DNA of 64,000 nt from a bacterium. Lineage in GTDB: Bacteria > Electryoneota > Electryoneia > Electryoneales > Electryoneaceae. The notes below the pieces were generated by a model that was given only the letters and a program-made list of their open reading frames with translations, did not search any database and was not told the origin of the DNA. Each line of letters begins with the position of its first letter. The first letter of the stretch is position 1. Below, piece by piece: positions 1-64,000 of this stretch. The stretch spans positions 8,339 through 72,338 of the forward strand of contig JAHLLH010000014.1 of the NCBI GenBank assembly GCA_020444265.1. The letters run 5' to 3'. Position numbers and translations under genes: made by a program.

Positions 1-358
1 AATATTCTTCTCTCATCACTTCGGAGTAAGGTGCATATTTTTCCTGTTGTTCAATTATTATTTCAGCTATATCGGCCATTATCTCGCGAGGGGCAGTACT
101 TAATTGGCTGTATTCATTAAATAATACTATTATTATTAATTTATAAAGAGAATATTCAGCTTCTTCCAATATATCAACAATTCTATTCCTTTCCAATTCA
201 TTAGACGAGTACCTTGCCTCCAATGTATGGTAAAGCACTTCTGGGTACTCAAGCTCAGGATACATGCGTTGGATCTTATTGAACGTAACGGCCATAGCTT
301 TTGCGGTCGAACCGACTGAACCAAGACCGTGCTTAAGTATGAGTTTTCTTAATCCCAT
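1..358 (-). CDS. hypothetical protein, 5' part only (runs off the window); AT-rich, foreign-looking composition
   Basis: My own translation of the minus strand from the ATG at 358 gives MGLRKLILKHGLGSVGSTAKAMAVTFNKIQRMYPELEYPEVLYHTLEARYSSNELERNRIVDILEEAEY... with no stop before position 1. AT-rich codons contrast with the neighbouring GC-rich genes. The start lies 2 nt after the stop of the upstream gene. Confidence 0.4.
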   Translation of the reverse strand, partial: MGLRKLILKHGLGSVGSTAKAMAVTFNKIQRMYPELEYPEVLYHTLEARYSSNELERNRIVDILEEAEYSLYKLIIIVLFNEYSQLSTAPREIMADIAEIIIEQQEKYAPYSEVMREEY

Positions 359-360
359 AT

Positions 361-768
361 TTACCAGGCCGGGGTGGGATGTTTGGTAACGGTATGCGGT
401 TCTTTGCGGAAGGCGAAGACATAGAGCCGTTGCCCGGCCCCCTCGCCCTCGTTGCCATCGGTCCCCATTTCCTGCTGGAAATAGGCGGCAATCCCTTCGG
501 CGGCATCGGAGGACAACGCTTTTCGGTAAATCCAGAGATCCTGCTCCTTCACCACTCTGTGGAGAGTAAAGAGGCTCACAGCGGGGTTGGTGGAGGCCGA
601 CACGAACCAGTCGCCGGGGTCGCCTCCGCCCACCGTGATGTAGGAAAGAATCTCTGCTTCGATGAGGTGTTCATCCTTACCCATGAGCCACCTCGAGTTA
701 AGGGGAATGGGCGTTACAGCAGAAAGATAAGCATTCTTAACAAGCTCTCGCACCAGATACTCGCTCAT
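361..768 (-). CDS. hypothetical protein (135 aa)
   Basis: ORF with GC-rich codon usage and a protein-like composition. I recognise no family. Confidence 0.45.
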   Translation of the reverse strand: MSEYLVRELVKNAYLSAVTPIPLNSRWLMGKDEHLIEAEILSYITVGGGDPGDWFVSASTNPAVSLFTLHRVVKEQDLWIYRKALSSDAAEGIAAYFQQEMGTDGNEGEGAGQRLYVFAFRKEPHTVTKHPTPAW

Positions 769-1335
769 TTTTGGAACTTTCGTGGTTGAGGTCGGAGAAC
801 AGGTGAGAGAATGCGCTCAAACGGAGGCAGGGTCTGGAGTTGAGGGAAGAGGGTTTGGTAAGAGATGGTGACTGGTACACAAAGAGTGGATCGAGGGGAT
901 CTATCGACGTGCGGTTCTCTTGTCAGGTCGTGGATGACAGGTCGGCGACAAAGTGTACCTGTCACCGAACGTGAAAAAGCAAGCAGACACACTGCTTTCT
1001 CGTGACATGAAGAAACCCGGGCAAGCAAGATTGCCCGGGCCAACAGTACTAACCCCTCCAGACGCAAAGAACCCCCGGAGTATGGGGGGGGTTCCTCCGG
1101 GGGCTCGGTCGGACCGCCGAAGCAGTCCGAGACTCGTAATGCTATCGAAAACCAACGGGATTGGCTCCCGTGGTTTGCTCTCTAGCACTAGTATAAGGAG
1201 CCCCAAACTTTTTCGCAATTCCCTTCTATAAAGTTGTGCTCCTGAGAGGAGCTCTCCCCTCTCGCCAGCAGACTCTCGCGATATCAATGGGGCGTATTGA
1301 CTACCAACTGCAAATATGTTACTCTTAGGTCACAT

Positions 1336-2130
1336 ATGAATAAAGCGCAGACCGACATCCTTTGGAAAGCCCTCTCGGACCCGACCCGTAGAGCCCTGCT
1401 TGACCTGTTGCGTGAAGGGCCACGTACCACCGGCGAGCTGTGCGAACCCTTCAGGGTCAGCCGCTTTGCGGTGATGAAGCACCTCACGGTACTGCGTGAC
1501 GCTGGCCTGGTCCTGGTTCGTCCGGAAGGACGCGAGCGTTGGCACTACCTGAACGCTCTGCCGATCCGTGACCTGCTGGACGGCTACATCGACCGTTACA
1601 GTGGCCAGTGGGCAGACCGGATGTTGGGATTGCGTGACGCAGTTGAAGGATTGAGCCGATCCCCCTACCCCCTGGAGGGACCCATGAAAGAACTGCACAT
1701 TGAGCAGGATGTTTTGATCCAGGCTACACCCGAGGAAGTCTTCGACAAGCTGACCGGCGATGTCACCAGCTGGTGGAACCACGGCTTCAGCGAATCGCCT
1801 CACGCGATCAAACTCGAACCGCATGTCGGAGGCCGCTTCTACGAGGAGTTCGGCGGCGAAGGCGATGGAGCGTTGTATTGTACCGTCACCTACGTGGACC
1901 GTCCCCACTCCCTGTCGATGCAGGGCTCGATGGGCATGCGTGAACCGGTCACCGGGTCGATCAAGTTCGAGCTGGAAAAGGAGGGTGATGGTACTCGTCT
2001 CAAACTCTCCCACCATGCCTTCGGTCTGATTGACGACGAGAAAGAAGCCAACTATACCGTCGGCTGGAAGGTACTGCTGGGGGAACGGCTGAAACGTCTC
2101 GTCGAGACGGGGAACGCCGAGGAGAACTGA
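1336..2130 (+). CDS. ArsR/SmtB-family HTH transcriptional regulator fused to an SRPBCC (AHSA1-like) domain
   Basis: N-terminus LSDPTRRALLDLLREGPRTTGELCEPFRVSRFAVMKHLTVLRDAGLV is a winged-HTH ArsR motif. C-terminal half has the SRPBCC/Aha1 pattern (WWNHGFSESP...). I take the internal M (MNKAQTDILW) at 1336 as the start. Confidence 0.8.
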   Translation: MNKAQTDILWKALSDPTRRALLDLLREGPRTTGELCEPFRVSRFAVMKHLTVLRDAGLVLVRPEGRERWHYLNALPIRDLLDGYIDRYSGQWADRMLGLRDAVEGLSRSPYPLEGPMKELHIEQDVLIQATPEEVFDKLTGDVTSWWNHGFSESPHAIKLEPHVGGRFYEEFGGEGDGALYCTVTYVDRPHSLSMQGSMGMREPVTGSIKFELEKEGDGTRLKLSHHAFGLIDDEKEANYTVGWKVLLGERLKRLVETGNAEEN

Positions 2131-2194
2131 CGCGTCCCTTTTTTCCAAGAGGCAGCGATACCTCTCCTCGTACACTCTCGAGATACGTTTGCAT

Positions 2195-2242
2195 CCCAGA
2201 CAGTTTAAATCCCGCCGGGAGGCGGGATTTAAACTGTCTGGG
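2195..2242. terminator. perfect 22-bp-arm palindrome (CCCAGACAGTTTAAATCCCGCC GGGA GGCGGGATTTAAACTGTCTGGG); likely a terminator or REP-like hairpin
   Basis: Read directly from the sequence. It sits between the ArsR-SRPBCC gene and the SRPBCC paralog. Confidence 0.6.
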
Positions 2243-2277
2243 AGAACTTGCAGGGGAACCAGATACAGGGAGATGCA

Positions 2278-2835
2278 ATGAATCGACTGCTCTTGTTGTT
2301 GATCGCCGGATGGTTGACGCTACCGACGCCATCATCCGCCGAGGTGAAAAAATTGCCAACCGACCAACTCGGTGCCTGGGTGTTGACCAACGAGGTGATG
2401 GTGCCCGGCACCCCGGAAGCGGCCTACGATGCCTTCACCGGCGACATCTCCCCATGGTGGGACCACAGTTTTTCCGGCGATCCGGCAGCCTTTTACATCG
2501 ATGCCCGTCCCGGTGGCGGGTTCTACGAGTGGTTCGACGAGGATTCGCAGGATGGTGTGTTGCACGCCACCGTCATCACCGCTATGCGTGGCAAGCTGCT
2601 CCGTCTCGATGGCCCCCTTGGCCTGTCGGGCCGTGCGTTGAACTTTGTCACCACCCTCGCCTTCGAAGCAGTGGAGGACAGTACCCGTCTCACGGCTGTC
2701 GTCCACTGCTCCGGCGAGATCGACTCCAGCCTCGCCTCGATTGTCGATGGTGTCTGGTACCATTTCATCGGCGAGCGGTTTAAACCGTGGTACGAAGATG
2801 GCGCGCAAGGCAAGAAGGAAATGCCTTTGCAATAA
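2278..2835 (+). CDS. secreted SRPBCC/AHSA1-domain protein (paralog of the C-terminal domain of the upstream gene)
   Basis: Signal peptide MNRLLLLLIAGWLTLPTPSSA. WWDHSFSGDP and the rest of the pattern parallel the C-terminus of the 1336..2130 protein. Confidence 0.7.
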   Translation: MNRLLLLLIAGWLTLPTPSSAEVKKLPTDQLGAWVLTNEVMVPGTPEAAYDAFTGDISPWWDHSFSGDPAAFYIDARPGGGFYEWFDEDSQDGVLHATVITAMRGKLLRLDGPLGLSGRALNFVTTLAFEAVEDSTRLTAVVHCSGEIDSSLASIVDGVWYHFIGERFKPWYEDGAQGKKEMPLQ

Positions 2836-2853
2836 GAGGATATTGATGGGTTG

Positions 2854-2905
2854 CGGCAGGTCTCCCGACCTGCCGTATCCTCTGTCAGGTCGGGAGACCT
2901 GCCAG
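2854..2905. repeat. hairpin repeat, family D (GCAGGTCTCCCGACCTGCC ... GTCAGGTCGGGAGACCTGCC); related copies at about 44528-44585 and 49500-49555
   Basis: Inverted repeat seen in the sequence. The same motif recurs in two other intergenic regions. Confidence 0.5.
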
Positions 2906-2980
2906 AACAACCTTGTCCCAACAACAAAAACCCCGGCATTGAATTGCCGGGGCCAGTAGAATCGTAAAGTAGGTTGCCGT

Positions 2981-4117
2981 CTACCCAAGCAGCGCGAGGA
3001 ACACCCCTGCTGCAACCGCCGACCCGATGACACCCGCCACATTCGGCCCCATCGCCGCCATCAAAGGGTTCACCTTGCCATCCGTCTCGCTCGAGACAAA
3101 ATTCTGCACGACACGAGCCGCCATCGGCACCGCCGAAACACCTGCTGCCCCGATACAGGGGTTGATCTTCTTCTCTTTCGGCAACAACAGGTTGATCAGC
3201 TTCGCGAAAATCACACCACCAGCCGTCGAGAACCCGAAGGCCACCACACCGAGCACGAGGATTTTAATCGTCTCGACTCGCAGGAAGTTCTCCGCGCCCA
3301 TGGTCGCACCGATGGTGATGCCGAGGAAGATGGTGACAATGTCAATCAGCGCGCCTCCGGCGGTCTTCTTCAAGCGGTCGGTGACCCCACTTTCACGCAG
3401 CATGTTGCCGAACATCAGCATGCCCAACAGCGGAGCGCTGGCGGGGATACCGAGGATGGCGACAATACCGGTCACCACCGGGAAAATGATCACCGCAGTC
3501 CGTGATACCGGCTTCGCCTGCGGCATGTCGATCTGACGTTCCTTCTTCGTGGTCAGCAGACGAATAATCGGCGGCTGTATCACCGGAACGAGGGCCATGT
3601 AGCTGTAGGCCGCTACCGCAATCGCACCCAAAAGGTGCGGCGCGAGCTTGATCGCGAGGAAAATCGAGGTCGGACCATCGGCACCGCCGATGATGCCAAT
3701 CGCCGCCGATTCCTGCAGGGTGAAGCCCATCAGGTAGAAGGCGCCGAGTGCCGTCATGAAAATGCCGAGCTGCGCCGCCGCACCCAGAAGGAAGGTGAAG
3801 GGACGGCTCAACAGCGGACGGAAATCAGTCAGTACCCCGACACCCATAAAAATGATGGGCGGCAGCAATTCGGTCTTGATCCCGTTCTCGTAAATGGTTT
3901 GCAGCAACCCATGCTCTACCTCCATCCCCGCCATCATGTAGGAGAGGGGGAGGTTGGCGAGGATCGCGCCAAACCCGATCGGGATCAGCAGCAACGGTTC
4001 GAAATTTTTCTTGATCGCGAGGTAGATGAGCACCCCGCCGATCAGAATCATCACGAAGTTGCCGACCGACAAGTGGGCAAACCCGGAGGCCTGAATCAGT
4101 TGATTGAAAGTCGTCAT
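2981..4117 (-). CDS. oadB: sodium-ion-translocating decarboxylase beta subunit (oxaloacetate decarboxylase OadB)
   Basis: Polytopic membrane protein with the conserved blocks GIIGGADGPT, AVAAYSYMALVP, NPCIGAAGVSAVPMAARV and AMGPNVAGVIGSAVAAG typical of OadB/MmdB. Confidence 0.9.
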   Translation of the reverse strand: MTTFNQLIQASGFAHLSVGNFVMILIGGVLIYLAIKKNFEPLLLIPIGFGAILANLPLSYMMAGMEVEHGLLQTIYENGIKTELLPPIIFMGVGVLTDFRPLLSRPFTFLLGAAAQLGIFMTALGAFYLMGFTLQESAAIGIIGGADGPTSIFLAIKLAPHLLGAIAVAAYSYMALVPVIQPPIIRLLTTKKERQIDMPQAKPVSRTAVIIFPVVTGIVAILGIPASAPLLGMLMFGNMLRESGVTDRLKKTAGGALIDIVTIFLGITIGATMGAENFLRVETIKILVLGVVAFGFSTAGGVIFAKLINLLLPKEKKINPCIGAAGVSAVPMAARVVQNFVSSETDGKVNPLMAAMGPNVAGVIGSAVAAGVFLALLG

Positions 4118-4121
4118 CGGC

Positions 4122-5978
4122 TTAGCTCGGCTGAATGGTCATGATCGGCTTGGTCTTGCTCACATCATCGCCGATGTTGACATGCACCTCCTGGACCGTG
4201 CCAGCGACCGGAGCCTTCACCGCGTGGTTCGCTTTCATCGCCTCAACTTCGGCAACCTTCTGGCCTGCGGTCACCGTATCCCCCGCCTTGACAAAGAGAT
4301 CGACCACAGGTGAATCACCATCAAACGGGCTCATCACCTTTATACCGCCCGCCGCCGGAGCAGCAGTCGCTGCGGGCAGGGCTGCAGCAGGAGCGGCACC
4401 ACCACCGGGCATTTCGATGGTGACATTGAAGTTCCGTTCGACACCGTTCTCAACCACCTTGATATTGCTGACCACCGGACCGGCGGGCATCGCCGGGGCA
4501 CCGGCTGCGGGTGCTGCCGCAGGTGCGGCGGCCGGGGCCGGTTCTTCTTTCTTCTTCAACGGCAGGTCGATTTTCGGCTTGCCTGACAGCAGACGGATAC
4601 CCTCGTTCAGTTCCATCTTCTTGCCGGGAACCATTGCCGCAGCTACGAGGAAGACCGACTTCTCATCGGTGGGCAGGCCACGTTCCTCGAGCGCCTTCTT
4701 CGCTTCGGGCAGCACATCCGGCGCCTTCTCGAGCGGGTCGGTGTCAAGCACTGGCAGGTCGAGCTGTTCGCTGGCGATCTTTACGACTTCCGGGTCGCTG
4801 GGCAACGGAGTCTGGCCGAAGTAGCCGAGGACCGATTTGCCATACCCTGGATCGATTTTTTTCCAACGGCCGTAGAGCACATTGTTGAAGGCTTGCAGCC
4901 AATACTGCTGGCTACCCGGGGTAACCGAGGTCCAGGCACCGCCTGCTTCGACCACCACCGGGAATTCTTCGAGGACTTCGCTGTAACGGTCCAGGATCCC
5001 AGCCTTGACCATCATGTGGACATTCGGCCCAATCGCGCCGCCCGGCATCGGGAAGCCAACCACTCGTGCATCGGCGCTGGTCACCACGGGATTGAAGACA
5101 TAGTCGCTCAGCCCCTTGGTCAGAATATCCTCGATTTCACCCATCTTGCCAGCATCAACATCCAGCGAATAGCCGGTCCCCTTAAGCGCGTGCGCCATGG
5201 AACGGACATCCGGCTGGACGGTCCCGCTGGCGAGCGGACGGACCGACAGGTCAACGCCATCGGCGCCGCCTTCGATCGCGGCCATGTAGCAGGCGACTGC
5301 GGTTGATGCCGTGTCATGGGTATGTGCCCAGAGCGGTACTTCCGGCGGCAGGATCTTGCGAATTCCCTTGGCAGTTTCGTAGACCACCTGCGGCGGGGTG
5401 GTGCCGGAAGCATCCTTCATGCAGAGGCTGTCGAAATGGACGCCACTGTCGATGATCTTCTGCGCAATGTTGATGTAAAATTCCGGGGTGTGCGCCTTGG
5501 TCGAGATGAAGGGCAGCCCCATAAAGGCGACACAGACCTGGTGATGCATCCCGGCATCGACAATCGGCTGGCCGGTTTTCATCAGCAGGTTGACATCGTT
5601 CATAAAGTCAAAGTTGCGGTCCCAGGTGGTCCCATACTGTTTGTGCAACTTCGCCTGCAGCGAGAGCGCCTTGATGTTCTGGCCGGTCAGGGTGACGCCG
5701 GAGATGGAACGGGTCAAAATCTGCAGATCAGCTTCCGGGCCGACGACATCCCGCATCTTCTGCATCGTCTCAAAAGGATCTTCGCCGACATAGAAGTAGG
5801 GTGCCTGGTAACGGGCCCCGCCACCAAATTCGAAGTGCTTGATCCCGGCGGCGGCGGACGCCTCCATGGCCGGCTTGATGTCCTCGAAGCGGGTCTTGCC
5901 GCCGAACATCGACTGTAGACCGTCACGGAACGGCGTGAACATCACTCGAATCGTCTTGGGCTTCTCTGCGTAAATCAT
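4122..5978 (-). CDS. oadA: oxaloacetate decarboxylase alpha subunit (carboxyltransferase plus C-terminal biotinyl domain)
   Basis: Pyruvate-carboxylase-like 5S TIM-barrel N-terminus (HTHDTASTAVA... / MKDASG), then an Ala/Pro-rich linker, then a biotinyl domain (EAMKA.H). Confidence 0.9.
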   Translation of the reverse strand: MIYAEKPKTIRVMFTPFRDGLQSMFGGKTRFEDIKPAMEASAAAGIKHFEFGGGARYQAPYFYVGEDPFETMQKMRDVVGPEADLQILTRSISGVTLTGQNIKALSLQAKLHKQYGTTWDRNFDFMNDVNLLMKTGQPIVDAGMHHQVCVAFMGLPFISTKAHTPEFYINIAQKIIDSGVHFDSLCMKDASGTTPPQVVYETAKGIRKILPPEVPLWAHTHDTASTAVACYMAAIEGGADGVDLSVRPLASGTVQPDVRSMAHALKGTGYSLDVDAGKMGEIEDILTKGLSDYVFNPVVTSADARVVGFPMPGGAIGPNVHMMVKAGILDRYSEVLEEFPVVVEAGGAWTSVTPGSQQYWLQAFNNVLYGRWKKIDPGYGKSVLGYFGQTPLPSDPEVVKIASEQLDLPVLDTDPLEKAPDVLPEAKKALEERGLPTDEKSVFLVAAAMVPGKKMELNEGIRLLSGKPKIDLPLKKKEEPAPAAAPAAAPAAGAPAMPAGPVVSNIKVVENGVERNFNVTIEMPGGGAAPAAALPAATAAPAAGGIKVMSPFDGDSPVVDLFVKAGDTVTAGQKVAEVEAMKANHAVKAPVAGTVQEVHVNIGDDVSKTKPIMTIQPS

Positions 5979-6187
5979 TGTTTCTCCTCAATACGAGTCA
6001 CCTGGGCGCCCGGAAAATGATGGTTCACCGCGGCATCGATGGCCGCGACAACAATAGCATCCACACTGTGTTTCGCAACAGGAAACAGGCGGGTGATCAA
6101 TTGCATGACAAAGGCTAACAGGGTCAGAAGTGCGAAGACGGAGATGAAGGCAGTAGCACAAATCGTCGCCAAATCAAGCTGGGGCAT
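5975..6187 (-). CDS. oadG: oxaloacetate decarboxylase gamma subunit (small membrane anchor)
   Basis: 70-aa protein with one N-terminal transmembrane helix. Its start overlaps the oadA start codon region, and it sits first in the oadGAB order. Confidence 0.6.
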   Translation of the reverse strand: MPQLDLATICATAFISVFALLTLLAFVMQLITRLFPVAKHSVDAIVVAAIDAAVNHHFPGAQVTRIEEKQ

Positions 6188-6479
6188 CAGGTTGCCCTCC
6201 TCCTGGGTTGATGGTTTCAGCCCGGATCAATTATAGGGTGAAGAATACAGACTTTTTCCAGCCCTTTTCAACACGCAGGAGTGCCTAACTTGCACTTTTT
6301 TGAACAAAGTCTGTGTCCCGTCTCCCCGGGCACGGACGGCCTTTCACAAGACGACTAATATAATAAACCAATTGGAATTAGCGAGAGACGAGAGGGAGAT
6401 GTTTCGGGATTATAGTTGGGGAGCGGCGTGCCATGATTTGCCGATCGGGTGGCCCAACTTGCGAGCAAGTCGCGTAGAT

Positions 6480-6690
6480 TCATTCAGGCCGGATAGAAGT
6501 GGCTTGGGTGCCCCGTCACCCAAGCATGCCCATCAGCACGGTACTGCATCGCCCATGGGCTACTGCTGGTGAACAAACAGGATCGGGCCAGAGTGTAGCA
6601 CGGGCATCCTGCCCGTGCATCGCGCCAAGGCGCGACGGGGTTGTATCTTTCTTCGGTAAAAGAAACCCGGCATGGACAATTTGGACACTT
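6480..6690. repeat. composite intergenic repeat region that shares a core (CTACTGCTGGTGRACAAACAGRAT...) with 9840-10030
   Basis: Similar segments are present upstream of the alkylation-repair gene and downstream of maeB. This is also why the 6499 ORF start in the track is spurious. Confidence 0.4.
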
Positions 6691-6693
6691 CTG

Positions 6694-7785
6694 ATGGAAA
6701 CCCTGCTCAAAGACCGTTTTTTCAACCCGACCAGCCTGGCAACGTTTGCCGGTGAGATCGGGAAGCACTGTTCCGAGTTTGACCCGGAAACCTTTGTGGC
6801 GGCTGTCCAGTCCGGCGACTGGAAGGATCTCGAGCTGAAGCAACGGATGCGTCGCACGACCGAGGTGCTACACCGTACCCTGGACCGTCCCTATGCGGAG
6901 GCCTTGCCCATCCTGATGGACGCAGCGCCGGAGATTACCGGCTTCGAGGCGATGGTGCTGCCGGACTATGTCGAGGTCTACGGGCTCGAGGATTGGGACC
7001 GTTCCCTGCCCGCGCTGAAACACTTCACACGCTACTCCTCCTCCGAATTCGCCATCCGTCCCTACCTGAACGCCGATTTAGACCGTGCGATGGGGTTGAT
7101 GCGGGAGTGCGCGGGGGATGAGCATGAGAATGTGCGACGATTTGCCAGTGAGGGGTGCCGTCCGAGGTTGCCCTGGGCGGCGGCGGTGCCTGAGCTGAAA
7201 CGCGACCCCTCCCCCATCCTGCCCATCCTGGAGAGGTTGAAAGATGACCCATCAGAGTTTGTGCGGCGGTCCGTCGCCAACAACCTGAACGACATCTCGA
7301 AGGATTTCCCGGAACTGGTCCTTGAGATCGCCGGACGGTGGCACGGCACCTCGACCAACACCGACAAGCTACTCAAGCACGCGCTCCGTACCCTGCTGAA
7401 ACAGGGCAACACCACCGCCCTCGCCTTTTTCGGCACCGCCGACACAACCGGCCTGAGCATTGAGAACTATTCCCTCGGCACCGACCGCATCCAGATCGGT
7501 GGCGACGGCCGTTTGTCCTTCGAGCTAATCGTGGAGGGATCCAACCCGAAACAAGTGCGCCTCGAGTACGCGGTCTACTATGTCAAGGCCAACGGCGGCA
7601 CCTACAAAAAGGTCTTCAAGATCGCCGAAAAAGAATTCCCCCAAGGCCGTCACGAAATCACCCGCAAGTACCACTTCCAAAACCTCACCACCCGCAAGCA
7701 TTACCCCGGCGAGCATGTGATCGCCGTGCATGTGAATGGGGTGGAGATGGGGAGACGTAACCTGGTGTTGTTAGCTACTAAATAG
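6694..7785 (+). CDS. DNA alkylation repair enzyme (AlkD/AlkC-like HEAT-repeat protein) with a C-terminal extension
   Basis: METLLKDRFFNPTSLATFAGEI...FAIRPYLNADLDRAMGLMRECAGDEHENVRRFASEGCRPRLPWAAAVPELKRDPSPILPILERLKDDPSEFVRRSVANNLNDISKDFPELVLEIAGRW... matches the DNA_alkylation family pattern. I take the internal M at 6694 as the start. Confidence 0.7.
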   Translation: METLLKDRFFNPTSLATFAGEIGKHCSEFDPETFVAAVQSGDWKDLELKQRMRRTTEVLHRTLDRPYAEALPILMDAAPEITGFEAMVLPDYVEVYGLEDWDRSLPALKHFTRYSSSEFAIRPYLNADLDRAMGLMRECAGDEHENVRRFASEGCRPRLPWAAAVPELKRDPSPILPILERLKDDPSEFVRRSVANNLNDISKDFPELVLEIAGRWHGTSTNTDKLLKHALRTLLKQGNTTALAFFGTADTTGLSIENYSLGTDRIQIGGDGRLSFELIVEGSNPKQVRLEYAVYYVKANGGTYKKVFKIAEKEFPQGRHEITRKYHFQNLTTRKHYPGEHVIAVHVNGVEMGRRNLVLLATK

Positions 7786-7846
7786 CAGCTAACTTTTCGG
7801 TTATTATGGAGATAAAATACATACTTTTTGACTACTATTTACAGTA

Positions 7847-8389
7847 TCACCTTCTGGCTGATTCTCTAAGTTTATTTATGGCTTTCGATGACCCATCAAG
7901 TGAAAACCTAAAATACACACTGCCTTGACCATATATTTTTATCTCAATCAAACAAGTATTATACTTTCCTATCTTGCTGATAACACTGCTATCAGTCACA
8001 AAGTGAAGAAACTTAGATCCATAATCATGCGTCATTTGTACTTCTTCTATTTTGTCATCCCATTTTATTCTTGTTTTTATAAGTTCATAAGCCGCCATCG
8101 CTTTAGCATCTTCAAGATTTGGATCACTGGTAAGACCAATATATACCCATTCGTTATTTCCATCTGTTCCAATTCCGAGCCATGATTGTAGATCATTGTA
8201 TGGAAAGTCGAGTTTACGAGTTGGTTTGATTTCATCTGATGATAAGTACCATGTTGCAACATTTGTCATTTCATCTACAGATGAAGATGTATTCCAACCG
8301 GCCATAGCTGTATTCATACTTAATACTATCACTACAACGACAGAAAACACAAATCTATCTATACTCATAATACCTCCAACAGTAATCAA
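7847..8389 (-). CDS. hypothetical secreted protein on an AT-rich islet
   Basis: Signal-peptide-like N-terminus (VFSVVVVIVLSMNTAMA). The 7790-8500 region is markedly AT-rich compared with its surroundings. Confidence 0.5.
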   Translation of the reverse strand: MITVGGIMSIDRFVFSVVVVIVLSMNTAMAGWNTSSSVDEMTNVATWYLSSDEIKPTRKLDFPYNDLQSWLGIGTDGNNEWVYIGLTSDPNLEDAKAMAAYELIKTRIKWDDKIEEVQMTHDYGSKFLHFVTDSSVISKIGKYNTCLIEIKIYGQGSVYFRFSLDGSSKAINKLRESARR

Positions 8390-8461
8390 ATACTCAATCC
8401 TATCGTATCTGTCATTTCAACATCTCTTCCCCATCAATATCCGCATCCCTCAGAATCGACT

Positions 8462-8632
8462 TCAGAACCTTGGGTGCAGAATTTTTCCCGCATGAAATGG
8501 GACAGTCACGCGTTGGCCAGCTTCATTTTTCAGAATGAGATGGCTACCACTTGATCGCACTTGAGCAAATCCACGCTTCTCGAGGATGTGCAGGATTTCG
8601 CGGGCAGTGATACGTGGCAGTTTCGGACTCAC
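8462..8632 (-). CDS. hicA: HicA-family mRNA interferase toxin, apparently truncated by a 1-nt frameshift (56 aa; the conserved C-terminus lies in another frame up to about 8412)
   Basis: My own translation from GTG: VSPKLPRITAREILHILEKRGFAQVRSSGSHLILKNEAGQRVTVPFHAGKILHPRF*. A frame shifted by one nucleotide continues as KVLKSILRDADIDGEEMLK*, which is the normal HicA C-terminus. The GTG overlaps the hicB stop. Confidence 0.6.
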   Translation of the reverse strand: MSPKLPRITAREILHILEKRGFAQVRSSGSHLILKNEAGQRVTVPFHAGKILHPRF

Positions 8633-8853
8633 ACCGCCACCTCAAGTGTAGTCAGGCTGAGGGATTCCATCTTGGGAATGGGTTCGCCCGCCTCCAGACG
8701 ATCTTCAAGGTGCAGACGGATGGCATCCTTCAGGTTTGCGACAACTTCCTCATAGGAATCGCCCTGTGTGTAGCAACCGTCCAGTTCGGGCACTCGTGCA
8801 AACCAGCCGTCCTCGTCTTTCTCGATGACAGCAGTGAATTTATAGTCAGCCAT
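8629..8853 (-). CDS. hicB: HicB-family antitoxin (UPF0150)
   Basis: MADYKFTAVIEKDEDGWFARVPELDGCYTQGDSYEEVVANLKDAIRLHLEDRLEAGEPIP is the classic HicB N-terminal fold. The listed ORF extends to 8907, but the internal M at 8853 is the likelier start. Confidence 0.7.
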   Translation of the reverse strand: MADYKFTAVIEKDEDGWFARVPELDGCYTQGDSYEEVVANLKDAIRLHLEDRLEAGEPIPKMESLSLTTLEVAV

Positions 8854-8936
8854 TAATCCTCCGAGGGTAACGTCATACAAGATGGCCATGATTTCTGGCT
8901 GAATCAATTGTGATCAATGTTTTCCCGCACGTATGA

Positions 8937-9052
8937 CGTTAGTTCCAGACAGTCTCGAATTTTGCAACGAGTGCAGACTCATCTACCTCTCGCCAGCATC
9001 CAGCTCTTTCTATCTATCAACCTCGGAGACTGTCTGGAATAACGTCCACCCC
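8937..9052. repeat. MITE-like element, copy 1: about 110 bp bounded by inverted CCAGACAGTCTC cores (GTTAGTTCCAGACAGTCTCGAA ... GAGACTGTCTGGAATAAC)
   Basis: Terminal inverted repeats read directly. The outer arm matches the outer arm of copy 2 over 22 bp and the inner arm over 17 bp. Confidence 0.5.
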
Positions 9053-9508
9053 CATATCAAAATGCAGCACCTCTTGCCGGACCCCCAGTTTGGTGTAGAG
9101 GGCGATGGAGGGAGGGTCGTCGGAGTCGGCTTGGACGAAGATCACCCAGGCGCCGCGCTCCTGTGCGATTCCTTTCAGATGCTCGATCAAGGCGGTGGCG
9201 ATGGAGCTTGTCCGGTGTTATTCCAGACAGTCTCTGAGGTTCACCGAGGGAAGAACTCGTCACCTCAACGCACCGTTTGATGGCAGGACGAATGCTCGTC
9301 TTTCGAGACTGTCTGGAACTAACACCTGCCCCTCATGCGCGACCCGCGGGATGAAGGTGGAGCTGGCGAGCAGGGTGCGCAGGTAGCTGTCCGAAGGACG
9401 GTTCCCGCTGTAGGTGTCGGGGTCGTCGAAGGCCGCGGCGAAGCAGGATAGCAGAGCGTGCATCAAGTCGAGCTCATCGGGGCCGGGTTGGGTGATCTGG
9501 TAGGGCAT
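9050..9508 (-). pseudogene. AAC(3)-I-like GNAT N-acetyltransferase, interrupted by in-frame stops inside a repeat-bounded segment
   Basis: N-terminal part MPYQITQPGPDELDLMHALLSCFAAAFDDPDTYSGNRPSDSYLRTLLASSTFIP..AHEGQV and C-terminal part [58 protein letters not shown] together match the gentamicin-acetyltransferase AAC(3)-I-type GNAT fold. The two parts are in the same frame but separated by the 9218-9325 segment, which carries two stop codons. Confidence 0.6.
9218..9325. repeat. MITE-like element, copy 2 (GTTATTCCAGACAGTCTC ... GAGACTGTCTGGAACTAAC), lying inside the GNAT reading frame
   Basis: Same inverted-repeat termini as copy 1 but in mirrored order. Its internal sequence differs from copy 1. 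Confidence 0.5.
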
Positions 9509-9659
9509 GAGGATGCCCTTTGAATGGGGGGGCGTCAGATCTACGCTGTGCTAAAGACGTGACGGAACTTGAAAAAGGTACATCGGATAAGGGTGTCCGA
9601 TCCGTGATCGGACGATTTTATAGATGAATTGACTCGACTTGGCAAGCAAGTCGGGCCAC

Positions 9660-10055
9660 CCAGCCGTTGTCGAGTGTAGGCCGGATTCTTGAATCCGGCG
9701 AGGATGGGCAACGCCCATCGACCGCGTCGCGCCGTTGGCGCGAAGGGGTAAGATCTGATCGCCGGATTCAAGAATCCGGCCTACGTTTTACAAAAACCCA
9801 TCTTGCAAGCCAAGCCGGGGCACGTCCGCCCGTGGCCTGGGTGCTTGTCCCGTCATAGCCTCTGCGACGGCGGACCCCATCACCCAGGCGTGCACAGCAG
9901 CACAGAACCACCGGACCAACCTACTGCTGGTGGACAAACAGAATAGACCCGGCCCGCTAGGGCGAGCCGTGGCAAGCCCAGGCCGCAGGCCCGGGCCACG
10001 CACAACCATCCTGCCAGGCAAAAGAAACCCGGGCAACAAGATTGCCCGGGCCAGT
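9660..10055. repeat. cluster of hairpin repeats: CCGGATTCAAGAATCCGG (twice), CCGGCTTGCAAGCCAAGCCGGGGCAC, the family-E core, and the terminator hairpin AAACCCGGGCAACAAGATTGCCCGGGC (10025-10053)
   Basis: Each motif is an inverted repeat and recurs elsewhere in the window (24190-24230, 44612-44640, 49574-49608, 57800-57925, 60688-60730). Confidence 0.45.
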
Positions 10056-10118
10056 AATGGATAGCCAACTGGATACGATGAAACCCGGGGATGAAGCCCC
10101 GGGCCACCCGGAAACGGA

Positions 10119-12398
10119 TTACTTCTTCATCGCCATCTGCTGGACACAGCCAATGGCCGCGGTCGAGACAATCGCTTCGACATCGGCATCGTTGGAGAGC
10201 ACCTGCATTGGCAGGTCGAGGCCAGTGAGGATCGGGCCGATGGTGGTCGCGCCGCCGAGCTCTTTCATCAGACGGAAGGCGATGTTTGCCGAATTCAGAT
10301 CGGGGAAGAGCAGGCAGTTGGCGCCGCCGGTCAGGCTGGTGAAAGGAGATTCTTCCTTCATCAGCGAGTAGTTCACCGCCGCATCTCCCTGCATTTCACC
10401 TTCCACTTCCCAATCCGGATGCTTCGCTTTCAGCATCTCGGCTGCGGTACGCATTTTCACCGTCGTCGGATGTTTCACACTGCCGAAGTGGCTGAAGGAG
10501 AGCATGCCGATCCGTGGCGTGAAACCGAAGTCCTTGACCATCGCGTGCAGGTCTTCGCCAATCGTCACCAACTGCTCCGCCGTCGGATCGATGTTCATCG
10601 CCGTATCCGCGAAGAAGTAGTGCTGGTTGTTGACGATGACCATATGGACGCCGGCGACCACCTTACCGACACGACGTTCGCCCATGACACTCAACATCGG
10701 CCGGACCACGGTCGGGTAGTGACGGGTTTGCGCGGAGATGTAGACATCGGCATCCCCTTCGAGCACCATCATTGGGCCAAAGTAGAAGCGTGACTTCATC
10801 AAGCGCAGTGACTCGGCACGATCCACGCCTTTCCGTTGACGGTTCTGGTAGTACTTCTCGCTGTAGTTTTCCAGACGGCTGTCTGTTGCCGGGTCAACGA
10901 CTTCGTAATCCTTCAGATGCAGTTCGAGATCCTTGATCTTCGCGGCGATCTCGTCCTCGTTGCCCAGGAGCACCGGGGTGCCAATGCCTTCATCGGCGAT
11001 GATCTGGCTTGCACGCAGCACCTTCTCGCCGCTGCCTTCCGCGAAGACAATCCGGCTTGGCTGGGTCTTGGCGACCTGGACCAGGCGACGGACAATACGC
11101 TTCTCCGCCCCGAGCAGTTCTTCGAGATGGTCGCGATACCCATCCCAGTCGGTAATCTCGATACGTGCGACACCGGTATCAACCGCCGCCTTCGCGACCG
11201 CGAGGGCTTCCCAGGTCAAGACACGGGGATCGAAAGGCTTCGGGATGAGGTATTCACGGCCGTAGTGCAAACGGTCGACATTGTAGGCACGCAGCACCTG
11301 GTCCGGAACATCTTCTTTCGCCAGTTCGGCGAGGGCATGCGCAGCGGCGACCTTCATCTCTTCGTTGATCGCGGTCGCACGTACATCGAGTGCACCACGG
11401 AAGATGAAAGGGAAACCGAGGACATTGTTCACCTGGTTCGGGTAGTCGCTGCGACCAGTCGCCATGATGACATCGGGACGTGCCGCGATGGCATCGGGAT
11501 AGGTGATTTCCGGGTCAGGATTGGCCATCGCGAAGATGATCGGGTCCTTCGCCATCGACTTGACCATCTCCTGGGTCACAACATTGGCCACCGAAACACC
11601 AGCGAACATGTCGGCACCGTCCATCGCGTCCGCCAGGGTCCGCTTGTCGGTATCGGCCGCGAAGTAGGCTTTGTACTTGTTGTACTTCGGGTGGCCTTCC
11701 TGCAGGTCTTCACGTTCCTTGTAGAGCACGCCTTTGCTGTCGCACATCAGGATGTTCTCGTGCGACGCGCCCAGCGACTCATAGAACTTCGCACAGGCAA
11801 TCCCCGCCGCCCCGGCACCGTTCATCACAATCTTCAGCTTGGAAATGTCTTTGCCAATCAGGTCGCAGGCATTGACCAGTGCCGCGCCGCTGATGATCGC
11901 GGTGCCATGCTGATCGTCATGGAAGACCGGGATGTTCAAGCGCTCTTTGAGCGTCTCTTCGATGTAGAAGCACTCGGGTGCTTTGATGTCTTCGAGGTTG
12001 ATGCCGCCGAAGGTCGGCTCGAGCATCTCGCAGGCACGGATAATTTCATCGGCATCGTGCGTTTCCAGCTCGATATCGAAGACATCCACCTTGGCGAAAC
12101 GGTTGAAGAGGACGCCCTTGCCCTCCATCACCGGCTTGCCAGCCATCGCGCCAATGTCACCAAGTCCGAGGACTGCGGTACCGTTGGAGACAACTGCAAC
12201 AAGGTTACCCTTCGAGGTGTACTTGTAGGCATCCTCGGGGTTGTCTGCGATCTTCAGGCAGGGAACCGCCACACCTGGCGTGTAGGCCAGGGAGAGGTCA
12301 CGCTGGGTAAAACAAGGTTTTGTCGGGACTACTTTCACCTTACCTGGGGTTGGCTCGGAATGGTAGGCGAGCGCTTCCTGATCGTATGCCATCGTCAA
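10119..12398 (-). CDS. maeB: NADP-dependent malic enzyme (malic-enzyme domain plus C-terminal phosphotransacetylase-like domain)
   Basis: 759-aa two-domain architecture. The N-terminus ([60 protein letters not shown]) is characteristic of MaeB. Confidence 0.9.
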
Positions 12399-12679
12399 AC
12401 TCCTGAATAACGTGTGAAAAAGATTAAAACACGATCGGAGGGGTAGTGCGGGGGGCCGACGCTAAGCCTTCATCGTGATACATTCATCAATATACAAACC
12501 CTGTTTGACAGTCCCGATGGTAGCCTCTCCTATCTCTACGCGCAGATTATGGGCGGATCACCGTTCATAGCCAAGAGGTTCCACGATCTCAGGGGAATAC
12601 CTACCACCGCTTGCAGGACGAGTCCACACGGCACCATACTTCTGCGCCCCAAGCCAGTTTCCCCTAACCGGAGTACCTC

Positions 12680-13306
12680 ATGCTGCGCATCAACCTGTCG
12701 AAACAGGGTCAGGGAACAGGAACCTGGATCGCAACCGTTGCGATCGAACTGGTCCTGTTGGTCATCAGTATCCTGCTTGCGCTCAGTGTCAACAACTGGC
12801 GAGAGGATGCGAACAACCGTGATCTGGTCGCCTCCGCGTTGACAAGCATCCAGACCCAGATCGAGGAAAATCGTGACTCCACCGCTGTCATCCTGGAGGA
12901 GCATGAAGCCCTGCTTGATACGATTCAGAAAACGAAATACGGTCCGGAGTACCAGGGTAAATCCGCCCTGCAGGTGTTTGTCGAGCAAATGGGCGACGAT
13001 GGATTGGAGCTGACCATTCCGCTTCAATCCGCCTACAATACCGCTATTGCCAGCGGGGCCATGCGCTACATGGACTACCAGACAGCGAGCATGCTCGCCG
13101 GCCTGCATTCGATGGAAACAAACGGGGTCATTGTCGCGACCAGACGGCTGCAGGAAAATTTTCTCACAGCTGCCATGATCGACAGCTCCCAGGCACAGCT
13201 TCAGTTGCAACTGCTGACCATGTACCTTACGGACATTGTCTTTCAGGAACGTGCGATCATTGAGGAATACGACCGGGTTCTTGCTCGCATGGAGGGGACG
13301 GAGTGA
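12680..13306 (+). CDS. hypothetical membrane-anchored protein (single N-terminal transmembrane helix)
   Basis: Transmembrane segment IATVAIELVLLVISILLALSV. Its stop overlaps the GTG start of the downstream gene (GTGA), which I read as translational coupling. I prefer it to the overlapping antisense ORF 12536..13324. Confidence 0.5.
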   Translation: MLRINLSKQGQGTGTWIATVAIELVLLVISILLALSVNNWREDANNRDLVASALTSIQTQIEENRDSTAVILEEHEALLDTIQKTKYGPEYQGKSALQVFVEQMGDDGLELTIPLQSAYNTAIASGAMRYMDYQTASMLAGLHSMETNGVIVATRRLQENFLTAAMIDSSQAQLQLQLLTMYLTDIVFQERAIIEEYDRVLARMEGTE

Positions 13307-13887
13307 TCCGGGATGGCGACCCACTGATCATCGTCTCCGGCTTGCCACGCAGTGGCACGTCGCTGATGATGCAGATGCTTGCTGCGGGAGGGGTTCAAGT
13401 GGTCAAGGATAACCACCGGATTGCGGACGCGAACAACCCGCGTGGGTACCTCGAGGATAAACGAGTACGGAGTCTGCATCTCGATACAAGTTGGCTGGGG
13501 GAAGCGCGGGGGAAAGCGTTGAAAGTGGTCTCCCCGCTTTTGCACCTTCTGCCGGAGCAGTATCTCTATCGTATCCTCTTCATGGAACGTCCCCTCCCGG
13601 AAATCCTTCAGAGCCAACGTACCATGCTGCATCGAATAGGCCGTCCCGATGATACCCTCGATCTCGGCGACAAGTACCATCTTCACCTCAAGAAGCTGCT
13701 TCCCTGGATCGAAGAGCAGCCAAACATGGAGCTGCTACGCATCTCCTACCCCGAGCTGGTGGAGCGGACCAAGCCGGTGCTGGACGAGGTGAGCCGTTTC
13801 CTGGCGTTCCCGCTCGACCTCGTAGCCATGAAAGAGAGCGTCCGGAAAGAGCTCTACCGGAGTCGGGGAAAAACCAGCCGTATCTGA
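13303..13887 (+). CDS. sulfotransferase-family protein (P-loop PAPS-binding motif)
   Basis: IIVSGLPRSGTSLMMQMLAAGG resembles the 5'-PSB motif of sulfotransferases. Confidence 0.55.
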   Translation: MIRDGDPLIIVSGLPRSGTSLMMQMLAAGGVQVVKDNHRIADANNPRGYLEDKRVRSLHLDTSWLGEARGKALKVVSPLLHLLPEQYLYRILFMERPLPEILQSQRTMLHRIGRPDDTLDLGDKYHLHLKKLLPWIEEQPNMELLRISYPELVERTKPVLDEVSRFLAFPLDLVAMKESVRKELYRSRGKTSRI

Positions 13888-13984
13888 TCCCCGATTTGTC
13901 TCCCGAGTGTGGCAAACGCCAAATTATGTGCCCATCTTAGGGCAAGGATGACATGACAGGTCGGTAACTGAATTTGAGTCGCAC

Positions 13985-14875
13985 ATGAGCATTTCGTCAC
14001 CGGTTGATGCTGGCTTCCAGGTTCGTCTGGAAGAGACCCAGGATTTACCTGTTCTTCCCCAGCTGTATGCACAAGCTTTGCGGATTGCATCTGACCCCGA
14101 AGGCGACATCCAGCGACTTCAGGAAATACTTCAGCACGACCCCTCGTTAACCGCTCATATCCTGAAGATTGCCAACTCCGCCTATTATGGTTTCCCCAAC
14201 CGGATCGAATCGCTGCGCACCGCAATTGTCATGCTCGGCACCCTGGAAATCATCCGTCTGCTGACCGCCGCGTCGGCGCTTGCCGCCTTCCCACGTCAGC
14301 AGCTCTCCGCCGATTTTGACCCGATCCAGTTCTGGTACCAGAGCGCCGCCTGCGGTGAAGCCGCCGCCTTTCTCCGTCGCAAGCTGAACCTGCAACTGTC
14401 CGGAGATGTCTACACCGGTGGCCTGCTGCATGATATTGGTAAAATTCTGCTGGCAGCACGTTTCCAGGTCGAGTACGATCTCTGCCTGAGGTATGCCCGT
14501 CAACAGGACATCCCGTTACACATCGCCGAACAACGAATCCTTGGCATTGACCACGCCTCCATTGGCGGCCTGCTCGCCCTGCGCTGGGACCTCCCGGTGG
14601 CGCTGGTCGCGATGATTACTCACCACATGACCCCGGAAAAAGAATCCTATTATCCAGTCGAAGTCTCTCTCGTACATTTGGGAAATCGGATTGCGAAGCG
14701 GTTTGGGGAGACGGAGTCGGACAGTCATCCGATCCCGCTCGAAGAGGACCCCGCATGGAAGGTGATCGCCGGGCAACGGTGGCCGGATGCGATTGATGTA
14801 CCGGGTTTGATCGAGGCGAGCAAAGTTGAAGTGGAGCGGTCCGCCGAGATGATGAAGTCCCTGCTGTCGGACTGA
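13985..14875 (+). CDS. HDOD-domain signalling protein
   Basis: HILKIANSAYYGFPNRIESLRTAIVMLGTLEI...GGLLHDIGKILL matches the HDOD pattern. Confidence 0.75.
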   Translation: MSISSPVDAGFQVRLEETQDLPVLPQLYAQALRIASDPEGDIQRLQEILQHDPSLTAHILKIANSAYYGFPNRIESLRTAIVMLGTLEIIRLLTAASALAAFPRQQLSADFDPIQFWYQSAACGEAAAFLRRKLNLQLSGDVYTGGLLHDIGKILLAARFQVEYDLCLRYARQQDIPLHIAEQRILGIDHASIGGLLALRWDLPVALVAMITHHMTPEKESYYPVEVSLVHLGNRIAKRFGETESDSHPIPLEEDPAWKVIAGQRWPDAIDVPGLIEASKVEVERSAEMMKSLLSD

Positions 14876-14885
14876 CCTGCCTGAT

Positions 14886-16181
14886 TTATTTCACGTAGAC
14901 AAGTGGATGGACGATGGTGGTCCCCTCGTGGGACACCCGTACGTGGTAGCGCGCACTCGCAGCCTGTTCGGGTTGCCAGCTCAGCACCATCTCTCCCGGT
15001 TTCACCTTCCCCTCGAAGAGGGTCGCCACCCGTCGCCCGAGTAGATCAAACACCTCGACACGCATGCTTCCCGTTTTCTGAATCGAGAGGGTAAGCCGTG
15101 TGCTGGCATTAAACGGGTTCGGGGCCGCATGAACGAGCACCGGGCTTTCCGGCAGTTCGATGATCCGTTCCGGCTCAACCGCATTCGCCGTCCCGAAGGC
15201 GACGTTGATCATCTCCGCCACATGCAGCCAGCTGTCGATGTTGTCACGCAAGCCATCATAGGATTGCTCCATGTGGATGAACTGGCCGGTGGAGCGATCC
15301 GGATTGAGATCGCAGGCATCGCTGCTGCCGTTGATCAGGCGGCCCTGGGTGTTGGTAAAACCGACAAATCGTTCCCACGCGGGATCGATGTGCGCCGTTT
15401 TGAAGGTAAGAGTGTCGTCCTGGGCGATGAAGCTGTCCCGCACGTGACGGACCCAATCAAAGCCGCTGGGTGTGTAAGGGGTGCCGTTGCTCAGGATGAT
15501 GTGCGGGTCCCCATCCAGACGGCTGAAGCCGTGTAGCTGCAGGAAGACCATGCCGGGGTTAAAATCGAGCATCTCGAGGGTTGCCCCTTGCAAGGGGCCA
15601 TCGGCCGCATGAGCCTGGTCCGACTCACGGAACGGTTCCTCTTCCCCGCTACAGACCGAGGTCACCCCATCGCAGGGGCTGGCGTAGGGGCTTGAGCAAC
15701 GATGGGTGCCATTGATGTACAAGGCAGTTGCACCCGATGGCGCAAAGGCATGGATCGCCTGCGGACCGGTACGGAAATCGTACAGCGCGTGCGGGGCCTG
15801 GAGCATCAGGTAGGGATAGGGCGGATCATTGCGAAGCGCAAAGACTCCCCAGGGCATCGCTTCGGCGTCCGGGTCCCGTTCGAGCAAGACATAGATCGCG
15901 TCCCCATCGGTAATCGTGACCACCATGTAGCCAAAGATCGATGCCATCGACTCCGCGTTTACCAGGTCCCCATCGAGCAGGGAGGCGATACACTCACGCC
16001 AGGCGATCTGCTGCACCTCGCTCCCGGGGGTGTAGACGGTGTCGTTGGGTTGATCGGGGAACTCGGCAAAGAGCTGTTCGAGATGGATTTCGATCATCTC
16101 CGCGCGAGCGGAGACCGTCCCGAACCCGAGGGTGATCAACAGGGCGATGAGGGGGAGGATTCGTAGTCGCAGCGGAATCAT
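14886..16181 (-). CDS. secreted protein with a T9SS (Por) C-terminal sorting domain; function of the N-terminal region unknown
   Basis: Signal peptide, then a C-terminus NPFNASTRLTLSI...VEVFDLLGRRVATLFEGKV... typical of type-A T9SS sorting domains. Confidence 0.7.
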   Translation of the reverse strand: MIPLRLRILPLIALLITLGFGTVSARAEMIEIHLEQLFAEFPDQPNDTVYTPGSEVQQIAWRECIASLLDGDLVNAESMASIFGYMVVTITDGDAIYVLLERDPDAEAMPWGVFALRNDPPYPYLMLQAPHALYDFRTGPQAIHAFAPSGATALYINGTHRCSSPYASPCDGVTSVCSGEEEPFRESDQAHAADGPLQGATLEMLDFNPGMVFLQLHGFSRLDGDPHIILSNGTPYTPSGFDWVRHVRDSFIAQDDTLTFKTAHIDPAWERFVGFTNTQGRLINGSSDACDLNPDRSTGQFIHMEQSYDGLRDNIDSWLHVAEMINVAFGTANAVEPERIIELPESPVLVHAAPNPFNASTRLTLSIQKTGSMRVEVFDLLGRRVATLFEGKVKPGEMVLSWQPEQAASARYHVRVSHEGTTIVHPLVYVK

Positions 16182-16431
16182 TGTCTCGTTTGGAACCGTC
16201 CGTTTAACGCGTCAGACCAAAGATGTATTGGCGCATGGTTAACCTCAAAGTAGGCCACTCGAACTCCGTGCGCTACCATGCGATACCCCCACAGGCAGGA
16301 CGTGGAGACGGCGTTTCGCTCCGAGAACCACCAGGACCTCCATGCGGGACCGACCTGGGGCCCACGCATTGCCCGTCCCCTTCTCCGATCCTATATTGAG
16401 GCCCGGAAAGCGTTTGCCCGCTTCCAGGACC

Positions 16432-16514
16432 GGAGGATTAGCCTAATTGGTAAGGCAGCAGTCTTGAAAACTGCCGGGTTAACGCCCTTGGGGGTTCGAG
16501 TCCCTCATCCTCCG
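16432..16514 (+). tRNA. tRNA-Ser (anticodon UGA)
   Basis: GGAGGAT acceptor stem pairs with ATCCTCC, plus a G discriminator. Anticodon stem-loop is GCAGT-CTTGAAA-ACTGC, with a long variable arm and a T-arm GGGGGTTCGAGTCCCTC. CCA is not cleanly encoded (the gene is followed by CACCA). Confidence 0.8.
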
Positions 16515-16525
16515 CACCATCTGAA

Positions 16526-16558
16526 CCGGATAGCTGGATAACCTGGCTATCCGGTTTT
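16526..16558 (+). terminator. rho-independent terminator hairpin after the tRNA (CCGGATAGC...GCTATCCGG then TTTT)
   Basis: Stem-loop followed by a T-run, read from the sequence. Confidence 0.5.
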
Positions 16559-16634
16559 CCACTCTGGCTCACGACGAGAGCACCCCTGTCCGGGTGATGT
16601 TGCATTGCGGGTTAGTAGAGCCTACCATTTCGAG

Positions 16635-17105
16635 ATGGGATGGTATACTGAACTGAACTGGACCGCGAAGGTCACACGACTGGGGTTGATCCTTGTGATC
16701 ATCGCCATTTCTGTCGTGTTCCCGGCGTTTCATACCCATGCCGGGGAGGATTTGTTCGACCTTCCTGGAGAGATCCCTCAACACGAGCACCATCAGGCCC
16801 CCGTGGACCCGGACCATCATGGGCATGATCATGACCACCATCATCACCAAGCGGCTGATCCTCTTCCATCCAACCACACTCATTCACATCCCGATCATTA
16901 CCATCAGCAGGTTGATTTTGAGCTGACCCGGATTTTGACCGGGAGCACGCACCTTTCCTCTCCGTTGCTGACCCTTGTCGGCCGGGTGACGATTCCTTCG
17001 GATACACGCCCCAGGCATTCTCTGAGAGCGGTCCTGTCTAACGAACTGACTCCCCGTCAGGTTGATCGGGACAGCTTCGCGTCCCGTGCCCCGCCCCTCT
17101 CCTGA
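16635..17105 (+). CDS. small His-rich membrane-anchored protein, a putative metal-binding accessory of czc cluster 1
   Basis: Transmembrane helix (LGLILVIIAISVVF) followed by HEHHQAPVDPDHHGHDHDHHHHQ...HTHSHPDHYHQ. Its C-terminal part is similar to the small protein of cluster 2 (39418..39939). Confidence 0.55.
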   Translation: MGWYTELNWTAKVTRLGLILVIIAISVVFPAFHTHAGEDLFDLPGEIPQHEHHQAPVDPDHHGHDHDHHHHQAADPLPSNHTHSHPDHYHQQVDFELTRILTGSTHLSSPLLTLVGRVTIPSDTRPRHSLRAVLSNELTPRQVDRDSFASRAPPLS

Positions 17106-17172
17106 AGTACCCCTGTTTAATCGCTGTCTACACAGACATTTTCTATCGGTACTACAGGTAAGGACTGTGTTT

Positions 17173-18399
17173 ATGACTAGGTCATTAACGCGGTTGTCCC
17201 TGCTTGTCCTCCTCCTATATGTGGCAGGAACAGCAAGTTTTGCAGAGACGACACGCATCGACTTCTCGCAGCTGGATGATCTCACCCGGGAGCAGAGCCC
17301 TGAGCATCAGATCATCGAGCTGGACTATACTCGCACGCTTTCCGCGCGAGACCGTGAACTGCAATGGTCCAACCCCGCTCTCATGTTGGATCGTGAGGAT
17401 GTGGGAACCGCAGCCGAACTTCAGTTTTCTATCGGGAAAGACATCGAACTGCCCTGGGTCCGAACCCAACGTCGGGCTGGATGGAACCACACCGTCTCCG
17501 CTGCTGATCTGGATCGTCAGCAGCGAACCCGGGATCTTCTTGCTGAGGTTAAAACGGGTTACGTGCGCCTGAAACTGAACCAGGAGTACATCACCCACCT
17601 GGATCAGCTCCAGCAAACCCTTACACAGGTGCAGTCCATCGCTTCGGAAAAACGGGCTGAGGGACATCTTTCTGCGGTCGAGGAACGACTCATTCAGTTG
17701 GCAGTGATCTCCCTGAATCGAGATCGTCAGGAAGTCTTGCAAAAACAGCGTCGCACACGTGCTGACTGGATGACAAAAACCGGCTTTCACGAAAGTGACA
17801 CCCTCGAACTGGTAACACCCGTCTCTTTTGAATTGATTGACTTGAATCGCGAAGACTATGCCACCCAAACCCTGGCAAAGACCCCCGCCATCCGAGCGGG
17901 CCAGGAGCGGGAACAGGCGCTTGTAGCTCAGGTGGCAATGGCTCGAGCGAGCCTTGTCAGGTCCATCTCGGTGTACGGCGGCCTGAAACAGATTGATCCA
18001 GACTTCAACGGGTATGTCGCGGGTCTCTCCTTCCAATTACCGGTTTTGAACCAGAACAAAGCTGCCGTGCAGGGTTTTGAGGCAGAGCGAAACAGGGTCG
18101 AGATCGAAACCAGACGAACCACCCGCCGTCTATCCCTCGAAGCTGAAGGGCTGGTGCAGTCCGCCCTGGAGCTTCGCGATCAGCTTGCACCGATTGCAGA
18201 TCAGTTTGGTATGGGTGGAGAACACCTGGAACGTCTTGTCACCTCCTATGAGGAGGGCTGGATGGGACTTACGGAACTGCTCAACGCAATCCAGATCGAG
18301 ACGACCGGTTTGAGTGACTATCACTCGATGCTGGTCAGCTATTACGACACCCTGTTCAGGCTTGAAGCCTTGTCGGGGAAGACCCTGGTAAGGTTCTAA
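17173..18399 (+). CDS. TolC-family outer membrane efflux protein (CzcC/CusC-like)
   Basis: Signal peptide MTRSLTRLSLLVLLLYVAGTASFA. Coiled-coil, TolC-like composition. It sits ahead of the membrane-fusion and RND genes. Confidence 0.8.
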   Translation: MTRSLTRLSLLVLLLYVAGTASFAETTRIDFSQLDDLTREQSPEHQIIELDYTRTLSARDRELQWSNPALMLDREDVGTAAELQFSIGKDIELPWVRTQRRAGWNHTVSAADLDRQQRTRDLLAEVKTGYVRLKLNQEYITHLDQLQQTLTQVQSIASEKRAEGHLSAVEERLIQLAVISLNRDRQEVLQKQRRTRADWMTKTGFHESDTLELVTPVSFELIDLNREDYATQTLAKTPAIRAGQEREQALVAQVAMARASLVRSISVYGGLKQIDPDFNGYVAGLSFQLPVLNQNKAAVQGFEAERNRVEIETRRTTRRLSLEAEGLVQSALELRDQLAPIADQFGMGGEHLERLVTSYEEGWMGLTELLNAIQIETTGLSDYHSMLVSYYDTLFRLEALSGKTLVRF

Positions 18400-18410
18400 G
18401 GAGAAAAACG

Positions 18411-19985
18411 ATGCTTCGATTCAAATACATGCTTCCAGTTTTGCTGTTTGCCGCCCTGTTTGCGGTGGCGGGCTGCGGGAATTCCAGTGACAACCGTCCG
18501 ATGGAATCCGCTTCGCACGGTCATGATCATGGTGAAGCGGACGATCACGGGCACGAGCATGGCGAAGAAACAGGCCACGCCGAGGGGGACATGGAACGCC
18601 CCACCATTGCTGTGACTCAATGGACGGAGCAGATGGAATTGTTCATGGAGTACCCGGCGATGGTCGTCAACCAACCCGGTCGCTTCATCATCCACCTGAC
18701 CGTGCTGAATGGATTCCAACCTGTCCGTGAAGGATCGGTCCGTCTCCAGTTTATCTCGAGCGACGGACATGCTCATGATTTGATCGAAAATCAACTGTTG
18801 CGCGAGGGAATCTTTGCTCCCACCGTCTCCCTGCACGACACGGGCGACGCCGATTTCATCCTTACCTACAGCAGCCCGACTGTGCAGGACACTTTCCTGA
18901 TCGGCGGCTTCACCGTGTACCCATCAGTCTCGCAAATCCCGCATGAGGAAGAAGGGGGTGGGGATGAAATCGGGTTCCTGAAAGAGCAACAGTGGAAAAT
19001 CCCCTTCGCCACCGCCGAAGCGGAAGTCCGTGAGATCAAACGCTCGACCTGGGCGATTGGTGATGTTCTTCCTGATCCCAACGGCTACAGCGAGATCATC
19101 GCCCCTGTTGATGGGATCGTGCAAGTACTCGATGATGGTCACCTCGCGCTTCCCGGTTCGCGGGTGACACGAGGCGAAAAACTGGTCCGGATTCTCCCCC
19201 CCGTGCAGGGGAACAGTTGGGTAGCAGCGCGTCTCGCCTATGAACAGGCGGAAAAGGAATATGAACGCGCAAAGCGACTCCAGGAAAAGCAGGCCATCTC
19301 CGTTCGTGAATTTGAAGGGATTCGCAGCGACTACCTCGAGATGAAGGCGGGGTTTGAATCGCTGAACGGAAGCGCAAAATCGGATCGCCTCATCCTTGAA
19401 GCGCCAATCAATGGTACCGTGATCGACTGGCAAATTCGTCCCGGACAGCAGGTTACTGCCGGAACAAAACTGATGGCAATTGCCGATCCTTCCACAGTCT
19501 GGCTGCAAGTCAATGTGTATGAAGACGAGTACACTCAACTTGGTCGTCCAGTTGGCGCCTTCATCCGGACAGGGGGAGAAGGCCAGGGGTGGGTCGTTGG
19601 CGAAGCGGACATGAATGTTCTCACTACGGGCGGTGCCCTTGATCCGAAGACTCGCACCATCCCCGTCCTGCTTGAAATCGCCAACCGTGAAGGACGCTTG
19701 CGGATCAACGAATCCACTCCCGTTGAGCTGTACGCCTCACTGGGTAGCAGCTCTGTTGCGGTCCCACGCAGTGCCCTCTACGAGGATGAAGGGATGGATG
19801 TTGTCTTTGTCCAGGCGGGTGGAGAAGCCTTCGAAAAACGAGTGGTTCAGATTGGTCCCCATTACAATGACTGGGTATCGATCCTCTCTGGTATTGCGGA
19901 AGGGGAGCATGTCGTCACACGTGGCGGTTACCATGTCAAGCTCGCGTCCACTTCTGCCGAAATCGGTCATGGTCACGCTCACTGA
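18411..19985 (+). CDS. efflux RND periplasmic adaptor (CzcB/CusB-like membrane-fusion protein) with His-rich N- and C-termini
   Basis: N-terminal HGHDHGEADDHGHEHGEETGH, typical membrane-fusion beta-barrel and lipoyl motifs, and a C-terminal IGHGHAH. Confidence 0.85.
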   Translation: MLRFKYMLPVLLFAALFAVAGCGNSSDNRPMESASHGHDHGEADDHGHEHGEETGHAEGDMERPTIAVTQWTEQMELFMEYPAMVVNQPGRFIIHLTVLNGFQPVREGSVRLQFISSDGHAHDLIENQLLREGIFAPTVSLHDTGDADFILTYSSPTVQDTFLIGGFTVYPSVSQIPHEEEGGGDEIGFLKEQQWKIPFATAEAEVREIKRSTWAIGDVLPDPNGYSEIIAPVDGIVQVLDDGHLALPGSRVTRGEKLVRILPPVQGNSWVAARLAYEQAEKEYERAKRLQEKQAISVREFEGIRSDYLEMKAGFESLNGSAKSDRLILEAPINGTVIDWQIRPGQQVTAGTKLMAIADPSTVWLQVNVYEDEYTQLGRPVGAFIRTGGEGQGWVVGEADMNVLTTGGALDPKTRTIPVLLEIANREGRLRINESTPVELYASLGSSSVAVPRSALYEDEGMDVVFVQAGGEAFEKRVVQIGPHYNDWVSILSGIAEGEHVVTRGGYHVKLASTSAEIGHGHAH

Positions 19986-20014
19986 TCCAGCAACACACGT
20001 CGAAAGGAACCATC

Positions 20015-23000
20015 ATGTTAGATCGACTGATGCGGATCAGCCTGCGTAACCGACTCATTGTCCTGGTTGCTGCACTGGCGATCCTGATCGTTGGAACGCT
20101 CGTCACCTTAAACATGCCGGTGGATGTTTTCCCGGACTTGACAGCGCCTACGGTGACCATTCTGACCGAAGCACACGGAATGGCACCCGAGGAAGTGGAA
20201 AACCTGGTCACCTTCCCGATTGAGACTGTGGTCAACGGTGCTTCGGGAGTACGAAGGGTTCGGTCCAATTCCATCCAGGGACTCTCCACTGTTTGGGTGG
20301 AGTTTGACTGGGGGACAGACATCTATGTCGCCCGTCAGATCATCAACGAAAAACTGCAGATCATGCGGAACACTCTCCCCGGAGGGGTCGATCAGCCAGT
20401 TCTTGCGCCGATCACCTCGATCATGGGAGAAATTATGCTGGTCGGCCTGACCGCCGACACCACCTCCCCGATGGACCTCCGTACACTGGCGGAATTCACC
20501 GTGGGACGTCGGATTCAAGCGGTTCCCGGTGTTTCGCAGGTGCTGGTCTATGGCGGAGAAACCCGTCAGTACCAGGTTCTGGTTGATCCGTACAAGATCA
20601 CCGCTCGGGGGTTGACCTTAGATGAAGTTCTGGATGCGGTCCAGGAAGCAAACATTAACGCCACGGGTGGCCTGTTCATCTCCTCCGGGCAAGAATACCT
20701 GATTCGTGGTCTTGGACGGATCAACAACATCGCGGAGTTGAAGAAAACCGTCATCACCACCGAAGGCCATGTCCCGGTGCTGGTCGAGGATATCGCGGAT
20801 GTGGTGATTGGGCCTGCATTCCGTCTCGGGACAGCTTCGATTAACAACGAGAACGGCGTCCTACTGGTCATTGCGAAACAGCCCGAAGCGAACACTCTCA
20901 CTCTGACCGACAACATTCTGGAAACTCTTGATGGCCTTCGTGCATCGCTGCCCGTTGACATTTCCCTGCACACGGAGATTTTCCGGCAGTCGGATTTTAT
21001 TCAGACCGCCATTGACAATGTTCTGAGCGCATTGGGTGAGGGTGCGGTGCTGGTCACCATCATCCTTTTCCTCTTCCTGGTCAATGTCCGGACAACCGTT
21101 ATTTCCGTTCTTGCCATTCCCCTCTCGCTGGTCATTGCCTTCCTTTCACTGAAACTGCTGGGAATGTCGGTCAATACGATGACCCTCGGCGGCTTGGCGA
21201 TTGCGATTGGTGTCCTGGTAGATGACGCGATTATCTATGTGGAGAATGTCTACCGCCGCATCCGTCAGAATGCGGAAGTCCCGGAGGCGGATCGTCGTCC
21301 CTTCGTTGATGTTGTGGCCGATGCCTCCAGCGAAATCCGATCCCCGATCGCGATGGCAACCTTCATCGTAATCGTGGTCTTTATCCCTCTCTTTTTCCTG
21401 AGCGGGGTCGAAGGCCGGATGCTCAAGCCCCTCGGGTTTGCCTATGTAATCTCGATTCTCGCTTCGCTGCTGGTGGCAGTCACCGTAACCCCGGCGCTCA
21501 GCTCGTTTTTACTGCGGAACATCGATCAGAAGAAAGAGCATGGCGATAGCTGGTTCGTTCGACAGTTGAAAAAAGCCTACGAGCCGAGCCTTGTCTACTT
21601 CCTGAAGCACAAAGGGATCGTAATCGGTGTATCTGCTGCACTGGTGGTTCTTGCGATTAGCATCCTGCCTTTCTTCGGACGTTCTTTCCTGCCAGAGTTC
21701 AACGAGGGCACATTCAACATTTCTCTCGCCACCCTGCCGGGAACCTCACTCGAGGGATCACACGAGATTGGGGGGATGGTAGAGAGTATCCTCCTTTCAA
21801 ACGAGGCGGTGCTCTCAACCGCGAGGCGGACGGGACGTACCGAGTTGGATGAGCATTCGCTGGGTTCACACGCTCATGAACTTGAAGTGCAGGTCGATCT
21901 TAGCAACATCTCGAAACAGGAACTACTCGAGCAATTGCGATCTTCCCTCACAATGGTGCAGGGGACGAACATCACCATTGGTCAGCCGATTTCGCATCGG
22001 ATCGACCATATGCTTTCCGGGACACGTGCCGCTATCGCTGTAAAGCTCTTCGGACCTGACCTCTATTCGTTAAGGAGGTACGCTGAGCAGATCAGGCAGG
22101 AGATGGCCGAAGTGGAGGGCCTTGTCGACCTGTTTGTCGATCAGCAAACCGATGTCCCGCAGGTACGCATCACGGTGGACCGTGAACGGATGGCGATGTA
22201 CGGCCTTCGCTCTGCGGACTTGGACGAATTGATCGACGTAGCTTTCCTCGGTGCGAAAACATCCCAGGTGTATGAGGGCGATCACCGTTACGATCTGATC
22301 GTGCGGTACGCAGAGGATTACCGTGACGACCTCGAATCGATCCGGAACACCCTGATAGATGTTCCCACAGGCGGAGCGATTCCGCTGGAGATGGTGGCAA
22401 ATATCCGTGAAGACCGTGGCCCGAACTACATCAGCAGGGAGAACGTGCAACGGAAAATCGTTGTTCAGGCGAATGTGTCAGGACGGGACTTGCGGGGGGC
22501 GGTGGAAGAGATTCGGGAAAAGATCTCGACCAATCTCGATCTGCCACGTGGCTACCATGTCGAGTATGGCGGTCAGTTTGAGAGTGAGGAGCAGGCGACA
22601 CGGACCGTCTTACTGTTGAGCATCGTCTCGATTATCGCGATCCTCGTCGTCCTTTACCTCGAGTTCGGCAATTTCCGTCAGGCTTTCCTCGTCATGGTCA
22701 ACCTGCCCCTCGCCCTGATTGGAGGCATTGTCAGCATCTTCTTCACCGAGGGCATCATCTCCATCGCTTCCCTGGTCGGGTTCATCACCCTCTTCGGGAT
22801 AGCTGTGCGAAATGGGATCATGATGGTCTCCCATTACAATCACCTGATGAACCAGGAGGGGAAGACCCTGTACGAGGCGGTTGTGCAAGGCTCCATGGAA
22901 CGGCTGAGCCCGATCCTGATGACCGCGATGACCACCGGCCTCGCCCTGATTCCGCTTGCAATGGCTGCGGACAAACCGGGATCAGAACTGCAATCTCCCA

Positions 23001-23125
23001 TGGCTTTTGTCATCCTCGGCGGATTGCTTACTGCCACCTTCTTAAACCTCGCAGTCGTTCCCGCGATGTTCATGAAGTGGGGTGTCCAACCCGTGGATGA
23101 AGCAAAACACAAAGCGTATTTCTGA
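20015..23125 (+). CDS. CusA/CzcA-family heavy-metal efflux RND transporter
   Basis: 1036 aa with the heavy-metal-efflux RND architecture (two large periplasmic loops and the conserved GGLAIAIGVLVDDAIIYVEN motif). Confidence 0.9.
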   Translation: MLDRLMRISLRNRLIVLVAALAILIVGTLVTLNMPVDVFPDLTAPTVTILTEAHGMAPEEVENLVTFPIETVVNGASGVRRVRSNSIQGLSTVWVEFDWGTDIYVARQIINEKLQIMRNTLPGGVDQPVLAPITSIMGEIMLVGLTADTTSPMDLRTLAEFTVGRRIQAVPGVSQVLVYGGETRQYQVLVDPYKITARGLTLDEVLDAVQEANINATGGLFISSGQEYLIRGLGRINNIAELKKTVITTEGHVPVLVEDIADVVIGPAFRLGTASINNENGVLLVIAKQPEANTLTLTDNILETLDGLRASLPVDISLHTEIFRQSDFIQTAIDNVLSALGEGAVLVTIILFLFLVNVRTTVISVLAIPLSLVIAFLSLKLLGMSVNTMTLGGLAIAIGVLVDDAIIYVENVYRRIRQNAEVPEADRRPFVDVVADASSEIRSPIAMATFIVIVVFIPLFFLSGVEGRMLKPLGFAYVISILASLLVAVTVTPALSSFLLRNIDQKKEHGDSWFVRQLKKAYEPSLVYFLKHKGIVIGVSAALVVLAISILPFFGRSFLPEFNEGTFNISLATLPGTSLEGSHEIGGMVESILLSNEAVLSTARRTGRTELDEHSLGSHAHELEVQVDLSNISKQELLEQLRSSLTMVQGTNITIGQPISHRIDHMLSGTRAAIAVKLFGPDLYSLRRYAEQIRQEMAEVEGLVDLFVDQQTDVPQVRITVDRERMAMYGLRSADLDELIDVAFLGAKTSQVYEGDHRYDLIVRYAEDYRDDLESIRNTLIDVPTGGAIPLEMVANIREDRGPNYISRENVQRKIVVQANVSGRDLRGAVEEIREKISTNLDLPRGYHVEYGGQFESEEQATRTVLLLSIVSIIAILVVLYLEFGNFRQAFLVMVNLPLALIGGIVSIFFTEGIISIASLVGFITLFGIAVRNGIMMVSHYNHLMNQEGKTLYEAVVQGSMERLSPILMTAMTTGLALIPLAMAADKPGSELQSPMAFVILGGLLTATFLNLAVVPAMFMKWGVQPVDEAKHKAYF

Positions 23126-23141
23126 TTCACCCTGCTTGTGC

Positions 23142-23188
23142 ACGACACGTGTACCCCGGCTTGATTTCAAAGCTGGGGCACGTGTCGT
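23142..23188. terminator. bidirectional terminator hairpin between the convergent czcA and the FRD-like gene
   Basis: ACGACACGTGTACCCCGGCTT...AAGCTGGGGCACGTGTCGT, an imperfect inverted repeat. Confidence 0.5.
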
Positions 23189-23237
23189 TTCGGACAAAGA
23201 GATGCATCGCCAAGCGTTCACCTTTCATCGCAAGGAG

Positions 23238-24104
23238 TTAGAAAATCCAGGTGTATCCAAAGAGGGCGGCGACCACGATGTGAATAGCCAGGATGATGAA
23301 CATGACGATGGCGAAGGGACGGTGGATGACATGCCAGTAGTGAAGGATTTTCTGGGAGACCTGGAGGAAACGCATCCGTCGCTTGAGAAGGGTTCGCCGA
23401 CGAACCAGGTCGATGATATCCTTGATTTCCTTATTGCCGAGCGAGGCGCGCTTTTTCAATTCACCCCGTAACCCGGACAACGCAAGACGCAGCCGAACAT
23501 CCTGCCCGATCCAAGTGAAGATAGCTGCGAAACCAGTCTTCCGTTTCGAGACCGGGACAACATCCTCGTGCAGCTTCTCAATCAGTTCCTCGTCCACCCC
23601 GTGCACATCGCGGATCTGCCCCATCAACTCGTCATCGAGTTGTTCGAGCTGCTCGCCGGACATTGCGGCACCGGAGAGGCTGCGTGGAATCTGCAAGTAG
23701 ACATAGCGCCCGAGGAACCCCGACAGGGCCACCGCGAGCATTGACCAGAAGGCAATGGCGACAATGCCGCCGAACTTGAAGGTGGTGTGGAAAATGACCA
23801 GGATCGGCCCGGTGATGCCCATCCAGATATGGACATCCAGCCAGTGACGCAGGTTGCCCCAATCCTGCATGAAACGGAAGTGTTTCCGTGCGATGTAAAG
23901 CAGCAGCATTGACATCAGGATCGCCCCGGCGATGCCGAGCGCGTGCCCGATAAATCCTCCCGCCTTCCAGTCGGTGTGCAGGTCACTGTGGGGACGTTCT
24001 GTCAACGGAAGAGAGTAGTAATCCCAGCCGTGGTAGAGAATCCAGGCTACAACGATGCCGGTCAGGGAATAGAGAAAGATCATCAGAAAGCGGTGGAAGC
24101 GCAT
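23238..24104 (-). CDS. polytopic membrane protein with two bis-His pairs at 14-residue spacing (ferric-reductase-like di-heme-b fold); putative
   Basis: DVHIWMGITGPILVIFH and WHVIHRPFAIVMFIILAIH sit within predicted transmembrane helices. This resembles the His spacing of the FRD, MsrQ and YedZ superfamily. Confidence 0.45.
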   Translation of the reverse strand: MRFHRFLMIFLYSLTGIVVAWILYHGWDYYSLPLTERPHSDLHTDWKAGGFIGHALGIAGAILMSMLLLYIARKHFRFMQDWGNLRHWLDVHIWMGITGPILVIFHTTFKFGGIVAIAFWSMLAVALSGFLGRYVYLQIPRSLSGAAMSGEQLEQLDDELMGQIRDVHGVDEELIEKLHEDVVPVSKRKTGFAAIFTWIGQDVRLRLALSGLRGELKKRASLGNKEIKDIIDLVRRRTLLKRRMRFLQVSQKILHYWHVIHRPFAIVMFIILAIHIVVAALFGYTWIF

Positions 24105-24254
24105 TGGGGAAGATGCCTTTCAACTGGTTTTTTTCACAGCCACTACAATAAGGTACCCCAGCTTGTCTTGCCAAGCCGGGATTTCGTTTTGGTAAAAAGA
24201 GACCCGGCTTGCAAGTCAAGCCGGGGCACCCAGATTATGACCTTCTGTTTCCAG

Positions 24255-25877
24255 CTAGAGCCGGTACCCCACCTCAAGGTAGACACGGTTCGAGGCGAGG
24301 TTGTCGCCTCGGTACGCCTCGCCATAGACCGAGGTGTACCACGACCTTGCGAGGGTCATGCTCGCGCCCAGCTTGGCAAAGGAGTAGGTCACCTTCCCAC
24401 CCGCAGAAAGGTCATACCGACTTTGCCCGACCTGACCGTTCAGATAGACCGTGCGGAAGAGGTACCGTGTGAGCTGGAGCGAGGGCTGCATACCTGTGCT
24501 GTACCGATTCTCGAAGGTGTTGATCTGTGCGGTGATCTTCACCCCGCTGCCGAGCAGGTCACGTTGGCTGATCCCACCCAGCAAGGTACGTGTGTCCTGG
24601 CTGTCCCCTTCGCGTAGACGAAGGCCAGCACGTGTGAACAAGCGCATCCCGAAGGGGAAGATATAGCTCGCTCCTGCACGGTACCCTTGACGCAAGGCAT
24701 CGTCGAAGAGGCTGTCAGGCGTGTCACGGGTCTCATAGGTACGCACCTGGGTACGATTGTCATAGCCGATGTCCAACGAGAGGTCGTCCACCGGACGCCA
24801 TCGTCCCGTCAGCAGCAGATTGCTCATGCCGAACGATTGCCCTTCGACATCCTTCCGCCAGCCTCGATAGACCTCAAGCTCGCCACTCTGGTAGAGGCTC
24901 CAGGTCCGTCCCCCGCTCAGTTGAAGCTGTTCGTAGAGGTATTCCTGGCTGATGGTGCCCGAGTTGTACCGTCCCGCAAAAGCGAGGGTCGCAGCAAGAC
25001 GTGTCGTCTCCCAGCTTCCTCGTTCGATGGCCGCATACACTCCGCCTTTGGTCTCATCGGTGCCAGGACGTGAGGTGCGGTAGTCCGGCTGGGTTCCGGC
25101 AAACAGGCCGTATGAGAAACGTTCCTGCTGCTGCATCTCGAAGTGAAGTCCGTCGATGGTGCCTATGCCTGCGAAACGATTAGAGAGAATCCTGCCAGCG
25201 TTGTAGTGCAGCGGAGAGGATGGATTGTCGTATCCGAAAGAGACCTCGTAAACACGGTTGAACCATTCGCTCTGGGTATCGGGCGAGAGATCGGATGCGC
25301 GCTGAACGCGTCGGCTGCGGAAACGGAGATTCAGGGTGTAGTAAGAGTTGAAGAGGTTTTCGGCGCGGAGACGGCCTGTCAGGGAGGGCTCTGTGACATC
25401 GTAATTGGTCGCTTCGAGGTCGTCCTGAATCATTACCTGAACGCCGAGTCGGCCTGAAAGGCGTGCACGAGGACGTTCCTGCTCAACGGTCCTCACAACC
25501 TGACGCTTTGTCCCTGTGGACGGGGTAACTGCGACAGAATCCTCTTCGGTGACTTCGGCCTCTTCCGGCATAACCTCGCCACTTGCGGCGACGGTTGCAC
25601 GATCCCCCACTTGCACCGGACCACCTTCGACCAGCTTGCAGACAGCAGTTGTCCCCGCAAGATAGGTTACCTCGAGGGTGGCGACAGTCGACCCTTCGCG
25701 CTCGATCTGGACCCTATCACCTACCGCAATGCCCTGATCGCTGCCAGCATCGAGGTAGATGCCCGAGGCGGAGACATATTTTACCGTTGTCGCCAGATCA
25801 CTCGCCAGGGCGCTTCCCAAGCCACCCAGCAGTCCAATCAGCAAAACCAGCCAACCTGCTCTGAGAAAAACCTTCAT
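24255..25877 (-). CDS. outer-membrane beta-barrel protein (porin-like component of the cytochrome operon)
   Basis: Signal peptide, then 540 aa with an alternating hydrophobic and aromatic beta-strand pattern, rich in G, Y, R and T. Last gene of the multiheme cytochrome operon, 4 bp after MHC3. Confidence 0.65.
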   Translation of the reverse strand: MKVFLRAGWLVLLIGLLGGLGSALASDLATTVKYVSASGIYLDAGSDQGIAVGDRVQIEREGSTVATLEVTYLAGTTAVCKLVEGGPVQVGDRATVAASGEVMPEEAEVTEEDSVAVTPSTGTKRQVVRTVEQERPRARLSGRLGVQVMIQDDLEATNYDVTEPSLTGRLRAENLFNSYYTLNLRFRSRRVQRASDLSPDTQSEWFNRVYEVSFGYDNPSSPLHYNAGRILSNRFAGIGTIDGLHFEMQQQERFSYGLFAGTQPDYRTSRPGTDETKGGVYAAIERGSWETTRLAATLAFAGRYNSGTISQEYLYEQLQLSGGRTWSLYQSGELEVYRGWRKDVEGQSFGMSNLLLTGRWRPVDDLSLDIGYDNRTQVRTYETRDTPDSLFDDALRQGYRAGASYIFPFGMRLFTRAGLRLREGDSQDTRTLLGGISQRDLLGSGVKITAQINTFENRYSTGMQPSLQLTRYLFRTVYLNGQVGQSRYDLSAGGKVTYSFAKLGASMTLARSWYTSVYGEAYRGDNLASNRVYLEVGYRL

Positions 25878-25881
25878 CAGC

Positions 25882-27411
25882 TCACCGTTCTTTCGGGCTG
25901 TCTATGCGGGCGGGATGCAGGAGACGATCATCCTCGGCCCGTCCATCGGGATGGCAATCATAACAGGCGGCGCTGTCGTAGACATACCCCCCCACATCAT
26001 CGTGCTCATCGTTCATCTCGGACTGACTGTGCTCATGACATGAGATGCAGGTAAACACCTGGTAGTTGCTCGTATTCGGGTGACATTCGGAGCAACTGGC
26101 CCACTCGTTGCGATGTTCTCCCGAGTAGATCGGGAACCACTGGGAATCGTGGTTGAAGTTCGCATTGTCCCAGGAAATCGTATTGTGGCAGCTGTCGCAA
26201 TCCTGCGGGAAGCCCGCGGCAGCATGGTCTGGGTCCGTGGTGGTATTGTAGTCCGCCTCGTGACAAAAGAAGCAGTCCGAAGGGGTGTTGACATACCCCG
26301 CTGTATGGCAGAGGCTGCAATCGAGACCAACATGAGCCCCCGTCAGGGGAAAGTCGGTCTGCGAATGGTCAAAATCGGCATCGTCCCAGGTGACTGTCGA
26401 GTGGCATAATACACAATCAAGCGGGAAGTTTTCCTGCACATGATCGGGATCGGTCGTCCCCTCGAAATCGGCTTGGTGGCAAGCATAACACTCGGATGGT
26501 GTGCCAGTGTAACCAGATGCATGGCATTGGAGACAATCGAGGGGCTGGTGTGCACCAGTCAGCGGAAACGCAGTGTCGTGGTGATCAAAGACGATTCGAT
26601 CCCAACCGAGCGCCGTATGGCAGAGGACACAATCGGTTGGATACTGATCAGCAACATGGTTCGGGTCAGTCGTGCCCTCATAATCCGCCTGGTGACAGGC
26701 ATAGCAGGCGGAGCTACCGATGGTGTAGTCTCCGCCGGTATGGCACTCGACACAGACCAGCAGCGCATGCTGACCAACCAGCGGAAAACCTGTCCGGCCA
26801 TGGTCGAAGATCGACTCTTCCCACTTCTGCACCCCATGACAGCTGCTGCAATCGGCATCGAATCCTGCTTGCACATGGTTGGGGTTGGTGGTCGCCCGGT
26901 AGCTATCCCAGTGGCAGGTCTGGCACGTCGTCGAGAGGGCACGATACTGCCCGGAGGCATGGCACGCCTGGCAGTCCAGCGGCGCATGGACCCCGACCAA
27001 CGGGAACCGTGTCTCCTGGTGCATCAGGCGGAAACGGGACTCATCACTCCAGCCCAAAGGTGAATGGCACTCCTCGCAGGATCGTCCGAATTCGCCACGA
27101 TGGATGTCGGTGTGGCAGGCCGCGCAGTTCGTTGAAACGTCCAGAAAAACAGGATCCGTGTGACACAAGGCGCAGGCGACACCCTTGTGAAATCCTTCTA
27201 ACGGGTAGTTGGTGTCCCTGTCATGGTCGAAGCGCAGCACGGGCAGAAGCTGGTCCCATCCCTCGGTGCCATGGCAGGCGCTGCACTCGAGCTCCATATC
27301 GCCGTGTGGGTTGGTCCCGGTCTGCAACGGCGTGGCGTCAGCAACTCCGACCAGCAGCCCCAACATCAGCACGACGAGGGGGGATCGTCTTGATGTCAAC
27401 AATCGTTTCAT
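25882..27411 (-). CDS. multiheme c-type cytochrome, about 19 CxxCH motifs (MHC3; paralog of the C-terminal part of MHC2)
   Basis: Signal peptide. I counted 19 CxxCH motifs. The C-terminal ~110 aa are nearly identical to the MHC2 C-terminus (...SDCFFCHE.DYN...QWFPIYSGEHRNEW.SCSECHPN...FTCISCHEH...ACYDCHPDGRAEDDRLL). Confidence 0.9.
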   Translation of the reverse strand: MKRLLTSRRSPLVVLMLGLLVGVADATPLQTGTNPHGDMELECSACHGTEGWDQLLPVLRFDHDRDTNYPLEGFHKGVACALCHTDPVFLDVSTNCAACHTDIHRGEFGRSCEECHSPLGWSDESRFRLMHQETRFPLVGVHAPLDCQACHASGQYRALSTTCQTCHWDSYRATTNPNHVQAGFDADCSSCHGVQKWEESIFDHGRTGFPLVGQHALLVCVECHTGGDYTIGSSACYACHQADYEGTTDPNHVADQYPTDCVLCHTALGWDRIVFDHHDTAFPLTGAHQPLDCLQCHASGYTGTPSECYACHQADFEGTTDPDHVQENFPLDCVLCHSTVTWDDADFDHSQTDFPLTGAHVGLDCSLCHTAGYVNTPSDCFFCHEADYNTTTDPDHAAAGFPQDCDSCHNTISWDNANFNHDSQWFPIYSGEHRNEWASCSECHPNTSNYQVFTCISCHEHSQSEMNDEHDDVGGYVYDSAACYDCHPDGRAEDDRLLHPARIDSPKER

Positions 27412-27444
27412 CGGGTTTCGATGTTCATCCGAATCATCTCTCGT

Positions 27445-30327
27445 TTACCGTTCTTTCGGGCTGTTTATTCGCGGGTGTTTCAGCAGACGATCATCCTCGG
27501 CACGTCCATCCGGGTGGCAGTCATAGCAGGCGCTGCTCTCGTAGATATACCCACCCACATCATCATGCTCGTCATCCATGTCATTCTGGTTGTGCTCGTG
27601 GCAGGAGATGCAGGTGAAGACCAGGTAGTTGTCCGGGTTCGGATGGCACTCGGAACAGCTGTCCCACTCGTTGCGATGTTCCCCGGAATAGATCGGGAAC
27701 CACTGCGCATCGTGGTTGAAATTTGCATCATCCCAGGTCACCGTATTATGGCAACTTTCGCAGGTCTGCGGGAACCCGGCAGACTGATGGTTCGGATCGT
27801 CGGCACCATTGTAGTCATCTTCATGACAGAAGAAGCAGTCTGAAGGCGTATTGGTGTAACCTTGGGAATGACAAAGGTTGCAGTCGAGACCATTGTGCGA
27901 TCCGGTCAACGGCCAGCCCGTGTCGCTATGATCAAACAGTGGCGCACTCCAATCAGCCGTGGTATGGCATTCGGTGCAAACCTGCCCGAAGCCGGCATCG
28001 CTATGGTTCGGGTCGGAAACCCCGTTGTAATCCTCCTCATGGCACGACCAGCAATCAGAGGGGGTGCCGGAAAAACCATCAGCATGGCAAAGATTGCAGT
28101 CAATGGAGGTGTGCGCCCCGGTCAATGGCCAGCCGGTATCACCGTGATCAAACAACGGTGCGTTCCAGTCAGCGGTGGTGTGGCACTCGGTACAATCTTG
28201 TCCGAAGCCGGCATCGCTGTGGTTCGGGTCGGCCACCCCGCTGTAGTCCTCTTCATGGCATGACCAGCAATCTGATGGAGTACCACTGAACATGGTTGCA
28301 TGACAGAGGTTGCAATCGAGTGACGTGTGCGCTCCGGTCAACGGCCATTCAGTGTAGCTGGCATGGTCGAAGTCGTCCGCATCCCAATCCTCTGTCGTGT
28401 GGCACTCGGTGCAGTCGTGTGGGTAGTTCAGCGCCACATGATCCGGATCGTCCGTGCCCTCATAATCCGCCTGGTGGCAGGACCAGCAGTCAGTCGGTGT
28501 GCCGACATAACCATCCGAATGACACAAACTGCAATCGAGAGTACGGTGGGCACCGGTCAACGGGAAATCGGTCTGATCATGGTCGAAGGTGGACTCATCC
28601 CAATCGCTCGTATTGTGGCAGATCGAGCAGTCGGTCGGGAACCCTTCTGCGACATGGTTCGGGTCGTCCGTGCCCTCGTAATCCGCCTGGTGGCAGGCGT
28701 AGCAGTCTGTCGGTGTGCCGGCATAGACACCACCGATGTGACAGAGTGCGCAATCGACATTACGGTGTTCGCCCGTCAAGGGGAAGTTGGTCTGGTCGTG
28801 ATCGAAATCCGCCCCTTCCCAAGTGATCGTCGTGTGACAGAGTGTGCAGTCCATCGGGTAGTTCTGCACCTCGTGGTCCGGATCCTCCGTTCCACGATAA
28901 TCTTCCTCATGGCACGACCAGCAATCATCCGGCGTGTCGGCATAGACCCCTTCAACATGACAGAGGTTGCAGTCGACATTGATGTGCTCACCGGTCAACG
29001 AATAATTGGTCTGGGCATCATGGTTGAAATTCGAGGGGGTCCACTCCGCCGTGGTGTGGCAGAGCGTGCAGTCGAGATCGAAGCTGTCCGGGTTGTGAAT
29101 CGGATCCTCGACCTCGGTGTAATCCGCCTCATGGCAGGAATAGCAATCATATGCGGTACCGTTGAACCCCTCCGCATGACAATCCGCGCACCCCAGTTCC
29201 AGATGGGCACCGTCGATGGTAAAATTGGTTTCGCTATGGTCGAAATCGGCGGGGGTATACGCCATTGTTGTATGGCACATTGTGCAGTCGAAATCGAACG
29301 CACCGTCCACATGGTTCGGGTCGTCCACACTCTCGTAGTCTTCACGGTGACAGCCAACACACTGGTCCGGGGTGCCGGTGTACTGGGCTTCGTGGCAGAG
29401 AGCACAATCGAGCGTCGTATGGGCACCGTCCAAGGGGAAACTGGTCAGGTCATGGTTGACGAAATCCGCCGGGGTCCAGGCGATGGTCGTGTGGCAGAGC
29501 TGGCACATCGTATTGAAGGCCGGACCGCTATGGTCCGGGTCAACTGTTCCTGCGAAGTCAGTATGATGGCAGGCATCGCACTCGTTGGAAACTTCGGTGT
29601 ACGCCTGACCAGCCACATGGCAGAGGGCGCAATCGCGGACAGCATGCCCGCCGGTCAACGGAAAGCTTTGGGTGTGGACAAACTGCACATCCGGGCCACC
29701 CCAATCGCCTCCGCCATCACCGCCAGCCTGGGTGACCCCATGACACTCGCTGCAATCGGTCGGAAAACCAGCCGCTGAATGGTCGGGATCGGTAGTGGAC
29801 TGGTAGGTATCGAGGTGGCAGGTGATGCACTCGGTGGAGAGGTCGCGGTACTCGCCGGACGCATGGCACGCCTGGCAATCGAGACCGGCATGGACCCCGA
29901 CCAGTGGGAACCGTGTCTCCTGGTGCATCTGACGGAACATCGGTTCATCCTGCCAATTCTGCGGCGAATGGCACTGATCGCAGGAGTTCCCGAACTGCCC
30001 CTCGTGGATGTCCGTATGGCAGGAAAAGCAGTCGGTGTCAGCATCACGGAAGACAAGACTCGTGTGGCAGGAGGAGCAGGCTACTTGCCCGTGCTGTCCT
30101 TCGAGCGGGTAACGGGTGTCGGCATCGTGGTTGAACAGGAGGACCGGTAGCAGACGATCCCATCCTTCGGTGCCATGGCAGTCATTGCAAGCCAAATCGA
30201 TCGGACCGTGCGGATTGTCCCCGTTCTGGGTAAACCCGGCAAGGGCCGATGAACCGATTGTCAGCAGGATCAGGCCCGCTAGCAGGACCACGGAGAATGT
30301 TCGCTGCAAAGTCACGTGTCTCATCAT
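27445..30327 (-). CDS. giant multiheme c-type cytochrome, about 37 CxxCH motifs, with internal near-identical tandem repeats (MHC2)
   Basis: I counted 37 CxxCH motifs. A repeating unit of roughly 60 aa (DC.LCH...GTP.DCWSCHEEDY.G..DPNHSDAGFGQ.CTECHTTADW.APLFDH.DTGWPLTG.H) occurs several times. I take the start at MMRHV (30327), which leaves a 28-nt gap to MHC1. Confidence 0.9.
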   Translation of the reverse strand: MMRHVTLQRTFSVVLLAGLILLTIGSSALAGFTQNGDNPHGPIDLACNDCHGTEGWDRLLPVLLFNHDADTRYPLEGQHGQVACSSCHTSLVFRDADTDCFSCHTDIHEGQFGNSCDQCHSPQNWQDEPMFRQMHQETRFPLVGVHAGLDCQACHASGEYRDLSTECITCHLDTYQSTTDPDHSAAGFPTDCSECHGVTQAGGDGGGDWGGPDVQFVHTQSFPLTGGHAVRDCALCHVAGQAYTEVSNECDACHHTDFAGTVDPDHSGPAFNTMCQLCHTTIAWTPADFVNHDLTSFPLDGAHTTLDCALCHEAQYTGTPDQCVGCHREDYESVDDPNHVDGAFDFDCTMCHTTMAYTPADFDHSETNFTIDGAHLELGCADCHAEGFNGTAYDCYSCHEADYTEVEDPIHNPDSFDLDCTLCHTTAEWTPSNFNHDAQTNYSLTGEHINVDCNLCHVEGVYADTPDDCWSCHEEDYRGTEDPDHEVQNYPMDCTLCHTTITWEGADFDHDQTNFPLTGEHRNVDCALCHIGGVYAGTPTDCYACHQADYEGTDDPNHVAEGFPTDCSICHNTSDWDESTFDHDQTDFPLTGAHRTLDCSLCHSDGYVGTPTDCWSCHQADYEGTDDPDHVALNYPHDCTECHTTEDWDADDFDHASYTEWPLTGAHTSLDCNLCHATMFSGTPSDCWSCHEEDYSGVADPNHSDAGFGQDCTECHTTADWNAPLFDHGDTGWPLTGAHTSIDCNLCHADGFSGTPSDCWSCHEEDYNGVSDPNHSDAGFGQVCTECHTTADWSAPLFDHSDTGWPLTGSHNGLDCNLCHSQGYTNTPSDCFFCHEDDYNGADDPNHQSAGFPQTCESCHNTVTWDDANFNHDAQWFPIYSGEHRNEWDSCSECHPNPDNYLVFTCISCHEHNQNDMDDEHDDVGGYIYESSACYDCHPDGRAEDDRLLKHPRINSPKER

Positions 30328-30355
30328 CTTCCCCTTTCCACACTGGGTAAACCAT

Positions 30356-32092
30356 TTACCCGCGTGTCCCCTCCATCTGCGGAACCGTGCTGCCATGGCA
30401 ATCGGAACACTCCATGCCGAGCGGCTTGTAGATCACCATCTCGCTGCCATCGCTTCGCATCACCGGCTTATGGCACTGGTTGCACTCCACCTTGATGTGA
30501 GCACCATCGAGTTGGAATCGGCTATCCCGGTTGTGCACAAATTCCAGCTCCTTCCAGCCCGCAGGCTGGTGGCAACGATCACAGGTGGTCTCGGTTTCGC
30601 CTTGGTCCATTCGTACAAACTGATCGCCGTGGATGTTGTCATGACAGCCGGCGCAGGTCATCTCAAGCGGTTTCATCCAGACAACCTGTTCCCCTTCCTG
30701 CTCAATGGTGTGGCATTCGAGGCAGAGGATTTCGCGGTGCTGTCCTTCGAGCGGGAATCGTGCCAGACTGTGGTCAAAGCTGGTACGATGCCAGGTATCT
30801 GTCGAGTGGCAGTACTCGCAGCCGTTCTTATCGACCCAGATGTTGAGCTGGCCCTGGTGGATGTCCTCATGGCATGCCTGGCAGGTCGTCATCTCCCAGG
30901 CAAACTGGGCATAGCTGCCATCGTCATCCTCCATCACCTGCGCATGGCAGAGGTTGCAGGGAACGGCAAAATGGCTGCCGGTCAGGGGATAGTCCGATTG
31001 CTGGTGCTGCTCAAAGCCATAATCGGCCGGGATGAAGCCCTCTACTGTGTGGCAGCTTTCGCACGCACCACCATCACTGCGCCCAGCGAACTGCCCGCGA
31101 TGTTCATCGTCGTGGCAATCGGTGCACCCGGCGAACTTGAGCGGATCGGTCATCACACCCGTTGTGTGGCACTCCTTGCAGTCAACATCGATATGTTTTC
31201 CACGCAGGGGATAAGTCGTCTTGTCGTGATCAAACTGCTCGTCCTTGACTTGTTGGAAGCTCGCGGTCGTGTGACATTTGGTACAGTTGGCCCCGAAACG
31301 GCCCTCGTGCTTGTCCTCATGACAGTTGACGCAGCTTGAGTACTCGAGGCCCTGGTAGTGCGAATATTGGCCGACATGCTCGGCTTTCTGGAGCAGGTTC
31401 GAATTGACCGCTGGAGCTTCCTGCCAGGGGTGGCATTTTTCGCAGGAGACATCGGTGTGCTTGCCGTCCAAACGGTACTTCGCATCGTCGTGGTTAAACC
31501 CGGATGCCGGGGTCCAGCCCTCCATCGTGTGGCAGGTAAGGCAATCATCGGTGAGTTGATTACGGTGTTCATCGACATGGCAGGTGACACACGCTTTGTC
31601 CAGGCCGAGGTGGGTACGATCCTTGTCGATGCTGTCATCGTTCCCGAAACGATCCGCCTGCTGGAACCGTGCCACATGACAATCGGCACAATCTTCTTCC
31701 GCATGCTTGCCTTCGAGGGGATACCCGGTCAGGGTGTGGTCAAAGTTGTCCTGTCCCTCTGTCCAGAAAATGAGCTCGTAATCCCGTCCGTGATGTTCCG
31801 AGTGGCACGATGCGCAGGTTTTATCCGTGACCTCAGCGGAAGCATGGTAGCCGCTGCCCTCATCCATCCGGGTTTGGATGGCAGTATGGCAGACAAGACA
31901 CTTCTCGTTGGTCACCGCCTCACCCAGCTGGTGGCAGTTGGTGCAGTTGCGGATCCCTTCCAGCTCTTCATGATAGCCGGACAGCTTACCGGGAGAAATC
32001 TGGGCCAGTGATGGCACCGCCCAAAGCAGCATTAATGCCACAATGGACATGCTTCGTGTCCAGCACCCAGTACCCTGCCGCATGTTCTTCAT
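30356..32092 (-). CDS. multiheme c-type cytochrome, about 20 CxxCH motifs (MHC1)
   Basis: Signal peptide MKNMRQGTGCWTRSMSIVALMLLWAVPSLAQ. I counted 20 CxxCH motifs. Confidence 0.9.
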   Translation of the reverse strand: MKNMRQGTGCWTRSMSIVALMLLWAVPSLAQISPGKLSGYHEELEGIRNCTNCHQLGEAVTNEKCLVCHTAIQTRMDEGSGYHASAEVTDKTCASCHSEHHGRDYELIFWTEGQDNFDHTLTGYPLEGKHAEEDCADCHVARFQQADRFGNDDSIDKDRTHLGLDKACVTCHVDEHRNQLTDDCLTCHTMEGWTPASGFNHDDAKYRLDGKHTDVSCEKCHPWQEAPAVNSNLLQKAEHVGQYSHYQGLEYSSCVNCHEDKHEGRFGANCTKCHTTASFQQVKDEQFDHDKTTYPLRGKHIDVDCKECHTTGVMTDPLKFAGCTDCHDDEHRGQFAGRSDGGACESCHTVEGFIPADYGFEQHQQSDYPLTGSHFAVPCNLCHAQVMEDDDGSYAQFAWEMTTCQACHEDIHQGQLNIWVDKNGCEYCHSTDTWHRTSFDHSLARFPLEGQHREILCLECHTIEQEGEQVVWMKPLEMTCAGCHDNIHGDQFVRMDQGETETTCDRCHQPAGWKELEFVHNRDSRFQLDGAHIKVECNQCHKPVMRSDGSEMVIYKPLGMECSDCHGSTVPQMEGTRG

Positions 32093-32122
32093 GGTCCTTC
32101 TACCCCCTGCTGCCCAGTTCGG

Positions 32123-33436
32123 TCAAGATTCCCCGAATTTCCGTGTGAACTGCACGCCAACTCGCTCCAGAAACGCCGTCGGCAACTCCCCACCCGCGAA
32201 GATGAAAACCTGGTCATTGGGCAGTGTCACTGTCTCGCCAGCCTTGTCGAGGATGACTGCATCATCGAGGATTTCTTTCACCTCGGACAGCAAAATGAGT
32301 TCGATCTTGCCAGACTCTACCGCCTTGTCGAGACGATCTTTGTTGCCTTCTTTGATACGGAAAATGCGGTCACGGCGGTAGGAAAGATGGACCGTGTTGC
32401 CCTCTACATCGCTCAGGGCTACCGCCGCTTCCACTGCGCTGTCACCTCCACCGACCACGAGAATGTTTAGGTCGTGGTACTTCTCCGGATTCAGCATCCG
32501 GTAAGCGACCTTTGAAGCTTTTTCCCCCGGGCAGCCCAGTTTACGCGGGCTGCCGCGACGTCCAATCGCGAGCAGCACACGTTTTGCCTCGAACGTCTCG
32601 CCTTGCGCTGTGGTCACTGTGAAATGACCATTCGTTTTCTCGACCGTTTCCACCTTCTGTCCGGCATGCACCTTTAAATCGGCCACGCTGAAGATTTCGC
32701 TGAAGAGCTCCAGCAGTTTTTCTTTTTGCACTTCACGCAGTTTCAGTTTGCCGTAGATCGGCAAATCAACAGGTCGTGTCATCACCAGCTTACGTCGCGG
32801 ATAGGTGAGGACTGTTCCGCCCAGATCTTCCTGATCGACAATCGCAAAGTTTATCTTCTCGGTCCGTGCCGCCAACGCCGCACCCAACCCCGCTGGTCCT
32901 GCACCGACAATCACCAGGTCGAGCACTTTCTCCGCTCGTTTCTTCTCGTCTAGGCTCTTCGCGATGAACTGCGCCGCCTGGATGCCCTGGGTCATCGCAT
33001 TGCGAATCAACCCCATTCCACCCAGTTCACCAGCAATGTAGACTCCAGCCACATTCGTTTCGAATGTGCCCTTCAAGTGAGGGATGTCCACCCCTCGTTT
33101 TTCCGTGCCAAAGACGAGGGAAATTGCCTCTACCGGACAGGCGGCATGGCACATCCCATGGCCGATGCAGCGTGATGGATTGATCAAAGCACCGCGGTTG
33201 TTGATCAGGCCGAGCACATCCTGTTCAGGACAGGCACGGACACAAGCGCCGGAACCAATGCAGGTGTTGGGGTCAATCACGGGATGGAGGGAGACCGGTT
33301 CATCGAGGCCGAGTTCGATGGCCTTCTTCAGGGTGGTGGCCGCTTTCTCACTTTTGCGACGTTCCCGCAGCCAGTAGAGTGCGGGCACAAGAATGGTCAG
33401 CAAACCGACAACGACATAGATTAACACCTCGAGCAC
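32123..33436 (-). CDS. membrane-anchored fusion of a 2x[4Fe-4S] ferredoxin and an FAD/NAD(P)-binding oxidoreductase
   Basis: N-terminal transmembrane helix, two 4Fe-4S motifs (CIGSGACVRACP and CIGHGMCHAACP), then pyridine-nucleotide-disulfide-oxidoreductase Rossmann motifs (VIVGAGPAGLGAA and ILVVGGGDSAVEAA). First gene of the cytochrome operon. Confidence 0.8.
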   Translation of the reverse strand: MLEVLIYVVVGLLTILVPALYWLRERRKSEKAATTLKKAIELGLDEPVSLHPVIDPNTCIGSGACVRACPEQDVLGLINNRGALINPSRCIGHGMCHAACPVEAISLVFGTEKRGVDIPHLKGTFETNVAGVYIAGELGGMGLIRNAMTQGIQAAQFIAKSLDEKKRAEKVLDLVIVGAGPAGLGAALAARTEKINFAIVDQEDLGGTVLTYPRRKLVMTRPVDLPIYGKLKLREVQKEKLLELFSEIFSVADLKVHAGQKVETVEKTNGHFTVTTAQGETFEAKRVLLAIGRRGSPRKLGCPGEKASKVAYRMLNPEKYHDLNILVVGGGDSAVEAAVALSDVEGNTVHLSYRRDRIFRIKEGNKDRLDKAVESGKIELILLSEVKEILDDAVILDKAGETVTLPNDQVFIFAGGELPTAFLERVGVQFTRKFGES

Positions 33437-33673
33437 GGCCGCCTCAGAGTTAGGGAATCAGAACACTGAAACCTAAATAAATCTCAGGTATTCAGCACGG
33501 CTGCGATCCCCCCGACTGCCATTTCCAGCCCGCCGTATATATTCCTGCTAATTCTCTATAAAATATGGAATAGCAAATAGATGTGCTGCTGACAACACAG
33601 TGTTTTACTCTCCTAACAACAAAAATAAACGGGGGCTAAACTCCCTGTCACCTCCTTCTCTTCTTTGTCTAAA

Positions 33674-33701
33674 TCAACGGCTGCGCAGAAGCGCAGCCGT
33701 T
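33674..33701 (-). terminator. terminator hairpin downstream of the RND2 gene (CAACGGCTGCGC agaa GCGCAGCCGTTG)
   Basis: Perfect 12-bp stem in the region between the RND2 stop and the promoter region of the cytochrome operon. Confidence 0.5.
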
Positions 33702-33745
33702 GGTCATACTTTAACGGTGTAATTTAGGAGTTGTAAGATTGCCGC

Positions 33746-36700
33746 TCATCTTGGATCAACCTTCATCCTTGATTCGAGTCGTCCCTCGAACCACTTGTAG
33801 AAGGCTGGTAGCACGAGCAGGGTCAGCAAGGTCGAGGTAACGAGGCCACCGACAACGACGGTCGCCAGGGGACGCTGCACCTCGCTACCGGTACCAGTCG
33901 CGAAGAGCAACGGGGTCAGGCCGAGGGCAGTGGTGACAGCGGTCATCAGCACGGCACGCATTCTAAGCATGGCGGCCTTGACCGACGCCTCGTCCAGCGC
34001 AATACCTTCCTTTCGTAACCCGTTCAGGGTGCTCAGCAGGACCATGCCGTTCTCGAGCGCTATCCCGAACAGGGCGATAAACCCTACCGATGAAGGCACC
34101 GACAGGTTCTGCCCGCTGATCCACAGCGCAAGAATGCCACCCACAAGTGCAAGGGGAATATTGAGCAAAATCAGCAGGGTGTTTTTCAGCGAATTGAAGC
34201 TTGTGTAAAGAAGCAGCGTAATGAGCAGCAGGGTAATCGGTACTACCACAGCAAGCCGTTTGTTGGCCTCCTGCTGCAAACGGAACTGCCCACCCCAAGT
34301 CACCAGGTAGCCAGCAGGCAAATCAACCTCCCTGGCGATCACCTGCTCTGCTTCAGCGACGAACGACCCGATGTCACGTTCTTCGACATTACACTGGATC
34401 GAGATGAAGCGTTGGTTGTCCTCACGTGTAATCTGTCGTGGGCCAGTAATGGTCTGGACATCCGCAAGCTGATCCAACGGCACCAGCAATCCGTCCGGAG
34501 TTGGTACAAGGATCGAACGAATCGCCTCTGGTGTACTACGTGCCTCCTCACGGTAGCGAACGACGATGTCGAAGCGACGAATCCCTTCGAAAATCTGACC
34601 CGCTTCCTCGCCGCCAACCGCCGCCGCAACCACTTCCTGGACATCTGCGATTGGAACACCGTAGCGAGCAATCGCTTCACGGTCAATTTGTACAAGTAAC
34701 TGAGGGGTGCCGCTAATCTGATCGACCTGGACATCACGAGCGCCGGGTACGGTTTGCAGCGCAAGGGCAATCTCATCAGCAGATGCTTTCAGCTGATCAA
34801 GATCATCGCCAAATAGTTTCACGGCCAGTTCTGCCTTCACCCCTTCCAGCAACTCATCGATGGTGGCCGCAATGGGCTGTGTGAAGCTGACGCGAGTCCC
34901 TGGGACATTACCAAGATCACCACGGATCAGGTCGACCAACTCCGGCTGGCTGCTTACACGCCACGTCGATTCATCGCTCAGCAACACGTACATTTCGACA
35001 CTGTTAACCGGATCGGTATGAGCGCCAACTTCCCCTCGTCCAATCCGGCTGACCACCTCTTCGACTTCGGGAATATCCATCAGGCGACGTTCCACAATCA
35101 TCGCCATCCGTTTGCTCTCCTCCAGCGCGATGGAGGGCGCCAGGGTGAGCCGGATCAGGAGGGTGCCCTCCTGAAGCTGAGGAGTAAACTCACTGCCGAG
35201 CTGGGTTACCCCAACACCACCCGTCAGCAACAGCACCACCACCAGCAGTACGGCCAGGCTTCGTCGTGAGATGAACTTTCGCAGCAGTGGTTCATAGAGT
35301 CGATTGAGCCCATTGATCATCTTCGACGAAACGGATCTGTCCCTTGAGCGATATCGTCTCCTCATCAACAAACTCGCCAGCACTGGCACCGCAACAATTG
35401 CATAGACTAACGATCCCGCCATCGCATAACCGATAGTCCAGGCCAGTGGACGGAACGTCTTCCCTTCCACGCCCTGCAAAGTCATGATCGGCGAGAAGAC
35501 AACGAGAATAATCAGGATCGAAAAGGTGACGGGACGCAGCACTTCGCCTGCGGCATCGAGGACAATTTGCCTGCGGTCCCCCATTCCCGAACTCTGCTGC
35601 AAACGTCGGTCAATGTTCTCGACCAGCACGACGGCACCATCGACCATCATCCCGATAGCAATCGCCAGTCCACCGAGCGACATCAGGTTGGCGGAAATAC
35701 CGGTTTGACGCATCAGCAGGAAAGCAAACAGCACGGAGAAAGGGATCGAGAGTGCAACGACAAGGCTGGGACGCCATCCGCCCATGAAGAGCAGGATGAC
35801 TAGAATGACAAGGACAACGCCTTGGCCCAGGGCGGAAAGAACGGTTGATACCGCAGCATCGACCAGACTTTTCTGGTCGTAATAGGGAACGATCCGGACC
35901 CCTTCTGGTAGAATCGTGTTGACCTCGTCCAGCTTCTTCTCAACTCGTTCAATCACAGACGAGGTGTTGCTTCCAAATAGTTTGATCACCTGCCCTGCAA
36001 CCACCTCTTCCACACCATTGTGGGTCTGGAGGCCACGACGTATCGCGCCACCTTCACGCACGTTGGCGATGTCATGAAGGTGGATCGGCACACCATCCAC
36101 CGACTTGACCACAACTCGATTCAGGTCATCAATACTTTTGGCCAAGCCAACTGAGCGGACGATATACTCTTCCGCGTTCTCCTCGACAAACTGCGCGCCG
36201 GTGTTGAGGTTGTTGGCTTTCAACGCCTCCACCACCTCGTGCAGACGGATGCCATACCTCAGCAGGGATGCGGGATCCACCACCACCTGGAATTGCTTCT
36301 CCCAGCCACCGATTCCAAGTACTTCGGTAACACCTGGTACGGTCTGGAGGTGGTACTTGATCAACCAATCCTGGATGCTGCGCAGCTCGGTCAGGGAACG
36401 TGTTCCGGTGGTATCCTCGAGGTAGTAGAAGAGGACGAGGCCCATTCCGGTCGAGATCGGTCCCATCTCCGGGTCACCAAAGCCTTCCGGGATCTGGTCA
36501 CGCGCCTCCTGCAAGCGTTCGTTGACCAATTGCCGTGCGAAGTAGATGTCCACGTCATCCTCGAAGTAGACATTCACCACCGACAGCCCGAAGTTGGAAA
36601 CCGAACGTACTTTTGTCAGGCCCGGCAAGCCGTTCATCACCGTTTCAACTGGATAGGTGATGTAGGTTTCCACCTCTTCCGGCGCCAATCCCTCGGTGAC

Positions 36701-36853
36701 GGTAAATACTTGCACCAGGTTGGGCGAGACATCCGGGAAGGCATCAACAGGCAGATCTCGGTAGGCTATCCAGCCCGCTCCCATGGTCAGCAGAAACAGC
36801 ACCACCACAAGCAGACGACCGGAGAGAGCGGATCGTACAATTCGATTCAGCAT
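33746..36853 (-). CDS. CusA/CzcA-family heavy-metal efflux RND transporter (second, paralogous copy)
   Basis: 1035 aa, same architecture and motifs as 20015..23125 (GGLAIAIGMMVDGAVVLVEN). Confidence 0.9.
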   Translation of the reverse strand: MLNRIVRSALSGRLLVVVLFLLTMGAGWIAYRDLPVDAFPDVSPNLVQVFTVTEGLAPEEVETYITYPVETVMNGLPGLTKVRSVSNFGLSVVNVYFEDDVDIYFARQLVNERLQEARDQIPEGFGDPEMGPISTGMGLVLFYYLEDTTGTRSLTELRSIQDWLIKYHLQTVPGVTEVLGIGGWEKQFQVVVDPASLLRYGIRLHEVVEALKANNLNTGAQFVEENAEEYIVRSVGLAKSIDDLNRVVVKSVDGVPIHLHDIANVREGGAIRRGLQTHNGVEEVVAGQVIKLFGSNTSSVIERVEKKLDEVNTILPEGVRIVPYYDQKSLVDAAVSTVLSALGQGVVLVILVILLFMGGWRPSLVVALSIPFSVLFAFLLMRQTGISANLMSLGGLAIAIGMMVDGAVVLVENIDRRLQQSSGMGDRRQIVLDAAGEVLRPVTFSILIILVVFSPIMTLQGVEGKTFRPLAWTIGYAMAGSLVYAIVAVPVLASLLMRRRYRSRDRSVSSKMINGLNRLYEPLLRKFISRRSLAVLLVVVLLLTGGVGVTQLGSEFTPQLQEGTLLIRLTLAPSIALEESKRMAMIVERRLMDIPEVEEVVSRIGRGEVGAHTDPVNSVEMYVLLSDESTWRVSSQPELVDLIRGDLGNVPGTRVSFTQPIAATIDELLEGVKAELAVKLFGDDLDQLKASADEIALALQTVPGARDVQVDQISGTPQLLVQIDREAIARYGVPIADVQEVVAAAVGGEEAGQIFEGIRRFDIVVRYREEARSTPEAIRSILVPTPDGLLVPLDQLADVQTITGPRQITREDNQRFISIQCNVEERDIGSFVAEAEQVIAREVDLPAGYLVTWGGQFRLQQEANKRLAVVVPITLLLITLLLYTSFNSLKNTLLILLNIPLALVGGILALWISGQNLSVPSSVGFIALFGIALENGMVLLSTLNGLRKEGIALDEASVKAAMLRMRAVLMTAVTTALGLTPLLFATGTGSEVQRPLATVVVGGLVTSTLLTLLVLPAFYKWFEGRLESRMKVDPR

Positions 36854-36862
36854 ACTCCCTCC

Positions 36863-38077
36863 CTAGTGAGCGTGACCATCGCCAAATGCGCTTTTACCCT
36901 GCTCAGCCTTCAGTACGAACGCATTGTCTGACACATAGGTCTGGCCTGCCTCAAGCCCTTCCCTGATCTCAAGCAAGGAGCCATTTTCCATCCCGATCTG
37001 AACCTGCACCGGGTGGTATTCATCCCCCTCCTGAACGTAAAGGTGCGGTTCGTTCTCGAGCTGGACGAGGGCAGACTTGGGGACTGCTACCGCCACTTCG
37101 ACAGGTTCGGTGAAGACATGGATGGTGACAAACAGGCCGGGGTTGAACCGCCCGTCAACGTTGTCGATTTCGGCACGGACTCGCGCGGTACGAGTCTCTT
37201 CCCCGACAATGGGTCCCACGTAGTCGAGATAGCCTTCCGCTGTTGGAATGCCGTATCCTGCATCAATGCGCACCTTCATCCCTTTCCGAACCAACCCGAG
37301 ATCGCGTGGATAGAGGTCGCCTTCCACCCAAACCCTCGACAGATCGGCGATGACAAACCCTTCATCCATATCTCCGACACGCTGGCCATTCACCAGAGAC
37401 CGCCGAATCACTTCACCATCCATCGGGGCACGGAGTTCGTAATGGGAGAGTTCGAGGTTCTCCTCCTTCGGCAGCCTCGCAATACGATCCTCATCAATGT
37501 TCATGGCGTGCAGGGTCTGCTCCGCTGTACGCAGCTCGATTCGCGCCTGTTGAAGATCGCGTTCCGCAGACTGCAGCTCTTCGACCGAGGTGATCCCATC
37601 ATCATGCAATGATTTCACGCGCTGGTAGTTGGAATCGGCAAGACGCAGTTGTTCGAGGCTTTCGAGGTAGATCGATTTGGCGTCGGCAAGCTGCTGGCTG
37701 TGCAACACAGCGAGGACATCGCCCGCGCGTACATGATCTCCCTCACGTACGTTAATCTTCCAGACATTCCCCGGGACCAATGGTGTGACATGAGCCATAC
37801 GGTCCGTGTTAATCCGTACGTCGCCGGGGAGATCGATCTCGCGGTAGAGAGTCCCACTTCCGGCAATGGCGAGCTGGATGCCGAATTCCTCCAGCTGGTC
37901 CAGAGTGAAATGAACACCACTTTCACCCTCCTCATGATCATCAATCTCACCCGCTTCTTGCTCGTGGTCATGACCCTCATGGGAGTCGATCTCGTGGTTG
38001 CTTCGAGAACATCCTGCCAGTAAAAGCACAAGGGCGAGGAAGGCAATCCCTCGTATCGTCTTCATGTATGTCATCAT
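36863..38077 (-). CDS. efflux RND periplasmic adaptor (membrane-fusion protein) with His-rich termini
   Basis: Lipoprotein signal (LLLAGCS), N-terminal HEIDSHEGHDHEQEAGEIDDHEEGESG, C-terminal GDGHAH. Paralog of 18411..19985. Confidence 0.85.
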   Translation of the reverse strand: MMTYMKTIRGIAFLALVLLLAGCSRSNHEIDSHEGHDHEQEAGEIDDHEEGESGVHFTLDQLEEFGIQLAIAGSGTLYREIDLPGDVRINTDRMAHVTPLVPGNVWKINVREGDHVRAGDVLAVLHSQQLADAKSIYLESLEQLRLADSNYQRVKSLHDDGITSVEELQSAERDLQQARIELRTAEQTLHAMNIDEDRIARLPKEENLELSHYELRAPMDGEVIRRSLVNGQRVGDMDEGFVIADLSRVWVEGDLYPRDLGLVRKGMKVRIDAGYGIPTAEGYLDYVGPIVGEETRTARVRAEIDNVDGRFNPGLFVTIHVFTEPVEVAVAVPKSALVQLENEPHLYVQEGDEYHPVQVQIGMENGSLLEIREGLEAGQTYVSDNAFVLKAEQGKSAFGDGHAH

Positions 38078-39324
38078 CGGATATTCTCCCCCTCTTCGGG
38101 TTGCAGAATGGAACGACCCGAGAGGCTGTCAAGGGTGATGTGAGTGTGAACGAGATCGCGCAGGGTGTCGAGGTAGTCAAGACGACGTTCCAGCCAGGTG
38201 CGTTGTGCAACCAACACATCCACATAGGATGCCCGCCCGGCCGCGTAACTGGTTCGCGCAAGAGTGAGGACCTGCTCGCTGGTTGGCAGCAGAGTGGTTT
38301 GGAAGGTGGAAGCACGTTCTCGCCTCGCGAGATAGACCTCGACCTGCTCCTCCCAATCTGCCTGCATTTCGAGTTCAAGTTGACGGGTGTCGCTTTGGGC
38401 AATCCGTTCCCGCGCCACCGCCGCTTGATGTTCTCCGACTCCACCTAAGGCGAACCAGAAGGGGATACTCATCCCGATCTCGCCCCCCCATTGGGAAGCT
38501 TCTGAATCCGTCGGGAGATGCTGACGAAACCCACGTATCTCGAAGGTCGGCAACCAACCGTTCGCGGCGATGGTCCGATCTCGTTCACGAGCGGTTACTT
38601 CTTGTCTCGACCACATCAGTCTGGGGCTTCTCTGCCACTCCGTCGACAGTGCCTCGGGTAGCCAGATAGAATCATAGGGAGCCGCCAGTGGCCGACGAGG
38701 ATCGTCCTGACCGGTCAAGGCTTTCAAATGTGCCCAGCAACCCTTCAGACGAGCTCGTTCAACCTGTAAATCCGCTTGAACCTCAGCCGCTTCGGCATGG
38801 GCACGGCTCGCATCAAGGTCCGGGATTCGACCCACCTCATTCATGCGCTGGAATGTGTTCGCCTGGCTGTCAACACTAGCGGCAAAGGTTGTCAAGATCA
38901 CCAGGCGTTCCTGCTCATACCAGGCATCTGCAAAGGCACGTCTCACCTGGTGCTCGAGGTCGAGCAGCATGCTCTTCCGCTGCTGACGCGCCGATTCGAC
39001 TCGAGCATTTTCCCGCTGCAACCGCCAGACCGTACGCAAAGGAAAATCAAAGTCCTGCTGAACTGCGATCCGTCGCTCTTCATACTCACCGAACCCCGCA
39101 CCGGAAGGAATCCCTTCCAGCTCGTAGCTCACTTTTGGTGCTTCCGGGGAAAGGGTAGCACGTCTTGTACCATGTGCTTCTGCTTCGATCGCATCAGCTC
39201 GTTCACTTGCCGGGTGGTTCTCCAGCGCCGCGCGAGCGGCCTGCTGGACAGTCCAGGGAGTGGTGGCAGCGGCCATACTCCAACCCATGACCAGACCCAG
39301 GACGACCACAAACAATCGTCTCAT
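38074..39324 (-). CDS. TolC-family outer membrane efflux protein (CzcC-like), cluster 2
   Basis: Signal peptide MRRLFVVVLGLVMGWSMAAA. Overlaps the start of the membrane-fusion gene. Paralog of 17173..18399. Confidence 0.8.
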   Translation of the reverse strand: MRRLFVVVLGLVMGWSMAAATTPWTVQQAARAALENHPASERADAIEAEAHGTRRATLSPEAPKVSYELEGIPSGAGFGEYEERRIAVQQDFDFPLRTVWRLQRENARVESARQQRKSMLLDLEHQVRRAFADAWYEQERLVILTTFAASVDSQANTFQRMNEVGRIPDLDASRAHAEAAEVQADLQVERARLKGCWAHLKALTGQDDPRRPLAAPYDSIWLPEALSTEWQRSPRLMWSRQEVTARERDRTIAANGWLPTFEIRGFRQHLPTDSEASQWGGEIGMSIPFWFALGGVGEHQAAVARERIAQSDTRQLELEMQADWEEQVEVYLARRERASTFQTTLLPTSEQVLTLARTSYAAGRASYVDVLVAQRTWLERRLDYLDTLRDLVHTHITLDSLSGRSILQPEEGENIR

Positions 39325-39417
39325 GATATACAACCTCTGTTCACCGACAGAGATTTCCCATCGGTGGATGTTCACGTAAACCGTTTAAAGTCAATTTGAA
39401 TAAAGGAGGAGCTGAGA

Positions 39418-39939
39418 TCAGCTCAGCAGAACCACTGTGAGGTCCGACGTGGGGTTGGACAGCGCGAAATGACTCGCTTCTTGAATGAGGGAGGCAGAAG
39501 GAGTGTAGAGTACAGATGCAGAGGAAAGAGTAGGATTGCCAATCACGGCCAAACGAGTTTCAAGCGGCTTTGGCTTGGGTTGCGAGCGATCCAGGTGGAA
39601 TCTCCCAAGCTTGATCACGACATCCGAACAGGGATGCAAATCGTCCATGTGATTGGCAGGATTATCGAAATGAAGATCATCGTCCGTGCAGGATGGTGCG
39701 ATGAGGGATTGCTCGCAGAATGCATTGATGCTCGACTCGTAGGCCACATGTCCGCTGGACGTACCCGTGCAGAGCATGATCAGCCCATCTCCCGCGAGGG
39801 AGAAGAAGAGGCTGAACAACAGCAAAGGTACCAAAACCAGTCGAATACGACCCACGAACGTCCTCCATCTGCCTGACACGCTTGAGTATACGGTGTGACT
39901 ACGAAGCTGTTCCACTCTTGGGAGACATGTAGGAGACAT
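39418..39939 (-). CDS. small Cys/His-containing secreted or membrane protein, a putative metal-binding accessory of czc cluster 2 (start uncertain)
   Basis: Hydrophobic leader LVLVPLLLFSLFFSLAG. C-terminal region ...TRLAVIGNPTLSSASVLYTPSASL... resembles ...TRILTGSTHLSSPLLTLVGRVTIPS... of the cluster-1 His-rich protein. Confidence 0.45.
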   Translation of the reverse strand: MSPTCLPRVEQLRSHTVYSSVSGRWRTFVGRIRLVLVPLLLFSLFFSLAGDGLIMLCTGTSSGHVAYESSINAFCEQSLIAPSCTDDDLHFDNPANHMDDLHPCSDVVIKLGRFHLDRSQPKPKPLETRLAVIGNPTLSSASVLYTPSASLIQEASHFALSNPTSDLTVVLLS

Positions 39940-40019
39940 CTGCCCTCGATAGTCCGAAGGGATCGTTTCGTCTTTGTTCTGCTATATCTTACTACCGACG
40001 ATAATCACGGGAGGATTGC

Positions 40020-40313
40020 ATGAAACGAGCATTGTTACTGGGGGTGTTGCTGCTGATGATCATGCTGGTTGCCGGTTGTGCAGCGGGGCCCAATGGTTTT
40101 GAAGATCAAGCGGACGGAAACGGCGATCTGGCTGGGTTCTGGATGGGCCTCTGGCACGGCTTCATTATCTTTTTCAGCTTCATCATTTCGCTGTTCAATG
40201 ATGCCGTCCAGGTATATGAGGTTCACAACACTGGCGGCTGGTACAATTTCGGCTTCCTGCTGGGAGCATCCGCCTTCTTTGGCGGTGGCGGGAAAGCAAG
40301 CTGCAAGAGGTAG
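40020..40313 (+). CDS. small lipoprotein/membrane protein, hypothetical
   Basis: Lipobox LVAGC followed by a hydrophobic helix. Confidence 0.5.
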   Translation: MKRALLLGVLLLMIMLVAGCAAGPNGFEDQADGNGDLAGFWMGLWHGFIIFFSFIISLFNDAVQVYEVHNTGGWYNFGFLLGASAFFGGGGKASCKR

Positions 40314-40393
40314 AGTGTCCATCATACGTCATACAAAACGCCCCTCGAGCAGATCGGGGGGCGTATTTCGTGTGTACAATATGGTACTTCAGG

Positions 40394-40681
40394 CTACGAG
40401 GCGGTCACCTGACGTTCATTCATCAGGTTCTGCAGCTCGATCCCCTTATTGAACTTCACCACAAGATCGAGATGAGTCGTATACCCAGAATGGTTGTCGC
40501 AGAGCCACGAGTAGAGGAGCGTGTCGATCAACTTCTCGGCGCTCGCAAATTCTCCCCTGGCAATCATCGTTTCCGCGACAATACGAACGTCGCTCAGAAT
40601 CGTGTTCAATTCTTCCTTCTCCACCCGCTTCGGAGCGGGTGCCTCAAGGATCTCGAACAAACGTGCTTCAAGTGCTGGCAT
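40394..40681 (-). CDS. hypothetical protein (95 aa)
   Basis: ORF with protein-like composition. No family recognised. Confidence 0.35.
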   Translation of the reverse strand: MPALEARLFEILEAPAPKRVEKEELNTILSDVRIVAETMIARGEFASAEKLIDTLLYSWLCDNHSGYTTHLDLVVKFNKGIELQNLMNERQVTAS

Positions 40682-41074
40682 TGGACTTTCCCCTTCACTG
40701 CTTATTCATGCTACCAGGTTTCCCTGTATAGCTGGAATGGAACAGATACCATCTGTCCCCACGCCATTCCTGTATCAAGTGTACGTGACTTGTCTAACTG
40801 ATCGTGTGACCCAGTTCACTCCGGCTGTTAAGAGCCCCAAAAACTCGTAATACTGTCTCTCCGAGTAGATCCTTGCACCCTGAAATGCAACATAAGGTTC
40901 CCCTGTTTTCTCCAATTGGTACCAAGAGAATTCGCAGGCTGCCCGTAGATCATTTTGGACTGCAAGAATGGGCTCTCCCTGTTTCCAAATGATGCGATTT
41001 TTGTTTGAAATGTGCGAAAAAGAGTTGCTGGAGCAGAAAAAGAGCTGAATCGCTTCGCCGGATGTGACGATCTA

Positions 41075-42211
41075 CTAGTTCTTTGAGGCGAGACCAATGG
41101 GACTGAAAGTCCAGCTCAGTCCCATGGCAAACTGGTTGTGCTCCTGGATCAGGACCGTGAAGCCGGGTGCCCACTTGTGGCGAGTCAGCACCCCAGGATA
41201 GACATTGAGGCGAGTTTTGTAACCGCGCGCACCACCAAAGATAACTGAGGCAAGCAGTGAGTTGTTGCGGTCCAGAAATATCCCGCTGGTGACAATCAAG
41301 GTCGCGGACTCGACACGGACACCGTTGCTCCCGGTTACATCCGACTTGATATCCTTCACCGCCCAGCCGCCACCGACTGAAATTGTATTTTGTGAATCAA
41401 GGCGATACGAGCCCCCGACCATCCCTTCCGTACCCGTCAGGTAAAAAATGCCATATCGGTCCGCCCACGGGAGGAAATATTTGAACGAGAACTTCATCCC
41501 GCTGTTGAGCAGTTCTCCCGTCCCCGGCACATAAACCGCCTGGAAAGGCCATGCGGTGAGATTCAAATCATGCGCGAAAAAGGTGGCCACCCTTGGATTG
41601 CTGAAGAGGATATAAGCTGCTGGCCCGAAGATGTAGAGGTCTGCAATTGGATCAACTGTCGGCGCGTCGTAGTGACGGATTTCCATCACCTCGTTCAAGT
41701 AGTGCATCCCGATGTTGGCAGCGAGGGACCAGGCATGGGGATAGGGGTAGCCATGGTACTCAAAGTATTCAGTCGCGGCGACATGCAGCATCCCGCCACC
41801 AATCAGATGAAGCTTGTAATTGGGCCAGTACTGGACATCCGTCATCCGAACACTTGTCGGAATAACTTCCGTCCGTAGAAAACGATCCCACCCGATTTTC
41901 CCAATGACATAACCAGGCCGTTCAAGGTTCCACATCAGGTTGCGATGGGCTTCGTAGAAGGGAAATTCCGCCAGGTTGTTATTACGGTTGGTAATCTGCA
42001 TGATGGCCATCGAGTAACCGATGGTCATCGAGAAGGGATTAAACGACGCCTCGGTACCATAGCTATAGCCGTGGTAGTAAAGGTTGTCGAGGTTCGGTTC
42101 CCGTTCCTCGGCTTGCAGCATCCCCGGAAGCAGAAGCACGAGGAAGAGGGCAACCCCGAACCAACGGGACCCAGATGTCTGTGTGTCGGGGGGACACATC
42201 GGCTTATGCAA
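41075..42211 (-). CDS. hypothetical secreted/outer-membrane protein
   Basis: Signal-peptide-like segment WFGVALFLVLLLPGMLQA. Tyr/Gly-rich beta-type composition. A 13-bp inverted repeat (CCAATGGGACTGA/TCAGTCCCATGG) overlaps its 3' end. Confidence 0.5.
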   Translation of the reverse strand: MHKPMCPPDTQTSGSRWFGVALFLVLLLPGMLQAEEREPNLDNLYYHGYSYGTEASFNPFSMTIGYSMAIMQITNRNNNLAEFPFYEAHRNLMWNLERPGYVIGKIGWDRFLRTEVIPTSVRMTDVQYWPNYKLHLIGGGMLHVAATEYFEYHGYPYPHAWSLAANIGMHYLNEVMEIRHYDAPTVDPIADLYIFGPAAYILFSNPRVATFFAHDLNLTAWPFQAVYVPGTGELLNSGMKFSFKYFLPWADRYGIFYLTGTEGMVGGSYRLDSQNTISVGGGWAVKDIKSDVTGSNGVRVESATLIVTSGIFLDRNNSLLASVIFGGARGYKTRLNVYPGVLTRHKWAPGFTVLIQEHNQFAMGLSWTFSPIGLASKN

Positions 42212-42505
42212 CTCCGGTCGATCAGAACGTCAGGCACATCGAGAGGTGATGGAAACGCATCACATCGGGGCCAACCACGGTTCAGCAGGTCACGAATATA
42301 CGTTAGAACCTCGGTAGAACCCATCGTTGTGACATGAAACACTCGGAGGAGGACGAAACTCCGTTCCTTGTTGGTTCTTCCACCGTTCAAACCGTTTTGG
42401 CCCGACGGGCTCCCTCTGACTGACAGAGTTGATTCTCAAGCGTGGGCTGTTTGTATTTCAATTCCTCTCTGCTACATTTCCGCTAAGCCATTGTGAATGC
42501 CAATC

Positions 42506-42543
42506 TTACGTAATTCTGTAAGCGAATTACAACATTACAGTAA
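42506..42543. promoter_or_regulatory. candidate operator upstream of the acyl-CoA ligase gene: palindrome TTACGTAA plus inverted repeat CTGTAA-N13-TTACAG
   Basis: Read directly in the AT-richer leader, about 40 bp upstream of the start codon at 42568. Confidence 0.3.
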
Positions 42544-42567
42544 ACCTTTGTCGTGGAGTGATCGGCG

Positions 42568-44310
42568 ATGCACGTCTTCGAAAGCAAGTTGTTGCCTGCC
42601 AAAGAGCTGTTTCCCCTGGGTGAACTGGCGGGACGTAGCGCAACCCGTTATGGCAACAAACCCGCCATGCGCGCAAAGCGTGATGAAAAGTGGCATGAGT
42701 GGACCTACAACGATCTCGCGGAAAAGGTCAACGCACTTGCGAAATGGTTGATCGAGGTCGGCATCCAGCCGGGCGATCATGTGGCAGTGGTTGGGGAGAA
42801 CAGTCCCCAATGGGAAGCCAGCTACCTGGGTATCCAGCGTGCTGGTGCGGTCTGCATCCCGATTGACCGGATGTTGCCCGCCTCCGGGATTCGTCACATC
42901 CTCGCCGATTCTGGCAGCCGTCTTCTCTTCGCCGACCCCCATTTTCTAAGCATGCTTGGGGAAGTCGAAGGTGTCCCGACCCTCAAACGGACGATCTCGC
43001 TGCACGAAACCGTCTCGAGCACGCCGCATACCTTCAGCGCGCTTGTCGAAGCAGGCCAGGCCCTGGACCATGCGTTTCCCTCCCGCGATCTGGACGATCT
43101 CGCGGCCATCCTCTATACGTCAGGAACCACCGGCCACTCGAAAGGTGTGATGCTTTCCTCGCGCAACATTCTTTCGAATGCGATGGCCGCCGGACGAGTC
43201 TTCGCCTGCACACCGGATGATGTCTTCCTCTCTGTTCTGCCGGTCCACCACAGTTTTGAAGCAACCGCCGGGTTCATTTTCCCGCTCTTCAACGGGGCCA
43301 GCATCAGCTTTGCTCCCAGCCTTGCCGGACCGGAAATTGTCGCTTCGATCCGTGAAACAGGCGTCACCTACATGTGCGGCGTGCCACTGCTGTTTGAAAA
43401 GATGCAGGCAGGCGTGCTGCGCAACGTGCGCAAAGCAGGCAAACGCAAGGAGCGGTTGTTCCACACGATGATGAAGGTGGTTGCGGCGGGTGAAAAGCTG
43501 GGCCTCAAGCTGGGTGTCCCGATTTTCCGTGGTATGCGTGAACAGGCAGGTCTGTCCAGCATTCGCTACTTCCTCTCCGCCGGTGGTCCGCTCGACCCGG
43601 AGATCGGACAGTTCTTCAACCGTCTCGGCCTGACCACGTTCCAGGGCTATGGCCTCACCGAAACCAGCCCCTGCACCCACTTGTCGCCGGATTGGAAGAT
43701 TCGCCATGAGTGCGTTGGCCCCGCCCTTCCAGGTGTCGAGTGCAAGATCCTCAAGCCGGATGCCCAGGGGATCGGCGAAGTCTGTGTCAAGGGTCCGAAT
43801 GTCTTCCTCGGCTACTACAAAAACCCGGAGGCGACGGCGGCCTGTTTCACTGAGGATGGCTGGTTCCGTACCGGCGACCTCGGGATCGAGCACTCGGATG
43901 GCTACCTGCAGATCACAGGTCGTGCCAAGGCGCTGATTGTAACGGCGGGCGGAAAAAATGTCTTCCCGGAAGAGCTGGAGTTCTACCTCAACCGGATGCG
44001 TTTCATCGCCGAATCGGTCGTTGTTGGCATCAAGCGCAAGTTGGGTGTCGGCGAGGAAGTGGGCGCGTTGATCTATCCAGACTACGAACAGATCGACCTG
44101 CATGACGAGGAGACCGGGAAAAAGTCTACCGCCGATGACATTCGCCAAATGGTCAGCGATGAGATCAAGAAGGCGATGAAGCAGGTGGCGGAATACAAGA
44201 AGATCAAAACGTTCCGTGTCTTCGACAGCGAGTTCCAGAAAACCACCAAACGCACGATCAAACGGTTCCTCTACAATGGTGATATGATCGAGATGGAGGG
44301 GCAGAATTAG
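42568..44310 (+). CDS. AMP-dependent synthetase/ligase (long-chain-fatty-acid--CoA ligase-like)
   Basis: AMP-binding signature LYTSGTTGHSKGV, plus the TGD and GGKN motifs of adenylate-forming enzymes. Confidence 0.85.
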   Translation: MHVFESKLLPAKELFPLGELAGRSATRYGNKPAMRAKRDEKWHEWTYNDLAEKVNALAKWLIEVGIQPGDHVAVVGENSPQWEASYLGIQRAGAVCIPIDRMLPASGIRHILADSGSRLLFADPHFLSMLGEVEGVPTLKRTISLHETVSSTPHTFSALVEAGQALDHAFPSRDLDDLAAILYTSGTTGHSKGVMLSSRNILSNAMAAGRVFACTPDDVFLSVLPVHHSFEATAGFIFPLFNGASISFAPSLAGPEIVASIRETGVTYMCGVPLLFEKMQAGVLRNVRKAGKRKERLFHTMMKVVAAGEKLGLKLGVPIFRGMREQAGLSSIRYFLSAGGPLDPEIGQFFNRLGLTTFQGYGLTETSPCTHLSPDWKIRHECVGPALPGVECKILKPDAQGIGEVCVKGPNVFLGYYKNPEATAACFTEDGWFRTGDLGIEHSDGYLQITGRAKALIVTAGGKNVFPEELEFYLNRMRFIAESVVVGIKRKLGVGEEVGALIYPDYEQIDLHDEETGKKSTADDIRQMVSDEIKKAMKQVAEYKKIKTFRVFDSEFQKTTKRTIKRFLYNGDMIEMEGQN

Positions 44311-44312
44311 AG

Positions 44313-44645
44313 GTGGTCATTACCCCGGACTTGATTCGGGGTCCTGAAAATGATCTTCGCCAGCAGGATGGATACTGGATCCCGGATCAAGCCGGGATGA
44401 CAGACAAAGTGGCCCAGGGCTTCAGCCCTGGGCCACTCTCTTGCGAAACAAAGGAAATCCGGGCTACAAGATTGCCCGGTACAGATCTATACACCCTACT
44501 TCCTTTTGCGGGTACGTGTGAACACGTTCTGTCAGGCCTCCTGACCTGACAGAAATGCGACAGGTCGGGAGACCTGCCGCAACAAGGGACGTAAGACTTT
44601 CCTGCCGGGATTGAAACCCGGGCAGGGGACTGCCCGGGCCACACG
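44313..44645. repeat. intergenic hairpin-repeat cluster (CCCCGGACTTGATTCGGGG; family D; two AAACCCGGGC...GCCCGGG terminator hairpins)
   Basis: Several inverted repeats that recur elsewhere in the window. Confidence 0.45.
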
Positions 44646-44649
44646 ATTG

Positions 44650-46431
44650 TTACTTCCCTTTACGTGGGGAACGAGTCACCTTGCCGTCGCGTCGTTGCAA
44701 GTCTCGCGGCTTGCGATTGTCGCGTGGTTTGCGACTGCCACGTGATGCGGTGTGCCGCACAGGGTTGATTGAAATCTTCAGCGGTTGGCCGACCACTTTG
44801 ACCCGTCCCAACTCATCCATCACGTCCTCAGGCATCCCATCCGGCAGATCGACGACGCTGAACTGGTCCTCGATGATGATCTTGCCGACATACTTGCCAT
44901 CCAACCCCGCCTCATTGGTGATTGCGCCGACCAGGTTGCCCGCCTTGACACCGTGCGCATGCCCCACCTCAACACGGTACTGGACCATCGTGTATTCATC
45001 GATCCGTTCAGGTTCCGAAGGGCGATCTTTCCTGGTGCGGGGACGTGAGGCTCCATTATCCCCCGCCGAATTCGTTCTGCGGGGTTTGGTCTCCACACTT
45101 TCGACCATCGTCTTCACGGGCGATTGCCCGGCGCTCAGCAGATGCAATGCAGCTGCTGCGATGGTTTCAGCATCCAATTTTATAGTCGCGGCGAGCTGGT
45201 GGACCATGGACTCGTAGCTGCTCAAATCATTCGATTTGACCACCCCTTCGAGCCGTCCAACCAATTGCTCGAGACGTTTCTGGGCGAGGTCTTCCGCCTT
45301 CGGCATCTCGTAGACACCGATCCCCTGGCGGGTTGCCTTCTCAATTGTGCGTAGCATGCTCTTGTCACGATGCGACATGAAAATGATCGCCTCGCCGGTG
45401 CGTCCCGCACGACCTGTTCTCCCAACGCGATGGATGTACGCTTCCGCATCGTGAGGAATATCGTAGTTGATCACATGGCTGATGCGCTCCACATCGAGGC
45501 CGCGCGCTGCGACATCGGTCGCCACCAGCACATTGATCCTGCCCGCTTTGAGGTTGTCAACCGTTCGTTCACGTTGATTTTGCGGGATGTCACCGTTCAA
45601 CGGTGCCGCATTGAAGCCACGTCCCACCAGTTTCTCCGCCAGTTCAACGGTCGCATTTCGTGTCCGGACAAAGACAATCACCCCCTCGGTCGTTTCCACC
45701 TCGAGGATACGGCTCAGCGCATCGAGCTTGTGCATCCCCTTGATCAGCCAGTAGCGCTGGTTGATGGTGGCCGCAGTGGTGGTTTTTGTTTTGACGGTGA
45801 TTTCCAACGGCGACTGCATGAATCGTTTCGCGATTTTGCGGATGCCGGCCGAAATGGTCGCTGAAAAGAGGGCCATCTGACGCTTTTCCGGGGCACGTTC
45901 CAGGATCCATTCAACATCCTCCTGGAAGCCCATTTGCAGCATCTCATCGGCCTCGTCCAGCACGATGCAGCTGATCTGATCGAGACGCAGGGTTTCGCGA
46001 CGCATGTGGTCCATGACACGGCCCGGTGTGCCGACGATGATCTGTGCCCCCTTTTTTAAGGCACGAGTCTGGTCACGCATGTTCGCACCGCCATACACCG
46101 GCAGGATGCTGACGTTTTTGAGGAACATGGAGAACTGCTCGAAGGCGTCCGCCACCTGGATGGCGAGTTCACGCGTCGGGGTCAGGACAAGCACCTGCGG
46201 TGCTTTAAGCTGTGGGTCGAGGTAGTTCAATAGTGGTAGAGCGAAAGCGGCTGTTTTGCCTGTACCGGTCTGTGCCTGGCCAAGAATGTCCTGTCCCGCC
46301 AGCATCGGCGCGATGGTTTGTTCCTGGATGGTGGTCGGTTCGGTGTAGCCGAGGTGGTCGACAGCACGCAGGAGTGCGGTGCCGAGGCCCAGAGATTCGA
46401 ATCCGGGCAGAGTGGTGCCTTGATCTGACAT
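44650..46431 (-). CDS. deaD: DEAD-box ATP-dependent RNA helicase (DeaD/CsdA-like) with a C-terminal DbpA-type domain and an R/K-rich tail
   Basis: Q-motif, AQTGTGKT, DEAD and SAT motifs, and a C-terminal Arg-rich tail. Confidence 0.9.
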   Translation of the reverse strand: MSDQGTTLPGFESLGLGTALLRAVDHLGYTEPTTIQEQTIAPMLAGQDILGQAQTGTGKTAAFALPLLNYLDPQLKAPQVLVLTPTRELAIQVADAFEQFSMFLKNVSILPVYGGANMRDQTRALKKGAQIIVGTPGRVMDHMRRETLRLDQISCIVLDEADEMLQMGFQEDVEWILERAPEKRQMALFSATISAGIRKIAKRFMQSPLEITVKTKTTTAATINQRYWLIKGMHKLDALSRILEVETTEGVIVFVRTRNATVELAEKLVGRGFNAAPLNGDIPQNQRERTVDNLKAGRINVLVATDVAARGLDVERISHVINYDIPHDAEAYIHRVGRTGRAGRTGEAIIFMSHRDKSMLRTIEKATRQGIGVYEMPKAEDLAQKRLEQLVGRLEGVVKSNDLSSYESMVHQLAATIKLDAETIAAAALHLLSAGQSPVKTMVESVETKPRRTNSAGDNGASRPRTRKDRPSEPERIDEYTMVQYRVEVGHAHGVKAGNLVGAITNEAGLDGKYVGKIIIEDQFSVVDLPDGMPEDVMDELGRVKVVGQPLKISINPVRHTASRGSRKPRDNRKPRDLQRRDGKVTRSPRKGK

Positions 46432-46539
46432 GGTTGTGTCCTGTTATGGGTTCAGCGCAAACTGCGCTGTGACGAGCACCTTTCGCGATGCTCGAATCCA
46501 TGCTTCCCATAACACACAACGCTACCAACTCGTGGTCAG

Positions 46540-46990
46540 GCGATGAATCTCTGGTTGGTATCCCGGGTTGAGCCACGATCACTCACTCGGGAGATAGACC
46601 AAATACGATGGGGTCGATGGATTGCGCCGGATGAAATACATCCGGAATCTGTCCGGCAATTGTACGACAATGACACGCTGTATCCTAGCGGTATTTCATC
46701 GGGTTGGAGCATTGGTACGATCCTCCCAAGGATGTGTTCCGGCCGGGCCTGTCCTATCCGTCCCACGTTGTCATCCCCAGCTCGCATGCCTGCTTCAGCG
46801 GGCACGTGACCGAAGGGAACTCGCCAAAGGCGAGCGAGCGTCGGGGATTCCCTGGGGCTGTGAACCAAGGTGTGTTCCTCAACCAACGGGGATGCCCGAC
46901 GCCCCCAACAGCAACACCGTGCCGGTAATTACCGGCATGGGGCCTGGGCATGACAGGTTATTGAAGAGATGAAGGCGCCTACCATGGCCC
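46540..46990. repeat. family-E composite repeat (GTCATCCCCAGCTCGCA..., GTGACCGAAGGGAAC...); related copies at 55806-55930, 57705-57900, 60550-60690 and 63980-64000
   Basis: Shared sequence blocks visible across five intergenic regions. Confidence 0.4.
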
Positions 46991-47094
46991 TGCGCTACGC
47001 TCCTGGCAAGGACGTAGGTTCGTAACTAATTTTAGATTTGGCTGTCCTAACCCTATTCCGCGAGCCGAACCAACAGCGAGAATAAGGGAAGGGA

Positions 47095-49467
47095 ATGGCC
47101 ATGATGCTATGGATCCGCAAGACGTTACGAGGCCTTTGGAGGGATAAAAGTTTTACCGCCATCAGCCTCGGGGGATTGGTTGTCGCAACCGCATCGGCAG
47201 TCATGATCGTAGCGTACGTTCAGACCGCCCTGCATTGGGATCAACTCGGCCCTCAAAGTGACCGGGTTTATCGTGTGGTCATGCACACAATCCACCAGGG
47301 ACTTGGCGAGCAGACAAGCGCCGCTAGCATGCCGCCGCTGGGGCCTGCGCTTCAGGATCGTTTCAGCGACATTCAGTTGAGCGCACGATACATCAAATCC
47401 TCTCCCCTGCCCGTACGCCAGGGGGACAAAACCACGAACCTTGCACACCCTGCATTCGTCGATTCTACTTTCCTGCAGCTCTTCCCTTTCCCCCTTATTT
47501 ACGGTGATCCCGAAACTGCACTGAACGTTTCCGATGGCATCCTCTTGCGAGAGGATGTTGCCAAGCGATACTTCGGTGACAAAAACCCGGTCGGTGAATT
47601 CATCGACATCATGGGGGATTGCAAGGTGACCGGGGTTTACCAGATTCCCTCAAATGGTTCCCACCTGAATCCAGAAGCATTGTTCCCGATTTCAGCACAC
47701 GGGGCACCAGCAGAAGCGTTTGAATACTGGGGACGCAGTTGGTTGGCGACCTATGTGATGCTCGCGAAGGGGGTGCCTGCCGAACAAGCTATTTCTCGAC
47801 TGGCCGAAATTGATGAACTCGCTACGGATGATGGCAGCTTGCTGCTTGATCTGCAACCTCTTGATGCAGTGCATCTCGAATCGGGCGACATCACCCACCA
47901 GGTCGAGAACTTCAATCAGGGCAGCCGTCTGGACCTCACACTTCTCATCAGTGTGGGCCTTGCGCTTCTCTTGCTGAGTTCGCTGAATTTTGCCAACCTC
48001 TCGACAGCACGTGCCCTGGCGAGACGGACCGATTGGTCGATTCACCGCGTCCTGGGCGCTGGTCGTGGACGTCTTGCCATGCAGGCTGTCGGCGAAACCC
48101 TCTTTCTTACCACCATTGCCATCGCTTTATCGCTGCTGCTGGCAAAGCTGACCGTGCCAGGGGCGTCAACTTTAACAGGACAGGTTTTGATCCTCCACCT
48201 GACGGATCCCATCCTGCTGAGTATGCTTGCTGCATTGCTCGTGTTTGTTGCATTGGTTTCAGCGCATTATCCGCTGTTTGTCTCCTCGCAGGCCCACCTG
48301 GAACTGCAGTCCCAAACGACTGTCGGGGCACCAAGATTCGGCCGTCTGCTGGTCGCAATTCAAATGGCAGTCTGTGTCATGCTTCTGTTCGGGCTGACCG
48401 GATTCATGCACCAGTATCGCTTCCTTACCCATTCGGACCTCGGGTACCGTACCGATGAAATCATCAACATTCACGCCTCCCAGCGTGTTCTTCGTCAGAA
48501 GGGCGACTTCTTGCTCAATGAGCTGCGAGCCATGCCCGGCGTGGCGCAAGCAAGCATCACTCCCCAATCCCCCATTGGATTTGGCAATCAATTCGATGTC
48601 GTACCGGAAGGGACCAGCAAGTCTGACAATTGGATTTTCGAGTACATGCTGCTGGATGGTGAAGCGCTGACGATGTTCGACCTCGAACTGGTCCAGGGCA
48701 GGTTTTACTCGGATGAGCGCGCCGGGGATACGAGCTGGGATCCAGACCACCGCGGTTCTGTTTTGCTGAACGAAGAGGCGGTGAAACGTCTCGGTTGGAC
48801 AAATCCGATCGGAAAACAAATCGAGGTTGGAGCGCCGGATGTTGGTACAGTCGTAGGAGTGGTCCGTGATTTCCACAACTACTCGCTACGCGAAGCCATA
48901 CCACCGATGGTTTTATTCGACTATCCGGCTTGGAATAGCCGTGTACTGGTCCGGTTCGAACCTGGCGATCACCGCGCCACTCTCGCGAACATTGAGGCGC
49001 TCTGGCAGCAGGAAGATGGTGCCCATCCGTTTCGCTGGGAATATATCGACCAGGCACTGCAATCGAGGTATATGACCGAACAACGGCTGATCAATTTGAT
49101 GAGTCTTTTCGTGGTGGTTGGTCTCGTGGTCGCCCTGTTTGGAATCGTTGGCCTGACAGGGTATGCAGTCCAGCGGAGGCAGCGTGAGATCGCCGTGCGC
49201 AAGGTGCTGGGTGCAAGTGAAATACAGATTCACGCTTTGCTGGGACGCTCCATGATCTGGTTGGTGGGGTTCGGAACCATCATCGGAATGCCCCTCGGCG
49301 TCTACGGACTTTCCCGGTGGCAGGAGCAGTTCGCCTATCATGCCTCGTCCACCATCTGGACTCTCTCCGCACCGATTGTCACCTTGCTGATCGCGGCGTT
49401 GCTTACCACCTACCTGGTGGCACGCAGGGCGGCACAAAGCAACCCGACAAAGGTGCTAAGGTCGTAG
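47095..49467 (+). CDS. ABC transporter permease, FtsX/MacB-like (two FtsX domains plus MacB-type periplasmic domains)
   Basis: 790 aa with an N-terminal transmembrane helix, large periplasmic domains and two four-helix FtsX blocks. No partner ATPase gene is adjacent. Confidence 0.8.
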   Translation: MAMMLWIRKTLRGLWRDKSFTAISLGGLVVATASAVMIVAYVQTALHWDQLGPQSDRVYRVVMHTIHQGLGEQTSAASMPPLGPALQDRFSDIQLSARYIKSSPLPVRQGDKTTNLAHPAFVDSTFLQLFPFPLIYGDPETALNVSDGILLREDVAKRYFGDKNPVGEFIDIMGDCKVTGVYQIPSNGSHLNPEALFPISAHGAPAEAFEYWGRSWLATYVMLAKGVPAEQAISRLAEIDELATDDGSLLLDLQPLDAVHLESGDITHQVENFNQGSRLDLTLLISVGLALLLLSSLNFANLSTARALARRTDWSIHRVLGAGRGRLAMQAVGETLFLTTIAIALSLLLAKLTVPGASTLTGQVLILHLTDPILLSMLAALLVFVALVSAHYPLFVSSQAHLELQSQTTVGAPRFGRLLVAIQMAVCVMLLFGLTGFMHQYRFLTHSDLGYRTDEIINIHASQRVLRQKGDFLLNELRAMPGVAQASITPQSPIGFGNQFDVVPEGTSKSDNWIFEYMLLDGEALTMFDLELVQGRFYSDERAGDTSWDPDHRGSVLLNEEAVKRLGWTNPIGKQIEVGAPDVGTVVGVVRDFHNYSLREAIPPMVLFDYPAWNSRVLVRFEPGDHRATLANIEALWQQEDGAHPFRWEYIDQALQSRYMTEQRLINLMSLFVVVGLVVALFGIVGLTGYAVQRRQREIAVRKVLGASEIQIHALLGRSMIWLVGFGTIIGMPLGVYGLSRWQEQFAYHASSTIWTLSAPIVTLLIAALLTTYLVARRAAQSNPTKVLRS

Positions 49468-49494
49468 CGCAGGGGATCTGGGTACTCTTAGCTG

Positions 49495-49610
49495 TTCCGT
49501 CAGATCTCCTGACCTGACAGAAAATGCGGCAGGTCGAGAGACCTGCCGCAACGGTGAATCAGCGTTGTCGTAATGTGAAGAAACCCGGGCAACAAGATTG
49601 CCCGGGCTGC
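49495..49610. repeat. family-D hairpin repeat plus the bidirectional terminator hairpin AAACCCGGGCAACAAGATTGCCCGGGC
   Basis: Read directly. It sits between the convergent permease and hydrolase genes. Confidence 0.45.
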
Positions 49611-49620
49611 TCACGTTCCA

Positions 49621-50580
49621 TCAGTTCACGTACATGAAGTCGATGATCGCAGCGTTGACTACACGGTCCTTTTCGAACTGGACAAAGTGACCCGCGTGGT
49701 TTACCATCACAAGCTTCGCGCCAGGAATTTTTCGTTCCGCAATCTTGCCTACATCACGGCTGCGACCAGCATGCAGGTAGGGATTCGGAATCAACCCATC
49801 CTGCTCGCCGAAAATCACCAGGGTCGGCTGCGTGATGAAACCGAGCTTGTCGCTGGTCGGTTCGTCCACCATCGCGTGGATATTTCTCGAAACAGCGTAG
49901 GCATAGTCCTCAAAGTCAGACGCTCCCTTGACCTGGATCCGGTCGGACACCATGAATTCGGCACCTTGTGGGTAGTCGAAGAAATTGCGCTTCAGGTTGA
50001 TGTCGATCTGACGGATACTGGCATCTTTAGTCAGTTCGGGGACAGCCACCTTGCGGAACCAGTCCTTTTCGCCATCGTTGAAATCTTCAATACCAGCGGG
50101 AGCGATCAGGATGAGGTTGTCCACTCGATCCGGGTATTTCAACGCGGCATGAATTGAGATCTGGCCGCCCATTGAATGACCCACCCAGGTTGCCTTGTCG
50201 ATCCCAAGTTGGTCAAGCATCTGGACCATCACATCAGCGTAGAATTGCATCCCGTAGGGATAATCTTCTTTCTGCGAATAGCCATAGCCGGGCAGGTCGA
50301 CCGCGATGACACGAAAATTACGTGCCAGCACAGGAATATTCCTGCTCCAACCTTTGGCATTGCTGCCAAGGCCATGGATTAACAACAAGGTCTCGTCGCC
50401 AACGCCGGTGTCAATGTACCCAATCTTGATGTTTCTGACTTGGGCAAAGTTGACGGTGTAGCCGTAATCAATCTGGTGAAACTCTTTCGCGTTCATCCGG
50501 TAGAACCTCGAAGTCGCGGAACAACCGATCGTCCCAACGAGGAGCGCGGCGAGCATCAGGATCAGGATTGCTTTTTTCAT
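49621..50580 (-). CDS. alpha/beta-fold hydrolase, secreted lipoprotein
   Basis: Lipobox (GTIGC). Nucleophile elbow GHSMGG and the HGLGSN oxyanion region. Confidence 0.8.
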   Translation of the reverse strand: MKKAILILMLAALLVGTIGCSATSRFYRMNAKEFHQIDYGYTVNFAQVRNIKIGYIDTGVGDETLLLIHGLGSNAKGWSRNIPVLARNFRVIAVDLPGYGYSQKEDYPYGMQFYADVMVQMLDQLGIDKATWVGHSMGGQISIHAALKYPDRVDNLILIAPAGIEDFNDGEKDWFRKVAVPELTKDASIRQIDINLKRNFFDYPQGAEFMVSDRIQVKGASDFEDYAYAVSRNIHAMVDEPTSDKLGFITQPTLVIFGEQDGLIPNPYLHAGRSRDVGKIAERKIPGAKLVMVNHAGHFVQFEKDRVVNAAIIDFMYVN

Positions 50581-50595
50581 CGTCTCGTCTCCTGG

Positions 50596-52137
50596 TTAGA
50601 ACATGATCCACTTGAGGGTCGCGAACACGGTCCACGGATCGTCTGGACTTTCGCTGTTGCTCACACCATTAGTCGTTGCAGAATCGTAGAATCCGCCGAG
50701 TGTCATGTAAGCAGCATGCAGCTCAAGATCGAGGAATACCTTCGGAGAATAGCGGAGGTTAAGGTTTACCTCGGTGCCCATCAAGCTGCCAGCGCCAGGA
50801 ACGGAAACACTCGAATTCGCCATACCCACCGCTGATTTGATACGGAGCTTGTTCGGCACGATGTCATAAGCCGCGCTCAACACTCCTGCCGTTAAACCAT
50901 AGCCCATATTCTGGATATCAATCGTCGCGCCGACATAGCGGTTGACCACCGTACCGTGCGCCATCAGCAAGTATAGACCATGGCTGAAGAACACTGCGCC
51001 GGGGCTCGTCCAGTTGTTACCTGTAAGGACGCCCGAGTAGGTGTCATCTGTGATCCCGTTGTCGTCGCCACTGGTGTAGATACCGTCGAATGCAACAAAA
51101 TCATTTGTCGTGCGACCATACTTGTAGGCGAGACGCAAATTGGCGGCATATCCCATCACATCCACATCTTGTGAAGCGGAGGTGACCTTACCGTAGTTCA
51201 ACACAGCAAAACCGTTGTAACCAAATCGTCCCTGGGTTGCTAGCGGATCGCCGAAGAAGCTGGTTCCGATCCAGAAAATGTCTGCTTCGTAGGGATCGGA
51301 CAGCGCGAACCGGAAGGTGCCGTTGTAGCCAGTCAAGGCGCTGGTCAGACCCTGGCCATAACCAACAATCCCGCCCTCGCCATTGGCACGGTCACGCAGG
51401 TACATCAGCGAGAAGCCGATGGTGTTCTTCACATCAAGATTGTACTCAGTCGCCGCCTCGAACAGCTGAACATCGTCCTTCTGTTCGGTGTTGTTCTCAT
51501 AAAGCTGGTACGCCCCCAGCTTATGGAACCAGCGGACATCAGGAGCCCAGTGGGCGCTGATGCCTGTAGCGTCCGACCCGAAGAAGGCTAATCGATAGCC
51601 CTTGTAAACCAGGTGGTCAGTTGGTGTCAGATAAGGAACCCGGACATTGTCATAAAGACGAAGCAAACCAATGTTGATCCATGTGTATTTCGACGGATGA
51701 ATTTCCGCGAAGAGATTTTGAGTTTGCATGTTCACAGCATCTGCCGCAAAAGCACCCCCAACATTTCCCCCCGTCGTGTAATTCTTGTCCCCCATGGTCC
51801 AATCGAACTCGAAAGACATGCGCATCTTCGCCCAACCGTTTAGCACACGGGGCGCGTAGGTGATCATGGGCATGAAGCGCTGTTCGGTGAAACTCGCGAT
51901 CGAGTCGGACGTATGCGTGGTGTTCCCACCGAAGAGACGTCCGACAACCTGACCCGCGAACAGTGTGTTCTTCGGGGAGATGTTGGTTTGTTCCGAACGT
52001 ACGAGGTAGTAACCGATGAAGCTGAATTCTCCCGGTTCTTCTCGTTCTTTCTTCAGAGGATAGTCGGCCTCGGTCTGGGTAAATCCTGTCGGTACCAGCA
52101 ACAGCAAGCCGATCAGGAGAAGGAGCATTTTTTTCAT
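50596..52137 (-). CDS. outer-membrane beta-barrel protein (function unknown; the C-terminal residue is Phe)
   Basis: Signal peptide MKKMLLLLIGLLLLVPTGFTQ. C-terminal ...TLKWIMF is a typical outer-membrane-protein terminus. Confidence 0.6.
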   Translation of the reverse strand: MKKMLLLLIGLLLLVPTGFTQTEADYPLKKEREEPGEFSFIGYYLVRSEQTNISPKNTLFAGQVVGRLFGGNTTHTSDSIASFTEQRFMPMITYAPRVLNGWAKMRMSFEFDWTMGDKNYTTGGNVGGAFAADAVNMQTQNLFAEIHPSKYTWINIGLLRLYDNVRVPYLTPTDHLVYKGYRLAFFGSDATGISAHWAPDVRWFHKLGAYQLYENNTEQKDDVQLFEAATEYNLDVKNTIGFSLMYLRDRANGEGGIVGYGQGLTSALTGYNGTFRFALSDPYEADIFWIGTSFFGDPLATQGRFGYNGFAVLNYGKVTSASQDVDVMGYAANLRLAYKYGRTTNDFVAFDGIYTSGDDNGITDDTYSGVLTGNNWTSPGAVFFSHGLYLLMAHGTVVNRYVGATIDIQNMGYGLTAGVLSAAYDIVPNKLRIKSAVGMANSSVSVPGAGSLMGTEVNLNLRYSPKVFLDLELHAAYMTLGGFYDSATTNGVSNSESPDDPWTVFATLKWIMF

Positions 52138-52225
52138 GACCGTACCTTCGGTGAAATGACCGTCTTGAAACAAGGAACACATCCCCCGGCATAGCCGGGG
52201 GATGTAGAAAAACATTCAGACACGG

Positions 52226-52747
52226 CTACTCACGAATATAGGTCTGAACATTGGTGCCGCTAACGGTTGTCCCGAAACCATCCGACGGAACCGGCGGAGT
52301 GGCGAGGTTCGGAAGAACCACTTCCAGCCAGAGAGTGTCGGGGGTGGCATCGACAATCTTGATGATGCCTTCTTGCACGTAGGCCTGGGCTTCGGTGTAG
52401 TTGAGGGAGATGCTGTAGATGTCGTTCTCGGGAGCCTCACCTAATTCGAATGTACCGACCTGGTTTGGCATCCAGTCGCTGAAGGAAAGACTGTCAATGG
52501 TACGGTGTTCTTCCGTGGTCACCTGGGTCTCGGTGAAGGTCACACGAACCGTATCGGTACCGTAGAACCCAACCAACAGCGGGGCGACATTTGCACCGGC
52601 ACTGACCCAACTACCTACCATCATTTCTTGCATCGTCGGCTCGGATGGACCGGTGCCGTTATCATCATCGTCATCATCGCTGCAACCAACGGCAAAGACC
52701 ATTGCCATGGCCAGCATCATCACCAACAGCAGATTCCACTTCTTCAT
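52226..52747 (-). CDS. lipoprotein, hypothetical
   Basis: MKKWNLLLVMMLAMAMVFAVGCSDDDDDD carries a lipobox. Confidence 0.55.
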   Translation of the reverse strand: MKKWNLLLVMMLAMAMVFAVGCSDDDDDDNGTGPSEPTMQEMMVGSWVSAGANVAPLLVGFYGTDTVRVTFTETQVTTEEHRTIDSLSFSDWMPNQVGTFELGEAPENDIYSISLNYTEAQAYVQEGIIKIVDATPDTLWLEVVLPNLATPPVPSDGFGTTVSGTNVQTYIRE

Positions 52748-52769
52748 GCTTGCCTCCTTTGTCCTGCGT

Positions 52770-54290
52770 TTACTCCCTGGAAAGCTCCCGTAACGCAATA
52801 CGGTTGATCTTCCCTGCATCGTTTTTTGGCAGATCGTCGATCTGGGTGTAGTGCCTGGGTGTTTTAAACGTCGCAAGCTGCCCCTTGCAGTACGTTTTCA
52901 GTTCCTCACCATCGAGGGACTCACCCGGTTTGGTGCTGTAAAACGCATGGCCCACCTCGCCCCACTGCTCGTCAGGAACACCGATCACAGCAACTTCGTG
53001 GACGGCGGGGTGGGTGTAGAGAAAACGTTCAACATCGGCGGGATAGACATTTTCACCCCCGCTGATGTACATGTTCTTTTTACGGTCAACCACACTGTAG
53101 AATCCTTCCGGATCCCGTATCACCATGTCGCCAGTGTGGAACCAGCCATCGGTGATGGCTTCGGCGGTCTTGTCCGGTTTGCGCCAGTAACCTGGGGTGA
53201 CCATCGGGCCACGCATCCACAACTCACCGACTTCGTCTGCTCCGCATTCACGGTGCCCGTCCATCACCTTCGCATCGACATAAAAATTGGGGAAACCGAT
53301 CGAGCCACGTTTCCGAATCGCATCATCCTGGTGCAAACTGAAGCAGTTGGGGCCGACTTCGGTGAGGCCATACCCTTGACGGATCATCACCCCGCGTTCG
53401 TGCCAGGTGTTGATCAAGGGTTCCGGCATGGGCGCGCCGCCAACTATCGCATAGCGCACACTACCCAGGTCGGTCTTGGCGAACTGCTCCGTATCGGCCA
53501 TCATTTGCAGCATCGTCGGCACGCCGAAAAGCAGGGTCGTCTTCTCCTGTTCCATCAGCTCGAGCACCAGTTCTGGCTCGAATTTCTGCAAGAGAGTATG
53601 TGATGCTCCATGATGGAAAAACGGAGTCAGCAACACATTCCAGCCGCCCGTGTGGAAGAAGGGCGCATAGGATTGGGTGTGGTCGCTGCTGGTCAGGTCC
53701 AAGCGCAGACCGGTATTGATCGAGTTCCAGAAGAGCATTTTGTGGGTGATAATCGCACCCTTGGATAAACCTGTCGTCCCGGCGGTGTAGAGGATCATCA
53801 CCGGGTCAGATTCTTCGATCGCTTGTGCGGGCTCGTAGACTTCCGCTTCAACATTCTCCGTCAGGAAATGTTCCAGATCGTCGAACGGCAACACATTGGG
53901 GATCGCCTTCAAGGTCTCGAGCTGACGGGCCGAATCCTCGTACGCCTTCTCAAAGAGGAAGAGAGCTGGTTCGGCATCATCAATCAAGGTGTCCAGCTCA
54001 CGTGGCATTAAGCGGAAGTTGAGCGGAACCATAATGATGCCGCTTTTGACACACGCTTCGAATAAAAGGACATACTCGGCACGATTCCGGCTGTAGACCG
54101 CCGCACGATCCCCCTTACTCAACCCCAGTTCACCGGTCAGGTGATGGGCAAGGGCATTGGCACGGCGATTGAACTCGGCATAGGACCACGAGAGATCACG
54201 ATCATGCTCTCGCAGCGCCATGCGGGTAGGCGTATACAGCGCCCAACGTTTGATCCAGTCGGTCTCAGGCCGGAACATCATCTCCCCCAT
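52770..54290 (-). CDS. AMP-dependent synthetase/ligase (acyl- or aryl-CoA ligase)
   Basis: YTAGTTGLSKG, the GYGLTE motif and a C-terminal GKI.R adenylate-forming signature. Confidence 0.85.
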   Translation of the reverse strand: MGEMMFRPETDWIKRWALYTPTRMALREHDRDLSWSYAEFNRRANALAHHLTGELGLSKGDRAAVYSRNRAEYVLLFEACVKSGIIMVPLNFRLMPRELDTLIDDAEPALFLFEKAYEDSARQLETLKAIPNVLPFDDLEHFLTENVEAEVYEPAQAIEESDPVMILYTAGTTGLSKGAIITHKMLFWNSINTGLRLDLTSSDHTQSYAPFFHTGGWNVLLTPFFHHGASHTLLQKFEPELVLELMEQEKTTLLFGVPTMLQMMADTEQFAKTDLGSVRYAIVGGAPMPEPLINTWHERGVMIRQGYGLTEVGPNCFSLHQDDAIRKRGSIGFPNFYVDAKVMDGHRECGADEVGELWMRGPMVTPGYWRKPDKTAEAITDGWFHTGDMVIRDPEGFYSVVDRKKNMYISGGENVYPADVERFLYTHPAVHEVAVIGVPDEQWGEVGHAFYSTKPGESLDGEELKTYCKGQLATFKTPRHYTQIDDLPKNDAGKINRIALRELSRE

Positions 54291-55779
54291 CTTTCCTGAG
54301 AATCAAGTACAACGCACCCCCCACCACGACGGATGCGACAATCGCCATCGACGAGGCAACGCCGGGGTTCTGCCCACTGGCAAGGGTGCCTGGAATCTGA
54401 ACATTGCCCAAGCTGATCCAGAAATGAACGACAATCGCGGTAATCGATGCAGCCACCGGGGCGATGGTCGGCACACCCTTCAAAAACATCCCGAACAAGA
54501 TGGGCAGGAAGGCCGCGCTGAAATAGGCGTAGACACCGTTCTGTGCGAAAATAGCAACCGACAACTTCGGAGCGACCAGTTGACGATGGGCCAACCAGAT
54601 GCTGACCCCCGCCAGCAGCACAATCGCCACCTTGTTCAACAGGAAGAGACGCGTTTCACGGGCGTCGGTCTCAGCAGGCAGGTAGCGTCCGAAGAGCGGC
54701 TCGACAATGTCTTTGGTGATCGTGGTCGAGATTGATTGGATCAGCCCTTCCAGCGTCGAAATACCCGCCGACAACAGACCCATCACCACCAGCAGACCGA
54801 CAAAGACCGGGAATTCCCTCACCACGTAGGCCGAGATAACACCGTCCATCTTCAGCGCCTCACCCTCCAGCATCATCTCCGGGAAGGTGATACGTGCATA
54901 CAGACCCACGACGACAACACTGAAGAAGATCATCTCGGTGATGATCCCGGCAGTCAGGTACTTGTTGACATCGCTATCCGTCTTCAGCAGCAGGCTCTTG
55001 GTGATAATGTGCGGCTGGCAGACAATCGCCACCCCGACAATCATCTGGGTGACAATGATTTCAAACCAGTCACGGAAGAGGAAACTTTCCGGGTTGGTCG
55101 CGGTGGCGAGGTTGGGGTCAATGGCGCGAAGCTTGTCGAGGAAACCGTGGACCCCGTTGCTGAAGTGCTCGTAGCCCGACCCAAGCAGGATAAAGGCGAC
55201 AATCAGCATCAGGACAGCCTGGATGGTGTTGGTGTAGACCATCGAATTGGCGCCGCCGAACATCATGTAGCCGAAGATGAAGGCAACTACCCCAAACAGC
55301 GCCCAGGTTTCCGAGATGTCGAGCGTCTTTGAAAGCACCTTGACCAGACCGACAACAATCAGCACGATAAAGGTGACCAGCAGCAGGCTGAGGAAGGCGA
55401 AAAAGAGGCCGTAGCCCTTGCTCTTGTACCTGGTCCCCATCCACTGCGCCATCGAAAGCGCTTTGACAGAAGAGCCGTGCTTACGGAACCCTTTGGTCAG
55501 GACGACAAGCGAGATCATCGCCGCCAAAGGCAGGGCGAGGGCATAGGAGATCACCCCGGAAACACCATAGAGGGCAATGAAACCCGGGTTGATGATGAAG
55601 GTAGCGGCGGAGGTCATTGAGGCGGCGAGGGCGAGGCCGACAGCGATCGGGCTGAAGGCAATCGAACCGACCGCATAGTCCGCCATGCTGCTGTTCTTTT
55701 TCGCGCCACGCACGACAAAGAACAGCACAACAGCCATGTACGCCAGGATCAGCACCCAGCCCGCTGTTACCAGGTTCAT
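54265..55779 (-). CDS. sodium:solute symporter (SSF) family transporter
   Basis: About 13 transmembrane helices with an SSF-like pattern. Its 3' end overlaps the ligase start by 26 nt. Confidence 0.8.
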   Translation of the reverse strand: MNLVTAGWVLILAYMAVVLFFVVRGAKKNSSMADYAVGSIAFSPIAVGLALAASMTSAATFIINPGFIALYGVSGVISYALALPLAAMISLVVLTKGFRKHGSSVKALSMAQWMGTRYKSKGYGLFFAFLSLLLVTFIVLIVVGLVKVLSKTLDISETWALFGVVAFIFGYMMFGGANSMVYTNTIQAVLMLIVAFILLGSGYEHFSNGVHGFLDKLRAIDPNLATATNPESFLFRDWFEIIVTQMIVGVAIVCQPHIITKSLLLKTDSDVNKYLTAGIITEMIFFSVVVVGLYARITFPEMMLEGEALKMDGVISAYVVREFPVFVGLLVVMGLLSAGISTLEGLIQSISTTITKDIVEPLFGRYLPAETDARETRLFLLNKVAIVLLAGVSIWLAHRQLVAPKLSVAIFAQNGVYAYFSAAFLPILFGMFLKGVPTIAPVAASITAIVVHFWISLGNVQIPGTLASGQNPGVASSMAIVASVVVGGALYLILRKDGGDDVPA

Positions 55780-55934
55780 GCTCTATCCTCTTCTATCATC
55801 TGCCTCTCCTCCTGTCATCCCCAGCGCGCCCCACGTTCCGTCAGGTCCCCGAGCCTGACGGATGATCACGCGCCAAGCGCGCGAAGCGTTGTGTCAGACG
55901 TGGGCGTCTGACACAACGCTTCTCACAACCGGCA

Positions 55935-56942
55935 CTACCACCGGAACACCGAACAGGCGAAGGCAAGACCGCCGCCGGAACCCATGAATGCGACCAGGTC
56001 ACCCCGTTTCAGCTTTCCCAGTTCGTCTGCTTCCGCCAAAGCCATCGGGATGCAGGCAGAGCCGGTGTAGCCGTAACGGTCCATCACCGTATGTGTCTTC
56101 TCCATCCCGAGCCCGAGGTTGTCGAGGGTCTCACGGATCGAGTTGATGTTGATCTGGGTGAAAAAAATCATCGAGAGATCTTCGATGGCATACCCGGCAT
56201 CCTCGACCGACTCACGGACCATCTTCGTCCACATTGTCGGGTTGATCTCTTTCGGAAACTTCTTGACGAATTTCAGCAGATGGTCGCCGTTGGCCACCAC
56301 TTCCGGGGTGACAGGCGTTCTGGTCCCACCTGCGTAGATGCCCATCCACTCGTTGTACTGCCCTTCGGTCGCCAAGCGGCTTGCCAGCCAACCGGCATCC
56401 TCATCCGTCGCTTCCAGCAGCGCACAACCTGCACCGTCCGCGAAGAGGGTCACCGTCTTCTTGTCCGTCAAATTGAGGAACTTCGACATCGCATAGGCCC
56501 CGACCACAAGGACGAACTTGTAGCGAGGGTCGGCCTGGATGTACTTGGCGCCCATGTCCAGCGCGGTGACAAACCCGGCGCAGGCGGTGTTGATGTCGAA
56601 ACTACCTGCTTTGCTGGCGCCCAGACGATCCTGCACGACCGATGCGGTCGAGGGACTGACAAATTCCGGAGTATCCGTCGAGACGATGATCAGGTCGAGC
56701 TGGTCAGCACCGATTCCACCCTTCTCGAGGGTACTCTTCGCTGCGCGTTCCACCAGGTCCGCTGTCGACTCGTCCGGGCCGCACCAGCGACGTTCACGGA
56801 TCGTCAGGTTCTCTTCCAGCCAGGTGCCGACATCTTCGCCGAGCTGCTCATTGAACCATTCATTCGGTACCACCTTGTCCGGTGCGTACATCCCGGTTGC
56901 GCGGATACGGGCATTTCGCTTCGTCACATCACTCTCCATCAT
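55935..56942 (-). CDS. 3-oxoacyl-ACP synthase III (FabH-like KAS III)
   Basis: Active-site Cys context (NTACAGF) and the C-terminal H...N region of KAS III. Confidence 0.85.
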   Translation of the reverse strand: MMESDVTKRNARIRATGMYAPDKVVPNEWFNEQLGEDVGTWLEENLTIRERRWCGPDESTADLVERAAKSTLEKGGIGADQLDLIIVSTDTPEFVSPSTASVVQDRLGASKAGSFDINTACAGFVTALDMGAKYIQADPRYKFVLVVGAYAMSKFLNLTDKKTVTLFADGAGCALLEATDEDAGWLASRLATEGQYNEWMGIYAGGTRTPVTPEVVANGDHLLKFVKKFPKEINPTMWTKMVRESVEDAGYAIEDLSMIFFTQININSIRETLDNLGLGMEKTHTVMDRYGYTGSACIPMALAEADELGKLKRGDLVAFMGSGGGLAFACSVFRW

Positions 56943-57677
56943 CTACAGGACAATTCCGCCATCGACACTGAGTGTGGTGCCGTTGACAAAGGAGGATTCG
57001 TCGGATGCGAGGAAAACAAAGGCATTGGCGATGTCCACCGGTTCGCCCAAACGACCCAGCGGGGTCTTGTCACGCATCATGTCGAGCACCTTCTCCGGCA
57101 TCTTCTTCACCATTTCGGTGGCAATGAAACCGGGGGCGATGGCATTGGCACGGACTCCCTTACGTCCCAGTTCACGCGCCCAGACCTTGGTCATGCCCAT
57201 GACGGCGGTCTTGGTGGCGACATAGTTGGTCTGTCCGAAGTTGCCATAAAGCGCGACAACAGAACTGGTGCTGATGATCGAACCCGATCCCTGGGCCACC
57301 ATCTGCTTTGCCGCTGCCTGCCCACAGAGGAAAACACCCTTCAGGTTGACATCGATCACCTGGTCGAACTGCTCTTCGGTCATCTTCATCAGGGTTGCGT
57401 CACGTGTGATCCCAGCGTTGTTCGCGAGGACATCAACACCACCCCACTTCTCAACCACACCATTCACCGCAGCTTGCACACCTGCTGCATCGGCGGTGTT
57501 GACCTTCCGAAATTCTACTTTGTCGCCGAGTTCCGATGCGGCAGCGTTGCCCGCTTCCTCGTTAACATCCCAGATCGAGACCTTTGCGCCTTCTTCGACA
57601 AAACGATCCACGATGGCCCGTCCAATCCCGGACGCTCCTCCGGTGACAATCGCGACTTTCCCTTCGAGCCTTGCCAT
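56943..57677 (-). CDS. SDR-family 3-oxoacyl-ACP reductase (FabG-like)
   Basis: TGGASGIG Rossmann motif, NNAG, and the Y..K catalytic dyad. Adjacent to the FabH-like gene. Confidence 0.85.
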   Translation of the reverse strand: MARLEGKVAIVTGGASGIGRAIVDRFVEEGAKVSIWDVNEEAGNAAASELGDKVEFRKVNTADAAGVQAAVNGVVEKWGGVDVLANNAGITRDATLMKMTEEQFDQVIDVNLKGVFLCGQAAAKQMVAQGSGSIISTSSVVALYGNFGQTNYVATKTAVMGMTKVWARELGRKGVRANAIAPGFIATEMVKKMPEKVLDMMRDKTPLGRLGEPVDIANAFVFLASDESSFVNGTTLSVDGGIVL

Positions 57678-57699
57678 TGCTGCTCCTGTTCTGCTCTAC

Positions 57700-57930
57700 T
57701 TGTATGTGTCATCCCAAACCTGAGCTGGGATCGCGTTTCTGTTTTGGTTGTGCTGATATGCACGCTTGGGTGACGGGGCACCCAAGCCACGACAACCGCG
57801 TGCCCCGGCTTGGTTTGCAAGCCGGGTTCTGTAACCAATTCACCAGGTGTTACCACGCCGCGCCCCAAGCGCGATGAGGCCGAGGGCTGTGCTCATCCTC
57901 GCCGGATTCGAAGAATCCGGTCCACATCTT
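57700..57930. repeat. composite hairpin-repeat region (families E, C and A: GGGTGACGGGGCACCCAAGCC, GCCCCGGCTTGGTTTGCAAGCCGGG, CCGGATTCGAAGAATCCGG)
   Basis: Several inverted repeats with copies elsewhere in the window. Confidence 0.45.
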
Positions 57931-57932
57931 GA

Positions 57933-58436
57933 TCAAGCCGACTTCTGCAACCCGCGAACCTCGTCCCATTCCTTCATGAATGCACCGAGATGCTTCATCA
58001 TCAGGCTATAAAATTGTTCCATCTCCTCGATGCGAGCGGTAAACGCAGCGAGGTCCTCCTCTTTACCGGGACGAACGATCTCGTCTTTCGTTGCACCATC
58101 AAGCCGTTTATGGAATCGTTTTGCGAGGGTGAGATTGCCCCGCAGCAAAGCGGCATGGTTCCCGAACGCATGACCGAATATGTCAGAATCGGCCTCGTAG
58201 AAATCCTTGCGGTTGCCCGGCTTGTTGTGACGGTGGACGAGGCGGTGGTCACGCAACCGTCCCATCACCTGGCTGACCGGGCCTTTGCTGACTCCCAGCT
58301 CGCTAGTGATGTCGTCCAGGCTGAGCGGTTTGCTGCTGGCCAGCAGCAGGCCAACCACGTGTCCCATCAGCTTGGGCAACCCGAACAGTTGGTAGGCCTC
58401 CCCAAATTCCTGTATCCAGTCCTGCCGCAGTGTCAT
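57933..58436 (-). CDS. GbsR/MarR-family transcriptional regulator
   Basis: Winged-HTH region LPKLMGHVVGLLLASSKPLSLDDITSELGVSKGPVSQVMGRL is GbsR-like. Confidence 0.6.
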   Translation of the reverse strand: MTLRQDWIQEFGEAYQLFGLPKLMGHVVGLLLASSKPLSLDDITSELGVSKGPVSQVMGRLRDHRLVHRHNKPGNRKDFYEADSDIFGHAFGNHAALLRGNLTLAKRFHKRLDGATKDEIVRPGKEEDLAAFTARIEEMEQFYSLMMKHLGAFMKEWDEVRGLQKSA

Positions 58437-58624
58437 CGCCCGCCCCTCGTATCGTTTGAAACATTTCAAATGTTGGAAAGTAGCAAAGAAAAGTCAAGCC
58501 CTTGAGGCACGATAGAGCATTGCTTCGCCTCCTGCTCCGAGACTGGCACTCGTCCTTTACCAGCCTGAACAGAACGAGGGACAGCACAAGCTGCCCCTCG
58601 TTTTTTTGTTCAGGTATCAATGAA

Positions 58625-59485
58625 TCACTTCACAAGTGTTACCCGTGTCGATCCCTGCCATCCGTCATCCGTCGCTAACCGGATGATGTATGTACCGGAT
58701 GAAACATCCGGACTCCAGCTCATCTGGAACACACCAGCTTCCGCAGTTCGAGGCGACAAGGAGGCAACCTCGCGCCCAAGCAAATCATGAACGGTCATGG
58801 AAACCGTTGCTGCAGTAGTGAGATTTACCTGTACGGTGGTCGAAGCATTGAACGGGTTCGGCCAAGCTGGTAGCATGGTGTGCATATTGGGTAAAAACGC
58901 TTCCTGAGGGACGGTCGATGTCAGCGCAGTGGCAGAAGCTTGCGTCAGGTAGATACGATCCCCGAATTCTGTCTCATCCCCGTCCGCAGCATTCCCGGCG
59001 AGGTAGAAGATGATCTCCCCGAGATCCTGCTCCGGGGCGGTCCATTCAAACGACCATTCCACCCCACCTGTACTTCCCGGCATTGTCCCAGCAGATGTAT
59101 GCTCGACAAAATCAGCGTTGTTCTCATTGGGGTTCGGGTTAAACCCGCGCAGCTTCTGGGTATTGACTTCATCGGTCACAGTCAATTCGCCGGCCTGCTC
59201 AATCTCGTCATACATCGAGGAAAACTGGAACCCCCATCGGCTGGCATCAGGATCTTCCAGCCCAATGGTGAGGGTATACGTCTCACCAGGCTGGTAGGTC
59301 TCAGGAACATTCCAGCTCAGGGATCCTGTGCCACTGTTTACCTCAAAGCTGTTGTGGCAGGCGGTGCAATTCCGCTGGATGGGGGGTGTGCCGTTGTTCC
59401 CTGTCCACGGACCATCAGAAAATGCAACGGATGTCGCAGTGAGGGTGAACAGCAGGATAGAGGTGAGAACTGTCTGTTTGATCAT
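58625..59485 (-). CDS. T9SS-sorted secreted protein carrying a single CxxCH motif (putative cell-surface monoheme c-type cytochrome / DOMON-like)
   Basis: Signal peptide. NCTACHN lies near the N-terminus. C-terminus WPNPFNASTTVQV...VHDLLGREVASL... is a T9SS type-A sorting domain. Confidence 0.6.
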   Translation of the reverse strand: MIKQTVLTSILLFTLTATSVAFSDGPWTGNNGTPPIQRNCTACHNSFEVNSGTGSLSWNVPETYQPGETYTLTIGLEDPDASRWGFQFSSMYDEIEQAGELTVTDEVNTQKLRGFNPNPNENNADFVEHTSAGTMPGSTGGVEWSFEWTAPEQDLGEIIFYLAGNAADGDETEFGDRIYLTQASATALTSTVPQEAFLPNMHTMLPAWPNPFNASTTVQVNLTTAATVSMTVHDLLGREVASLSPRTAEAGVFQMSWSPDVSSGTYIIRLATDDGWQGSTRVTLVK

Positions 59486-59598
59486 GGGGCCTCCAATGAT
59501 CGGAATATGCCCCGGCTCCAGCTGTATACTACTGTTTAGGGCCTCCTAACTCAAACGATTTATCAGATGGAGGTCACTATTAATCTCTGAAGGCTGGC

Positions 59599-60417
59599 TT
59601 AGTCACTCCTTTTTCGCATCAACAGAAACCCAGCGGCGACAAACAGCAGGATCATGCCGAAACTCTCGATGGTGGGCATCACACAGGCTTCGCCCGAGGG
59701 CAGTACCTGGATGGCATTTGAGGTCAGCAAACCGGTAAGCAGCACACCGCCCACGGTTTGCGCCACAACGACCGGCCAGATCGTCCCGGACCGTCTCCGC
59801 AGCTCACCAAAGACCAGCGAGAGGGCGATGGTGCCGAGCAGGAAACGGGGTACAAGGGTCAGCAGCGACTCGTTGGTATAGGGAGTGATGACCGCCAGGT
59901 AAGGCAGATGCCACAAACCCCAGACCGCCCCGGTTGTCAAGTGATTGGCAAGGGGGGTCCAACCGAGGCCCTCCAGCTTCGGTGTGAGGTAGCCACGAAA
60001 TCCGCTCTCTTCGAAGATATTCTGCACGAGTTGCGGCAGGATCGCGAGGGCACCCAACTTCAGCGCCAAGTCCCACGCGCCGTCCCCACCGGGGGTGATC
60101 ACCACCTTGAAGAGACCGCCGACCAGCAGCACCAGCAGAACCGCAAAGGGAAAAAGCAGCAGCCCGAAGAGGTACCAGATACCACTTCCACGCTTTACCG
60201 GTTTCCACCCGATGTCGCTCCACCCTTCCTTCCGAACCGCTCGCAACAGGAACGAAGCAATCATCGGTGCCAGCAGCCAGAGGAGCATTCCCGGTTGCTG
60301 ACCAGGAGCAGCGGAGAGGGAGGTATCCAGCAATCGTCCCAACCACCCGAGCAGAAGGACGAGGACGATGAAGAGGAAAACGGACAGCAACGAGGAACGT
60401 CGGTTCGAGTCGGTCAT
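59599..60417 (-). CDS. CPBP-family intramembrane glutamic endopeptidase (CAAX protease / Abi-like)
   Basis: EESGFRGY (EExxxR motif), FxxxH and WGLWHLP motifs within transmembrane helices. I take the start at MTDSNRR, because the longer listed ORF runs into repeat DNA. Confidence 0.7.
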   Translation of the reverse strand: MTDSNRRSSLLSVFLFIVLVLLLGWLGRLLDTSLSAAPGQQPGMLLWLLAPMIASFLLRAVRKEGWSDIGWKPVKRGSGIWYLFGLLLFPFAVLLVLLVGGLFKVVITPGGDGAWDLALKLGALAILPQLVQNIFEESGFRGYLTPKLEGLGWTPLANHLTTGAVWGLWHLPYLAVITPYTNESLLTLVPRFLLGTIALSLVFGELRRRSGTIWPVVVAQTVGGVLLTGLLTSNAIQVLPSGEACVMPTIESFGMILLFVAAGFLLMRKRSD

Positions 60418-60539
60418 GCAGAGGCCTCTAGCAGGTTTGAGGGGACGATCGGCTCGCGGGTAATGTATGTCATCTCGTGTGTTCCGGCGCTTGCATTGAG
60501 GGCTTCCCAGATCAAAAGGGGAGGCGCCACAATTTTCGC

Positions 60540-60735
60540 TCCACCCCATCCCACATGTCATCCCCAGCACGCAATCCGGCGTCAGCCGGATCGTGACCGA
60601 AGGGAACCTGCGGGCGTTGGGGATCCCCCGGGGCATCGCACCACCCCGACCATAGCTCACCCCAAAGGCTATCACCTGTTGAACTGGCAAAAGAAACCCG
60701 GCTTGCAAGCCAAGCCGGGGCACCCATAGGGTAGG
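60540..60735. repeat. family-E/C hairpin repeats (CATGTCATCCCCAGCACGCA..., GTGACCGAAGGGAACC..., AAACCCGGCTTGCAAGCCAAGCCGGGGCACC)
   Basis: Read directly. Copies occur elsewhere in the window. Confidence 0.4.
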
Positions 60736-60766
60736 ACATCACATGCCAAGCGGTACGCGATCAACC

Positions 60767-62428
60767 TTACACCCGGTGCTCGTCGCGAAGCAGATCGTTT
60801 ACCGTCTTAACCGGGGTGAACGTGTGGACCGGCACCTCGACAAAAACCGAGTTCCAGTGCGCCATCGCACCGTTCCAGAGCCCCGGCAGCTCGAGCGCTT
60901 TCAGGGGACGACCCTGGAAGGATTTGGACGAGATAAAGACCGTCTCCGGATCGCGATACTTCGACAGATCGAACTTTTTGCCCTTGTAGTCACGCAGCCC
61001 GCAAACAAGATCGACCGGGTTGAAGTGGGTCGCCGCTTCGAGAATGCTCTGCTGCTTCGGATCGTCCGTGTTGATCTGACTCGTTTCGACAATCTGACGT
61101 GTGGTCTCGCCGGAGGAATCGGTCACCCAGAAGGGCCCGCCACCCGGTTCACCCGTGTTCGGAACCATACCGCAGACGCGCAGGGGGCGATGGAGACGAT
61201 CCACCAGCCAGTCACGCTTTTTATCCAATTTCCAACGTTCCCAACCGGTCGGCATCTGTGCACCAAGGGTGTCCACGGTCCACTCGGCAATCTCGGTCAG
61301 CACTGCCCCGCTCGACTTCCCTTTTATAACTTCCTTCAGGTAGTCAAAAACCTGCTGCTGGATATGGACGAGGAAGCCTGCAAGCACCTTCTTCCGAAAG
61401 AGCTTGTTATCCGCAGCAGGCCGTGGTACAACGTTATCGATGTTCTTGATCAGGACGATATCCGCATCGAGCTCGTTCAGGTTGTCGAGCAGCGCACCAT
61501 GCCCGCCCGGACGGAATACCAGCTTACCCTCGTCGTCACGGAAAAGCTCATTCTCCGGGGTTACCGAAATGGTATCGGTGGAGGGTTTCTGGACAGAGTA
61601 GCCGAGCTCAACATCAAAATCATCTTCCTCGGCCACCTCGCCGATGAAGGTTTTCAGCGACACATCGATTTTTTCGCTGGTACCCGGCGGAACGGTAAAA
61701 TGGATGCGAACAATCCCATCAGCATCGCTGACCAGCTCGATCCCCTCCAGCACCTGCTCCTCGAAAGCAGTGTGAGCATGATCCCCATGAAGATGGAAAA
61801 GCACCATCCCCTTTGGCACACTGGCGAACCCGAGTCCCTTGTCAGTCAGCAGGTACTCGATGATGGTGTGAACTGCGCCCTCCGCAAGCAGCTCATCCAC
61901 ATCCAGATCATCGGCTTTCAGCCGTTTCACCAGTTCCGGGTAGAAGGCAAAACGGCTAAGGCTGCGGATGAATCGAAGGCCAAAGACAGCCGCTGCTTCA
62001 TTGGCATTGGCACGTTCCTCAAGCTTCCCCATCGTCAATCCGGGGTAGGTATTGTAGAGAGCGAGCAGGTCACGGAACATTCGGCTTGCTGCCCCGGACG
62101 CGGGGACAAATTTGCTGAACCGTCCTTTATCCGCTGCCTGGCTGAACGCCTGGATCATGGCCGGTTCCTGGTCTAGATGGAGACGGACGATACCATCTTC
62201 GATAACACATGGACGGATCAGGTTGACCGGTTGCGGGCCACGACGGAAGAGTTCGATCTGTCGCTTGATTTCTTTCTCATCCAGACCGTGGTCTTTGATC
62301 TGTTTGCGATCGGCTTTGCTGAACAACTCTCCTCCGGGTTGTACCCATCCAGGTTCGCTTCGCGGGATAGAAAAGTGGATCAAGCTACAACTTTTCCCCC
62401 TCTGCAACAAGCGATCAGGGACCTTCAT
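60767..62428 (-). CDS. DUF4301-family protein (start uncertain)
   Basis: FSKADRKQIKDHGLDEKEIKRQIELFRRGPQPVNLIRPCVIEDGI resembles the N-terminal block of DUF4301 proteins, as far as I recall it. Confidence 0.45.
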   Translation of the reverse strand: MKVPDRLLQRGKSCSLIHFSIPRSEPGWVQPGGELFSKADRKQIKDHGLDEKEIKRQIELFRRGPQPVNLIRPCVIEDGIVRLHLDQEPAMIQAFSQAADKGRFSKFVPASGAASRMFRDLLALYNTYPGLTMGKLEERANANEAAAVFGLRFIRSLSRFAFYPELVKRLKADDLDVDELLAEGAVHTIIEYLLTDKGLGFASVPKGMVLFHLHGDHAHTAFEEQVLEGIELVSDADGIVRIHFTVPPGTSEKIDVSLKTFIGEVAEEDDFDVELGYSVQKPSTDTISVTPENELFRDDEGKLVFRPGGHGALLDNLNELDADIVLIKNIDNVVPRPAADNKLFRKKVLAGFLVHIQQQVFDYLKEVIKGKSSGAVLTEIAEWTVDTLGAQMPTGWERWKLDKKRDWLVDRLHRPLRVCGMVPNTGEPGGGPFWVTDSSGETTRQIVETSQINTDDPKQQSILEAATHFNPVDLVCGLRDYKGKKFDLSKYRDPETVFISSKSFQGRPLKALELPGLWNGAMAHWNSVFVEVPVHTFTPVKTVNDLLRDEHRV

Positions 62429-62622
62429 GGCTGAAAACAGGGACCCACTGTCGAAAATCGTCTAACTCGTGCTCCAGGTGTCACTTTGCAAAGGTGACAG
62501 ACTTCCTTACCCTCTAGTGGATTGATTCACGATAGGATCATATCAGGTAAAACACACCACCCGTCGTGACCGGGAGCACCTCGACTCTGTGACCGGGCCC
62601 GAAGCTGCCAACCTTTTGTGAG

Positions 62623-63702
62623 ATGACGATGAATCCTTCTCCACCTTTCCGCTGCCAGGTGAAACTGCTGGCCATCCTGCTGGTCTGCATCCTTGCCCCT
62701 GCTTTGACTTGGGCAAATACGCCAAAAGGGTACGTTTGCACCAGGACTACATCCCCTGTTCAGATTGACGGTTCGCTGGATGAATTCGTCTGGCAGGAGG
62801 CGAGTTGGAGTGAACCTTTTGTCGACATACAGGGCGAGGGACTGCCGGAACCGAGGTTTAAGACGGTGGTCGCAATGACCTGGGATGACAGCTTTTTCTA
62901 TGTCGCGGCTCGAATGGAAGAACCCCACCTCTGGGCGACCTATAACCAACGGGACATGGTGATTTACCACGAGAACGATTTCGAGGTCTTCATCGACCCG
63001 GACGGGGACACGCATAACTATTACGAGCTCGAGGTGAACGCACTCAACACGGTCTGGGATTTGCTGTTGACCAAACCGTACCGTGATGGTGGCCACGCCA
63101 TCGACCATTGGGATATCGGCGGTCTGAAAACGGCTGTTCAACTCGATGGCACCCTTAACAATCCCACCGACACCGACACAGGCTGGACCGTCGAGATCGC
63201 TTTCCCGTGGGATGCTCTCTCCGAAGCGGCAGGCAAACCCACCCTTCCGCAGCCCGGAGACCAGTGGCATGTCAATTTTTCACGTGTCCAATGGCATATC
63301 GAGCCGGACGGTAAACAGGGGTACCGGAAGCAGATCAACCCGGAAACGGGTGAGTCCTACCCAGAGGACAATTGGGTCTGGTCCCCTCAGGGTGAAATTG
63401 CCATGCACATGCCGGAAAAGTGGGGAGTTGTCCAGTTTGCCGACTCGGTTCGAAACCGTCTCCACCCGCTCCCCTACGCAGAGGAACGCGATCTGCTGTG
63501 GACCATTTACAACCGTCAACAGGAACACCATGCAAAACATGGCGCCTATGCAGACCTCAACAAGATCCGCTATGGCCTGCTAACCCATTCTGCCGACCCA
63601 ACCATTACTCTTTATCCGGGTGGTTTTATAGCCTCGCTGAATGTGTACGGCGGCACCTTGACGATCCGTGAGGATGGCCTGATTCGAGTGGTGCGGGATT
63701 AG
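62623..63702 (+). CDS. secreted carbohydrate-binding family 9 (CBM9/DOMON-like) protein
   Basis: Signal peptide, then VQIDGSLDEFVWQEASWSEPFVDI...YYELEVNALNTVWD, a CBM9-like pattern. Confidence 0.5.
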   Translation: MTMNPSPPFRCQVKLLAILLVCILAPALTWANTPKGYVCTRTTSPVQIDGSLDEFVWQEASWSEPFVDIQGEGLPEPRFKTVVAMTWDDSFFYVAARMEEPHLWATYNQRDMVIYHENDFEVFIDPDGDTHNYYELEVNALNTVWDLLLTKPYRDGGHAIDHWDIGGLKTAVQLDGTLNNPTDTDTGWTVEIAFPWDALSEAAGKPTLPQPGDQWHVNFSRVQWHIEPDGKQGYRKQINPETGESYPEDNWVWSPQGEIAMHMPEKWGVVQFADSVRNRLHPLPYAEERDLLWTIYNRQQEHHAKHGAYADLNKIRYGLLTHSADPTITLYPGGFIASLNVYGGTLTIREDGLIRVVRD

Positions 63703-64000
63703 TAATATGCCGGATCAAATGTCAGACAGACTGTCACCCCGGACTTGATCCGGGGTCCAGCATCCACTCTGAAAGCAGTCTCTGCTGGTCAAATCCGAGG
63801 CCGAAATTACATGGCGGAGTGAGCCCCGAAGCACTGCGTGACGTGTCGCTGGGGGCCGAATGAGGAGCCTCGTTCAGGCGAAGGATGCTGGATCACGGGT
63901 CAAGTGTACAGACTCGGCACATAGGGAACAGGTGTATCGGAAGATAGGTAACACTCTTACACGTGCCATGCCACCCACATATCATCCCCAGCTCGCAACA
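63703..64000. repeat. intergenic hairpin repeats (CCCCGGACTTGATCCGGGGTCC; a family-E start ATCATCCCCAGCTCGCA at the window edge)
   Basis: Inverted repeats with copies at 44313-44345 and 46768 onwards. Confidence 0.35.

Follow-up and report, generated by a model that had tools for sequence, protein, structure and literature searches.

A membrane-anchored iron-sulfur flavoprotein as the probable cytoplasmic end of PCC3-type electron conduits

The 64-kb window (the whole stretch of bacterial DNA that was analyzed, 64,000 nucleotides) encodes a membrane-anchored Fe-S flavoprotein, here called FLV, which probably constitutes the missing cytoplasmic end of the widespread PCC3 electron conduit. This assignment is drawn from sequence comparison: across more than ten bacterial phyla, FLV is encoded beside giant multiheme cytochromes and a five-helix inner-membrane protein (IMP), to which it is sometimes fused. 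With moderate confidence, we regard FLV as the cytoplasmic redox subunit of a PCC3-type conduit that would form one unit with IMP and bypass the quinones. The domains, the motifs, the predicted topology, the conservation of gene neighborhood and the natural fusions described below were read directly from the data.

Organization of the gene cluster

The cluster and its flanking signals, listed from upstream to downstream, consist of the following features.

33675-33702, minus strand: GC-rich hairpin, 12 bp, directly past the stop codon of the RND pump gene that lies upstream
33622-33651, minus strand: sigma-70-like promoter candidate, GTGACA-18-TATTTT, 9/12 matches, by consensus match alone
32123-33436, minus strand: FLV, membrane-anchored Fe-S flavoprotein, 437 aa
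30356-32092, minus strand: 20-heme cytochrome c, 578 aa, with signal peptide and 20 CxxCH motifs; counterpart of the PCC3 'periplasmic MHC'
27445-30396, minus strand: 37-heme cytochrome c; counterpart of the PCC3 'extracellular MHC'
25882-27411, minus strand: 19-heme cytochrome c, a shorter paralog of the 37-heme protein (49-53% identity)
24255-25877, minus strand: 540-aa secreted protein with signal peptide, putative outer-membrane beta-barrel (porin)
24203-24225, minus strand: intrinsic terminator 3' of the porin gene (fifth gene), 9-bp stem with 7 GC pairs, UCUCUUUUU tail
23238-24104, minus strand: IMP, 288 aa, five transmembrane (TM) segments and four histidines; proposed di-heme b carrier across the inner membrane

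The FLV gene starts with a GTG codon and is preceded by GAGG. Its product is identical to NCBI MCB2201001.1 and has homologs down to an E-value of 1e-269, which marks it as a real gene. FLV is located upstream of the 20-heme cytochrome gene at a distance of exactly 30 nt (32093-32122), the spacing given in the earlier note, and a hairpin is absent from this junction (z = 0.09). The hairpin following the RND pump gene has a minimum free energy of -28.2 kcal/mol (z = -4.07, with 0/200 shuffles folding as well) and is likely a terminator that parts the RND pump operon from the FLV gene; a consensus terminator scan missed it because its U-tract (AUUUAG) is weak. The promoter candidate sits in the 309-nt AT-rich gap upstream of FLV. 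With one hairpin past the RND gene, none at the 30-nt junction and a terminator past the fifth gene, FLV shows no terminator of its own, and the predicted operon structure is compatible with co-transcription of FLV and the cytochromes. The IMP transcript is probably separate in this window because the IMP gene lies past the terminator.

The three adjacent secreted cytochromes carry 20, 37 and 19 CxxCH motifs, respectively, and the true start of the 37-heme protein is probably M24 (~30327). No other CxxCH-rich ORF is found in the 64-kb window, which therefore contains no NapC/CymA-type tetraheme gene, as the earlier note had stated. The porin candidate has a homolog in 31 loci, where it always follows the cytochromes. 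These homologs end in F, the OMP beta-signal, and searches including NCBIfam returned no family match for the protein.

The PCC3 porin-cytochrome cluster was defined bioinformatically in Gallionellaceae, Leptothrix, Amphritea and others (He et al. 2017, PMC5566968), as a set of four genes in Alpha-, Beta- and Gammaproteobacteria. Its IMP was described as a protein of ~300 aa with five TM segments, SGxxG on TM4 and W-x3-H-x13-H on TM3 and TM5, and was modelled as passing electrons to the quinone pool (PMC5566968). The ~21-heme periplasmic cytochrome, the larger extracellular cytochrome and the IMP of PCC3 are matched by the window cluster, which also has a porin candidate in the conserved position; the earlier note did not recognize it as PCC3. 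Compared to the four-gene account, FLV is a conserved fifth component, the window comes from an uncultured Calditrichota-like bacterium, and the cluster type reaches many non-proteobacterial phyla. FAD, ferredoxin and thioredoxin are not mentioned in the text of He et al. 2017 (PMC5566968), and later PCC3 papers keep the four-gene description, without FLV.

Domain architecture of FLV

FLV consists of an anchor helix, an Fe-S domain inserted exactly between the helix and the flavin domain, and the flavin domain itself, of which the first segment is permuted.

33371-33433, minus strand: transmembrane helix, aa 2-22, hydropathy 2.48
33107-33286, minus strand: ferredoxin-like domain, aa 51-110, Fer4_10, two three-Cys motifs
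32942-33103, minus strand: permuted FAD segment, aa 112-165, with a GxxxAGE/D FAD-binding motif, here GVYIAGELGGMGLI
32132-32923, minus strand: FAD and NAD(P) dinucleotide-binding domains, aa 172-435, YpdA/TrxR type without CxxC

The N-terminal transmembrane helix noted earlier is recovered as hydrophobic residues ~2-22 and is modelled as a helix with a pLDDT of ~90, within a predicted structure of moderate quality (pLDDT 74 overall, ~50 in the Fe-S domain). Five K/R residues are present in the 15 aa that follow the helix, and an RR motif is absent. The same pattern extends to 19/19 aligned FLV members, which carry 3-7 K/R directly past the helix and no twin-arginine (Tat) motif. From these sequences, the helix is predicted to adopt an N-out/C-in orientation, placing the Fe-S and flavin domains in the cytoplasm. 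A periplasmic flavin domain was considered and rejected in view of the positive charge past the helix and the missing Tat motif. Conservation of the helix is weak across the wider family (mean 0.39), with Y21 reaching 0.87.

Pfam dicluster Fer4 families match aa 51-106 of FLV; Fer4_10 scores 45.6 bits against a threshold of 25.5, and Fer4_2, Fer4_6, Fer4 and Fer4_21 are likewise above threshold. Motif 1 reads C59-IG-S62-GA-C65-VRA-C69-P (C-x2-S-x2-C-x3-CP) and motif 2 reads C90-IG-H93-GM-C96-HAA-C100-P (C-x2-H-x2-C-x3-CP). Two Cys-x2-Cys-x2-Cys-x3-Cys-Pro clusters had been reported in the earlier note; each motif instead holds three Cys, with Ser62 and His93 at the second position, giving a total of six Cys rather than the eight ligands of two full CxxCxxCxxxCP motifs. 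The second position of motif 2 is His in 73/73 FLV homologs, while that of motif 1 varies among 73 homologs (S 34, T 19, C 16, A 3, G 1). The designation 'di-[4Fe-4S]' is thus unproven for FLV, given the six Cys and the invariant His of motif 2, and the motifs make one Cys3His cluster and one three-Cys site the more likely arrangement.

The flavin part is covered by Pyr_redox_3 and Pyr_redox_2 (aa 173-431; E 1e-41 and 3e-30), so that these two families and the Fer4 dicluster, all anticipated in the earlier note, are matched. Both Rossmann motifs named there were located, GAGPAG for FAD at aa 178-183 and GGGDSA for NAD(P) at aa 329-334, the latter followed by YRRDxxFRxK. Within this stretch, Y353-R354...R360-x-K362 is at least 95% conserved in the FLV family and occupies what we take to be the position of the TrxR HRRxxxR 2'-phosphate motif. 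The FAD segment that is C-terminal in YpdA/TrxR precedes the first Rossmann motif in FLV, which amounts to a circular permutation: positions 336-390 of the GIDA profile match aa 112-165 in the Pfam search, aa 120-141 weakly align to YpdA 275-296, and G136, E137 and G139-I144 are at least 95% conserved. The flavin part holds one Cys, CxxC occurs in 1/76 sequences, and the position of YpdA Cys14 is Ala in 67/69 FLV homologs. As a redox-active Cys is missing from the flavin part, a disulfide substrate is unlikely, and a thiol-disulfide function for FLV was rejected.

A proposed five-helix membrane partner

Since the single anchor helix of FLV cannot carry electrons across the membrane, this task must fall to IMP. 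The protein displays W88-x3-H92-x13-H106, S128-G-x2-G132 and W257-x3-H261-x13-H275, and thereby every published PCC3-IMP motif. The motif residues are invariant in 24 sequences, and conserved Cys are absent from the same set. An AF2 model of IMP (pLDDT 81) consists of five long membrane helices, with a predicted N-in/C-out topology. Sub-threshold Pfam matches fall on the two His-bearing helices, namely Ferric_reduct in 13/24 and DUF4405 in 12/24 members; in the three members with listed scores, Ferric_reduct reaches 24.6-26 bits against a cut-off of 28. A DUF4405 protein was shown to bind heme b (PMC11334425), and from the sequence features of IMP we infer that it does so as well.

NCBIfam yielded no match for IMP, and a Foldseek comparison of the model with the PDB gave no informative match (GPCRs and ABC transporters, with E 0.8 at best). 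An IMP alignment profile searched against PDB sequences gave EF-hand matches only, to a cytoplasmic loop, which were discarded as spurious.

Conserved synteny and natural fusions

The FLV architecture, described as unusual in the earlier note, belongs to a very large family with thousands of homologs. At least 8000 clusters were matched in the homolog search and at least 569 matching stretches in a species-genome scan, and the N-terminal 170 aa alone recover 197 50%-identity representatives at E<=1e-30. Synteny around FLV was assessed, with a reach of 9.5 kb, at 74 genome loci in which an FLV gene was called, at 46-64% identity. These loci come from Bacteroidota, Ignavibacteria, Alpha/Beta/Gammaproteobacteria, Gemmatimonadota, Planctomycetota, Nitrospirota, Nitrospinota, Myxococcota, Zixibacteria and further groups. 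Within 9.5 kb, 64/74 loci have multiheme cytochromes and 59/74 have IMP, which is the immediate neighbor in 44; unrelated window neighbors such as the RND pump recur in at most 4. The commonest neighbor at homologous FLV loci is a 20-24-heme protein of 520-640 aa. When loci were selected by IMP instead (28 metagenome loci with at least 2.5 kb on each side), FLV was present in 25, mostly 3-60 bp downstream on the same strand. Among FLV loci with full flanks, ~10-15% miss both cytochrome and IMP nearby, e.g. L064, a member of the Burkholderiales by taxonomy, and L045.

The linkage of FLV, IMP and cytochromes outlasts gene-order rearrangement. Bacteroidota follow the order IMP>FLV>MHC>MHC>porin, Proteobacteria show a divergent IMP<|FLV> arrangement, and in the window FLV comes first and IMP last. 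The position at the head of the operon described in the earlier note therefore holds for this lineage, whereas elsewhere the IMP gene usually precedes FLV. The sampled hosts are mostly Bacteroidota, Ignavibacteria or Calditrichota-like heterotrophs, not lithotrophs. One FLV-selected locus, L079 from Amphritea, contains the 63-heme and 21-heme pair cited in He et al. 2017. FLV is also present in cultured bacteria, among them Emticicia aquatica CECT 8858, Thermobacterium salinum, Flavobacteriaceae CP2B, Leptothrix cholodnii SP-6 and Undibacterium sp. Ji22W.

Single-chain polypeptides joining FLV and IMP were found for 30/150 of the family's best 50%-identity representatives; FLV comes first in 26 of them and IMP in the other 4. 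Both orders agree with the predicted topologies of the two proteins, and P0283 (595 aa) is the sole fusion that does not keep both W-x3-H-x13-H motifs. For three fusions, comparison with real contigs confirmed an exact translation and adjoining multiheme cytochromes. Two fusions of FLV with a cytochrome were also observed (P0272, P0379). FLV-IMP fusions were seen only in this exhaustive representative search. The first 82 genome loci contained none, and the long ORFs of L031, L060 and L063 were rejected as fusions because they are over-extended starts.

Comparison with known systems

In NOX/FRE, bacterial SpNOX and the two-component MsrQ-Fre system, electrons from cytoplasmic NAD(P)H pass over a flavin to a stack of two b hemes, ligated by His pairs on TM3/TM5, and on to an acceptor on the far side. 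IMP (5 TM, N-in/C-out) together with the FLV helix reproduces the 6-TM-plus-cytoplasmic-dehydrogenase topology of the NOX/ferric reductase type. IMP also has the four-His pattern on two helices, although its Ferric_reduct scores fall below the cut-off and Foldseek gives no match. The dehydrogenase of NOX/FRE is an FNR-type FAD_binding_8/NAD_binding_6 module past TM6, whereas FLV is of the permuted YpdA/TrxR type with an added Fe-S domain. Unlike that module, FLV is a separate polypeptide in the window, with fusion confined to 30/150 representatives. Finally, NOX and MsrQ acceptors are O2, Fe(III) chelates and MsrP, while that of FLV-IMP would be a multiheme cytochrome.

A literature search, with most subscription journals outside its reach, found no published description of this flavoprotein with multiheme clusters; the nearest case is ptd/PCC4. 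PCC4/ptdABCDEFG clusters (He et al. 2017; bioRxiv 10.1101/2023.11.21.568154) resemble the window cluster in combining a porin, multiheme cytochromes, a ferric-reductase-like 5-TM protein and cytoplasmic FAD/NAD(P)-binding and 2x[4Fe-4S] proteins. In contrast, their flavoprotein and Fe-S protein are encoded by separate genes, their cytochromes are small, with 4, 5 and 10 hemes, respectively, and an extracellular cytochrome is missing. The IMPs of PCC3 and PCC4 have no significant sequence similarity (He et al. 2017). CymA/NapC, ImcH and CbcL of Shewanella and Geobacter provide the same link from cytoplasmic-membrane metabolism to periplasmic multiheme cytochromes. These quinol-oxidizing proteins belong to the c-type (or b plus c-type) cytochromes, and none is encoded in the window; compared to the CymA type, FLV-IMP lacks a c-heme motif and places a nucleotide-binding flavoprotein on the cytoplasmic side.

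The closest solved relatives of FLV aa 172-435 are 7a7b (E 7e-27 by sequence, 4e-22 by Foldseek), 2zbw, 3f8p and 6gar. Matches to TrxR structures in the PDB reach E 1e-9 to 1e-15, with a Foldseek probability of 1.0. FLV shares the FAD/NADPH domains of the TrxR fold and differs in having no redox-active CxxC. Relative to YpdA/Bdr, it lacks the Cys of GGGPCG, has its FAD segment moved to the N-terminal side and gains a TM helix and an Fe-S domain.

Proposed electron path and alternative readings

We postulate that FLV and IMP act as a split, NOX-like transmembrane NAD(P)H:cytochrome oxidoreductase. Its topology would be that of an NADPH oxidase/ferric reductase cut between TM5 and TM6, in which the FNR-type dehydrogenase domain is swapped for a circularly permuted YpdA/TrxR-type flavoprotein and two Fe-S clusters. 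Electrons would pass from NAD(P)H to FAD and then to the FLV Fe-S clusters (one Cys3His, one three-Cys), from there to the inner and subsequently the outer heme b of IMP, and further through the 20-heme periplasm-spanning cytochrome and the porin to the 37-heme and 19-heme extracellular cytochromes. These would deliver them to an external acceptor, leaving the quinone pool unused. NAD(P)H as the substrate, direct transfer from FLV to IMP and the outward direction are inferred; the outward direction is favored because NAD(P)H has a low potential and because the membrane potential assists electron export. More tentatively, FLV-IMP may represent an unrecognized prokaryotic NOX-like Fe-S flavocytochrome b, split or fused, that would export NAD(P)H electrons independently of quinones in more than ten phyla, through wires of 20 to 70 hemes. 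The earlier note had proposed an electron-entry module in place of CymA/NapC. This idea is strongly supported by synteny from both sides, by the fusions and by the lack of any other cytochrome c in the window; the note overlooked the essential partner IMP.

A reading that extends He et al. 2017 would make IMP a quinol/quinone-active cytochrome b, with FLV, as a membrane-bound NAD(P)H:quinone oxidoreductase or other enzyme, feeding or draining a local quinone pool without touching the IMP hemes. It agrees with the published placement of IMP at the quinone pool (PMC5566968), with the membrane anchor of FLV and with its membership, by the Pyr_redox_2 match, in the superfamily of flavoproteins with two dinucleotide-binding domains to which NDH-2 belongs. 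NDH-2 enzymes, however, have no Fe-S clusters, whereas FLV carries an Fe-S domain in which one His ligand is invariant. Moreover, 30 independent FLV/IMP fusions and a coupling of 3-60 bp argue for a physical unit and against a diffusible pool, so that we consider quinone coupling unlikely. Somewhat less probable again is a reversed flow, in which an external donor (Fe(II) minerals, a cathode or a partner cell) would reduce the cytochromes and, via IMP and FLV, NAD(P)+ or a ferredoxin-type acceptor for biosynthesis. In its favor, iron oxidizers were the organisms in which PCC3 was discovered, and the cluster continues to be regarded as a candidate iron oxidase. In Sideroxydans CL21, the IMP of one PCC3 copy increased in cells capable of iron oxidation, and multiheme conduits are reversible in principle. 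Transfer from Fe(II) couples to NAD(P)+ (about -320 mV) would nevertheless be strongly uphill, and inward electrons would oppose the membrane potential, with no evident energy-coupling element. Both PCC3 clusters of S. lithotrophicus ES-1 are down-regulated on Fe(II), and most sampled hosts are the heterotrophs named above. The supplements of the ES-1 transcriptome paper do not include the genes flanking the ES-1 PCC3 clusters (Slit_1445, Slit_0871).

Known cytochrome c maturation systems include heme reduction by a b-heme membrane protein. FLV-IMP could by analogy supply reductant for assembling 20-70-heme cytochromes, keeping heme iron or apocytochromes reduced outside steady-state respiration, and its strict co-occurrence with unusually heme-rich cytochromes speaks for such a role. 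A WWD-type heme-handling motif was not seen on reading the IMP sequence, however, and the two FLV-cytochrome fusions suggest direct electron delivery. A thiol relay is excluded, as neither IMP nor the FLV flavin part has a conserved Cys, and we regard a part in biogenesis or maintenance as improbable. Hardly tenable is the view of FLV as a housekeeping thioredoxin/bacillithiol-disulfide reductase or ferredoxin-NADP reductase that adjoins the cytochromes by chance. Database names such as 'thioredoxin reductase' and 'Ferredoxin--NADP reductase', and YpdA and TrxR as best PDB relatives, would fit it, but FLV scores far under the family cut-offs of YpdA/Bdr (TIGR04018, 157 bits against 340) and low-Mr thioredoxin reductase (TIGR01292, 90.9 bits against 343), and the catalytic Cys is absent. 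Chance adjacency was rejected on the basis of the cross-phylum synteny and the fusions.

Implications

Genome surveys count PCC3 clusters among the putative machinery of iron oxidation, and the one published proposal for their link to metabolism is a membrane protein active on quinones. An Fe-S flavoprotein that binds NAD(P), is conserved and in some cases fused, and is predicted to face the cytoplasm provides a concrete, testable answer to how PCC3 joins metabolism. FLV points to electron export from NAD(P)H rather than to iron oxidation, which would fit the lack of Fe(II) induction in Sideroxydans ES-1. The PCC3-type system is also extended to Bacteroidota, Ignavibacteria, Calditrichota-like bacteria and others. 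If NAD(P)H export is true, PCC3 clusters would be NAD(P)H-powered extracellular reductases, including in aerobic Bacteroidota. The natural single-chain fusions and the cultured carriers make biochemical and genetic tests of this role practical.

The flavoprotein gene and its surroundings

The Fe-S flavoprotein gene (FLV, 32123-33436, minus strand) is a genuine open reading frame of 437 amino acids, with a GTG start and a GAGG six bases before it. Its product is identical to NCBI MCB2201001.1, which comes from a MAG contig of 93 kb and bears the annotation 'NAD(P)-binding domain-containing protein [bacterium]'. Three multiheme cytochrome (MHC) genes follow downstream on the same strand:

32123-33436 (-), FLV
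30 nt downstream of FLV (-), 20-heme cytochrome, secreted, 578 aa with 20 CxxCH
27445-30396 (-), 37-heme cytochrome
25882-27411 (-), 19-heme cytochrome, a shortened paralog of the 37-heme protein (49-53% identity)
after the cytochromes, 540-aa secreted protein whose homologs end in an outer-membrane beta-signal (...F)
24203-24225, clear intrinsic terminator
23238-24104 (-), 288-aa inner-membrane protein (IMP)

The 30 nt that separate FLV from the first cytochrome gene show no structure (z = 0.09). The RND efflux operon upstream of FLV closes with a strong hairpin (z = -4.07), and an AT-rich 309-nt gap comes next. The 19- and 37-heme proteins have both termini in common; when they are aligned, the true start of the latter falls at M24 (~30327), which does away with its seeming overlap of 41 nt with the 20-heme gene. 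Across the 64 kb of the window, no CxxCH-rich ORFs beyond these three cytochromes were found. The cluster lies between two RND (AcrB-family) efflux systems, at 20015-23125 (+) and 33746-39375 (-), of which the upstream one is an entire OMP-MFP-RND operon. In other genomes neither system recurs beside FLV as a conserved neighbour (at most 4 of 82 loci).

The locus is a PCC3-type cluster

The locus adds a new lineage to the carriers of PCC3, a porin-cytochrome cluster type that is known but uncharacterised. This type consists of an extracellular MHC with a median of 34 hemes, a periplasmic one with a median of 21, a porin, and an IMP of ~300 amino acids with five transmembrane helices and two proposed b hemes, like a ferric-reductase domain (PMC5566968). 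In the IMP of the window, W88-x3-H92-x13-H106 (helix 3), S128-G-x2-G132 (helix 4) and W257-x3-H261-x13-H275 (helix 5) are invariant in 24 homologs, and exactly these features define the PCC3 IMP (He et al. 2017, PMC5566968). An Amphritea genome among the FLV-selected loci carries the 63-heme and 21-heme pair cited by the same authors.

The IMP family gives sub-threshold Pfam matches to Ferric_reduct (helices 2-3) and DUF4405 (helix 5); heme b binding was demonstrated experimentally for a DUF4405 protein (PMC11334425). The five helices are predicted to run from N-in to C-out. Unlike classical ferric-reductase domains, IMP has a highly basic helical cytoplasmic insertion of ~110 residues between helices 4 and 5 (aa 136-250), which is poorly conserved save D202, R242 and L247 and may be the surface on which the Fe-S domain of FLV docks. 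Two homologous loci carry additional copies: in L048 a second IMP, paired with a 10-heme cytochrome, lies a short way downstream of the main cluster, and L007 has two adjoining IMP-like ORFs.

FLV is a conserved companion of the cluster

We conclude that FLV belongs to the PCC3-type system because three independent lines agree: the synteny around FLV, the synteny around IMP, and gene fusions. FLV was called in 74 genome loci (46-64% identity): within 9.5 kb, 64 of them have cytochromes and 59 have IMP, which directly adjoins FLV in 44; other neighbours in the window recur in at most four. The order in Bacteroidota and Ignavibacteria is IMP>FLV>MHC20-23>MHC13-70>porin, and Proteobacteria have a divergent arrangement, porin<MHC<MHC<IMP< | FLV>; the linkage has thus outlived rearrangement. 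Conversely, of the metagenome loci picked by IMP, 28 have enough flank, and FLV is present in 25 of these, for the most part 3-60 bp downstream of IMP. The best 150 representatives of the FLV family (50% identity, P-numbers) include 26 FLV-IMP and four IMP-FLV single-chain fusions, all keeping both His motifs except P0283 (595 aa). The three checked on contigs are exact translations and abut multiheme cytochromes.

Two more representatives join FLV to a cytochrome, P0272 (945 aa, 20 CxxCH) and P0379 (721 aa, 10 CxxCH); either these are true fusions or a stop codon has been lost. Of the two, P0272 was read, and there a segment of the cytochrome that resembles a signal peptide would act as a second transmembrane helix. 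In ten loci (L028, L032, L038, L042, L050, L056, L061, L074, L079, L080; eight proteobacterial, L061 Myxococcota, L074 Planctomycetota), an ORF of ~650-790 amino acids without counterpart in the window lies directly downstream of FLV. In the two that were Pfam-scanned (L038, L032), two Sel1 repeats occur together with many ankyrin repeats; both proteins end in ...LFGLF/LGLF, as does L028.

Domains, cofactors and topology of FLV

The earlier note's description of FLV largely stands. Pfam places a ferredoxin dicluster at aa 51-106 and Pyr_redox_3/Pyr_redox_2 at aa 173-431, and GAGPAG and GGGDSA are both present. Its pair of Cys-x2-Cys-x2-Cys-x3-Cys-Pro motifs has to be corrected: the two motifs, C-IG-S-GA-C-VRA-CP and C-IG-H-GM-C-HAA-CP, hold six cysteines, not eight. 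The second position is His in 73/73 homologs in motif 2, and Ser (34), Thr (19), Cys (16), Ala (3) or Gly (1) in motif 1. From these residues and counts, one Cys3His cluster plus one three-Cys site, either [3Fe-4S] or an O-ligated 4Fe cluster, is more likely than two standard [4Fe-4S] clusters.

By sequence and predicted fold, the nearest kin of the flavin part are YpdA/Bdr, thioredoxin reductase (TrxR) and TrxR-type FNR; the AF2 model is of moderate confidence (pLDDT 74 overall, ~50 across the Fe-S domain). Residues 112-165 match the C-terminal segment that closes the FAD domain in YpdA/TrxR, and the flavin domain is therefore circularly permuted. FLV is neither YpdA (157 bits against a curated cut-off of 340; Ala at the Cys14 position in 67/69 homologs) nor a thioredoxin reductase (91 bits against 343; CxxC in 1/76). 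Y353-R354...R360-x-K362, at least 95% conserved, falls at the position of the TrxR NADPH 2'-phosphate motif; NAD(P)H is the inferred substrate.

Ahead of the N-terminal helix, 18/19 aligned members have 0-5 neutral or acidic residues; in all 19, the 15 residues after it include 3-7 K/R, and no twin-arginine motif is present. Because of this charge pattern and the lack of that motif, the Fe-S and flavin domains are predicted to be cytoplasmic, and FLV should run from N-out to C-in through one predicted helix.

A large and varied family

The architecture, previously called unusual, is widespread: the homolog matches listed include at least 8000 clusters, all of the ~435-aa architecture, a scan of one genome per species gave at least 569 FLV-matching stretches, and 197 50%-identity representatives match the N-terminal 170 residues by themselves (E<=1e-30). 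A subfamily of ~980-1380 amino acids (P0307, P0308, P0334, P0335, P0338, P0339, P0341, P0351, P0360, P0366, P0382, P0386) bears a long C-terminal extension without heme motifs or IMP, proline-rich or disordered and then TPR-like in P0307, the sole one read. The subfamily suggests that FLV can be wired to partners other than IMP. A mostly proteobacterial minority has no cytochrome or IMP in the sequenced flank (up to 9.5 kb), with full flanks in L064, L045 and L069 and contigs short on one or both sides in L059, L060, L077 and L082; either the partner genes lie elsewhere or FLV has another role there. L015 carries an extra 320-aa FLV-like ORF on the opposite strand, without Fe-S motifs.

A proposed cytoplasmic end for PCC3

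The NOX/FRE layout of six helices and a cytoplasmic dehydrogenase is reproduced by IMP and FLV together, cut after helix 5, and both fusion orders fit their predicted topology. Because of this match, we propose, with somewhat better than even confidence, that FLV and IMP form a split NOX-like NAD(P)H:cytochrome oxidoreductase at the cytoplasmic end of PCC3. Electrons would pass from FAD to the Fe-S centres of FLV, on to the two b hemes of IMP and the 20-heme periplasmic wire, and through the putative porin to the extracellular cytochromes, bypassing quinones. The earlier note, which proposed FLV as a cytoplasmic entry module replacing a CymA/NapC-type quinol dehydrogenase, was on the right track and left out the indispensable partner, IMP.

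Quinone-mediated coupling of FLV and IMP is an unlikely alternative to this direct route. Outward flow is favoured on thermodynamic grounds and fits both a host range made up mostly of heterotrophs and the fact that S. lithotrophicus ES-1 down-regulates PCC3 on Fe(II); the reverse, with electrons passing via FLV-IMP into NAD(P)+, is slightly less probable still. We give little credence to a role of FLV-IMP in cytochrome biogenesis, and a merely chance adjacency of FLV to the cytochromes is scarcely credible beside the recurrent linkage and fusions.

The nearest precedent is PCC4/ptd, where FAD/NAD(P) proteins and separate 2x[4Fe-4S] proteins go with a membrane protein that resembles a ferric reductase (PMC5566968; bioRxiv 10.1101/2023.11.21.568154). 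In the literature searched, PCC3 consistently has four genes and no assigned function. He et al. (PMC5566968) mention neither FAD, ferredoxin nor thioredoxin, and an FLV-like component is absent from the PCC3 descriptions searched, a set outside which most subscription journals fall, so that a prior description is possible. As a conserved extra component, FLV changes the model of how PCC3 connects to metabolism.
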